The position numbers and the translations under genes are program-made. DNA of 32,000 nt from Candidatus Micrarchaeum sp. (GTDB taxonomy: Archaea > Micrarchaeota > Micrarchaeia > Micrarchaeales > Micrarchaeaceae): assembly GCF_016806735.1 (NCBI RefSeq), contig NZ_CP060530.1, positions 750,001-782,000 on the forward strand, given 5' to 3'. The notes below the pieces were generated by a model. The model was given only the letters and a program-made list of their open reading frames with translations. It did no database searches and was not told the origin of the DNA. Every line of letters starts with the position of its first letter. Positions within the stretch are counted from its first letter, which is position 1. Positions 1-32,000 of the stretch are shown here, piece by piece.

Positions 1-23
1 GCTTCATGTTAATAGGTGGGAAT

Positions 24-143
24 ATGTTTGGATGGAATAAAAGGAAGAATGAAGTTGTTGTTGCAGATAACAACGACAACAGGCCAGTAAAGATGGTCCA
101 GATATCAGAGAACGTTTACAGGTTCGTCTGGGCAGACGAATAA
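24..143 (+). CDS. small hypothetical protein (39 aa)
   Basis: ATG at 24 is preceded by TAATAGGTGGGAA. Nearly the same Shine-Dalgarno-like context (TAATAGGTGGGGAA) precedes the ATG of the next gene at 164. Stop TAA at 141-143. Below the ORF-track size cut-off; no recognisable domain. Confidence 0.3.
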   Translation: MFGWNKRKNEVVVADNNDNRPVKMVQISENVYRFVWADE

Positions 144-163
144 TAACGCTAATAGGTGGGGAA

Positions 164-502
164 ATGAGTCAAAAACAAAAAGGGAGCGGAAGCGCTGCGA
201 AACAGCGCGTTAGGGATCCGAAGAAGTTCTTCGTTGTGAAAAGGAATGGAAAGACGTACCACAAGTTCTTTTTAATAAAGCCGAAGCAGGGAATGGACCT
301 CAACATGCTTGCGAACGATCTTGCAGCACTTCCTGACGTATTGGAGGTTTACGCCACCGAAGGAACCATAGGATTCATGGTAAAGGCAAGATTCGACGGA
401 GAAAAAGAGCCGGAGCAGGTAGCGCAATACATAGAGAAGAATGTTTCAAAGGACTACGGGACTCTTGTCAGCTACATAAACTTCAAGAGGTGCGCAAGAT
501 GA
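164..502 (+). CDS. small protein, possibly RAM/ACT-like (Lrp/AsnC ligand-binding-domain-like); function unknown
   Basis: 112-aa ORF with a GGTGGGG RBS. The pattern FFLIKPKQG...LANDLAALPDVLEVYATEGTIGFMVKARFD loosely resembles the beta-alpha-beta-beta-alpha-beta RAM fold pattern. Its stop overlaps the next ATG (ATGA at 499-502). Confidence 0.45.
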   Translation: MSQKQKGSGSAAKQRVRDPKKFFVVKRNGKTYHKFFLIKPKQGMDLNMLANDLAALPDVLEVYATEGTIGFMVKARFDGEKEPEQVAQYIEKNVSKDYGTLVSYINFKRCAR

Positions 503-750
503 GCCTCAAAATGTGGTATTTGAAGCATTTCGACAAGGACAGGCTTCTGGATGAACTCTCGAAGCCTGCAGAGGGGGAATATGTTGTGATCAGGGATGGG
601 CCAAATACGTCGGTACGCGTGCCGGTAGAAGAACTTGACGGATATATCAATTACCTGAAGGACAAAGCTGCAATCTGCATGGATGAATACAAAAAGTATA
701 ATAAAGAAAGAAAGTCGGGCGATAGCGTTAAATTAGGTGATGAAATATGA
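499..750 (+). CDS. hypothetical protein (83 aa)
   Basis: The ORF track starts at GTG 490. ATG 499 gives an ATGA overlap with the upstream stop, and its own stop overlaps the next ATG (ATGA at 747-750), which suggests translational coupling. No recognisable motif. Confidence 0.45.
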   Translation: MSLKMWYLKHFDKDRLLDELSKPAEGEYVVIRDGPNTSVRVPVEELDGYINYLKDKAAICMDEYKKYNKERKSGDSVKLGDEI

Positions 751-1166
751 GTAAAAATGATAGTAAGGACAAAGAAACAACTGGTAGAGTTCTGTTGAGA
801 AAAGAGAATCAACAGAAGTTAGAGGGTAGAGTCGTGTCTTATGGCAAAGCAGACACTATGTGCGGAATCGCTATGCATTTGACTCCAGAAACTAAATATA
901 TTCCTGTTACAATTCCAAAGCCATTGATACTATTAGTAGAGGATGGAACAATACACGAAGCAGAGCTTAATCCAGATATATTTTACGCCTCAGATGCAAT
1001 AATAATGAAAACTGGTGGCGAGCTGGCACATATAGCTGTAATAGCCAGAGAACGTGGCATATTGGCAGTGTCTGAAATACCAGTTGATAAAATAAAGAAC
1101 GGAACTAAAGTAACAATAAAGACTATTGATCTGGAAGACGAAATAAAAGCTTTGGTAGAATTTTAG
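747..1166 (+). CDS. stand-alone PEP-utilising-enzyme mobile (phosphohistidine swivel) domain protein
   Basis: Motif IIMKTGGELAHIAVIARERGILAV matches the conserved GGxxSHAAIVARExGIPAV phosphohistidine loop of PEP synthase/PPDK/rifampin phosphotransferase. The upstream G-rich beta segment (LEGRVVSYGKA) also fits. Only 139 aa, so there is no ATP-grasp domain and no TIM barrel. Confidence 0.75.
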   Translation: MSKNDSKDKETTGRVLLRKENQQKLEGRVVSYGKADTMCGIAMHLTPETKYIPVTIPKPLILLVEDGTIHEAELNPDIFYASDAIIMKTGGELAHIAVIARERGILAVSEIPVDKIKNGTKVTIKTIDLEDEIKALVEF

Positions 1167-1178
1167 TGAAGTGATATT

Positions 1179-2243
1179 ATGGGCAATATATCAAAAGAGA
1201 ATAAATATGCATTAATTAATGATACGGATATTTCAAGAATAAAGCTTGCAAAAATGTTTATTGATACGAGTAATAATCCTGATGCAGTTGTTGAAGATTT
1301 TGTTAAACGAGCGCTCAAAAATTATAATATATTATATGGGGTGAAAGATAGTGGAAACCTGCTAAAGTTAAAATGTAATAGCAAAGAAGGGCTCATATTA
1401 TACAGAGATGCATATTTGGAGCTGATAAAAATAAAAGACAGTATTTATAATAATGAAGTGCAAAAATTTGCAGTTTCTATATTTGGGAAAAAGTTCAATG
1501 ACTTATCTGTAGAAGAGCTTGGAATATTTAAAGAAATAATGCGTTTTAGTATAAATGTGTACAGGCTGAATATTCCGCTGTCTATAAACTTCAAGCCAAT
1601 AGCTTATGCAAATATGGAACGAATAAAATACGAAAGGCATCTATCTACAAGAGATTATATGTCTATACTTTCATTGGCGCACGAGTCTGGAATGTCAGAG
1701 TACAGAAGAATGCATATCGCATACTGTGTAGAACAGGATAAAGAAGTCAAGCAGAGAAAGTTCAAAGAGCTTTTAGATCTTTATCACCTTGGTTCTGAAA
1801 GGCTCGCACTTATTAGGATTTCCAATGACTTCATTAATGGGATACCGCAAGGCTATTTAGAGAAACAGAACAAACCCGCTTATGTAAATGTTGATGAAGA
1901 AATAAGTGCCATATTAGACCTTATAAACTTTGACAACTATTACAGCTTATTACATAGGAAACGCCTTTCATCGCTTGCCGATGCTTTTCTGAGAGGTTAT
2001 CTAGGTACCGAATTAAATAAGCGGGGTTTAGTAGATCCAGACTACTGCACTTTAGTTCCTGATATAGAAGATTTGTCAATGAAGCTTTTGGACGATAGAA
2101 GCAAAGAAATAGGAGGTAGAGCAATAAGGTATGAGCCCTTTGCAACTAAAATAGATTACGCAATACATAGAATCACTATGTTAACCAAGAAACTAGGCTT
2201 AAACGAGATAGATCGGAAAATAAACAATTATCAGAATTATTAG
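1179..2243 (+). CDS. hypothetical protein (354 aa), no recognisable domain
   Basis: Long AT-rich ORF, 12 nt after the previous stop and co-directional within the operon. Composition looks alpha-helical. Confidence 0.6.
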   Translation: MGNISKENKYALINDTDISRIKLAKMFIDTSNNPDAVVEDFVKRALKNYNILYGVKDSGNLLKLKCNSKEGLILYRDAYLELIKIKDSIYNNEVQKFAVSIFGKKFNDLSVEELGIFKEIMRFSINVYRLNIPLSINFKPIAYANMERIKYERHLSTRDYMSILSLAHESGMSEYRRMHIAYCVEQDKEVKQRKFKELLDLYHLGSERLALIRISNDFINGIPQGYLEKQNKPAYVNVDEEISAILDLINFDNYYSLLHRKRLSSLADAFLRGYLGTELNKRGLVDPDYCTLVPDIEDLSMKLLDDRSKEIGGRAIRYEPFATKIDYAIHRITMLTKKLGLNEIDRKINNYQNY

Positions 2244-2265
2244 TTTACATTAGTATAATGGCCAA

Positions 2266-2931
2266 ATGGGTGTAAGGATGAATGATGAGATACAAATGGA
2301 TGGATATAGCATCGAAGTAGAAGTAGAGAGAAAGCCAGAGTCTAGGTTAAACGTAGTGCTTGCGCACGGAGGCAACAACAACATGAATAACAGCCTGATT
2401 CAAAAATTATTCGACGATTTTAGAAACAAATATTCGACATTAAGGTTCAATTTTTCGTTTGCAGATACAGGTATAGATATTAGGAATATAAGCGACGGAT
2501 CTGCAGTGCTTAGGAGTACTGCCGAACTTAAGAAATGTATAGAGTATATGGGTGCAAAAGACATAGTTCTTATAGGAAAATCATTTGGAGGATATGTGTC
2601 AACGCTTTTGGCAGGTAATCCTAACCTAGGCATAAAGAAAGTAATAGCTCTGGGGTACCCTCTTCATAAACCTGGGAAGCCTCAAGAATTACTTGAGGGT
2701 TTATCCCAGGCTCATATGCAAATGGCAAGATTGCAGGTAGAGTTTATAATAGGCGATTCCGATCCTTCATGGGATATAAAGAACGCTCCTCCGATATTGT
2801 CTGCGTATAAAATAAACATAATAGAAAATGCAGATCATTCTTTTAAGCCGGTTAGACCAGGTGGAAGCCTTGATGAAAACGAAAGAAAAGTGGTAGAGCT
2901 GGCAAGCCAGATAATTGAAGGAATAAGCTGA
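2266..2931 (+). CDS. alpha/beta hydrolase (dienelactone-hydrolase / KANL3-Tex30-like esterase family)
   Basis: NVVLAHGGNNNM (oxyanion-hole region), nucleophile elbow GKSFGG (GxSxG), GDSDP acid loop and C-terminal ENADHSF histidine, in canonical alpha/beta-hydrolase order. Confidence 0.7.
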   Translation: MGVRMNDEIQMDGYSIEVEVERKPESRLNVVLAHGGNNNMNNSLIQKLFDDFRNKYSTLRFNFSFADTGIDIRNISDGSAVLRSTAELKKCIEYMGAKDIVLIGKSFGGYVSTLLAGNPNLGIKKVIALGYPLHKPGKPQELLEGLSQAHMQMARLQVEFIIGDSDPSWDIKNAPPILSAYKINIIENADHSFKPVRPGGSLDENERKVVELASQIIEGIS

Positions 2932-2952
2932 ATCAAAAAATATAGGGATTAT

Positions 2953-3831
2953 ATGGCAAATCTAGAGCGGCATAAAATCAATGTATTACACATTCCTTAC
3001 AACGCCAATAACCCTGGCGGAAAGGGTGAATCCCTACTAAGGCTTGATAAGGAGGGTATAAACGTTGCAAACGGCTTCATTATTCCTACAGAGTCCTTTG
3101 AACTTTTCTTAGATTCAAGCAGTGTAGGTATAAAGTTGCGAAATGCTATAGTAAAAGGGGAACTAGATAGGAGCCTAGTTGTTCAGCTCAAAAAGTTTAT
3201 CATCAATTCAAAACTTCCAGAAGAGGTCATGAATAGCATACATTATGCACTTAGGCACACTGGACTAAACAAAGATAAATTAATAGTCAGAAGTTCAGCC
3301 AACGTAGAAGATTCGAAGGAAAAAAGCTTTGCTGGGCAATTCAAGACGATAGTGAATGTTGAACCGCAGAACATACAGAGCGCAATACTTGATGTTTATG
3401 CCTCGCTCTACAATAATGCAGCTATATCATATGCTGAAAGCATGAACCTAATTGAGGCCAGAATGGCAGTTGTTGTTCAAGAAATGATTAATACAGACTT
3501 TGCTGGTGTGGCATTCACCATTTCGCCGATTGGCAAAACAGGAAGTATGACGATAGAATATGTTGTTGGGCAGGGTGAAGCACTGGTCTCAGGTAAAACA
3601 AAACCTTGTAATGTGAAGTTAGATAGATCCAACTTTAATTTTATTTCAGAATGGGTTCCTTCGGGAGTAGAAGCTTGTATGCTGAGGGAAACTGTAAGAG
3701 AAGTTGCCGCGCTTGCAATGCATATTGAAACAATATATAATATGCCAATGGACATAGAATGGGGCATTGCTCGCGGAAAGTTATTTGTTTTCCAAGCTAG
3801 GCCAATAACGCACCTGAAAAGAATATGCTAA
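2953..3831 (+). CDS. stand-alone PPDK_N-type ATP-grasp (nucleotide-binding) domain of a PEP synthase/water-dikinase-like enzyme
   Basis: LIVRSSANVEDSKEKSFAGQFKTIVNV, MAVVVQEMI, AGVAFTISP, GEALVSG and PMDIEWGIARGKLFVFQARPIT are the hallmark blocks of the PPDK_N domain. The protein ends right after this domain (292 aa). Confidence 0.75.
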   Translation: MANLERHKINVLHIPYNANNPGGKGESLLRLDKEGINVANGFIIPTESFELFLDSSSVGIKLRNAIVKGELDRSLVVQLKKFIINSKLPEEVMNSIHYALRHTGLNKDKLIVRSSANVEDSKEKSFAGQFKTIVNVEPQNIQSAILDVYASLYNNAAISYAESMNLIEARMAVVVQEMINTDFAGVAFTISPIGKTGSMTIEYVVGQGEALVSGKTKPCNVKLDRSNFNFISEWVPSGVEACMLRETVREVAALAMHIETIYNMPMDIEWGIARGKLFVFQARPITHLKRIC

Positions 3832-4364
3832 GCCTTTATTATTGTGCCTATTGTCTTCTTGCCAAAAATAGAGTCCCGAGACTGCCAGGCACGTTTGCAT
3901 TGGCAATCTAGCACGTAGTGTCATATTTCTTTGAAATGTTGTAAAGATATGAAAGCTTGATTGCCATGTCTCTGGTAACGTCTACCTTTAGCGATGCGCT
4001 TGAGTATTTCCCGTGAAAGGAATCATTGTGCGCCTTCTGCCTAGGACAGCGGTGTGTGTATTTTCGAATGTTTCGAGAAAAGGAAATACGAGACTATTAC
4101 GAAGTCTATTATTATGGCACCGTGGATTATCGTGTAATATGGGCATATGGAGTGCACAACAAAAAATTTAAAGTATATTAGATACGCCGAGCCGAAACTT
4201 CGCTCAGAGAGTATGAGGAATATGCCTCAATGCGAAAGGGCTTTGAAAGCAGAGGCCGAAGCCCAGAAGCTTAGAGAACCTATTTATTATTTGCCATGCC
4301 TAAATACATGCTATGATTCTTAATGTACATCATCGATGTGCATTGGCTTAGAAGGTAAGATAAA

Positions 4365-4577
4365 ATGGTTACATATTGCGAAAGATGCAAAAAGGAGATA
4401 TACAGGCAGTATAAGTGCGATTATTGCGGCAGGACCATATGCAGCAGCTGCATAAAGAGCTCGCAGACAGCCACCAAGATACTTAAAATGACCATATGCA
4501 AGGACTGCTGGAGCAACATGCCAAAGCGCAAGGCTTACAAGTCAAAGAAGCTAGTTGTCGCTCAGCAGCAGAAATGA
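4365..4577 (+). CDS. small zinc-ribbon protein (four CxxC pairs)
   Basis: CERC...CDYC...CSSC...CKDC arrangement in 70 aa with a basic C-terminal tail. Mid-GC codon usage like the neighbouring core genes. Confidence 0.55.
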   Translation: MVTYCERCKKEIYRQYKCDYCGRTICSSCIKSSQTATKILKMTICKDCWSNMPKRKAYKSKKLVVAQQQK

Positions 4578-4620
4578 ATTGCACATAGCCTTTTTATAGG
4601 ATTAATCCAAAATCCTTCTG

Positions 4621-7600
4621 GTGCTGGCTGTGTTGGACCTAAACGCTAACGAACTTGAAATGCTCAATTACTGGAAGGAAACCGATGTCCTAGGAAGGCT
4701 CAGGGCAAGGAACAAGGGCAGAAAGCCCTTCTATTTTCTGGACGGGCCCCCTTATACTACTGGAGACCTCCACCCTGGGCAGATGTGGGTAAAGACCGTA
4801 AAGGACATAACGCTAAGATACAGGAGAATGAAGGGATACGACGTCAGGGACATACCCGGATACGACGTCCACGGCCTGCCGATAGAGAATAAGGTTGAGA
4901 AGAAGCTGGAGCTTAAGTCCAAGCAGGACATAGAGGACAAAATAGGTGTCGGAGAGTTCATAAAGCAGTGCAGGGCTTATGTAGAAGCTGGCATAGGAAG
5001 GATGGACAGCGACTTCGAGCGCTTCGGAATAACCCTGGATTTCGCGCATCCGTATATACCGTTCAACAAGCAGTACATAGAGACAGGATGGAACATATTC
5101 AAGCAGATAAGCGACAAAGGGCTCTTATACAGGGACACAAAGGCGACGCTTTACTGCCCGCACTGCCAGACCTCTGTCTCGCAGGGCACTATGGAAGCGG
5201 AATATATGCAGGACAACGATCCTTCAATAGCCGTCCCATTCAAAGTCGTAAAGAACGATTCCAAGGCAAGGATAAGCCTCGCAGATGGAGATTATTCCCT
5301 TCTTATATGGACGACCACACCGTGGACGCTTCCTGCGAACGTAGCTATAGCGGTAAACCCCAAGGAGCTTTACGTTCTTGCAAAGTTCGGAGACAAAAAC
5401 CTTATAGTGGCAAAGAAGAGGCTTGATGACACCGCTGCGATGCTCGACGCGAGCCCGGTTGTGCTGGAAGAATTCTACGGCTCTGAGCTCGAAGGCATGG
5501 CGTATGCAAATCCTCTTGAGGAGAATTCGCCAAAGCAGAAGGAGCTCAGAAAATACCACAAGGTCATACTTTCAGGAGAGCTCGTCACAATGGACGACGG
5601 AACCGGCCTTGTGCACATAGCGCCTGGGCACGGGCTTGAGGATTATAACTTGGGCAAGAAGCTCGGGCTGCCGATATTCTGCCCGGTAGACGGAAAAGCA
5701 GAATATACAAAGGATGCCGGCAAATACGAGGGAATGAAGGTGCCCGAAGAGGCGAACAAGGCAGTTATGGAAGATTTGAAGTCCATGGGCGTTCTTCTTT
5801 ACAAGGGCAGCATAACGCACAGCTATCCACACTGCTGGAGGTGCGATTCCAAGCTTATTTTCATAGCCACGCCACAGTGGTTTTTCAACATATCCAAAGT
5901 AAAAAAGAAGCTGCTTTCGGAAAATTCAAAGGTTTCGTGGCATCCTGCCGAGGCTATGCAGTGGCAGGCCGACGTGCTCAAAAGCTCGCCGGACTGGTGC
6001 ATATCAAGGCAGAGGTATTGGGGCATACCGATACCGATATGGGAATGCGAAAAATGCGGGGACACCAAGGTTATAGGCTCGGTGGAAGAGCTTGCCAGGC
6101 ATGCAACCAGCAAGGAGAAGGTAGAGCACCTGGACGACCTTCACAGGCCGTACATAGACGATATAGAGCTCAAATGCGAAAAATGCGGAGGCTCGATGCG
6201 CAGGGTCAAGGACGTAACCGACGTATGGTTCGATTCCAGCATAGCCTCAAGGGCTAGCATAGATTCCGAAAAGGAATTCGAAAGGCTATTCCCGATAGAT
6301 TACATAATAGAGGGCAAGGACCAGCTCAGGGGATGGTTCTCCGGGCTGCTGAAGATAAGCGTGCTTGCTTATGGCAAAAGGCCGTTCAAGAACGTAGGCG
6401 TAGACGGCATGCTCCTGAGCGAGGACGGGCGCGAGATGCACAAGAAGCTCGGCAACTACATAGCCGTGGCCGACCTGCTTAAGATAACCAATGCGGACTC
6501 TTTCAGGATATGGAGCTCAGGGCATACGCCATGGCTCGACCTTTCGTTCAACAGGAGCGAGATAAGGGATTCAGAAAGGACGATAAACGTGCTTTATAAC
6601 GCAGCCAACCTGATAGACGAATACAGCAAGCTCATAGGCGCAAAGCCCAAGTGGACGCTTCCTAAGGCCGAAGGCCTCGAAAGGGAAGAGCTGTGGATAC
6701 TCTCGAGAGTGCAGAGCCTGATAGAAAAAGTTACTGAGGCGTTGGAGAACTACGAGGCCCACAACGCAGTCAATGCGCTGAAAGAATTCATAAGCGACGA
6801 TTTCAGCAGGTTTTACTTAAAGGTTGCGAAGAAGAAGCTGCTTGGCTACGACAAGGGCATGCAGAAAAAGGTCCTCAACGTGGTTAGCTATTGCCTCAAC
6901 ACAGTATTGACGCTTGCTTCTCCGGTTATTCCCTTTACTTCGGATTATATAGCTCTGCGCATGCTGAAGAGCGTTGACGACAGCGTTTCCATGCAGAAAT
7001 GGCCAAAGCCCAAGCCTGAGCTCATAAACAAAGAGCTCGAGAGCACTTTCGACATGGTAAAGGAATCGATAAGCGCTTTGCTGAACAACAGGGAAGCCGC
7101 GAAGGTGCCGCTCAGATGGCCGGTAAAGCAGGCGCTCATAGAGACTACGAGCGACGAGGTTTACAACACCCTTTCCAGGATGTCAGACATAATAGGAGAT
7201 TATACCAATTCCAAGGAGGTATTGGTCAAGAAGGTCAGCAGCGTAGGCCTCGAAGCGAAGCCGCAATTCCAGCGCATAGGGCCGGAGTTCAAGCAGAACG
7301 CTTCATTTATAGCAAAATCCATAACAGAAGCGAATCCCGAAGAGATAAAGGCGGCATTGGATTCCGGAGGAAAATACGCAGTGCATACGGAGAAGGGAGT
7401 CTTTGATATAGGCCCGGAACACGTAATCATATCGGAATTCAACACCAGCGAAGGAATGAAGAAATTCAAATACGGATACGCAAAGGTAGACAGCGAGATA
7501 AGCAGCGAGCTGGCCGATGAGGCGTTCTTAAGGGAGCTTGAGCGCAGGATACAGATGGAGCGCAAGGCGGAAGGCCTGAAGAGGTCGGACAAAATAGAGG

Positions 7601-7782
7601 CTTACATAAGTGCTGACGATGACACGGTTTCAACGATAAGAAAGTTCTACGAGCAGTTTGCCAAGGACATAAACGCGAAAAAGGTGGAGTTCGTTCCGGA
7701 AATACCGGAATCGCTGAAGCAGGTTCCGCTCGAGCTTATGGATGCAAAGCTCAGGATCGCGATCAAAAAGCCAGGGATGTGA
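4621..7782 (+). CDS. ileS: isoleucyl-tRNA synthetase
   Basis: 1053 aa. Class Ia blocks are present: FYFLDGPPYTTG, GYDVHGLPIE, the editing-domain signature WTTTPWTLPANVAIAV, HIAPGHG, WCISRQRYWGIPIP, CxxC zinc knuckles and the anticodon-binding region. GTG start at 4621 (TTG at 4633 also possible). HIGH and KMSKS are divergent (see findings). Confidence 0.93.
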   Translation: MLAVLDLNANELEMLNYWKETDVLGRLRARNKGRKPFYFLDGPPYTTGDLHPGQMWVKTVKDITLRYRRMKGYDVRDIPGYDVHGLPIENKVEKKLELKSKQDIEDKIGVGEFIKQCRAYVEAGIGRMDSDFERFGITLDFAHPYIPFNKQYIETGWNIFKQISDKGLLYRDTKATLYCPHCQTSVSQGTMEAEYMQDNDPSIAVPFKVVKNDSKARISLADGDYSLLIWTTTPWTLPANVAIAVNPKELYVLAKFGDKNLIVAKKRLDDTAAMLDASPVVLEEFYGSELEGMAYANPLEENSPKQKELRKYHKVILSGELVTMDDGTGLVHIAPGHGLEDYNLGKKLGLPIFCPVDGKAEYTKDAGKYEGMKVPEEANKAVMEDLKSMGVLLYKGSITHSYPHCWRCDSKLIFIATPQWFFNISKVKKKLLSENSKVSWHPAEAMQWQADVLKSSPDWCISRQRYWGIPIPIWECEKCGDTKVIGSVEELARHATSKEKVEHLDDLHRPYIDDIELKCEKCGGSMRRVKDVTDVWFDSSIASRASIDSEKEFERLFPIDYIIEGKDQLRGWFSGLLKISVLAYGKRPFKNVGVDGMLLSEDGREMHKKLGNYIAVADLLKITNADSFRIWSSGHTPWLDLSFNRSEIRDSERTINVLYNAANLIDEYSKLIGAKPKWTLPKAEGLEREELWILSRVQSLIEKVTEALENYEAHNAVNALKEFISDDFSRFYLKVAKKKLLGYDKGMQKKVLNVVSYCLNTVLTLASPVIPFTSDYIALRMLKSVDDSVSMQKWPKPKPELINKELESTFDMVKESISALLNNREAAKVPLRWPVKQALIETTSDEVYNTLSRMSDIIGDYTNSKEVLVKKVSSVGLEAKPQFQRIGPEFKQNASFIAKSITEANPEEIKAALDSGGKYAVHTEKGVFDIGPEHVIISEFNTSEGMKKFKYGYAKVDSEISSELADEAFLRELERRIQMERKAEGLKRSDKIEAYISADDDTVSTIRKFYEQFAKDINAKKVEFVPEIPESLKQVPLELMDAKLRIAIKKPGM

Positions 7783-7784
7783 GA

Positions 7785-8351
7785 ATGCGTGCGATGAGCA
7801 CGGAAAGTTCCTATAAAAGCGTCGAGAAGCTTCTTTTTTCCAAAGACAGGAATCTTTACGTCATATCCCCGTTCGTCAGCACGTATTACCTAAAAGTCCT
7901 GAAGAGAATATCATCGAGAAAGAATGTCTATTTGATAACAAGCGAAGCCGCGTTCAAGAAATCAATAGAAATATCCGGATCTTATAAATTCGGAAGGCCG
8001 AAGGTGGCTCATGCCGCCATAGTGCTTGCAATGTTTGCTGCAGCGTATCTGGTAAGCGAATATATAGCCGCACTTATTTTTCTGGATGCAATGGCCGCAT
8101 GGTGCATGTTTTATACTATAAGTATGCCAAGCAGGCACAAGAAGAGCAGGATGCACGTCAGGGTCGTAAGGGGCAACTTCGTGCACGAAAAGGTTTACAT
8201 ATCCGATTCTATGGCAATAACCGGCAGCGCAAACCTTACCTATTCCGGCATGCACAAGAATACCGAAAGGATAAGCTTAATAGATGACGGGAAGGAGATA
8301 AGAGAACTCCGAAGGCATTTCGAAGAGTTATGGCACAAAGCCGGCAATTAA
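7785..8351 (+). CDS. PLD-superfamily (single HKD motif, Nuc-like) protein with a central hydrophobic segment
   Basis: HEKVYISDSMAITGSANLT equals HxK(x)4D(x)6GSxN. A hydrophobic stretch AAIVLAMFAAAYLVSEYIAALIFLDAMAAWCMFY precedes it. The ORF-track start (GTG 7779) overlaps the ileS stop; the ATG at 7785 is chosen here. Confidence 0.6.
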   Translation: MRAMSTESSYKSVEKLLFSKDRNLYVISPFVSTYYLKVLKRISSRKNVYLITSEAAFKKSIEISGSYKFGRPKVAHAAIVLAMFAAAYLVSEYIAALIFLDAMAAWCMFYTISMPSRHKKSRMHVRVVRGNFVHEKVYISDSMAITGSANLTYSGMHKNTERISLIDDGKEIRELRRHFEELWHKAGN

Positions 8352-8404
8352 GCCTTATCGGGAATCTACATAAAGCATAATAAACTTGTTTGCCTCTTGT
8401 ATTT

Positions 8405-9268
8405 ATGGCGTACCGGCAAAAGGTTAATATATCTGAAAAAAGAAATGTTTATAATGGTGGTGCAGTGGGTGGTGGGCATGGACCCAATTATAAGGGTCAA
8501 AGCGCATTGGAATATCTGATAACTTACGGTTGGGCAATACTCATAATAGTAGCAGCGGTCGGAATGCTTTATTTTTACCTCATAGTGCCCATGTCAGTGC
8601 CTCCAAACAATTGCGATTTCATAGTAGGAGTATCATGCTCGAACTATAACGTTGCGATTAGCCCTGCTTCGAAGAATACCGCAAATGTAAGCCTTATGCT
8701 TGAAAATCCTGAGTACTACCCAATAGAGGATCCTGTGATGGTCGTCGGAGTAGGCACTAGCAATTACAGTTCGGCATGCTCGCCCTCGTTCGTCAATCCT
8801 GGAGCTACTTATGTATGCTCAGCCCAGATGCCAGACAGTTTCGGCAACCACCTCAAGGCAAATGTCTATATAAAAGAGTATAACTGCGGATTGAGCAAGT
8901 ATGGAGAATTCAACGGAACGTGCGCCGATCCCCCAATGCAGATTTACAAGGGGGCGATATACGACACATTCGACCAAAACATAACAGTCAGGCCTACAAA
9001 GATGGAAATAAGCCCGGCTGCGGCAACCGTTGCAGTAGGGCAGGATTACAGCATAAACAGCACTTTTTATTTTGCAGGAGTACCTACCCATGACATAACC
9101 ATAAACTATACGCTAAACAATACCGACGCCAGGCTTGAAAACGCCAAGGGTTTCACTGGCTCTTCCGGCAACGCCACTGACACCATTTATGCGGCACATG
9201 CAGGAACCGTAAAGGTTACCGCATCCTTTGACGGCTACAGCGCCAACGCCATAATAACGATAAGCTAG
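8405..9268 (+). CDS. archaeal type IV pilin-like / secreted protein with class III signal peptide and C-terminal Ig-like domain
   Basis: KGQSALEYLITYGWAILIIVAAVGMLYFY is a typical archaeal prepilin (class III) signal, with cleavage after G and then a hydrophobic helix. The C-terminus (GTVKVTASFDGYSANAIITI) resembles a Big_2-like beta domain. The start is uncertain (TTG 8390, ATG 8405, GTG 8465). Confidence 0.6.
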   Translation: MAYRQKVNISEKRNVYNGGAVGGGHGPNYKGQSALEYLITYGWAILIIVAAVGMLYFYLIVPMSVPPNNCDFIVGVSCSNYNVAISPASKNTANVSLMLENPEYYPIEDPVMVVGVGTSNYSSACSPSFVNPGATYVCSAQMPDSFGNHLKANVYIKEYNCGLSKYGEFNGTCADPPMQIYKGAIYDTFDQNITVRPTKMEISPAAATVAVGQDYSINSTFYFAGVPTHDITINYTLNNTDARLENAKGFTGSSGNATDTIYAAHAGTVKVTASFDGYSANAIITIS

Positions 9269-9433
9269 GCGTTTTTGCTTTCCTTTTTGTTTTTCCTCGA
9301 CAAAATAATTGAGTTTCGAATTTTTCCAACGGATTTTGGCATTATTTCTAAATTCTTATTAGAAAGTTCCACAAAACCAATAAATATAACAAAATCCAAA
9401 TAATTATGTAGCGAGAAGCGAAGTTGATTCCAT

Positions 9434-9736
9434 ATGGAGTCCAAACAAAAACGTGGGGTACAAGAACTGGGGGATAGCATAAAACAGCTCGCAGATGAAA
9501 TATGCGACGAGCAGCAACTGGAGCAGTCCTTTGCAAGCGAACTGCAGGCAACCGTGGACCTTGGGGCCATGATTGCAGCAATAATAAAAGAGGAACCGGA
9601 CCAGAATACAAAAGCAGCGATATCCAACGCGATAGCGCAGAGCACAATACGCATGGTGAAAAAGGCGAACGCGATAAGGAAGAAAAAGCAGATTAGATTC
9701 GGCCCAGCCGCAGTCGTAATAGCTGCAAAGGAATGA
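9434..9736 (+). CDS. hypothetical charged/helical protein (100 aa)
   Basis: ATG-initiated ORF with protein-like composition, followed by a perfect hairpin and a long T-tract on the + strand. The competing 222-aa minus-strand ORF is Cys/Ser-rich and runs into the tRNA gene. Confidence 0.4.
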   Translation: MESKQKRGVQELGDSIKQLADEICDEQQLEQSFASELQATVDLGAMIAAIIKEEPDQNTKAAISNAIAQSTIRMVKKANAIRKKKQIRFGPAAVVIAAKE

Positions 9737-9754
9737 ATCTGAGCTAGCAAATAC

Positions 9755-9834
9755 GGTGCCGCGATTGCGGCACCATTCACCCTCATCATTTCAGCTTTGT
9801 TTATTATTTTTTGTTTTCTCTTTTTTTGCGTTTT
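9755..9834 (+). terminator. hairpin plus oligo-T terminator candidate
   Basis: GGTGCCGC-GATT-GCGGCACC (9755-9774) is a perfect 8-bp stem. T-rich runs follow at 9795-9834 (TTTGTTTATTATTTTTTGTTTTCTCTTTTTTTGCGTTTT). Confidence 0.4.
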
Positions 9835-9894
9835 ACAGAAAGCCATTTTAAGCTTATCAATAAAACTTATTCTTGAATGCCCTATTGTAAATAG

Positions 9895-9967
9895 GCGATC
9901 GTAGTCTAGCCTGGTAGGACTTTGCCCCTCCAAGGCAAAAACCCGGGTTCAAATCCCGGCGATCGCA
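9895..9967 (+). tRNA. tRNA-Gly (anticodon UCC), no intron, no encoded CCA
   Basis: Hand-folded cloverleaf:
- acceptor GCGATCG/CGATCGC;
- D stem GTCT/GGAC (one G-U pair);
- anticodon stem TTGCC/GGCAA with loop CCTCCAA;
- 4-nt variable loop;
- T arm CCGGG-TTCAAAT-CCCGG;
- discriminator A.
Position 33 is C rather than U (see findings). Confidence 0.8.
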
Positions 9968-10045
9968 CTTGTTTTTAATACAGTACAATTGCTCCTGAGC
10001 AAGTGCTTGATTAAGACAGCAAACTAAAGCTATATATATTTAAAT

Positions 10046-10063
10046 TACTATAATATTATAGTA
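10046..10063. promoter_or_regulatory. perfect 18-bp palindrome (candidate operator) in an AT-rich promoter region
   Basis: TACTATAATATTATAGTA is its own reverse complement. It ends 23 nt upstream of the ATG at 10087 and is flanked by TATA-like runs (10031-10044 and 10066-10077). Confidence 0.35.
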
Positions 10064-10086
10064 AAATATATATAAATGGAATCACG

Positions 10087-11106
10087 ATGAACAATGAAGA
10101 AAGAAAGGTATTGAGCTATCTTTCCGAAGAGCTTGGCTACGGAGGCAATATACTTAGCATGGTGAACGCCATGGGCAAAAAATACGGGAACACTTATTAT
10201 CCGAACGTATATAATGCCATAATGGGATTGGAAAAGAAGGGAGTGGTGTCGATAATCAAAGAAGGCAACAATCGATTGGTAAGGCTGGCGCTTGATAATC
10301 CCTTCTCAATTTATTACATTGGCGAGGCAGAAAGCATGAAGGCCTCGGGCACGGATATTGGCAGTGAAATAGCCAATGCGCTCTTGGAGCTTGCTTTGGG
10401 ATTCGATATCATAACCATTTGCATATTGAGATACAAGGAATATATCAAAATAGGCAGAATGGAAATTTTAATCGTTGCCGGATCGCACGATCAGGACGGA
10501 AAGCTTGCTGCTGCAATATCAAGCGTGGAATCTATGCATAATTCCAAGATAGACCAGATAGTACTTACTCCGCTTGAACTTTCGTCAATGCTTGAGGGCA
10601 ACGAATTGAACAGAATTAAGGAGCTTATAGGGGATAAGAGCATATTTTACAATAGCGAGGGCTTTTGGGAAATTGTCAGAAAGTACAAGCTCGACGGAAA
10701 TCGAATAAATCAGGAAAGATTCCCTGAGAAATTGACGAGGGCGCAGCTCGCTTACAATTATAACAGGTTCGGATACGCATTATATGAGGATATTGAATCT
10801 GGAACTAAAATCGCACTTGAAGATGTTATATTCCTGATGTCCGCAAGCGAAGAAGCGAGGATTAGATACGGAGCGATAGTTCTGCTGTACAAGAATTGCA
10901 GTCGGCTGAATACCTCTTACTTATATTACCTATTCAAGAGGCATGATGAGCTAGGCACATTGAAAGGCATGCTTGAATCCCTAAAAGATTTTTACATTAG
11001 CAGGGATTGGCAGGGAATTGAAATGCTTGTAAAGACAATACAGGATAAGAAGCCAAGGATTTATGATAAGAACCTTATTAAAAAGTACATTGAGCAATAC
11101 TGTTGA
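10087..11106 (+). CDS. winged-helix DNA-binding protein with a large C-terminal domain (AbiEi-like antitoxin candidate)
   Basis: N-terminal wHTH pattern (YPNVYNAIMGLEKKGVVSIIKEGNNRLVRL) followed by about 250 aa of unknown function. Its stop lies 4 nt before the ATG of the nucleotidyltransferase-like gene. Confidence 0.5.
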   Translation: MNNEERKVLSYLSEELGYGGNILSMVNAMGKKYGNTYYPNVYNAIMGLEKKGVVSIIKEGNNRLVRLALDNPFSIYYIGEAESMKASGTDIGSEIANALLELALGFDIITICILRYKEYIKIGRMEILIVAGSHDQDGKLAAAISSVESMHNSKIDQIVLTPLELSSMLEGNELNRIKELIGDKSIFYNSEGFWEIVRKYKLDGNRINQERFPEKLTRAQLAYNYNRFGYALYEDIESGTKIALEDVIFLMSASEEARIRYGAIVLLYKNCSRLNTSYLYYLFKRHDELGTLKGMLESLKDFYISRDWQGIEMLVKTIQDKKPRIYDKNLIKKYIEQYC

Positions 11107-11110
11107 TTCG

Positions 11111-11626
11111 ATGACAAGAGTTTCGAAAACTGGCTTATTGTCGATTTTGTACGTGTTCGATGAGCGGTTGCCTCATAAAATACTGCTTGTCGCAGTTGGA
11201 GGCACTGCCATGACCATGCTAGGCATAAAGGCTTCTACAAAAGACATAGATTTCAACATACCGGAAAAGAAGGATTACGAAGAATTTGTAAGGTTGTACA
11301 AGGCGATAAGCCCAGGAGTGGCAATCGATTATTACCCAAACAACACCGTTTTTACAGAAGTCTTGCCCGAAGATTACTTAAGCATTGCAAGCGATTACAA
11401 GTCCAATTTCGAAAATATAAGAATTAAGGTATTGAACCCTGTCGATATAGTTTGTTCGAAAATCAGCAGGTGCGATGAAGCCGACATAGAAGACATAAAA
11501 AGCTGTATAAAAATTTATAGTTTAAAGAAAAGCGAGGTTGCGGCGAGGGCCAGCTTATACGCAAGAGTAGGCAGCGATGAAATTTTTCAGAGCAACCTGA
11601 ACTTTATTTTAGAAAACTTGTTTTAG
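11111..11626 (+). CDS. minimal nucleotidyltransferase-fold protein (AbiEii / DUF6036-like)
   Basis: LLVAVGGTAMTMLGIKASTKDIDFNI matches the GGxAxxxxGxxRxTxDIDf NTase signature. A later block, LNPVDIVCSKISRCDEADIEDI, also fits. The ATG at 11111 is preferred over the upstream in-frame start at 11063. Confidence 0.5.
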   Translation: MTRVSKTGLLSILYVFDERLPHKILLVAVGGTAMTMLGIKASTKDIDFNIPEKKDYEEFVRLYKAISPGVAIDYYPNNTVFTEVLPEDYLSIASDYKSNFENIRIKVLNPVDIVCSKISRCDEADIEDIKSCIKIYSLKKSEVAARASLYARVGSDEIFQSNLNFILENLF

Positions 11627-11686
11627 TTGAGCGGCACCAGTAAGGCTCTGCCATTAGAGCTCGTGCGGCCAAAAAGGCAAACCGAA

Positions 11687-12301
11687 TCACGGGGGCGAGA
11701 GCAAGTGCTGCGGGACTGCCGCTACTCCCACTACTATCGCAAGAAGCGAAGCGAGCAGGAGGAATATCCAGAACAGCATTAGCAATGTAGTGTAGGTGTT
11801 GGATGCCTTGCTCTTGGCTGGCAGCCTGTCGTATATGAGCGTTGCCGGATACGTAAACACGCCAGCCAAGCCGAAACCTATGTAAAGCCCGAGCATGGCA
11901 ATAGGGCTGGATGTCATCTTTATGAAGTAAGCGCTGAAGCCGTAGTATATTGCAAGAAGCCCTGAGAATAGGGCGAATATGCCAACGTACTGCATGTTCT
12001 GCCTAAACCACAAAGCTATTGATATGCCGGTTATTGCTATGCCTATCAGCAGAAAAGGATCGTAGAAAAGAGTGTTGTAGCTTCCGGGGAGCGGCCATGT
12101 CATTTCTCCGAATAGGCCCAGTATGAGCATCATTATGCCCAGAAGCCCTAGAGGCACTGCCCCGGGCCTCATTGATTCTTTTATGCCCTTGACCCCGTTG
12201 GCCTTATAGTACCTGTAAGCAGAAGCCGTAGTGTACAAAGATACTATGCCCGCGAGCGCGAGCATGAAGAGCTCCAATGCCAAGTCGTCAATGAAAACCA
12301 T
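11687..12301 (-). CDS. polytopic membrane protein (about 6 TM segments), function unknown
   Basis: 204-aa ORF made almost entirely of hydrophobic helices, with mid-GC codon usage. Confidence 0.6.
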   Translation of the reverse strand: MVFIDDLALELFMLALAGIVSLYTTASAYRYYKANGVKGIKESMRPGAVPLGLLGIMMLILGLFGEMTWPLPGSYNTLFYDPFLLIGIAITGISIALWFRQNMQYVGIFALFSGLLAIYYGFSAYFIKMTSSPIAMLGLYIGFGLAGVFTYPATLIYDRLPAKSKASNTYTTLLMLFWIFLLLASLLAIVVGVAAVPQHLLSPP

Positions 12302-12578
12302 TTCACCATCCCATTAATCCAATACGAAATCCAATCGCATTTATTTAATGGTATATGTTATGCCGCATTTTTGCATATTTTCCTTTTGAGATGGCATTTG
12401 AAGCTTTGCAACATGATATACTGCATTATACCTGCTTGCAGCAATTCAAGCTATCGTTTTTAGATTTTTACGAAGCTTATCTGTTGTATAGGTGCCTTCA
12501 TTGCCCGGCAGCATTGATACTACAAGCCAGGATTACCAAGATGCTGATGGCGAAAGCGAAGGCAAAGGCCTTCGGGGA

Positions 12579-13997
12579 ATGCTTGACAGCGTCAAATCCC
12601 TTGTAGAATTCTTCTACATAAAGGATGTCCCGTCATACGGAAACAATTTCTTTTTCACAATAGGCATATACCTGCTCGAGCTGTTCGGGGTGCTGGCGGT
12701 AACCGGCATAGTTATGGTCATATTCGGGCCCTATTGGTGGAACCTTACAGCTGTCGGAACTTTCTTCAGGAGCATACACCTCTGGGCTGCAGAGGCGTTC
12801 GTAACCCTGATATTCGTGCACCTCTTCGTGCAGTTCGCCACGTCGTCTTTCAAAAAGAAGAAGCTCGTATGGGTGCTGGGAAGCCTTATGCTTTTCCTGG
12901 TATTCCTAGAATACGCATTCGGCATAGGAGTACAAGGCGGCTTTGTCTCCCAGTGGAACGCAAAGGCCGGAGCCGACCTCTGGAACGGCATGGGGCTCGG
13001 CTACTGGATAAACCCGCTGAACATGGCTGCGGTGCTAAGCTGGCACATAGCAATAGTGCCGATACTGCTCGCAATACTCATGTTCGGGCATTACATGCTT
13101 GTCAAGCAGAAGGGACTGAGCAAGCCCTACCGCAAGGACATACCTTACAGCATGGTCCCGGCAAACCACAAGACCATGTACAGGCGCATGGTTTACGTCC
13201 TAATAATAATCCTTTTATTTGCCGTATTCCTCAGGTCGCCGTACATTGCGCCAATTACAATACAGCAGGTTGCAAATACAACTCCGAACGTAATGGCCAT
13301 TACCCTGATAAGCGAATTCAACTACAGCTCAGGCACTGCCACTTATCTTGACACTATAGACCCTTACACATTCAGCACAAGAAACGCTTACGTGACAGAA
13401 CCCTACTCGCGATATCTTGAGGTCACGGGCTCAAAGGACTACGAAAGCACGCTGCTCAATGAATCGCCCTCTGCGCTTAATTCCAGCCTTGCTTCTGCTT
13501 ATTCATACTTCGAATCCAACGGCTCGATATCTGAAGGGCTCAACTCTTCGAATCCGGCCATTGTCCTTTTCTCCCAGCTCACACACATGGCCCAGACTGG
13601 CCTGTATCAGGATGAACTTTCCGGAAGCATACAGAATCCGCTCAACGAGACGTACGAGATAAGGTTTCTCGCAGATTCAAAGGCGCTGGATTCGTATGGA
13701 ACTAAATACGGGCTCAGGACCTCGCAATGGGGCATGCTCAAAGCCGGAAGCGCATGGTGGCAGATAGGCAGCTATTGGACTGCCCCTTACAACTACATGG
13801 AGATACTCACTGCAGGCATACCATGGTGGGATGACTTGGAAAACGGGCTTGTTGCGCTTGTAGCCTTTGCGCTGCTTATCTTCTTCCCGTTCATACCAGG
13901 GCTCAGGGACATACCTGACAAGCTCAAGCTCTACAAGATTTTCTGGAACAAGCACACAATACCTGAAATGAAGGATAAGAACAGGAAAAAGCGCTAG
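12579..13997 (+). CDS. cytochrome b (N-terminal di-haem domain) with a long extracytoplasmic C-terminal extension
   Basis: FFFTIGIYLLELFGVLAVTGIVMVIF and FFRSIHLWAAEAFVTLIFVHLF give the G...TG and R..H...A...H haem-ligand spacing of cytochrome b/b6. A later segment, WHIAIVPILLAILMFGHYML, also fits. The ORF track starts at GTG 12492; ATG 12579 gives a typical N-terminus. Confidence 0.7.
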   Translation: MLDSVKSLVEFFYIKDVPSYGNNFFFTIGIYLLELFGVLAVTGIVMVIFGPYWWNLTAVGTFFRSIHLWAAEAFVTLIFVHLFVQFATSSFKKKKLVWVLGSLMLFLVFLEYAFGIGVQGGFVSQWNAKAGADLWNGMGLGYWINPLNMAAVLSWHIAIVPILLAILMFGHYMLVKQKGLSKPYRKDIPYSMVPANHKTMYRRMVYVLIIILLFAVFLRSPYIAPITIQQVANTTPNVMAITLISEFNYSSGTATYLDTIDPYTFSTRNAYVTEPYSRYLEVTGSKDYESTLLNESPSALNSSLASAYSYFESNGSISEGLNSSNPAIVLFSQLTHMAQTGLYQDELSGSIQNPLNETYEIRFLADSKALDSYGTKYGLRTSQWGMLKAGSAWWQIGSYWTAPYNYMEILTAGIPWWDDLENGLVALVAFALLIFFPFIPGLRDIPDKLKLYKIFWNKHTIPEMKDKNRKKR

Positions 13998-14071
13998 CCA
14001 GGCATGATTGCTTATTGTCTAACCTCAACTTCGTCTTTTTAAGATGCAACTTGCAATCGTCTACGATTTGC

Positions 14072-15814
14072 ATGATGGCTTACAAGAGCACTTTGGAACA
14101 ATTGGAAAGCGAAAGCGAAGCTATGCGCGTAAGGATAGACCCCAAGATAGGCATAAGCAAGCTCATAGTGGAGGCGCCGCAGACATATTTCAGCTACGTC
14201 GAGCTTGCAAACGCGCTTAACGCCAAGGACACCAAAGGCAGAAAGGTTGAGCCTGGCAAGATAAAGGACGGGCTTGGCATAGAGAAGGCCAGGCTACCCA
14301 CATACTCCCAGTCAAATGTCACCATGGCTGCAAATGCAGTATACGCTTTCATAAAAAACATAGATTCAAATCCGTACGACAGGGAAAAGTTTTTCTCTGA
14401 AAAGCCCGTGAGCATATACTACGCAACGGAGAGCAATCCGGACTTCAGCAGGCCGGAGGCTGAGATAGCCCTTGGCCTTGTGTACTCCAGGCTCCTCAAG
14501 GAAGACGAGAAGAGATACAGGCCCTACGTAGAAGCGCTGAAGAATACCGGGCTGCAGCAGAACACTTTCGCATGCGCAGGAGCAGGGCTTGCGCTTTCGA
14601 GCGCTCTTAGCGAGATATATTCAAACTCAAGCTTTGGCATGGGCAGCTCTGCCGTCATAATCTCAGCAGACACTGCGGTTTACGACAGCAAAAGGGCACC
14701 GGACGCAGAGACTACGCAGGGGAGCGCAGCTACGCTAATGTGGATAACTACCGATCCGGAGCTGGTGAGCATAAACTACAAAGGCTCTTACGGAAGGTTC
14801 AACGTTCCTTTCCCCGATTTCACAAAATTCGGAGTCGATACTCCATTCGTTCACGGCAAGTTTTCCGAGAAGGGCTACGTATATGCTGTGGCTATGGCCC
14901 TCGGCAATATGGAGAGCAAGCTTGCCATGCAAAAGAGGATGGTTTTCGAAGAGGATTATGCAGGCATGAATCCTGATGCCGACACGTACAGGAGCATGAA
15001 GCTCAACAAAATCATGGACAGCAGCGAATACAGGGAGAACATGAAGTTCTTCATCAGCCATGTCCCTTTTCCCAAGCAAGCGATATATTTCGCGAGCTTC
15101 CTCTTCGAGCACTATCTCAAAAACTATGAAAGAGACACGTTCAACGCGATGCAGCAAAGGGAGTCCCTTGGAAAGAGCCCGCTGGGCGACAAAAGCCTGG
15201 CCGAGCTTTTTACTGGAAAGCTCACAGGATTCAGGGGCGAGCACGACACCGACATAGTGGCTTACATAGAATCCGACAGGGACATAAACGCATACTGGGA
15301 ATGGCTTGGAAAGCTCAGGAAGCAGCCGGAGTTCGAAAAGTTCCTGGATGAGATGCACATAAGGGATGCACTCGCTCTGCCGTCGCAGGTCGGCAACTCG
15401 TATACCGGCTCAACGGTTGTCGCAATAGCGAGCCTGCTCAAGAATGGCAAGGTTTATCCCGGAGACACTGGCGCATGCGCTTTCTTCGGCAGCGGAATGG
15501 TGGCGCTCGCTTACCAGATGGAAATAACCGCAACTCAGGAATCCATAGCCAGGAATCTTGTTATAGGAATGGAAAGAAAAGAGGAGCTGCCGCTGGAAGC
15601 GCAGGACTACGAGCCATTGCATGAAAAGCTCATATTGGGAGACGCAAAAAGGTCGATGATAGGGGAAGGAAAGAGCTTGATAGACATGGATGCAGAGATG
15701 CTCAGGGGAAAGCTGCCGGAAGGATTCCTTATAAGGAGGCGCAATGTAGACGGCACGTGGGAAGCCGAATTCGTAGAGGATGGACAGAGGAGTGTGATTA
15801 AGCCAAGGCTATGA
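14072..15814 (+). CDS. hydroxymethylglutaryl-CoA synthase family protein (long form, 580 aa)
   Basis: PGKIKDGLGIEKARLP...SNVTMAANAV, the candidate catalytic Cys region FACAGAGLAL, ISHVPFPKQA (His block) and VGNSYTGSTVVAIASLL (the GN.YT.S block) match HMGS signatures. ATG at 14072 is preferred over TTG 14015. Confidence 0.78.
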   Translation: MMAYKSTLEQLESESEAMRVRIDPKIGISKLIVEAPQTYFSYVELANALNAKDTKGRKVEPGKIKDGLGIEKARLPTYSQSNVTMAANAVYAFIKNIDSNPYDREKFFSEKPVSIYYATESNPDFSRPEAEIALGLVYSRLLKEDEKRYRPYVEALKNTGLQQNTFACAGAGLALSSALSEIYSNSSFGMGSSAVIISADTAVYDSKRAPDAETTQGSAATLMWITTDPELVSINYKGSYGRFNVPFPDFTKFGVDTPFVHGKFSEKGYVYAVAMALGNMESKLAMQKRMVFEEDYAGMNPDADTYRSMKLNKIMDSSEYRENMKFFISHVPFPKQAIYFASFLFEHYLKNYERDTFNAMQQRESLGKSPLGDKSLAELFTGKLTGFRGEHDTDIVAYIESDRDINAYWEWLGKLRKQPEFEKFLDEMHIRDALALPSQVGNSYTGSTVVAIASLLKNGKVYPGDTGACAFFGSGMVALAYQMEITATQESIARNLVIGMERKEELPLEAQDYEPLHEKLILGDAKRSMIGEGKSLIDMDAEMLRGKLPEGFLIRRRNVDGTWEAEFVEDGQRSVIKPRL

Positions 15815-15889
15815 TCCATCAAATTGGCTTGCCATTGAGCACGAAATCCAATAAAAGAAGAAAAGAAGGCCAAAGGCCCAATATGGAAA

Positions 15890-16369
15890 TTATGCCTTTG
15901 GCTTGAGCCCCTTTGAGAGCCTTCCCGGTGCTTTCGGGGGCTTGAGCTCCTTGAACACCTTTGAAAGTGCGAGCTGGCTCAGCGAAGTTTCAGTTCCGCT
16001 TTCATTTATCATCTTGTTTAGCGCATAGGTCTTCGCAAACGGAAGCAGTACCTGGCTTGAGCACGCATCGGCAATGGCTCTCTTGAATTCCGGCTTTTCC
16101 AGCTCCGTAAGGGCTTGCGATACTGCCGGAGCGCCCTTCCCTGATTTCGGCACTTGCTTTATCCTTTCGTCGATCGAATCTACGTCTATGCCAAGAACCC
16201 TGAACATCTTAGAATCTATCGTAGACCTTATTCCTGCAAGGTGGTACGCAATCTCCTCAGGCTTCGTCTGCGGCGTTATCCTGAGCCTTTTTACTGCAAC
16301 CCACTCCTTGTACTTTGCGGAGAAGTCTACAAATTCTTCAGGTTTATCCTCTTCCACTCGAACCACCAA
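15890..16369 (-). CDS. hypothetical protein (159 aa), in the same frame as the upstream wHTH ORF and separated from it by one TGA
   Basis: The ORF begins with TTG-GTG directly after the TGA of ORF 16370..16588. Composition is protein-like with a basic C-terminal tail. No recognised domain. Confidence 0.5.
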   Translation of the reverse strand: MVVRVEEDKPEEFVDFSAKYKEWVAVKRLRITPQTKPEEIAYHLAGIRSTIDSKMFRVLGIDVDSIDERIKQVPKSGKGAPAVSQALTELEKPEFKRAIADACSSQVLLPFAKTYALNKMINESGTETSLSQLALSKVFKELKPPKAPGRLSKGLKPKA

Positions 16370-16588
16370 TCATTGCTTGATAACGTAGTATCCGGCGGCC
16401 TTTTCCCTTGCCACCCTTTTTATTGAGCCCTTCTTTGCCAGCTCAACCAGAGTGTTGGTAACCAGCCCCTTCGGCCTGTTGGCCTTTTTCATTATGTCGT
16501 CTGCAGTCTTTATCGACTTTTCGTTCGTGGCTCCCAGATCTTCCAGGGCCTTCAGTATTGCTTGTTCTATTGTTGTAAGCTCAGCCAT
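16370..16588 (-). CDS. small winged-helix protein (72 aa)
   Basis: ILKALEDLG...SIKTADDIMKKANRPKGLVTNTLVELAKKGSIKRV is a wHTH pattern. It lies 22 nt downstream of rpl40e on the same strand. Confidence 0.6.
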   Translation of the reverse strand: MAELTTIEQAILKALEDLGATNEKSIKTADDIMKKANRPKGLVTNTLVELAKKGSIKRVAREKAAGYYVIKQ

Positions 16589-16610
16589 TGTAACACCTTA
16601 AGCTAATCGC

Positions 16611-16763
16611 TCACTTTTTGACTCTCGCGTCCTTGCGCTTTGGCCTCAGCACCTTGTATCCGCACTTGCGGCACATCTTGCTTCCGGCCCTGTTCCTGGC
16701 CTTGCACCTTCTGCATATCCATATCTTAGTCAGTTCCGCGTCTGCAAGTGGAAATTTTCCCAT
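16611..16763 (-). CDS. rpl40e: 50S ribosomal protein L40e
   Basis: MGKFPLADAELTKIWICRRCKARNRAGSKMCRKCGYKVLRPKRK is the archaeal L40e zinc-ribbon pattern (CRRC...CRKC), 50 aa. The internal ATG at 16763 is used instead of the GTG-extended ORF-track start at 16853. Confidence 0.85.
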   Translation of the reverse strand: MGKFPLADAELTKIWICRRCKARNRAGSKMCRKCGYKVLRPKRKDARVKK

Positions 16764-17191
16764 TATATAACACCTTGATTTTTCCTTTTCTTTGTTTCCT
16801 TCAGATATATATCTTATGAGCGGCGTCTGCCGCAAAAATATAACACTTTGCACTCAGGAGATACCCGGCAGTGCTTCAGAATACCCTTTTATTGCGGTTA
16901 TAATATTATTAAAGATTTGCCTGGCAATGCTCGCGTTGGATGCTTCCATAATATTGGCCACATATGCCAATCCTGGCATGAGTTTTGCCGGAAATGCAAA
17001 AATTTGCAGCCATGCCAAAAATCGGACAGGCGCTTTTTGAAACTTTTTAAAAACTGTGCTCCTCGACAGAATTTCAGATTTTGGATTTTGGCTTACGCCG
17101 GTAATTCTGCAGTTTTCCAGGGCTGGCGAATTTTCGGCGACAGATTTTAACGTAAAAAGCAAAAATGTTTATAATAGTAAACTTTTTAATT

Positions 17192-17209
17192 GCAGTTTTT
17201 AAAAACTGC
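17192..17209. promoter_or_regulatory. perfect 18-bp palindrome upstream of speH
   Basis: GCAGTTTTTAAAAACTGC is its own reverse complement and ends 82 nt upstream of the speH ATG. A related half-site, CTTTTTAAAAACTG, occurs at about 17044-17057. Confidence 0.3.
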
Positions 17210-17291
17210 GGAATAATCTTTTTAAGCGTTTGGGTATCTTAATAAAGCGTCAAAATTTCTGTGACTTTAAAAGGTTGCAGGTGAAGAAAAG

Positions 17292-17696
17292 ATGGCAAAG
17301 ATAGCAGGAACACAGATATTGCAGAAGCAGGTCCCAAGAATAGTTGGGAAGCACGTTTACGGCAACATGTACGAGCTCGACGAGAGATACATAGCAAATT
17401 TGGACTACCTGACAAAGCTTGTTGTAGATTCGGCGAAGATAGGCAACATGCACATAGTAGAGCTCGTTACAAAGAAGTTCTCCCCATATAATGGAGTAGA
17501 GGGAGGAGTTTCAGTAATAGCGCTCATAGAGGAGAGCCACATAGCCCTTCACACATGGCCAGAGAGCAGCTACGCCACTCTTGACATATACTCATGCGGC
17601 GAGGCAAGCAACCCGGAAGTGGCTTTCAGGTACATAATAAGCAAGATCAAGCCGAAAAGATACAAAATGTTCAACGCTGACAGGAGCAACATATGA
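17292..17696 (+). CDS. speH: S-adenosylmethionine decarboxylase proenzyme (pyruvoyl-dependent, class 1b)
   Basis: VSVIALIEESHIALHTWPE contains the self-cleavage E-S site and the HTWPE block. YATLDIYSCG follows. The 134-aa size is typical of archaeal/bacterial SpeH. Confidence 0.88.
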   Translation: MAKIAGTQILQKQVPRIVGKHVYGNMYELDERYIANLDYLTKLVVDSAKIGNMHIVELVTKKFSPYNGVEGGVSVIALIEESHIALHTWPESSYATLDIYSCGEASNPEVAFRYIISKIKPKRYKMFNADRSNI

Positions 17697-17902
17697 GCTC
17701 CTTCGGCTTTCTGGTTCTTTCTTATTTTAAATTTTATTGTTTTATAAGGCGTTAGTGCCAACGTATAAGATAGTCGCAATAAGCAGGCATTTTATTTATG
17801 ACTCAGCATTCTTGCTTTATATATGTGGATTTTTTGCTTTTGTATGGAATTTGTTTAAAATTCTGACTAAGAGTTTTTAGACTTTCAGCAATAAAGATAA
17901 AT

Positions 17903-18367
17903 ATGGATATTGGAACTTTGGGTGAACTTGAGGTCATAAATTTATTAGGTAAAAAATTTCCTGTTTGGATACCTTTTAAGGATAAAGGGTTGGATTTTGG
18001 CTTAAAAACAGATAAAAAGTTTTATAGATTACAGATAAAAACTTCAAAATTTCAGAAAGGGAAATATTTTTGGTTTGACTTGTACGGATCTAAGATGGTT
18101 TATTCTTCGGATGTAATATACGTATTTGTATGTTGGATACCGGAAAGGCATAGATTAATGGGTAAAAAACTAAATTATATAGTTATACCATCTAAAAAGC
18201 TGGAAACGTGGATAAAAGAAGGCAAGATAGCGCATAAACAAAAAAATAATAATATATTTAACATTTTTATATACCCGAATGAAAAGGAAAAGAAATGGTT
18301 ATATAAAAATAAAGACAAAAGCTTAGATTTAAGCGAGTATTGGAATAATTTCCAGGTATTTAAATAG
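17903..18367 (+). CDS. PD-(D/E)xK nuclease-fold-like protein, function unknown
   Basis: N-terminal GELEV helix, then KGLDFGL and YRLQIKTSK, giving an E...D...(Q)xK order like restriction-endonuclease-fold proteins. The gene looks much more AT-rich than its neighbours. Confidence 0.4.
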   Translation: MDIGTLGELEVINLLGKKFPVWIPFKDKGLDFGLKTDKKFYRLQIKTSKFQKGKYFWFDLYGSKMVYSSDVIYVFVCWIPERHRLMGKKLNYIVIPSKKLETWIKEGKIAHKQKNNNIFNIFIYPNEKEKKWLYKNKDKSLDLSEYWNNFQVFK

Positions 18368-18398
18368 TATTATTGTTTAAGTTATATTGGTGAAAGAG

Positions 18399-18689
18399 AT
18401 GAGCAGATACATAAGGCATGACAGGAACCATCCGTTTGTGGTGAAGCTTGGCGAAGTGTCGGGATTCGCGAACCTGACCAGCGACGAGAAGCTGAAGAAT
18501 TTCGAGCTCCACATGTGCGCATGCGGGCTGTCCAAGCACAAGCCGTTCTGCGACGGAACGCATATGAAGGTGCAGAACGAGAAGCAGGGAGTGCACTATG
18601 CTTACAAGGAGGGCAACGCGCAGATAGAAAACGTAAAGCTTGAAGAGGCAGAGCACAAAGAGCTGGAAGTTCCGAACGAATATGAATAG
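18399..18689 (+). CDS. CDGSH-type iron-sulfur domain protein
   Basis: CACGLSKHKPFCDGTH matches C-x-C-x2-S-x3-P-x-C-D-G-(S/T)-H. Alternative starts are TTG 18387 and GTG 18390. Confidence 0.75.
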   Translation: MSRYIRHDRNHPFVVKLGEVSGFANLTSDEKLKNFELHMCACGLSKHKPFCDGTHMKVQNEKQGVHYAYKEGNAQIENVKLEEAEHKELEVPNEYE

Positions 18690-18784
18690 TCTTGCTTTTC
18701 CTTTTTGATTTTTTCTATTTTGTTCTGTAAAGGAATTGCAACACTATTTTTAAATCTTGCTTCTCAATCCTGAACGGTGAATTA

Positions 18785-19159
18785 ATGTCAATGGCAGACA
18801 ATAACACAGGGATGGGAAGTACGCAAGCGCAGGCGAGCAAACCCAGCGCAGGAAGAGGCAATAGGCCAACTGGCGTAACAATACTGGCAGTATTGCAGAT
18901 ACTTGCAGGAATAGCATATTTGGCCATAGGGCTAGTAGCGGGGGCGTTGGTTGGGATATTAGGCGTGCTATTCATACCGTTTGGGCTTTTTGCGCTTATA
19001 ACCGGTCTGGCGCTTTTCACAGGCAAGAATTGGGCGCGCATACTCATAATGATTGGCGGAGTGCTTGATCTTATAGACATACCCATAGGCACCATAATAG
19101 GCATAGTAATATTATGGTACTTCACAAGGCCTGAAGTCAAAGAGTATTTCGGAAAGTAA
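18785..19159 (+). CDS. small membrane protein (3 predicted TM segments)
   Basis: Polar N-terminus followed by hydrophobic helices (VTILAVLQILAGIAYLAIGLVAGALVGILGVLFIPFGLFALITGLALF). The antisense ORF 18715..19140 has an implausible composition. Confidence 0.55.
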   Translation: MSMADNNTGMGSTQAQASKPSAGRGNRPTGVTILAVLQILAGIAYLAIGLVAGALVGILGVLFIPFGLFALITGLALFTGKNWARILIMIGGVLDLIDIPIGTIIGIVILWYFTRPEVKEYFGK

Positions 19160-19242
19160 TTGGGCTTTTCTTTTTCTTTTTAATTTTTCTTTTTGCATCT
19201 GTTATTTAGCTTTAGTTTTTGAAATCCTAAACATAGATTGGA

Positions 19243-20805
19243 ATGGAGTATCAGGAAGGGACTTCAGAAGTGCGCGAACTTGGCTCTAAGGCTTTGAGGA
19301 GCGGCAGCTTTTTCATTTCAAGCAAGATAATCAGCGCAGTGGTCACTCTGCTATTGCTGATTTTCCTGGCCAGATACCTGAAGCCTGTTGATTACGGAAT
19401 ATACACTATAGTAATAGCGCTTTACACGCTCCTTGGCATGGGGGGCAACTTCGGCATGGGCACTGCGCTCAGGAAAAAACTGTCAGAAAAGGAGGTAGGC
19501 AGGGAAAGAAAGAAGGAGCTAGTGTCAAACGGGTTCGCAATCGCAGGAATCATATCATTGGTTATAATGATAATTGGCATAGCAATAAGCGGAGTGCTTG
19601 CCAGCGCAGTATACCACAATACGAGCATGTATTACCCAATAATAGTAGCAGCAGTGTGCGTGCTGCTTTCGGTTCTTTTCAACCTTTCGGTTGCAGTGCT
19701 CGTAGGCTTGGGCTCAACAAGGCACTCATCAATTGCAAACATAGTCTATGCACTGTCGCAGGCAATATTCGTTGTCGCACTGGTTCTTTTGGGCTACGGG
19801 GTGCTTGGAGCTGTCGCAGGCCTGGCAATAAGCCTTCTGATAGGCTTTGTTTATGCAATCCTTCACATTTATGGAAATATAGGCACTTTCGTGCCTAGAT
19901 TCAAAAAGGCAATATCCAGAGAATTGGCTTCATTTTCAATACCCGTAGTCACTTCAAACATAGCCATATCCGGAACAACAAGCCTTGCGATATTGCTGCT
20001 TGGAGTGTTCGCCACTACTGCAGTGGTTGGAAGCTATGGGGCGGCATACAAGCTTGGAAGGTTCTTTGAGCTCATAATGACTTCCATGACATTCGTGATA
20101 CTTCCCGCATTCTCCTATACTCTAACCAACGAATCCATAAGCAAAAGGATTGCGGGAATCTACAACAACAGCGTTTTCTACGCTTTCATCTTCCTCCTGC
20201 CAATACTCGCTTATGCTGTAGCAACAACAAAGCCCTTGACAAGGCTTCTTTTCGGAAGCGCATACGTCGGAGCGCCTTTGTACTTCGCCTTCATATCGGT
20301 AGGCACAGTAATAGGGCTTATAGGCAGCTTTGCGGGCCAGCTCATAATAGGCAACGGCGATACAAAGAGGTTCATGAAATACCAGCTCGTAGTAGTGCTT
20401 GCAGAAGTAGCCCTTCTGGCAATACTTGTGCCATATGAAAAGGTTGCAGGAGCGCTTATTGCAGTATTCGCCGTTGGCCCGATATTGATGGATCTGCTCT
20501 ACATAAAGGCCCTGCGCAGCCAGTTTTCCATAAGAATGGAGTGGAAAAGGCTCGGAAGGCTGACACTATCTGCAATTATGCTTTTCGTTGTTCTTTTCGC
20601 GTTGACCATTGCAATGCATTACAGCAGAGCGGCAGTGCTGGTAAACATAATAGTTGCATTGCTCCTATATCCGCCAATGCTTGCAGTTACAAAGGCGATA
20701 GAGAAGAGGAATCTGGATTTCATAGCAGAGTCAATGTCCAAGATAAGGCAGCTGAAGAAGCCGGCTTCAATAGCCATAAGGTACATTGGCTTTTTCATAG
20801 GCTAA
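19243..20805 (+). CDS. polysaccharide/oligosaccharide flippase (MOP superfamily, Wzx/RfbX-like)
   Basis: 520 aa with about 12-14 TM helices. The N-terminal pattern SKIISAVVTLLLLIFLARYLKPVDYGIYTIV is typical of polysaccharide biosynthesis (Wzx) proteins. Confidence 0.7.
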   Translation: MEYQEGTSEVRELGSKALRSGSFFISSKIISAVVTLLLLIFLARYLKPVDYGIYTIVIALYTLLGMGGNFGMGTALRKKLSEKEVGRERKKELVSNGFAIAGIISLVIMIIGIAISGVLASAVYHNTSMYYPIIVAAVCVLLSVLFNLSVAVLVGLGSTRHSSIANIVYALSQAIFVVALVLLGYGVLGAVAGLAISLLIGFVYAILHIYGNIGTFVPRFKKAISRELASFSIPVVTSNIAISGTTSLAILLLGVFATTAVVGSYGAAYKLGRFFELIMTSMTFVILPAFSYTLTNESISKRIAGIYNNSVFYAFIFLLPILAYAVATTKPLTRLLFGSAYVGAPLYFAFISVGTVIGLIGSFAGQLIIGNGDTKRFMKYQLVVVLAEVALLAILVPYEKVAGALIAVFAVGPILMDLLYIKALRSQFSIRMEWKRLGRLTLSAIMLFVVLFALTIAMHYSRAAVLVNIIVALLLYPPMLAVTKAIEKRNLDFIAESMSKIRQLKKPASIAIRYIGFFIG

Positions 20806-20853
20806 AAAGGAAATAATTTATAGGTTTAACAGGTAAATAAAAGAGCGAAAGGT

Positions 20854-20961
20854 GCCCTGGTAGCTCAATGGCAGAGCGCCTGTCTTGTAAACTTCTTGAA
20901 AAGAAGTTTAATCAAGAACCAAGATAACAGGAGGTTGAGGGTTCAATTCCCTCTCAGGGCT
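20854..20961 (+). tRNA. tRNA-Thr (anticodon UGU) with a 36-nt intron at the canonical 37/38 position
   Basis: Hand-folded cloverleaf:
- acceptor GCCCTGG/TCAGGGC (one G-U pair);
- D arm GCTC-AATGGCA-GAGC;
- anticodon stem CCTGT (20879-20883) / ACAGG (20927-20931);
- loop CTTGTA...A;
- variable loop AGGTT;
- T arm GAGGG-TTCAATT-CCCTC;
- discriminator T.
The intervening sequence (about 20890-20925) contains its own hairpin ACTTCTT-GAA-AAGAAGT, and CTTG/CAAG pairing is compatible with a bulge-helix-bulge motif. Confidence 0.85.
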
Positions 20962-20977
20962 TTTGTCTTAAAGTTAG

Positions 20978-21009
20978 ATGCCCCTTTAGGGCATACGATA
21001 ACCTTTTTT
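20978..21009 (+). terminator. hairpin plus T7 tract after tRNA-Thr
   Basis: ATGCCC-CTTTA-GGGCAT (20978-20994) is followed by TTTTTTT (21003-21009). Confidence 0.35.
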
Positions 21010-21242
21010 TGAGAAAAGTCTACCACATGTAAAATATAGAAAGGTTTAATAGCATATTTTAGGTATTTTACCATAGGTAGTGTGACATTATGTTTATACA
21101 AAAGTATATAAATTTATATTATAATAAAAGTATTACAAAATGCGCGGCTAACGCTATACAAATAAGCCGATTGTTTCTGGGTGGAGGTAGTAAATTAAGA
21201 ACGTATTTGTTAGCGGATGCTGTGCGGGGTTGGTGATATTAT

Positions 21243-23075
21243 ATGGCGAAAAATAAAGAAGATTCTAAATCAACAAAATTAGCAGATCATATCGAAGAGA
21301 CCGTAAATGATGAAGAAGAAATAGAAGCAGTAGAACTACCACAACAAGAGGCATTTTTCAAGATGCCTAAAAGGTTTGGTACAATACCTGATGTATCAGA
21401 GAAGCCCTTGGGATGGGGAAAGGGAGGATATGAGCATCTTTACCCACACGTAAAATTACCAACTCAAAGATTAGAAACCATTAGATTTAGTAGAAAAGGA
21501 GAACCCAATAAATTATATTGGGGAGACAATCTCCATATAATGAGGACATTGCGTTCTGAATCCATAGACCTTATTTATATAGACCCTCCTTTCTTTTCTA
21601 GTAGGAATTACAATATGATATTCCAAGACCAAAACGAGGTAATGACATTTGAGGATATATGGGATGGAGGGCTTCCAACTTACCAGATATGGCTCAATGC
21701 AAGACTTATAGAGATGAAGAGATTACTCAAACCTACAGGTTCTATATATGTGCATCTTGACTGGCACGCCGTACATTATGTTAAAATTGAGATGGACAAG
21801 ATATTTGGATATGATAGATTTTTAAATGAAATAATTTGGTATCATGGATTTAGGGGCACTGAAGCAAAGGCACAGTATCAACGAGCACATCAGACTGTTC
21901 TTGTGTATACAAAATCTAATAACTACTATTGGAATCAACAATATCAAAGTTATAAGGACCCAGATATGAAACGCTATAATAAAACTGATGAGAAAGGAGA
22001 AAGGTATGCCTTAATAAAAAGACGTCATACAGATGGATCTATTTATTATGGAAAAACTTATCCTAAAAAGGATGGGAAAAGAATAAATGATGTAATAGAA
22101 ATGCCAATCTTAGCATCCACCAATAAAGAGAGGGTAGGGTATGATACACAAAAACCAGAAGCACTGATAGAATTGTTATTAAGGACATCTTGTCCACCAA
22201 ATGGAATTGTGGCGGATTTCTTCTGTGGTGGAGGGACTACTCCGGCAGTTGCTCAAAGACTTGGTAGACACTGGATAGCAAGTGATATATCAAGGATAGC
22301 GGTTGAAGTGACAAAGGGACGTATATTAAGATTATTGAAAAGTGAGAAAGGCACTCAGACAAACTTTGCCAAAGTCCCTAACATAGAAGTATGGTCTTGG
22401 GGTTTTTATGATGCAGATAAACTGCAAGATATAAGTGATGAAGAATTTAGGGATTTTATAGTTAGGGCTTATGGTGGTAGGCCTACTTCAAATGAGTATA
22501 CTAGCGGTTCTAAAAATGGAATACCACTCCTCGTTGGGAATAAAAACCGCAGAAATCAAATCACTAAAAAAGAGGTATTAGAATTTGCTAAATATATACA
22601 GGAAAATTACGAACTTCATAAGGCAGGCACCATACTTGCATGGGGATTTGCGGATAGTGCAATAAAGGCACAAGAGGCACTTGCGAACATAGGAGCAGAG
22701 ATAGACTTTGTAAAGATAAAGACAGTAAGAATAGGTTCGTATGAGTTTATAGAGGATGTTATAACCAAAAACAAAGAATATAAGAATGTATTTAGGTTTG
22801 TCTTTCCTCCAGAAGTAGTACTGCATGTAACTAAAGAAAACGGAGAATTTAGTTTTGACTTTTCAGATTCTGTATCTCTTAACAATGGAAAAATAATTAA
22901 TATACAAGCAGACTTCGATTTTGACGGGAAATTTGCACCATCAGAAGGATACATATTCAATCCGAATACTATGATTCTCAAATACAAATTTAATTTAATA
23001 GGAAAGAAAAAAATAGCCTTCAGAGTAGAAGATGATCACGGTGGCGAAAAACTAGTTGTCAAGGAAGTGGAATAA
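21243..23075 (+). CDS. DNA methyltransferase, beta-class (N6_N4_Mtase family; probably N6-adenine), Type III Mod-like, with a roughly 230-aa C-terminal extension
   Basis: Motif IV IYIDPPFF (D114, nt 21582) lies upstream of motif I FFCGGGTT (nt 22218-22241). This order is the beta permutation. DPPF rather than SPPF favours m6A. GGTGAT RBS before the ATG. Confidence 0.88.
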   Translation: MAKNKEDSKSTKLADHIEETVNDEEEIEAVELPQQEAFFKMPKRFGTIPDVSEKPLGWGKGGYEHLYPHVKLPTQRLETIRFSRKGEPNKLYWGDNLHIMRTLRSESIDLIYIDPPFFSSRNYNMIFQDQNEVMTFEDIWDGGLPTYQIWLNARLIEMKRLLKPTGSIYVHLDWHAVHYVKIEMDKIFGYDRFLNEIIWYHGFRGTEAKAQYQRAHQTVLVYTKSNNYYWNQQYQSYKDPDMKRYNKTDEKGERYALIKRRHTDGSIYYGKTYPKKDGKRINDVIEMPILASTNKERVGYDTQKPEALIELLLRTSCPPNGIVADFFCGGGTTPAVAQRLGRHWIASDISRIAVEVTKGRILRLLKSEKGTQTNFAKVPNIEVWSWGFYDADKLQDISDEEFRDFIVRAYGGRPTSNEYTSGSKNGIPLLVGNKNRRNQITKKEVLEFAKYIQENYELHKAGTILAWGFADSAIKAQEALANIGAEIDFVKIKTVRIGSYEFIEDVITKNKEYKNVFRFVFPPEVVLHVTKENGEFSFDFSDSVSLNNGKIINIQADFDFDGKFAPSEGYIFNPNTMILKYKFNLIGKKKIAFRVEDDHGGEKLVVKEVE

Positions 23076-25087
23076 TGAAACAAGTAACAATGCCAAATCT
23101 TTTTGTTAAATACGAAAGAGATTACGAAGAGTGGAAGAATAGCGGCTATAATGGATGTACAACAGAAACATTAGAATTCATAACACATTTACTACATAGG
23201 ACAGAGAAACAGCTATGGGCACATCAAAAGGAGGCAATACTAAGAGTAATATACCTGTACGAGATTAAGAAAGGAGATTTGCAGAACAGGTACTTGTTAA
23301 AAATAGTTACGGGTGGTGGTAAAACCATAATAATATCTGCAATAATAGGATGGCTCTTTTATGCACACTCAGAAGACGTTCATAAGATATTAATACTTGT
23401 CCCAAATTTGATAGTAAGAGACAGATTGGAATATGACTTTATAAGAACCGCAGAAAAGAAGAATACAGTATTTGAGACTTGGGATATAACCCCAGATAAA
23501 AACTTAAACAGCAGGCTAAGCGCAGCAGTATTAGAAAGCGGTTCTACACCTCAAAGGATGCTGGAAGTTGACATAATAATTTCAAATATTCAGGAGTTAT
23601 ATACCCGTAATACAAATACGGCAAGCAATTTAAACTACATACTCAAAAACTTTGATACTCTGGCAATATTCAATGACGAAGCACATAACACAAACGCTGC
23701 TGAATTTGATCACATACTGAAATTACTAAATGATAAAACAATATTGAGACTTGATACTACAGCAACCCCTGAAAGAGCGGATGGGACTTATCCAAATTCA
23801 AACTTAATATATGACTTTGATATTGACAGTGCATTGACAGCAGACAGACCAATAATAAAAGATATCGTAGTGTACAGACCAGATACAAAACTATTGGAGA
23901 TAACATATATTAATGCCACAACAGGCGTAAAAAAGAAGATTGACGAACTTGAACCCGAATTTGAGGAGGCCGAGAAAAGACTTAAACCATTTAATTGGAT
24001 TATGGATGATGCACCATTGGACCTATTGACAGACATTTCTTTGGATAGATTGAAAGAAAAAGAGAAGGAGGCGAAAGCAAATGGAGACTATAAACCAATA
24101 TTGTTTGTAGTAACTATGGGAATAGACGAAGCAAAGAAAGTTCAACAGTTTCTAGAAAATAGAAGGGGAATAAAAACATTATTAGTGACAGAAGAGTCAG
24201 GGGATAAAGACAGAGAATCTGCAAGAAGCCTAGGTAGTACAGATAGTCCTTATAAAGCAGTAGTAAGCGTATTCATGTTAAGAGAGGGATGGGACGTTCC
24301 AGAAGTATCAGTTATATTGTTGCTTAGGAGAATAATATCACCTGTCTTCGGTCAACAAATAATAGGAAGAGGGCTTAGAAAGATAAATAAAACAAGTTTA
24401 GAAAGGGAAACTCTTTCTGTTGTAGACCACCCGCAGCTTCAACATGATTGGCTTTGGAAAAAAATGAGAGTAACAAAGACAATAAATGATGTTATGCCAA
24501 ATGAGGAGATAAAAATACCAAAACTACCAAGAAGCGAAGACCATATACCACGCCTTGAACATCCAGAAAACCTTATATCAATCAAACCATATTCTGATAA
24601 AGAATTTGAGGAGAGATTAAACAGATTAAAAGATAGCCTTAGTGATGCACAGCCCGATAAAGAATGGAGAAAAACTTTGAATAACTTTACTTATGATACA
24701 ACCAAGTATTCTATAACAAAACTAAAATTGGAGAGCATACGCAAAAAATATATAGGTAAGAAATTTGGGGAAGAGGTAGACTATGATGTTAGTACATTTA
24801 GCGAGGCTGAAGATATTCAAGATATAAGTGCTGATGATTTAAAGAAGCAGATACTTTCAATAGTAGAATACATCCTAGAAAAGAACAATGTAAGTGAAAT
24901 GGACAAGGGTAGATTTTATAAAGTTCTCCTTGATATGATTTCTAAAAGGTTCTTAAGTTCCAAGCCGTTATCGCAATCAACGCCAAAAGATAGGATATTA
25001 ATCTTCAATAATTTAGAAAACATAGCAGACGCATTTACGCTGCCTGTCGTAAAAGGGATAATAGAAGATGGTGCATTGGATGAGTGA
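23075..25087 (+). CDS. SF2 DEAH helicase, Type III restriction Res-subunit-like, lacking a nuclease motif
   Basis: Motif I VTGGGKT (nt 23309), motif II FNDEAH (nt 23675), motif III TTATP, motif V LREGWDVPEVSVILLLRR and motif VI QQIIGRGLRK. The ATG overlaps the MTase stop by 1 nt (TAATG). Confidence 0.85.
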   Translation: MKQVTMPNLFVKYERDYEEWKNSGYNGCTTETLEFITHLLHRTEKQLWAHQKEAILRVIYLYEIKKGDLQNRYLLKIVTGGGKTIIISAIIGWLFYAHSEDVHKILILVPNLIVRDRLEYDFIRTAEKKNTVFETWDITPDKNLNSRLSAAVLESGSTPQRMLEVDIIISNIQELYTRNTNTASNLNYILKNFDTLAIFNDEAHNTNAAEFDHILKLLNDKTILRLDTTATPERADGTYPNSNLIYDFDIDSALTADRPIIKDIVVYRPDTKLLEITYINATTGVKKKIDELEPEFEEAEKRLKPFNWIMDDAPLDLLTDISLDRLKEKEKEAKANGDYKPILFVVTMGIDEAKKVQQFLENRRGIKTLLVTEESGDKDRESARSLGSTDSPYKAVVSVFMLREGWDVPEVSVILLLRRIISPVFGQQIIGRGLRKINKTSLERETLSVVDHPQLQHDWLWKKMRVTKTINDVMPNEEIKIPKLPRSEDHIPRLEHPENLISIKPYSDKEFEERLNRLKDSLSDAQPDKEWRKTLNNFTYDTTKYSITKLKLESIRKKYIGKKFGEEVDYDVSTFSEAEDIQDISADDLKKQILSIVEYILEKNNVSEMDKGRFYKVLLDMISKRFLSSKPLSQSTPKDRILIFNNLENIADAFTLPVVKGIIEDGALDE

Positions 25088-25415
25088 AGGAGTATATAAG
25101 TCACCTAAAAAAAGCCCCTACTCGTGTGAGATATACGATAGTGAGTTTGAAAGGGAGTTCATGGAAGAGCTTGAGAAAGACCCGGAGGTTAAGAAATGGA
25201 CAAAAAATCATGGGATTAGAATACCTTATGTAAATATAGACAGTAAAGTAGCTCATTATAATCCTGATTTTATTGTTGAATATGAAGATGGAACACAGGA
25301 ACTAATAGAAATAAAGGGCAAAAATAATCTCACTGAAATAATCAAGCGTAAGCAAAAAGCAGCCAAAGAATGGTGCGAGAAGAGAGGCATAAAATACAGG
25401 CTAATAACACTGTAA
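25080..25415 (+). CDS. PD-(D/E)xK endonuclease domain protein (Type III Res C-terminal / TnsA-N-like)
   Basis: YNPDFIVEYEDGTQELIEIKGK gives D-x13-E-x-K. The upstream SEFEREFMEELEKD helix and the downstream KQKAAKEWCEKRGIKYRLIT match the layout of Res C-terminal nuclease domains. ATG 25080 overlaps the helicase stop (ATGAGTGA); ATG 25068 is also in frame. Confidence 0.65.
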   Translation: MSEGVYKSPKKSPYSCEIYDSEFEREFMEELEKDPEVKKWTKNHGIRIPYVNIDSKVAHYNPDFIVEYEDGTQELIEIKGKNNLTEIIKRKQKAAKEWCEKRGIKYRLITL

Positions 25416-25647
25416 ATAGTTTTTAGACACTTTATAGACAAAATGGTGAGTTTTTAGATAGATTCGGAGTTTTTAAACAAAGCTCTCTCGTGCTAAAAGC
25501 TTAAATTCTACTTTATCAACAAAATTTGACTTTTTCAACAAAGCCTCTAACAAGAAGTTTTATCAAGAAAAAAGGCCTGATATAGAAAACAAAGGGTTTA
25601 ATATTATTGAACTTGATATTAAGTTGTACTGATTAAATTAGTTATAG

Positions 25648-27693
25648 ATGATTATTATGGCTAGAAGGGCAGTAAATGACATGGCAAAAGAATTTGTGGA
25701 TGAAGTAAAAGGGTTTATGGGTGATATGGGTTTTGAAAACCCACAAGGAGGTACTACTTTTAAAATAGGTGGTAAGCAAGTTGCCGCTGCGGGCGGATTT
25801 GGAAACATATATATTATAATAGATTGTGTACTTTCGCAAGAGATTGGAGATAGGGGCAACATAAAATCTAAAATAGAGGAATGGCGCGGAAATTATGAGA
25901 TTTTTAAGAATGGATTAGAGGAAGAGGATATTTTAAAAAAATATAATGATGTACGTTTAGTTATTGCAACCAAAAGAATAAGATTAAATGAGCAGGATAG
26001 AAATCTTGCTGCAGGTAACAATCCAAAAGTATATATTTGGAATGAGCAATTCTTTGAGTATTATAAAGATTTAAAAAAGAAAATAGGGAAGTATGCAAAA
26101 TATGAATTGCTTAGGGAAATTAATTTCCCGGAAGAACTAACACTTAGAGATGTACCTGCAATAAAACCTAATGGTTTTTTTGGAACGGATTTGGGAATAA
26201 ATTATTATATAGCAAGTGTAAATCCGTTAGATTTATTAAAGATATCATATGTTGCCCGAAGAGAAAGAGGAGACCAAGCCTTTTACCAAAGAATGATTAG
26301 TGAAAACAAGATTAATCAGATTGAATATTATATTAATCACAACAGAAAGCAGTTCTACAATAATGTTATAGTTGCAATAAATGATAGAGATAGGATAAAA
26401 TTTACTCCGTCAAAAGCATTGGAAGATAGACAGGAGATAGGAGAATTAACTATCGAAAAAACCACAGAGCCATTATGGATAATAGATGGACAGCATAGAT
26501 TATATGGATATGCAAAAGCAGAAGAGAAACTGAATTCAAATAGGAGTGATAGAGAAAAAAATAATAAAGAAAAAACCAATTGGAAAATCCCGGTATCTTT
26601 TGTTGTAGGACTAGACACTAAATTACAAGGAGAATTATTTATGGATATAAATACAACGCAAACATCCTTGTCTGCAGATTATATTTGGGATCTATACTCT
26701 ATTTATAATGAATCAAAATTAGAGGGTTTTATATCAAAATTAATAAAGAAAATGAATGTAGGAGATGGTTATTTTAAAGGTAAGATTTATATCCCTAGTT
26801 CCTCTATAAAAAAAGATAAAGGCCAACTTACAATTTCGAAAATTGGGCGAGCTATAAAGGAAAATAAACAGATATTCAATGAGATGATAAGTAGTAAGAG
26901 AGATGAAGAAGAGGTTAATAAAGCTTTCAGAATCATTAACACATACTTTGAATATATTAATGAGAAGAACATTGAGTATGCTAATTTCTTTAGCTCTAGT
27001 GTAGGAATCCAAACAATATTGCCGTTATTAAAAACATTTACTAATGCATACGATGGAGATGAAGATAAAGTTAAGGAATATATCGAAATATTAGTTAAGG
27101 ACCTTGATAATAGTGAATTTTACAAAGGTAAAAATTTAAAGAAAGAGTTGTCAAAAACCCTTGGAAACAAAACAACTAAAGAGGAATTTATAAATAATTT
27201 GATAAATGAAGTTAACGAGATTATTATAGATGAGGGACGCCAAGACGGACTTAAACTTTTACCAAGTAATGAATCAAAGAGTATATTTGCAATTTTAGAA
27301 AAAAAATTACGTAATTTAATAAATGATAAATTAAGCGCGATAAATAAAAATTGGTTGCAAACAAGGGGCGTAGATCGCACAAAATATGAAAATTTATTAA
27401 AAAAGGCAAAAGAAAAAACTCCTGGAGGGATCTGGGCAAAGGCTGGCTTTGGGGAATGCATAACAGTTATGAATAGGAATGATAATTGGCCTATATTTGA
27501 GAAACTATTTGTATCATTAAAAGGGTATAAAAATAAAAAAGAATTAATAGATGACTTAGGAAGAATTTATGAGTATGGTAGAATTCCAGCGTATCATGGA
27601 GATGAAAGAGAGGATAAAGTGAGTAAATATAATAGACAAGCTGCAGAAAAATTAGCAAAAAAACTTCTAACCGTTTTAGAGTCACTATCTTAA
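25648..27693 (+). CDS. DGQHR-domain (DndB/ParB-Srx-like) protein fused to a C-terminal Swt1-like HEPN domain
   Basis: FYQRMISENKINQIEYYI...NNVIVAIN...LWIIDGQHRLYGY (DGQHR at nt 26485-26499, aa 280-284). The C-terminal blocks are LEKKLRNLINDKLSAINKNWLQ, GFGECITVMNRNDNWPIFEKLF and GRIPAYH (R645-x4-H650, nt 27580-27597). About 160 aa at the N-terminus and about 260 aa in the middle are unassigned. Confidence 0.75.
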   Translation: MIIMARRAVNDMAKEFVDEVKGFMGDMGFENPQGGTTFKIGGKQVAAAGGFGNIYIIIDCVLSQEIGDRGNIKSKIEEWRGNYEIFKNGLEEEDILKKYNDVRLVIATKRIRLNEQDRNLAAGNNPKVYIWNEQFFEYYKDLKKKIGKYAKYELLREINFPEELTLRDVPAIKPNGFFGTDLGINYYIASVNPLDLLKISYVARRERGDQAFYQRMISENKINQIEYYINHNRKQFYNNVIVAINDRDRIKFTPSKALEDRQEIGELTIEKTTEPLWIIDGQHRLYGYAKAEEKLNSNRSDREKNNKEKTNWKIPVSFVVGLDTKLQGELFMDINTTQTSLSADYIWDLYSIYNESKLEGFISKLIKKMNVGDGYFKGKIYIPSSSIKKDKGQLTISKIGRAIKENKQIFNEMISSKRDEEEVNKAFRIINTYFEYINEKNIEYANFFSSSVGIQTILPLLKTFTNAYDGDEDKVKEYIEILVKDLDNSEFYKGKNLKKELSKTLGNKTTKEEFINNLINEVNEIIIDEGRQDGLKLLPSNESKSIFAILEKKLRNLINDKLSAINKNWLQTRGVDRTKYENLLKKAKEKTPGGIWAKAGFGECITVMNRNDNWPIFEKLFVSLKGYKNKKELIDDLGRIYEYGRIPAYHGDEREDKVSKYNRQAAEKLAKKLLTVLESLS

Positions 27694-27770
27694 ATAAGAT
27701 TTCAGATTTATACTCAACTCCCTTTGTAAGGAACAGGTATAAGACTGCGTAGATTAACTAGTGCTACTAA

Positions 27771-27791
27771 AGATATTAGGCTATAATATCT
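27771..27791. terminator. hairpin between convergent genes
   Basis: AGATATTA-GGCTA-TAATATCT is a perfect 8-bp stem. It lies 78 nt after the DGQHR-HEPN stop and 59 nt after the stop of the minus-strand small ORF. Confidence 0.3.
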
Positions 27792-27849
27792 GTGTGCTGA
27801 TAAGTGCTATGTTTGAGTTTGCGATAAAGCCTAACTTTATTCAATAGCC

Positions 27850-28008
27850 CTATATCTTTTCTACTTTGCTGATGATTACGTATCCTGGCTTTGTCTGCTT
27901 TAGTCTCGCATAGGCATCTAGTATAGTATCTACACTTACTTCCTCTGTCTCTACGAACTCTACGTCCCCCAAATCCCTGTGTTTCCAAGTTACTTTGTAT
28001 TTTGCCAT
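27850..28008 (-). CDS. small hypothetical protein (52 aa)
   Basis: MAKYKVTWKHRDLGDVEFVETEEVSVDTILDAYARLKQTKPGYVIISKVEKI has protein-like composition. The overlapping ORF 27776..27988 is Arg/Cys-rich and looks spurious. No homology recognised. Confidence 0.3.
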   Translation of the reverse strand: MAKYKVTWKHRDLGDVEFVETEEVSVDTILDAYARLKQTKPGYVIISKVEKI

Positions 28009-28169
28009 AAAATTACTTGCATAATGTATCAATTCGGGATTTATACACCTTAGCTATACCTTCGTCAATAATAAAACTATAAGAAGCCGAATAAAACTAA
28101 GAAATCTTATTAAACTACAAAGCCCCTAACAGGATAAAGCATAAATAGTTATATAGATAATTCAAAAAT

Positions 28170-28616
28170 ATGGCTTTGATGCGTGCGAAGGAAAACGAAT
28201 ATTCAGTCTATTATATTTCTGAGCCCGGGCTAATAAAGTTAACTACTTATTCAAGAAAATTTTCTTGGGGAGTGTTCTTAATAGCTTTCATTTTATTCTG
28301 GCTTTTTATAGGAATAGGTGGAGTTGTAGGAGGTGTTATTGTGGGTTTTATAGTAACTATGATCCTTGATGCTGCGATAAGCTCGCCAAAAATAACCAAA
28401 TGGGATAAATTGGCTTTCGGAGATTTGAAGAAAGAAAAAGACGCTTTGTTCATAAAGTGGTCAGATGTAAAAAGTGCAGTTTTCGACGCACCTGAAAAAA
28501 TAAATTTAGTAATTGAAAATAAAAACCACAAAATGAAAATATTAACTAATTTTACTGATGCAGAGAAGCTCCTGCAATTAAAGCTAGGCAATAAGCTTGA
28601 GATACGCAAAAGATGA
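28170..28616 (+). CDS. membrane protein (2 TM) with a small soluble C-terminal domain
   Basis: WGVFLIAFILFWLFIGIGGVVGGVIVGFIVTMILDAAI forms a hydrophobic hairpin. A beta-rich tail of about 75 aa follows. Confidence 0.5.
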   Translation: MALMRAKENEYSVYYISEPGLIKLTTYSRKFSWGVFLIAFILFWLFIGIGGVVGGVIVGFIVTMILDAAISSPKITKWDKLAFGDLKKEKDALFIKWSDVKSAVFDAPEKINLVIENKNHKMKILTNFTDAEKLLQLKLGNKLEIRKR

Positions 28617-28892
28617 CTAAAAGACCATTTCTAATCTTGCAGGTGTAGTTTTTACCCTAAAAAGCTTATGACAAGGAATGTCGCAGCAAATTATTATGTG
28701 AAACGCTATTGCCCCTGATGGTTTTGGCGGTTTTTGCGCTTATGCCGGAGATGCCGACCCTTGTGCTGCAGGCAGTGCTTACGGCCACGATATTTGAGTA
28801 CAAGACGTGGCGCTCGGCTAAGTAAGGGCTTGGCTCGCGGGCTCGCTCCGCCATCGCTCGCCCGCTCGGCTAGCCGCGCGATATATTTCAAA

Positions 28893-29315
28893 TTAGTGCT
28901 TAAAATGAAATTTATTGATGCTTTGATGATTTAATGGAGGTAATTCATCGTGATCAGCGATGTATGTGTCAATCAATAAACTTTCGTAAAGTCTTGGCTT
29001 TCCTATCAGTAAGAATGCAACCTCAATCTCGTATTTTTTAGAGAACCATTTAACGTGCTGGTTTGTTGGCTGATCTCTGCCAGGTTTCATATAGCCTCTA
29101 AAGCGGCTTTTAAAGCTTTTAGTAGTGCTGCCTATGTAAACTATATCAGATTCTCCCCTTACTCTTCCAAATTTCCTGCCGTCTTTCATCCTTATTTCAT
29201 AAACACCTGCTTTTTTATCCGCATAATCTAATATATCATCAAATGGCACCCATCCATCGAATCTTATTTTTATTCCATCCATACCTTTTACTAGATTTGT
29301 AGATAGCATATTCAC
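28893..29315 (-). CDS. GIY-YIG nuclease superfamily protein
   Basis: AGVYEIRM...DIVYIGSTTKSFKSRFRGY...YESLLI...PPLN gives GIY-like and YIG motifs, the conserved Arg, a Glu and a terminal Asn in the canonical order. Confidence 0.6.
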   Translation of the reverse strand: MNMLSTNLVKGMDGIKIRFDGWVPFDDILDYADKKAGVYEIRMKDGRKFGRVRGESDIVYIGSTTKSFKSRFRGYMKPGRDQPTNQHVKWFSKKYEIEVAFLLIGKPRLYESLLIDTYIADHDELPPLNHQSINKFHFKH

Positions 29316-29564
29316 ACCATTCTGTATTAAGTACTAAGTAGTAAAAGATTAATCTTTTAAGTTCAACGTCCTGTTTTGGAAAATTTTAAGGTAAGCAAGC
29401 TTTACTTATGGTTTCTTTACATCGTTTGAATGAAGTCTTGAGTGAAGAGAAGGTTACGAGTAAGAGATAAGACTATTATGCTTTATCTAAATATTGTTTC
29501 TTATTATTTTTTATCAAAGATGACGCTAAACTTAGTAGAAAGTCAAACAGCATCATCAATAAGT

Positions 29565-30251
29565 TTATGATGTATGAAAGCCGAAGTATTTGATTGAAAA
29601 TTCTGCAGTTACTGTTTGATTATAATAGAAGTTAGACAATAGCATATAGTTTGTTCCATTAACTATAGGTAATATTGCAGTTTGACCATTAGGCCCGGCA
29701 TAGGAATCAACAGGAGCAATATATTCATTTGTATCTAATACTCCGCCACTGTAATATGGCTTTTGGGTCGAAACATATATGAAAAATGTACCGTTATCTA
29801 AATTGTTATTGATAGGTGAAACGGTATAATTTACTACTAAATACCCAGGATAAGGAGCAGAGAACGAAAAGTTGTATGAAGATGCCACATACAATCCAGT
29901 TGTATAATTGTATGTTTCTGGCGGTATACTTACAACCTGCTTGTTTGCTAAAATCTTAATGTAAGGATGTGTCAAATTATATTCTGTTATGTTATACTTT
30001 TTAGATAAATTATTGTAAGCGGCCTGCAGGCTGCTAAAATTGACCTTTTCTGTAATATAGTTGTATTTGAGAGTATTATAATTTGATTGCAACACGCTAT
30101 AGTTATACTTCACAGAGGAATAGGAGCCTTGTGTTTGTGCATAAGAGCTTAACGTTTGTGCATACAGCACTGCAAAGACCGCTACCAAAACGAGCAATAT
30201 GCCTATTACTACGTAAAATCCGGTCTTAGGCTTAGATACGCTTTTTGCCAT
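29565..30251 (-). CDS. membrane-anchored extracellular protein, probably glycosylated
   Basis: N-terminal anchor FYVVIGILLVLVAVFAVLYA, a repetitive YN-x-L/YNY segment, and at least 10 N-x-S/T sequons in the beta-rich C-terminal part. Confidence 0.55.
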   Translation of the reverse strand: MAKSVSKPKTGFYVVIGILLVLVAVFAVLYAQTLSSYAQTQGSYSSVKYNYSVLQSNYNTLKYNYITEKVNFSSLQAAYNNLSKKYNITEYNLTHPYIKILANKQVVSIPPETYNYTTGLYVASSYNFSFSAPYPGYLVVNYTVSPINNNLDNGTFFIYVSTQKPYYSGGVLDTNEYIAPVDSYAGPNGQTAILPIVNGTNYMLLSNFYYNQTVTAEFSIKYFGFHTS

Positions 30252-30493
30252 AATAGAACCCCCTACCCTATTTGACTATTAGTAAGAAGGTTTTTTAATT
30301 GTATTTGTTTGATAGGCAATATTGAGAAGTATTTTGTATATGAGCAGATTTCAGTTAGTGACAAGTACCCTTGTTTTGTGGGCTAATTGACTTTGCCATG
30401 CTACTTCTTTATATAGTTTTACAAAATTTGAGTTAAGATAGAGCTACGACCACAAGATTTCGTAAGACAAATGATATACTCTTTAGCCAAAGA

Positions 30494-30751
30494 GTGCACG
30501 AGATAGTCACAAACAGCATTCCGGGAAACGGACTCCTGAAGCTGCCAAAGCTGAGCTACAACCTCACAGAAGCCAAGAGGTCAGTGCTGGAGAAAATGGC
30601 GCAGAGCGAGAAAAAGAGCGTGGCGCAGATAGCAAAGGAGCTGAAGAAGACCAGGGGCATGATATACCAGCATCTCCGCGAGTTAAGGGACACCGGATAC
30701 ATTGATGAAAAATTCAACATAACCGAGGCAGGCAGGCTGGCCCTGCTTTGA
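30494..30751 (+). CDS. small winged-helix transcriptional regulator (copy A)
   Basis: SVLEKMAQSEKKSVAQIAKELKKTRGMIYQHLRELRDTGYIDE is an HTH plus wing pattern (ArsR/TrmB-like). GTG start; ends ...TEAGRLALL. Confidence 0.65.
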   Translation: MHEIVTNSIPGNGLLKLPKLSYNLTEAKRSVLEKMAQSEKKSVAQIAKELKKTRGMIYQHLRELRDTGYIDEKFNITEAGRLALL

Positions 30752-30752
30752 A
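30542..30752 (+). repeat. direct repeat copy A (about 211 bp)
   Basis: By hand alignment it matches 31511..31717 with roughly eight substitutions and one 4-nt indel (GCAGGCAGGCTGG versus GCAGGCTGG). Confidence 0.85.
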
Positions 30753-30833
30753 TTAGATTTGTGTCAGCACCAGTTTAATATTATATAGCACTAATCTGAA
30801 GAACGATTTAAATAATTTAAATGCAAGCGTTAC

Positions 30834-31487
30834 GTGTGCGGTGTTAATTTGGTAAAATATGCAGTATTGCTTGGGTATGGGCTATTTGATCGTTCAAATA
30901 TGAATTATAAGAGATACTTGGATAATTTTGCTTCTTTTGTCAATAAAAACGATATTGAAGTTGTTGTACTTTCCGGGGGACACACAAACCCTAGAAGACC
31001 CTTGGAATCCGAGGCAAGCACCATTTCAAAATATCTAGAGAGTAAAGTAAAGCGGAATACAACCATACTGCTTGAGGAAAGATCTTTGACAACTGCTCAG
31101 AACATAGAGTTTACCAAGCCATTGCTAAAATTGGCCAATGGTTCAGTGACGGTTTTTTGTGATAATATAAGGCCGCCAAAAGTCATGTGGTATGTACTGC
31201 ATTATTGGTTCGGACTTGGCAAGAGAGAAATAGAAAACTATTTTTTGGAATATTCGCTTAAATTCTATTCAAAACATTTTACCACAGAGCAAATAGGAAA
31301 AGAACTGAATAAGGGCTTGGCATATAAAAATGTCCTAGTAAAACCTTATCGCATGCGCACCGGCATCGATGACGCAATTAGTGGTCAAATTGCTTCTGTT
31401 CTAGAAATAAACTCCTTATATGATAAAAAGCTGTACTCAAAATTGATTAAGGCAGTAAAGATAAAATTTGGACTTAAAAACCGATGA
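30834..31487 (+). CDS. DUF218 / YdcF-ElyC-like protein
   Basis: VVVLSGGHTNP...SEASTISKYLES...ILLEERSLTTAQNIEFTKPLL matches the SG(G)...sEA..m..yL...E..S.nT.eN signature of DUF218. AT-rich. Start uncertain (GTG 30834). Confidence 0.6.
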   Translation: MCGVNLVKYAVLLGYGLFDRSNMNYKRYLDNFASFVNKNDIEVVVLSGGHTNPRRPLESEASTISKYLESKVKRNTTILLEERSLTTAQNIEFTKPLLKLANGSVTVFCDNIRPPKVMWYVLHYWFGLGKREIENYFLEYSLKFYSKHFTTEQIGKELNKGLAYKNVLVKPYRMRTGIDDAISGQIASVLEINSLYDKKLYSKLIKAVKIKFGLKNR

Positions 31488-31798
31488 AAATAGCAAATAC
31501 CACAAACAAACTGCAAAAGCTGAGCTACAACCTTACAGAAGCCAAGAGGTCAGTGCTGGAGAAAATAGCGCAGAGCGAGAAAAGGAGCGTGGCGCAGATA
31601 GCAAAGGAGCTGAAGAAGACCAGAGGCATGATATACCAGCACCTGCGCGAGTTAAGGGACACCGGATACATTGATGAAAAATTCAACATAACCGAGGCAG
31701 GCTGGCCCTGCTTTGAAGTTGTCAAACATAACTATTTTTATTTAATTATTGAAATTTACATACAGATGATAGCTTCAGGGACAGCTTTTCGACAATAG
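31484..31798 (+). CDS. winged-helix regulator paralogue (copy B) with a frameshifted, extended C-terminus (possibly a pseudogene)
   Basis: Residues 10-71 are nearly identical to copy A. A 4-nt deletion relative to copy A changes ...TEAGRLALL* into ...TEAGWPCFEVVKHNYFYLIIEIYIQ... The ATG overlaps the DUF218 stop (ATGA). Confidence 0.5.
   Translation: MKIANTTNKLQKLSYNLTEAKRSVLEKIAQSEKRSVAQIAKELKKTRGMIYQHLRELRDTGYIDEKFNITEAGWPCFEVVKHNYFYLIIEIYIQMIASGTAFRQ
31511..31717 (+). repeat. direct repeat copy B (about 207 bp)
   Basis: See copy A. The two copies bracket a 758-bp segment (30753..31510) that holds the DUF218-like gene. Confidence 0.85.
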
Positions 31799-31893
31799 TG
31801 CGCCTCTGGGGGCTATACGCCTGATATCATAAAATTAATATCTCTTATAGACAACTGAAAAAGGCGTGATTAGGTCCTTTTCAGGGCCTGCTA

Positions 31894-32000
31894 TTATCTA
31901 AAAGAATCTTTGTACATATCACGTTTGCCTTCTGCCATTCCACGCTTTACATTTTCATTTTTTTCTTCAAGATTTTTTATTTCCTTGCGCACATCATCAG
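31894..32000 (-). CDS. 3' end of a minus-strand gene running off the window (partial)
   Basis: Reverse-strand frame reads ...DDVRKEIKNLEEKNENVKRGMAEGKRDMYKDSFR* with stop TAA at 31894-31896. An imperfect hairpin AGGTCC-TTTTCA-GGGCCT follows at about 31872-31889. Only 34 codons are visible. Confidence 0.3.
   Translation of the reverse strand, partial: DDVRKEIKNLEEKNENVKRGMAEGKRDMYKDSFR

Follow-up and report, generated by a model that had tools for sequence, protein, structure and literature searches.

Probably two autonomous defence cassettes, a Type III-like restriction-modification operon with a split Res and a DGQHR-HEPN gene, side by side in a Candidatus Micrarchaeum genome

Downstream of a tRNA-Thr gene in a Candidatus Micrarchaeum genome lie four co-directional genes, encoding a DNA methyltransferase (MTase), a helicase, a small nuclease and a 681-aa protein with DGQHR and HEPN domains. 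We asked whether they work as one composite defence system, as a sequence-only reading of this DNA had suggested, or as separate modules that happen to adjoin. The ORF map of the window, the whole 32,000-nt stretch analysed here, bears out the four ORFs, their overlaps, motifs and spacer. Profile searches uphold all four domain assignments of the earlier reading, and both gene sets are of a defence type, as proposed there.

The locus and its first three genes

The tRNA-Thr(UGU) gene (20854-20961, plus strand) is found by Rfam alone (RF00005, 58.9 bits), ARAGORN detecting no tRNA at these positions. In the sequence, its anticodon loop reads CTTGTAA, which makes the anticodon TGT (Thr), and position 37 is followed by an intron of ~35 nt, the mark of an archaeon. 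The last 11 nt of the gene (20951-20961) coincide with a strain-level breakpoint, contig L179 being identical only from 20951 rightwards. The MTase ATG lies 281 nt past the tRNA end. GC content is 0.29-0.36 across 21000-28000, compared with 0.45-0.52 in the housekeeping part, and the large ORFs upstream encode IleRS, a cytochrome b-like protein and an HMG-CoA synthase-like protein. Thus, both the tRNA 5' of the genes and the AT-rich block described earlier are confirmed.

The first gene (21243-23075, plus strand) encodes a 610-aa β-class N6A/N4C DNA methyltransferase. Residues 108-357 match N6_N4_Mtase (PF01555, E 2e-42), and DPPF precedes the FxGxG-type motif FCGGG, in the order noted before. 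PADLOC returns MTase_II (6e-62) and MTase_III (2e-41), and sequence matches in the PDB are CcrM, RsrI and EcoP15I Mod. The C-terminal extension is likewise real: the last ~250 residues have no Pfam match, and the extension of ~240 aa is kept in contigs L171, L173 and L175. Weak PKD matches in this region (E 0.011 to 0.24) indicate that it possibly ends in a PKD-like β-sandwich.

The second gene (23075-25087, plus strand) encodes a 670-aa SF2 DEAH helicase-like ATPase, the predicted motor part of a split Res. Its ATG shares one base with the MTase TAA, so the reported overlap holds. The protein matches ResIII (E 4e-20), carries GGGKT and DEAH motifs, and its AF2 model has EcoP15I Res (4zcf_C, E 6e-13) as best Foldseek match; the C-terminal ~200 aa gave no match. 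The third gene (25080-25415, plus strand) encodes a 111-aa PD-(D/E)xK nuclease, the predicted nuclease part of the split Res (TnsA_N-like 3e-14, RE_endonuc 8e-9), whose motif reads NPDF...ELIEIKG. As previously described, it overlaps the helicase stop, by 8-20 nt; an alternative ATG at 25068 would give 115 aa. The helicase and the nuclease match positions 78-235 and 839-940 of the 970-position model NF046055, opposite ends of a fused protein, and the nuclease also matches positions 738-826 of the 871-position PADLOC model REase_III.

The 681-aa protein, its spacer and its relatives

A spacer of 232 nt (25416-25647) separates the nuclease ORF from the 681-aa ORF (25648-27693). It contains, as reported, short repeats: about six T-rich direct repeats, A[CG]TTT[AT]T..ACAAA (25418-25542, plus strand), a count reached in 0/100 shuffled sequences. 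The array is common to L171 only up to 25480, and nothing of it is present in L167. The simplest reading of the array would be that of oligo-T termination signals of the archaeal kind, or else of junction sequence. Further downstream, AAAACAAAGGG-TTTAATAT (25586-25604, plus strand) resembles the known archaeal promoter consensus and is a candidate BRE/TATA element. It lies inside the stretch conserved with L167, ~50 nt ahead of a MARRAV start at 25657, which is likely the true start of the ORF, as in the 678-aa NCBI protein P0001.

The earlier description of this protein as a DGQHR domain joined to a Swt1-like HEPN domain stands for both domains, but it overlooked a third. Residues 1-165 (25648-26142, plus strand) form an N-terminal restriction-endonuclease (REase) domain of PD-(D/E)xK fold, according to family profile matches and an alignment with Hjc (1gef). 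Among 37 family N-termini, 11 match Hjc, 6 NERD, 6 Card1_endonuc and 3 Mrr_cat. The domain's acids are conserved across the family (E in 101/114, D in 102/114); here they are replaced by V17 and A46, and of 161 family members only the window copy has the motif 'VADV'. Purifying selection nevertheless acts on the gene (dN/dS 0.26 for the whole gene, 0.22 in the N-domain), and so the label of a 'dead nuclease' may be too simple for this domain.

The DGQHR domain, of ParB/Srx fold (residues 175-450; 26170-26997, plus strand), scores 122.7 bits against TIGR03187 (cut-off 58.85). Its YQR, DGQHR and FxxxN motifs are intact and are invariant columns of the family alignment. Foldseek matches include viral GmrSD_N, ParB and DndB-like proteins, and a search with the full-length protein against the PDB gives weak matches only. 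The Swt1-like HEPN domain (residues 536-681; 27253-27690, plus strand) is a helical bundle in the AF2 model and reads E551xxLR555...R645-IPAY-H650. The window protein's own C-terminus has no Pfam match, and PF18731 (HEPN_Swt1) is matched by 23 of 53 aligned family C-termini (best E 1.3e-6). The E551...R645-x4-H650 pattern is conserved in the family; the residue after the catalytic Arg is Ile in the window copy versus the usual Asn/Asp.

We examined the neighbourhoods of ~160 loci encoding DGQHR proteins. Immediate neighbours are enriched in MTases: positions ±1 hold one in 28/184 cases versus 9/384 at ±3 to 5 (p = 3e-8), and with all classes combined the enrichment reaches p = 9e-16. A radical-SAM (rSAM) gene lies within two genes in ~20/160 loci (21 in the binned count), and 24 rSAM homologues occur anywhere in the loci. 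It is only more distant relatives that show these links, either with a solitary DNA MTase (p ~1e-8 to 1e-15) or with a radical-SAM cassette. Beside the nearest relatives with context (78%, 49% and ~35% identity) there is neither an MTase nor a helicase or nuclease gene, and the two genes on either side include no MTase or rSAM gene in any of the 7 nearest loci. A ResIII helicase is nearby in only 1 of ~160 loci, and helicases show no such link. The suggested linkage of DGQHR-HEPN proteins to restriction-modification (R-M) genes therefore survives for solitary MTases in more distant relatives, and fails for helicases and for the trio arrangement. There is no correlation between a canonical ExK motif and an adjacent MTase, which weakens the simple picture of a restriction arm that needs a protective MTase. 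Partners of the dnd, dpd or ssp type are absent from precomputed Pfam annotations of 15657-32000 of the window and 5.7 kb beyond, in agreement with the absence of dndACDE and ssp genes noted before.

One system or two

The separate nuclease gene is conserved. In 6/6 further archaeal contexts of helicase homologues (42-84% identity), MTase, helicase and small nuclease form an operon, with a 111-117-aa nuclease gene in the same position after a 655-673-aa helicase. All 120 best helicase homologues are 641-679 aa long, and none has a fused nuclease. The catalytic motifs of the trio, as read from the sequence, are all intact (GGGKT, DEAH, QxxGRGxR, PD..ExK, DPPF, FxGxG). An 8-20-nt overlap of helicase and nuclease, and population variants with helicase or MTase frameshifts, could be taken as signs of a frameshifted or decaying fused res in a dead R-M remnant. 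We regard such an artefact as extremely improbable: separate genes down to 42% identity, uniform helicase lengths and intact motifs speak against it, and as regards the split it is already refuted. The 'detached nuclease' of the sequence-only reading is thus a true separate gene with no frameshift in it, and the trio is, as far as domains, translational coupling and conserved synteny can tell, a Type III-like R-M system in which Res consistently comes as two polypeptides. In such a system the MTase with its conserved C-terminal extension would recognize and methylate the target, the DEAH ATPase would dock on the MTase and spend ATP to move off the site, sliding or translocating, and the 111-aa PD-(D/E)xK subunit would supply the DNA cut.

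Homology to other contigs sets this operon apart from the fourth gene. Cassette A, the R-M operon with ~147 nt upstream and 65 nt downstream (21096-25480, plus strand), is 78.5% identical over 4404 nt to contig L171, which has no DGQHR gene. Cassette B (25547-27721, plus strand) comprises the DGQHR gene, ~100 nt of conserved sequence upstream and 28 nt downstream; it shows 84.1% identity across 2177 nt to L167/L168, where R-M neighbours are absent. The blastn boundaries are 66 nt apart, leaving an inter-cassette junction (25481-25546, unstranded) unmatched in relatives of either cassette. The 100 nt upstream of the DGQHR gene, with the promoter candidate, are ~95% identical to L167 and travel with the gene. 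Both cassettes lie in the variable, AT-rich region downstream of the tRNA, and they are probably separately mobile. A single two-layer system, in which Type III-like restriction is backed by a DGQHR-HEPN protein tied to the same MTase as a dedicated abortive-infection backstop or sensor, would agree with tight co-directional spacing, with the family-wide association of long DGQHR proteins with DNA-modification genes, and with the recurrence of the four-gene block in ~10 contigs from several samples, though these are all one population (99.9-100% nucleotide identity). We consider it very unlikely, and the synteny data largely refute it: the arrangement is confined to a single lineage, no DGQHR gene adjoins any of the six other trios, a trio is missing from the loci of the 78%-identical homologue and of others, and the DGQHR protein stays 100% identical in natural variants with a frameshifted helicase or MTase. 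Because of the separate boundaries, the trios without DGQHR, the DGQHR relatives without trio and the intact protein in these variants, we conclude that the locus quite probably holds two autonomous defence cassettes, A being the Type III-like split-Res R-M system and B a single-gene module, which adjoin through defence-island clustering and not through functional coupling. Since all four genes run in one direction in this one lineage, with just 232 nt before the DGQHR gene, there might be read-through or functional cross-talk, for example if the DGQHR protein sensed methylation by the adjoining MTase.

What might cassette B do by itself? Tentatively, and by analogy with GmrSD, SspE, BrxU and DndB/DpdB, we propose that the DGQHR domain would act as an NTP-binding DNA sensor that gates two nuclease domains. 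Relatives beside an MTase or radical-SAM cassette would probably serve as the restriction arm; members of the solitary clade, which includes the window copy, more likely act alone as Type IV-like or abortive-infection-type effectors. With the N-terminal DNase site disabled in the window copy, the HEPN RNase would be the only predicted catalytic output left. The protein could instead be a DndB-like regulator, an NTP-modulated DNA-binding repressor of itself or of the neighbouring R-M genes, with degenerate nuclease-like domains and no effector role. DndB is reported to be an ATP-modulated repressor (PMC4507180; as cited in PMC10853773), the two N-domain acids are missing and the residue after the HEPN Arg is atypical, and a repeat array lies upstream of the gene. 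However, the equivalog models score far too low (DndB 34 versus a cut-off of 328, DpdB 57 versus 300), canonical E-D-E-K and E..R..H sites, superfluous in a pure regulator, persist in most of the family, the array does not accompany the gene in L167, and the nearest relatives have no modification genes to regulate. Together these points make a regulator an unlikely reading, and we retain the effector proposal.

Comparison with known systems

Cassette A resembles Type III R-M (EcoP15I/EcoP1I, Mod2Res1) in its mod-then-res order with overlapping stop and start, its β-class N6_N4 MTase, its SF2 DEAH ATPase with EcoP15I Res as best structural match, and a nuclease that is a homologue of the endonuclease region at the C-terminus of Type III-type Res models. 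It differs in that the nuclease is a separate 111-aa polypeptide here, and separate in all seven loci including the window, the MTase scores higher on Type II than on Type III PADLOC models and has a ~240-aa C-terminal extension, and the helicase has its ~200-aa unmatched region. The helicase-nuclease pair likewise looks as if the fused 970-aa BPTD_3080 architecture (NF046055) had been divided in two, but the two polypeptides score 73 and 62 bits where the cut-off is 800, and so do not belong to that family. CglI/NgoAVII-type restriction offers a precedent for a nuclease and an SF2 helicase-like motor as different proteins beside an MTase. Its R subunit has a B3-like domain and a PLD-family nuclease. 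These ATP-dependent systems have separate M, R and H/N subunits, the R subunit combining its own DNA-recognition domain with the nuclease and the motor being a DEAD-Z1 protein (PMC5861437), whereas the window nuclease is a bare PD-(D/E)xK domain and its motor is ResIII-type.

Like GmrSD, SspE and BrxU (DUF262 'DGQQR' ParB-like NTPase plus DUF1524 HNH), which are mostly solitary genes in defence islands (PMC4619093), the cassette B protein couples a ParB/Srx fold with QR, DGQxR and FxxxN motifs to a nuclease in one polypeptide; PMC4619093 also relates DGQHR to the DGQQR NTPase domain found in GmrS. The viral structural matches of the protein's model are GmrSD_N, DUF262 and ParB proteins. The window motif is DGQHR and not DGQQR, the effectors are an REase fold and HEPN in place of HNH, and the likeness seen is one of fold and motifs. 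DndB/DpdB of phosphorothioation and 7-deazaguanine systems share the DGQHR domain, and a DndB-like protein binds ATP and GTP (bioRxiv 10.1101/2025.10.10.680097). In contrast to these, the window protein scores far below the equivalog cut-offs, has no dndACDE, dpdA/C or ssp genes nearby, and carries the additional N-terminal nuclease-fold and C-terminal HEPN domains. ParB-HEPN fusions with an R-M link were catalogued in 2013 by Anantharaman et al. and Makarova et al. (PMC3710099, PMC3632139). The Swt1-like HEPN plus ParB fusions of Anantharaman et al. (Saro_3948) show the same combination, and relatedness can be detected to the pNL1 protein of Novosphingobium aromaticivorans, which also has all three domains. 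The window protein differs from those fusions in its solitary archaeal clade and its mutated N-domain site. These catalogues are computational surveys in which the system was neither named nor experimentally reported, and the models of PADLOC v2 include none dedicated to DGQHR-HEPN proteins. The N-terminal REase-fold domain and the statistics on rSAM and MTase partners are what the present analysis adds to them.

Locus layout and the neighbouring tRNA-Thr

The ORFs of the locus lie exactly where the sequence-only reading had placed them. An MTase ORF (21243-23075, 610 aa) is followed by a helicase ORF (23075-25087, 670 aa) whose ATG shares the A of the MTase TAA (TAATG), and then by a small nuclease ORF that overlaps the helicase stop and ends at 25415, with alternative starts at 25068 (115 aa) and 25080 (111 aa). 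A spacer of 232 nt separates this trio, the genes of cassette A, from the ORF of the 681-aa DGQHR protein (25648-27693), the gene of cassette B. As had been noticed, the block is AT-rich, with a GC content of 0.29-0.36 over 21-28 kb against 0.45-0.52 in the housekeeping part of the window, which encodes IleRS, a cytochrome b-like protein and an HMG-CoA synthase-like protein. A second AT-rich stretch (500-3500, GC 0.33-0.39) carries five co-directional ORFs (164-3831).

ARAGORN reported a tRNA-Gly as the sole tRNA in the window. Rfam revealed a second one at 20854-20961 (58.9 bits), and its anticodon loop CTTGTAA (TGT = Thr) with an intron of ~35 nt after position 37 bears out the tRNA-Thr proposed upstream of the trio; a tRNA intron at such a position is an archaeal feature. 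The 46-kb Logan contig L179 is 100% identical to window 20951-30595 and unrelated leftwards, its break (position 5295) falling 11 nt before the 3' end of tRNA-Thr (CTCTCAGGGCT; window 20951-20961). Identity that starts only at 20951 and runs rightwards suggests recombination or integration at the tRNA end, and the break may mark an att-type junction or a place of tandem integration. A search for island limits found no integrase, the left flank of L179 gave no integrase-like Pfam match, and the 11-mer that closes the tRNA did not recur in window 20700-32000 or in contig L178. Megablast against plasmids produced no match to the region, and tblastn against phages produced a single weak one. Just downstream of the defence genes, a 140-aa ORF on the minus strand (28893-29315) weakly resembles GIY-YIG nucleases, at E 0.0015 and short of the Pfam cut-off. 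Farther on, a 199-nt direct repeat with 95% identity (30539-30737 and 31508-31706) is a duplicated ArsR/TrmB-type HTH gene flanking a DUF218 gene (30834-31487).

The methyltransferase, motor and nuclease of cassette A

The first gene of the trio encodes a β-class MTase, as had been read from its motifs: residues 108-357 match PF01555 (N6_N4_Mtase, E 2e-42), and DPPF (motif IV) stands ahead of FCGGG (motif I). The best PADLOC model for this protein is MTase_II rather than a Type III model. The C-terminal extension noticed earlier is genuine; the last ~250 residues have no Pfam match, and the extension (window 22353-23072, MTase residues ~371-610) is kept in all trio MTases. At its end (SDSVSLNNGKIINIQADFDFDG...EDDxGGE), the last ~90 residues show a weak likeness to PKD-type β-sandwiches (Pfam PKD_4 E 0.011 in one of four sequences; collagenase PKD domains E 0.24). 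A PKD-type fold is unusual in a cytoplasmic MTase.

The DEAH SF2 helicase call was confirmed by a ResIII match (E 4e-20) and by GGGKT and DEAH motifs, with a weak Helicase_C match besides; the last ~200 residues are without a match. The best Foldseek match of its AF2 model (pLDDT 75.9) is EcoP15I Res (E 6e-13), only narrowly ahead of other SF2 ATPases. Likewise, the small ORF proved to be a PD-(D/E)xK nuclease as claimed, with TnsA_N-like (E 3e-14) and RE_endonuc (E 8e-9) matches and the PD...ExK motif NPDF...ELIEIKG. On NF046055, a model of a fused helicase-nuclease of 970 residues, the helicase aligns at 78-235 and the small ORF at 839-940, and the small ORF also fits the C-terminal part of the PADLOC Type III REase models. 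Since the two proteins occupy separate parts of such models, they are best read as the two pieces of a divided Res subunit. Two short colinear DNA repeats (D2, D6) raised the idea of a domain common to MTase and helicase; BLASTP found no such domain (E >=1), and we regard the repeats as chance matches.

A divided Res could also have arisen by a frameshift, and conservation rules this out. Helicase homologues are abundant in archaea, and the best 120 are all 641-679 aa long. We sampled the contexts of six of them, at 84, 58, 50, 48, 45 and 42% identity, and in all six the same operon was found: an MTase of 598-664 aa, the helicase, then a nuclease of 111-117 aa. The detached nuclease of the sequence-only reading is thus a separate gene in six further homologous loci. 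None of the six contexts holds an adjoining DGQHR gene, and the recurrence of the trio on its own argues that the split Res is conserved, not a frameshift, and that the trio is probably self-sufficient. The trio typically stands in defence-island-like surroundings. In L184 (1-1210) a GmrSD gene precedes one homologue, which stands four genes downstream of it, and in L183 another lies near HipA/MazE-like genes.

The most likely mode of action of cassette A is that of a Type III enzyme. The MTase would recognise and methylate the site, the MTase-bound DEAH ATPase would hydrolyse ATP, leave the site and move along DNA, and the small subunit would make the cut. Overlapping start and stop codons suggest that the subunits are co-translated and stoichiometric. 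Variants of the locus itself show damage within the trio. A 1-nt deletion at 24456 splits the helicase into 460 and 207 aa, its truncated product (P0138) being present in three contigs, and in another variant a 4-nt deletion at 22304-22309 frameshifts the MTase. That an MTase frameshift is tolerated beside an intact helicase and nuclease is circumstantial evidence, fitting MTase-dependent recognition in restriction.

The three-domain protein of cassette B and its family

The 681-aa protein scores 122.7 bits against TIGR03187 (cut-off 58.85), in agreement with the DGQHR call. Across 114 aligned relatives Y213-Q-R215, D280-GQH-R284 and F331...N335 are invariant, so that the QR pair, the DGQHR pentapeptide and the FxxxN motif of DGQHR domain proteins (TIGR03187/PF14072) are all in place. 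The HEPN segment of the window protein alone has no Pfam match at E up to 10. Support for the HEPN call comes through the family, because 23 of 53 aligned C-termini match PF18731 HEPN_Swt1 (best E 1.3e-6) and the signature E551xxLR555 ... R645-x4-H650 is conserved (E in 106, R in 96 and H in 95 of the 114). This gives the Swt1-like pattern of Rx4-6H near the C-terminus of a helical bundle plus an N-terminal Glu helix, and the AF2 model has helices at 542-565, 630-650 and 660-679. The window clade carries Ile after the HEPN Arg in place of the usual Asn/Asp, and the HEPN part has no convincing PDB match (HepS E 0.49).

The earlier description of this protein as a two-domain fusion was incomplete, for residues 1-165 form a third domain. 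Among 37 family N-termini, Hjc was matched by 11, NERD by 6, Card1_endonuc by 6 and Mrr_cat by 3, all of them restriction-endonuclease-fold families; the N-domain profile aligns with Hjc across E...D...ExK, and the AF2 model (pLDDT 84.6) displays an α-βββ-α-β topology. At the four catalytic positions, 76 of 161 members have E-D-E-K and 33 have E-D-E-T. The window copy has V17, A46, D59 and V61, and this V-A-D-V is unique among the 161; its catalytic E...D...(D/E)xK is replaced, and the PD-(D/E)xK fold is supported at the family level. Relatives 80% identical to the window protein retain the E and D. The gene is nevertheless under purifying selection when compared with its 84%-identical homologue in L167 (dN/dS 0.26 overall; N-domain 0.22, DGQHR 0.19, HEPN 0.42). 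An active-site variant kept in this way poses the question of which domain matters. When the full-length model was compared with the PDB by Foldseek, the matches were weak and partial (Cdn1/Card1 nuclease domains, ParB-N, McrC; E >0.5) and no more than consistent with these assignments, and profile searches of PDB sequences with the full family, the HEPN part and the N-domain found nothing significant. Some members vary in domain content: P0039 and P0087 bear an extra EVE domain (PF01878, a modified-base reader) and P0111 bears PF04326, and the N-domain of P0064 reaches the Hjc model in precomputed Pfam matches.

Proteins that combine a restriction-endonuclease-fold domain, DGQHR and Swt1-HEPN number in the hundreds and come from archaea, CPR bacteria, Chloroflexota, Acidobacteriota and alphaproteobacterial plasmids. 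We examined the neighbours of this family in 160 non-redundant loci from genome and metagenome scans, in which ORFs were called and labelled by HMMs grown from seed sequences and broadly cross-checked against aggregate Pfam counts. MTases (Dam-type D12, N6_N4 and C5) were counted at the adjacent position and 3-5 genes away. With loci uncorrected for phylogenetic non-independence, an MTase adjoined HEPN-class members at 28/184 positions against 9/384 farther off (Fisher p = 3e-8), and all members at 51/288 against 12/576 (p = 9e-16). A ResIII helicase was seen once in the 160 loci. By similarity to the window protein, an MTase stood within two genes in 0/7 loci of the nearest bin, 15/47 of the next and 36/95 of the third, an additional 19 of which had a radical-SAM gene. 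Counted over the whole set, ~20 of the 160 loci have such a gene at most two genes away (the binned count gives 21), and 24 radical-SAM homologues occur anywhere in the loci. Retention of the canonical ExK did not correlate with MTase linkage (24/48, against 25/59 in solitary members), and we dropped the idea that the motif degenerates in solitary members.

A conserved cassette of a short DGQHR protein, a radical-SAM enzyme and a GHKL/HSP90-like ATPase is found on Novosphingobium aromaticivorans pNL1 (L176, 8137-12277) and on an Agrobacterium plasmid (L177, 7308-11002), and the long DGQHR-HEPN proteins beside it are distant relatives of the window protein. This cassette may be an undescribed DNA-modification module. 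The picture that these neighbourhoods suggest is of a putative sensor-effector family, paired with a DNA-modification enzyme in many lineages and solitary in others.

The DGQHR domain has the ParB/Srx fold, and the NTPase domain of GmrS, with its DGQQR motif, is a relative (PMC4619093). ATP and GTP are both bound by a DndB-like protein (bioRxiv 10.1101/2025.10.10.680097), and the viral-protein matches of the model are GmrSD_N, ParB and DndB-like proteins. From these likenesses we propose that the DGQHR domain would be an NTP-gated DNA sensor that licenses the N-domain DNase and the HEPN RNase. In the window copy, where the DNase site appears disabled, HEPN would be the remaining predicted output.

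Separate cassettes and their relation to known systems

A composite four-gene defence system had been proposed for this locus. The defence character of both gene sets was rightly seen; their union into one system was not upheld by trio synteny, DGQHR synteny, cassette boundaries or population variants. The closest relatives of the 681-aa protein with known context (P0003, 78% identical; P0005, 49%; P0014, P0023 and P0030, ~35%) have no trio-type neighbours, being flanked by small unknown ORFs, glycosyltransferases, transposases or cas genes. In blastn, window 21096-25480 aligns with L171, a trio locus without a DGQHR gene (78.5% identity), and 25547-27721 with L167, a DGQHR locus without R-M neighbours (84.1%), while the 66 nt in between match neither. 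The four-gene block is confined to a single population, in which the DGQHR protein is 100% identical in both frameshift variants of the trio (L180, L181).

The boundary region points the same way for cassette B. The 100 nt before the DGQHR start (25547-25656) are ~95% identical to L167, against 84% for the whole, mostly coding cassette, so that the predicted promoter/5' region appears more conserved than the coding sequence; a candidate BRE/TATA-like AAAACAAAGGG-TTTAATAT, read from the archaeal promoter consensus, lies within it. The repeats reported in the spacer are statistically real. They are T-rich, lie 3' of the trio operon and are not conserved with the DGQHR cassette, and are most readily taken as putative termination or junction sequence. 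Scanning for sigma-70 promoters and terminators, which is uninformative in an archaeon, showed nothing beyond the level of shuffled sequence.

A bolder reading joins two claims, and we hold the pair to be possible but rather unlikely: that the long DGQHR proteins are DNA-sensing defence effectors of an uncharacterised type, gated by NTP, with both DNase and RNase output and with interchangeable modification modules as partners, and that the trio forms a Type III-like class of its own, built of three subunits. The family protein would then act alone or as the restriction arm of a module made up of Dam-type, N6_N4 or C5 MTases or of the radical-SAM, short-DGQHR and GHKL-ATPase cassette, which could introduce a novel DNA modification. 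Selection would have kept the Micrarchaeum copy as a natural variant whose DNase is dead and whose HEPN alone is active, and the trio class would be widespread in archaea.

Independently of this joint reading, cassette A is a clean, conserved Type III-like R-M system with Res split into motor and nuclease subunits, and it would be convenient for separating motor function from cleavage. Automated pipelines are likely to mis-score it, since Type II models fit the MTase best, the helicase hardly registers as a REase and the small nuclease gene can readily be overlooked. For the long DGQHR family the description is now sharper, with three domains, a significant pairing with solitary MTases or the radical-SAM cassette and solitary clades, which turns a 2013 catalogue entry into a testable defence candidate.

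That entry comes from Anantharaman et al. 2013, who listed ParB-HEPN (Swt1-type) fusions and their R-M link, with Saro_3948 of pNL1 as an example (PMC3710099); likewise, Makarova et al. 2013 found the DndB-type ParB domain fused to HEPN (PMC3632139). Thus the domain fusion itself is already known, not new. We found no experimental work or named system for such ParB/DGQHR-HEPN fusions in the literature, and a 2026 archaeal-immunity survey leaves DndB and ParB unmentioned. PADLOC v2 has no dedicated model for the DGQHR protein, DpdB and DndB being its sole matches, and the protein falls below both equivalog cut-offs (DndB, TIGR03233, 34.4 against 328 bits; DpdB, NF041060, 56.6 against 300 bits). 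The absence of a dnd locus, noted earlier, holds for dndCDE and also for dpdA/dpdC across window 15657-32000 and a further 5.7 kb, judged by precomputed annotation, and the large upstream ORFs are housekeeping genes. The protein also differs from GmrSD-type Type IV enzymes; it has no DUF262 or DUF1524 match and its motif is DGQHR, not DGQQR, which leaves a likeness at the level of fold and motif only (PMC4619093).

Among known kinds, cassette A comes nearest to Type III. There Mod is a SAM-dependent β-class N6A MTase encoded directly ahead of res, and the MTase of the trio, with its TAATG overlap, corresponds to it; the helicase supplies the SF2 helicase-like ATPase of Res. A single defining trait is lacking, since the PD-(D/E)xK domain of Type III Res belongs to the same polypeptide and is here a separate 111-aa ORF. 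In Type III systems the asymmetric site is read by Mod alone, and cutting requires ATP and a pair of unmethylated sites in inverse orientation. The helicase (73.2 bits) and nuclease (62.1 bits) do not qualify as the BPTD_3080 restriction endonuclease (NF046055, 800-bit cut-off). CglI/NgoAVII illustrate that motor and nuclease can be separate proteins in ATP-dependent systems (PMC5861437), and Type III Mod and Res genes of Micrarchaeota already figure in the counts of a survey based on REBASE (PMC10609329). Each of the two modules is a variant or member of a kind known from earlier computational work.

Follow-up and report, generated by a model that had tools for sequence, protein, structure and literature searches.

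Domain organization of a DGQHR protein of Candidatus Micrarchaeum: a degenerate PD-(D/E)xK nuclease-fold domain, a DndB-superfamily domain and a predicted Swt1-like HEPN C-terminus

Overview

The gene described here encodes a protein of 681 residues, so far labeled only a 'DGQHR domain protein', for which a full domain map can now be given. An N-terminal domain of the PD-(D/E)xK nuclease fold is followed by a DGQHR domain of the DndB superfamily, a helical linker and a C-terminal domain that is predicted, from its homologs, to be a Swt1-like HEPN ribonuclease. Two residues of the nuclease active site that are conserved in the family are replaced in this copy, whereas the signature residues of the DGQHR and HEPN modules are retained. 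Tentatively, and with somewhat less than even confidence, the protein is read as belonging to a large family of defense-island proteins; this copy would sense DNA and would use the HEPN RNase as its sole catalytic effector, cleaving RNA in a manner akin to abortive infection. The family as a whole stands as a concrete candidate for a defense module of a new kind, restriction-like or acting by abortive infection, with two nuclease effectors, of which only the HEPN half is expected to be active in the Micrarchaeum genome.

The gene and its family

The gene was found in a window of 32,000 nucleotides of contig NZ_CP060530.1, and the features of the window that are discussed below are collected in Table 1. 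The reading frame and the motifs that an earlier note had read from it are present in the sequence. The translation is 100% identical to P0001, annotated as 'DGQHR domain protein [Candidatus Micrarchaeum sp.]', whose start is placed three codons downstream of the ATG at 25648. The gene lies within a low-GC block that adjoins a tRNA gene; an att-like direct repeat of this flanking tRNA was sought around the block and was not found. A scan with bacterial promoter and terminator models, which are ill-suited to an archaeon, gave no excess over the shuffled expectation.

Table 1. Features of the gene and its neighbors, in coordinates of the window
Feature	Position	Strand	Evidence
Mod-type N6/N4 DNA methyltransferase, 610 aa, three genes upstream	21243..23075	+	PF01555 E 2.3e-42; PADLOC MTase_II, MTase_III
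Res-type SF2 helicase, 670 aa	23075..25087	+	PF04851 ResIII E 4e-20; NF046055 BPTD_3080-family restriction endonuclease, N-terminal part
Separate PD-(D/E)xK endonuclease ORF, 115 aa	25068..25415	+	Tn7_TnsA-like_N E 3.2e-14; RE_endonuc E 8.3e-9
Complete ORF, 681 aa, nuclease-DGQHR-linker-HEPN protein	25648..27693	+	ATG start; ORF listing
PD-(D/E)xK (Hjc/Card1/NERD/Mrr-like) nuclease-fold domain, aa 8-160	25669..26127	+	Model; homolog profiles; Foldseek
Codon 17, GTG = Val (family Glu 119/135; P0002 and P0003 GAG = Glu)	25696..25698	+	Alignment; codon comparison
Codon 46, GCC = Ala (family Asp 129/135; P0002 and P0003 GAT = Asp)	25783..25785	+	Alignment; codon comparison
DGQHR/DndB-superfamily (ParB-sulfiredoxin fold) domain, aa 181-441	26188..26970	+	Profiles; Foldseek
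DGQHR pentapeptide, D280-R284, invariant in 135 members	26485..26499	+	Translation; alignment
Helical linker, aa 446-537 (possibly DndB/DpdB C-terminal helical extension)	26983..27258	+	All-helical in model
Predicted Swt1-like HEPN domain, aa 538-681	27259..27690	+	Homolog profile matches; conserved motif
RIPAYH, R645-x4-H650 motif	27580..27597	+	Translation; alignment

The family comprises approximately 930 clusters at 50% identity (E up to 1e-30) in archaea and bacteria, and its cultured carriers include Paenibacillus peoriae KCTC 3763 and Cohnella sp. REN36. Phage records yielded a single partial match, confined to the DGQHR region, in Akkermansia phage Chantilly. No experimental or biochemical study of any family member was found in the literature searched.

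Neither the whole protein nor its full-length profile produced a meaningful match to the PDB sequences, and the full model had no Foldseek match in the PDB at E up to 0.001. PADLOC returned weak DndB and DpdB matches for the 681-residue protein and no other model.

The N-terminal domain

Residues 8-160, for which no nameable motif had been seen at first, form a PD-(D/E)xK nuclease domain of the Hjc/Card1/NERD/Mrr type. The predicted model, with pLDDT mostly above 90, places a helix at residues 9-26, strands at 30-34, 47-51 and 54-62, then helices and a strand at 101-109, an order that fits the helix-strand-strand-strand-helix-strand core of this fold. The query segment itself matched no Pfam family; 84 homologous N-termini matched Hjc (42 of them), Card1_endonuc (19), NERD (17) and Mrr_cat (11). 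When compared with solved structures, the family profile aligned with Hjc (1ob8, E 0.027) and Can2 (7bdv, E 0.033) across the E..D..ECK motif, and Foldseek matched the model to the small subunit of R.BspD6I (2p14, probability 0.91).

The nuclease motif of the family is E17...D46...(E/D)59-C-(K/T)61. In addition to the two acidic residues listed in Table 1, an acidic residue at position 59 is found in 112 of 135 members and C60 in 122, with lysine or arginine at position 61 in 68. A search for the catalytic E...D...(D/E)xK set in the query found V17, A46, D59 and V61 instead. The loss of the active site had been overlooked together with the domain. Both E17 and D46 are retained in the 78-80% identical relatives. 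The nuclease of the Micrarchaeum copy is thus predicted to be catalytically dead, and the DNase half is probably inactive in this genome. Many members, among them close relatives in which E17 and D46 are present, have threonine or valine in place of the (D/E)xK lysine, so that the catalytic geometry of the domain is uncertain even where it seems intact.

The DGQHR domain and the helical linker

The assignment of the central region to the DGQHR branch of the ParB-sulfiredoxin fold, already proposed on the basis of its motifs, is borne out by profiles and by structure comparison. TIGR03187 matches residues 183-440 with 122.7 bits (cut-off 58.85; E 2.3e-35), and PF14072 matches residues 181-441 with 69.9 bits (cut-off 29.1; E 2.6e-19). 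The DGQHR motif lies within the segment WIIDGQHRLYGY, and the QR block reads Y213-Q214-R215. All three elements of the QR, DGQHR and FxxxN set defined for this fold (PMC4619093) are found, as Q214-R215, D280-R284 and F331-x3-N335. In 135 relatives these residues are invariant, save for R215, which is kept in 134; YQR, W..DGQHR and F..IN have at most one exception each. The model of the domain is consistent with a ParB/Srx-like fold: among viral models, Foldseek matched it to DndB-like, GmrSD-N/DUF262, AIPR and ParB/Srx proteins with E between 4e-7 and 1e-3, and among solved structures PadC was matched weakly.

Residues from about 290 to 545 had been set aside as a middle region without a nameable motif. 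This description is incorrect for residues 290-441, which fall inside the DGQHR/DndB envelope, but holds for residues from approximately 446 to 537, which remain an unnamed helical linker. The NCBIfam DpdB alignment extends to residue 479, that is, into the linker. A second, degenerate HEPN domain, forming an internal pair with the C-terminal one, was considered for the linker and rejected (hhalign probability 0.4% against the C-terminal HEPN).

The C-terminal domain

The C-terminus had been interpreted as a Swt1-type HEPN RNase. For the family the interpretation is supported, although the query on its own does not reveal it. The Pfam family HEPN_Swt1 (PF18731) is matched by 19 of 39 homologous C-termini with a best E of 6.3e-6, a count of matches irrespective of the gathering cut-off of 27.5 bits, and by 7 of 52 full-length members. 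Single C-termini match the HEPN families Abi_2, AbiU2, Apea and RiboL-PSP, and no unrelated Pfam family is matched by more than two of the 39. The query, in contrast, has no match to PF18731 at E up to 1, either as a whole protein or as residues 538-681 alone, and its C-terminus reaches no Pfam threshold.

The putative catalytic motif, RIPAYH, is the only R-x4-6-H in the query, which has three histidines in total. Composition alone would give 0.44 such motifs, so that its occurrence is not significant in itself and it is the conservation that carries weight. Among 123 aligned family members, 120 share R645 and 122 share H650; a lack of conservation of the two residues would have counted against the original interpretation. 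The residue following R645 is isoleucine in the query and asparagine or aspartate in most members.

Structure comparison, proposed as a further check, had a divided outcome. A separate model of the domain is all-helical with a pLDDT of 88.9, but Foldseek gave no significant match in the PDB (none at or below 0.001). HEPN proteins appeared weakly: MtlR (6kcr) with E 2.2, PbAbiF (8vz6) with E 7.9 and a TM-score of 0.41, and the toxin-antitoxin entry 7bxo. The HEPN fold therefore rests on the profile and motif evidence. A search of PDB sequences with the C-terminal profile produced matches to ribosomal protein S17 only, which were judged to be due to chance.

Genomic neighborhood

The three genes upstream of the DGQHR gene are those of a restriction-modification system. 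The 115-residue endonuclease ORF matches the C-terminal domain of fused Res enzymes (positions 839-940 of 970 in NF046055), and its internal ATG at 25080 and the stop codon of Res overlap in ATGAGTGA. All four genes share a strand and a low-GC block, with an intergenic gap of 232 bp between the DGQHR gene and the other three.

Elsewhere in the family the neighbors include CRISPR-Cas, toxin-antitoxin, transposase and restriction-modification genes. A DNA methyltransferase of the D12, N6_N4, C5 or MT-A70 kind is adjacent in about a third of the loci, and the linkage thus spans several unrelated methyltransferase families. Among 131 immediately adjacent ORFs, taken from 79 loci, there were 19 D12, 10 N6_N4 and two MT-A70 enzymes. 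Of 161 adjacent positions, 31 hold clustered methyltransferases, versus 8 of 275 positions two or three genes away; most of these enzymes are encoded on the same strand as the family gene, at distances of -36 to +16 bp.

Such tight linkage to methyltransferases of varying family is typical of restriction-modification modules, and the window Mod has relatives among the N6_N4 enzymes encoded beside family members at other loci (blastp E down to 2e-17). The protein could then be the restriction subunit of a classical pair, cutting unmethylated DNA and restrained by its cognate methyltransferase, here the upstream Mod, as the common strand and low-GC block of the four genes would suggest. This explanation is unlikely, however. 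Neither E17 nor D46 is present in the nuclease motif of this copy, Mod already has a Res helicase and an endonuclease of its own, and the intergenic gap sets the gene apart from them. In more than half of the loci there is no methyltransferase within three genes, and neither a methyltransferase nor Res was found near the closest relatives, P0002 and P0003 (78-80% identical) and P0005 (49% identical), on their contigs of 5-7 kb. The different neighbors of these three relatives led to the rejection of a conserved linkage to Type III restriction-modification (Mod with Res), the partners elsewhere in the family being solitary methyltransferases. The association of the Micrarchaeum gene with the adjacent restriction-modification genes may therefore be fortuitous.

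Many family members are solitary, with no methyltransferase, and in three loci the neighbor is the methyl-dependent enzyme DpnI. Both observations would suit a modification-dependent, Type IV-like enzyme working in the manner of GmrSD, in which modified foreign DNA, once recognized by a ParB-like NTPase, leads to activation of the nuclease fused to it. The logic of a ParB/Srx fold coupled to a nuclease is shared, DGQHR parallels the DGQQR of GmrS (PMC4619093), and GmrSD N-terminal and DUF262 proteins are among the viral Foldseek matches noted above. The operonic pairing with a methyltransferase in about a third of the loci is, however, unexpected for an enzyme that attacks modified DNA, and the DUF1524/HNH domain is absent from the Pfam matches of the query; the explanation is regarded as quite unlikely.

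It is improbable that the protein is a regulator or ATPase of a DNA-modification pathway like DndB or DpdB, or a regulator of the neighboring restriction-modification genes, with both nuclease-like domains non-catalytic. The degenerate N-terminal site would agree with such a role, and DndB, as cited in PMC10853773, has been reported to be an ATP-modulated transcriptional repressor. The query also has weak similarity to DpdB (NF041060, E 1.9e-15; PADLOC match of 65.6 bits only) and DndB (TIGR03233, E 1.2e-8), but the scores of 56.6 and 34.4 bits are far below the respective equivalog cut-offs of 300 and 328. Neither the window ORFs that were scanned nor the homolog neighborhoods examined contained dnd or dpd genes, and the Rx4H and E-D-E residues, nearly invariant in the family, argue for catalysis.

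Selection

The gene is under purifying selection. Compared with the two 78-80% identical relatives, its dN/dS is 0.26-0.27 overall and 0.19-0.46 in all four segments, with 0.22 in the N-terminal domain. The least probable explanation, a remnant decaying towards loss after arrival on a genomic island, would account for the two missing catalytic residues and for the low-GC, probably horizontally acquired surroundings, but it conflicts with these ratios, with the intact frame of 681 codons and with the retention of every DGQHR and HEPN signature residue.

Proposed function

In the preferred reading, that of a DNA-triggered RNase, the DGQHR module would be a nucleotide-dependent DNA-binding sensor or switch, because such a role is known or proposed for its ParB-superfamily relatives DndB and the GmrS domain of GmrSD. 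SspE is a further relative of this kind. In the family at large, the sensor would license a pair of effectors, a DNase at the N-terminus and a metal-independent HEPN RNase at the C-terminus, and the adjacent methyltransferase of many members probably marks self DNA, as in restriction-modification. In the Micrarchaeum copy, the replacements E17V and D46A, together with the intact DGQHR and Rx4H motifs and purifying selection, lead us to expect the HEPN RNase as the only catalytic effector; on sensing DNA, it alone would cleave RNA. The dependence on NTP, the sensing of DNA, the RNase activity and the role in defense are all inferred.

A more extended proposal is doubtful. The family might be a widespread but so far unrecognized defense system of one or two genes, in which a ParB-like NTPase reads the modification state of DNA and controls a DNase and an RNase, while self DNA is marked by a methyltransferase or by a module of radical-SAM, GHKL and small DGQHR proteins. 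The Micrarchaeum copy would then be a selected, 'DNase-dead' variant, DNA-triggered and RNA-targeting, which might use the mark of the neighboring Mod in a DPANN archaeon.

Comparison with known systems

GmrSD, a Type IV restriction enzyme composed of DUF262 and DUF1524, is similar to BrxU and SspE. The query resembles GmrSD in coupling a nuclease effector to a ParB/sulfiredoxin-fold domain that carries the QR, DGQ(Q/H)R and FxxxN motifs (PMC4619093). The effectors differ, being the HNH-type DUF1524 in GmrSD and the PD-(D/E)xK and putative HEPN domains in the query. A Pfam scan of the query matched neither DUF262 nor DUF1524, and with its DGQHR motif the protein is not GmrSD proper; the similarity is limited to the ParB-like fold.

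DndB, of the phosphorothioation pathway, and DpdB, of 7-deazaguanine DNA modification, share the DGQHR superfamily (TIGR03187/PF14072) with the query, and the region following the DGQHR domain aligns in part with DpdB. The query is about twice as long, owing to the additional nuclease and HEPN domains, and by the scores and gene neighborhoods given above it is neither DndB proper, with no dndACDE linkage in the window ORFs scanned, nor DpdB.

The N-terminal domain of the family resembles the Hjc resolvase and the Card1/Can2 nucleases in its profile matches, although the similarity to the solved Hjc and Can2 is marginal (E about 0.03 against PDB sequences). Unlike these enzymes, the query copy lacks the glutamate and the aspartate, and its domain is fused to the DGQHR and HEPN modules.

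A fusion of DGQHR and HEPN domains had been thought unusual, but the nuclease-DGQHR-HEPN architecture is not new because ParB-HEPN(Swt1) fusions were catalogued in 2013. Anantharaman et al. 2013 listed 'ParB (Saro_3948), mostly active' in their Table 1 (PMC3710099), and Makarova et al. 2013 described PD-(D/E)xK and HEPN domains fused to ParB-like/DGQHR domains (PMC3632139). Where HEPN is joined with ParB, REase and helicase modules in a restriction-modification setting, the fusions were read as restriction coupled to suicide (PMC3710099, PMC3632139). Like the query, these fusions were interpreted computationally, as a HEPN RNase with a ParB-like module in restriction-type contexts.

Saro_3948 is probably the 769-residue DGQHR protein SARO_RS17535 of the Novosphingobium aromaticivorans plasmid pNL1. 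It has the same three modules as the query in the same order, with family HMM matches to the nuclease domain (E 1.8e-26), which the 2013 table entry does not mention as an N-terminal REase domain, and to the DGQHR domain (E 8.2e-47). Pfam HEPN_Swt1 matches it with E 7.9e-4, with the motif RQYTAH. Unlike the query, to which it has only distant similarity, it belongs to a long branch of approximately 770 residues and retains E..D..EC(R) in the nuclease domain, where the query has V17 and A46. Its gene, as is typical of this branch, adjoins radical-SAM, GHKL ATPase and small DGQHR genes, whereas that of the query adjoins Mod and Res.

Domain structure of the protein

The 681-aa protein is 100% identical to 'DGQHR domain protein [Candidatus Micrarchaeum sp.]' in the database, where the start is annotated three codons further downstream. 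The reading frame and all peptides quoted in the earlier note were found in place. The assignment of the DGQHR domain is unambiguous. TIGR03187 matches aa 183 - 440 with 122.7 bits (cut-off 58.85, E 2.3e-35), Pfam DndB matches aa 181 - 441 (E 2.6e-19), and the DGQHR motif, as claimed previously, is at D280-R284. Most of the stretch 290 - 545, which had been left unassigned, therefore falls in the DGQHR domain, and only the linker (aa 446 - 537) stays nameless. The linker is helical, the alignment to the DpdB model extends into it to aa 479, and no relation to the C-terminal HEPN domain was detected. An alignment of 52 full-length homologues gave a confident AlphaFold2 model (mean pLDDT 86.6), whose central part resembles viral DndB-like, GmrSD-N/DUF262, AIPR and ParB/Srx models (E 4e-7 to 1e-3). 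The motifs YQR, W..DGQHR and F..IN vary hardly or not at all among 135 family members, with at most one exception.

The N-terminus, in which no motif had been named, is a PD-(D/E)xK nuclease fold (aa 8 - 160), modeled as a helix, three strands, helices and a strand. The Pfam families matched by 84 homologous N-termini are Hjc (42), Card1_endonuc (19), NERD (17), Mrr_cat (11) and HSDR_N_2 (6). The family profile aligns with solved Hjc (1ob8, E 0.027) and with the Can2 nuclease domain (7bdv, E 0.033), both alignments spanning the E...D...ECK motif. Furthermore, a Foldseek search with the whole model found the small subunit of R.BspD6I (probability 0.91).

In PD-(D/E)xK domains the acidic residues are required for metal-dependent DNA cleavage. 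Among the 135 members, position 17 is E in 119, position 46 is D in 129, position 59 is E or D in 112, position 60 is C in 122, and position 61 is K/R in 68 and T in 43; the protein carries V, A, D, C and V, respectively. Codons 17 and 46 are GTG and GCC, compared to GAG and GAT in P0002 and P0003, two relatives 78-80% identical to the protein, which retain E17 and D46. Judged from these residues, the active site of the DNase has very probably lost its function.

HEPN domains are metal-independent RNases using an Rx4-6H motif. The C-terminus (aa 538 - 681), described earlier as Swt1-like HEPN, has no Pfam match of its own, but 19 of 39 homologous C-termini match PF18731 HEPN_Swt1 (best E 6.3e-6). 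Other HEPN families (Abi_2, AbiU2, Apea, RiboL-PSP) are matched by single C-termini, and unrelated Pfam families by at most two of the 39 each. The Rx4H motif proposed earlier, RIPAYH, is the sole R-x4-6-H in the protein, which has three histidines. Composition alone would give 0.44 such motifs, and the motif is therefore meaningful through conservation only: R645 is present in 120 and H650 in 122 of 123 aligned members. The residue following R645 is Ile, compared to Asn or Asp in most members. A separate model of the domain is all-helical (pLDDT 88.9); Foldseek gave no significant match to it in the PDB, with HEPN proteins among the weak ones only (MtlR, E 2.2; PbAbiF, TM 0.41, E 7.9). Thus the HEPN assignment is well supported by profile and motif, whereas fold comparison does not confirm it.

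Genomic surroundings

Upstream, on the same strand, are a methyltransferase gene (Mod), an SF2 helicase gene (Res) and a separate endonuclease ORF, followed by a 232-bp gap. Together with the gene for the protein they lie in one low-GC block (0.29 - 0.36, about 21.0 - 28 kb). The tRNA gene at its left edge suggests a tRNA-adjacent genomic island; an att-like direct repeat was looked for there and not found.

Coordinates of features in the window and in other loci (L numbers) containing family members
Feature	Location	Position	Strand	Remarks
Intron-containing tRNA gene, 108 nt	window	20854-20961	+	Rfam, 58.9 bits; missed by ARAGORN
Split Res	window	23075-25415	+	670-aa helicase ORF and 115-aa PD-(D/E)xK endonuclease ORF
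DGQHR protein ORF	window	25648-27693	+	ATG start, 681 aa
140-aa ORF	window	28893-29315	-	weak GIY-YIG nuclease match, E 0.0015, below Pfam cut-off
Small ORF	window	30494-30751	+	near-identical ~60-residue segment in common with next
Small ORF	window	31484-31798	+	as preceding
Long-branch cluster	L098, N. aromaticivorans pNL1	4992-11490
Long-branch cluster	L099, Agrobacterium sp. S7/73 plasmid	5004-11708
Shorter DGQHR gene	L008	2979-4523
Shorter DGQHR gene	L060	3655-4770	-
Shorter DGQHR gene	L054	9292-10755
Shorter DGQHR gene	L076	1181-2716
Shorter DGQHR gene	L086	606-1973	-

In the BPTD_3080 family (NF046055, 970 aa) helicase and endonuclease are one polypeptide, whereas here they are two ORFs. 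An internal ATG of the endonuclease ORF, at 25080, shares bases with the stop codon of the helicase (ATGAGTGA). This arrangement has the appearance of translational coupling and is not obviously a frameshift.

The defence-type block is closely followed downstream by the 140-aa ORF. At 28690 - 28880, about 200 nt of GC-rich sequence with overlapping ORFs on both strands interrupt an otherwise AT-rich region; the patch has no Rfam match at E ≤1, and it is not predicted to fold better than shuffled sequence (z +0.4 and +1.5). The segment common to the two small ORFs, LSYNLTEAKRSVLEK.AQSEK.SVAQIAKELKKTRGMIYQHLRELRDTGYIDEKFNITEAG, looks like a winged-helix regulator. Because these ORFs flank a 217-aa ORF (30834 - 31487), they are a local duplication.

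The family in other genomes

Searched with the family profile, 1.84 billion cluster representatives yielded 930 proteins at E ≤1e-30 and 2761 at E ≤1e-10. Scanning one genome per species gave at least 396 relatives. The 80 loci kept, from many archaeal and bacterial phyla, all have the DGQHR domain with an N-terminal nuclease and/or a recognizable HEPN domain; the nuclease is present in 78, and HEPN in about two-thirds. The neighbors vary, including type I CRISPR-Cas, toxin-antitoxin and restriction-modification genes and transposases, and are typical of defence islands.

The 131 immediately adjacent ORFs (79 loci) include 19 D12 adenine, 10 N6_N4 and 2 MT-A70 methyltransferases. Also among them are a few genes for DpnI, BglII and Vsr, and four further loci have C5 methyltransferases. 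Clustered methyltransferases take up 31 of 161 adjacent positions compared to 8 of 275 two or three genes away; they are usually on the same strand, at distances of -36 to +16 bp.

Members of a long branch (about 760 - 800 aa) are linked instead to a radical-SAM protein, a GHKL ATPase and a small DGQHR protein. This four-gene cluster, comprising the large nuclease-DGQHR-HEPN protein, the small DGQHR (~340 aa) and radical-SAM (~540 aa) proteins and the GHKL-type ATPase (~520 aa), recurs also in L040, L053, L054, L057, L077, L082, L083 and L086. It looks like an uncharacterized DNA-modification or defence module. In several loci a second, shorter DGQHR gene lies no more than a few kb away from the large gene with three domains; DGQHR paralogues thus tend to co-occur.

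Possible function

The DGQHR module might sense DNA, possibly its modification state, and control two effectors, a DNase and an RNase; in the present copy the RNase alone would still be able to act. NTPase and nuclease activities have been shown by ParB/Srx-superfamily members (PMC10853773), and GmrS, a domain of GmrSD, is reported to be an NTPase (PMC4619093). The putative mechanism would be in line with a proposal of 2013 (PMC3710099), in which HEPN domains found in restriction-modification contexts supply an additional layer that targets RNA and is of the suicide type.

Alternatively, the protein may form a pair with Mod as a true restriction subunit. The linkage of the family to different methyltransferase families is as expected of a restriction-type partner. 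The link to Mod/Res is not established, because the closest relatives have other neighbors. It could also be a Type IV-like modification-dependent enzyme, or a regulator like DndB, itself reported to be ATP-dependent (PMC10853773); no dnd or dpd genes are among the window ORFs scanned. A further alternative is a decaying relic. Against it, dN/dS relative to P0002 and P0003 is 0.19 - 0.46 across all segments (0.22 in the N-terminal domain), and the gene is therefore maintained by selection.

Relation to known systems

No experimental work on the family was found in the literature searched, and PADLOC has no model specific to it. New in the present analysis are the N-terminal nuclease domain, the natural inactivation that it has undergone in this copy, and the family-wide methyltransferase linkage. 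The interest would be greater if the family is shown to act in defence by means of two nuclease effectors.

The HEPN-DGQHR fusion is real, but the architecture, which the earlier note considered unusual, is not new, and its kind is known computationally. Anantharaman et al. listed a Swt1-like HEPN fused to ParB ('Saro_3948') in 2013 (PMC3710099), and Makarova et al. described DGQHR/ParB-like domains fused to PD-(D/E)xK and HEPN domains in the same year (PMC3632139). Archaeal 'dark' domains were surveyed in 2026, and two helical domains mentioned there, one DndB_C-like and one HEPN-like, may derive from members of this family. The 769-aa DGQHR protein of pNL1, probably the 'Saro_3948' entry, has all three modules.
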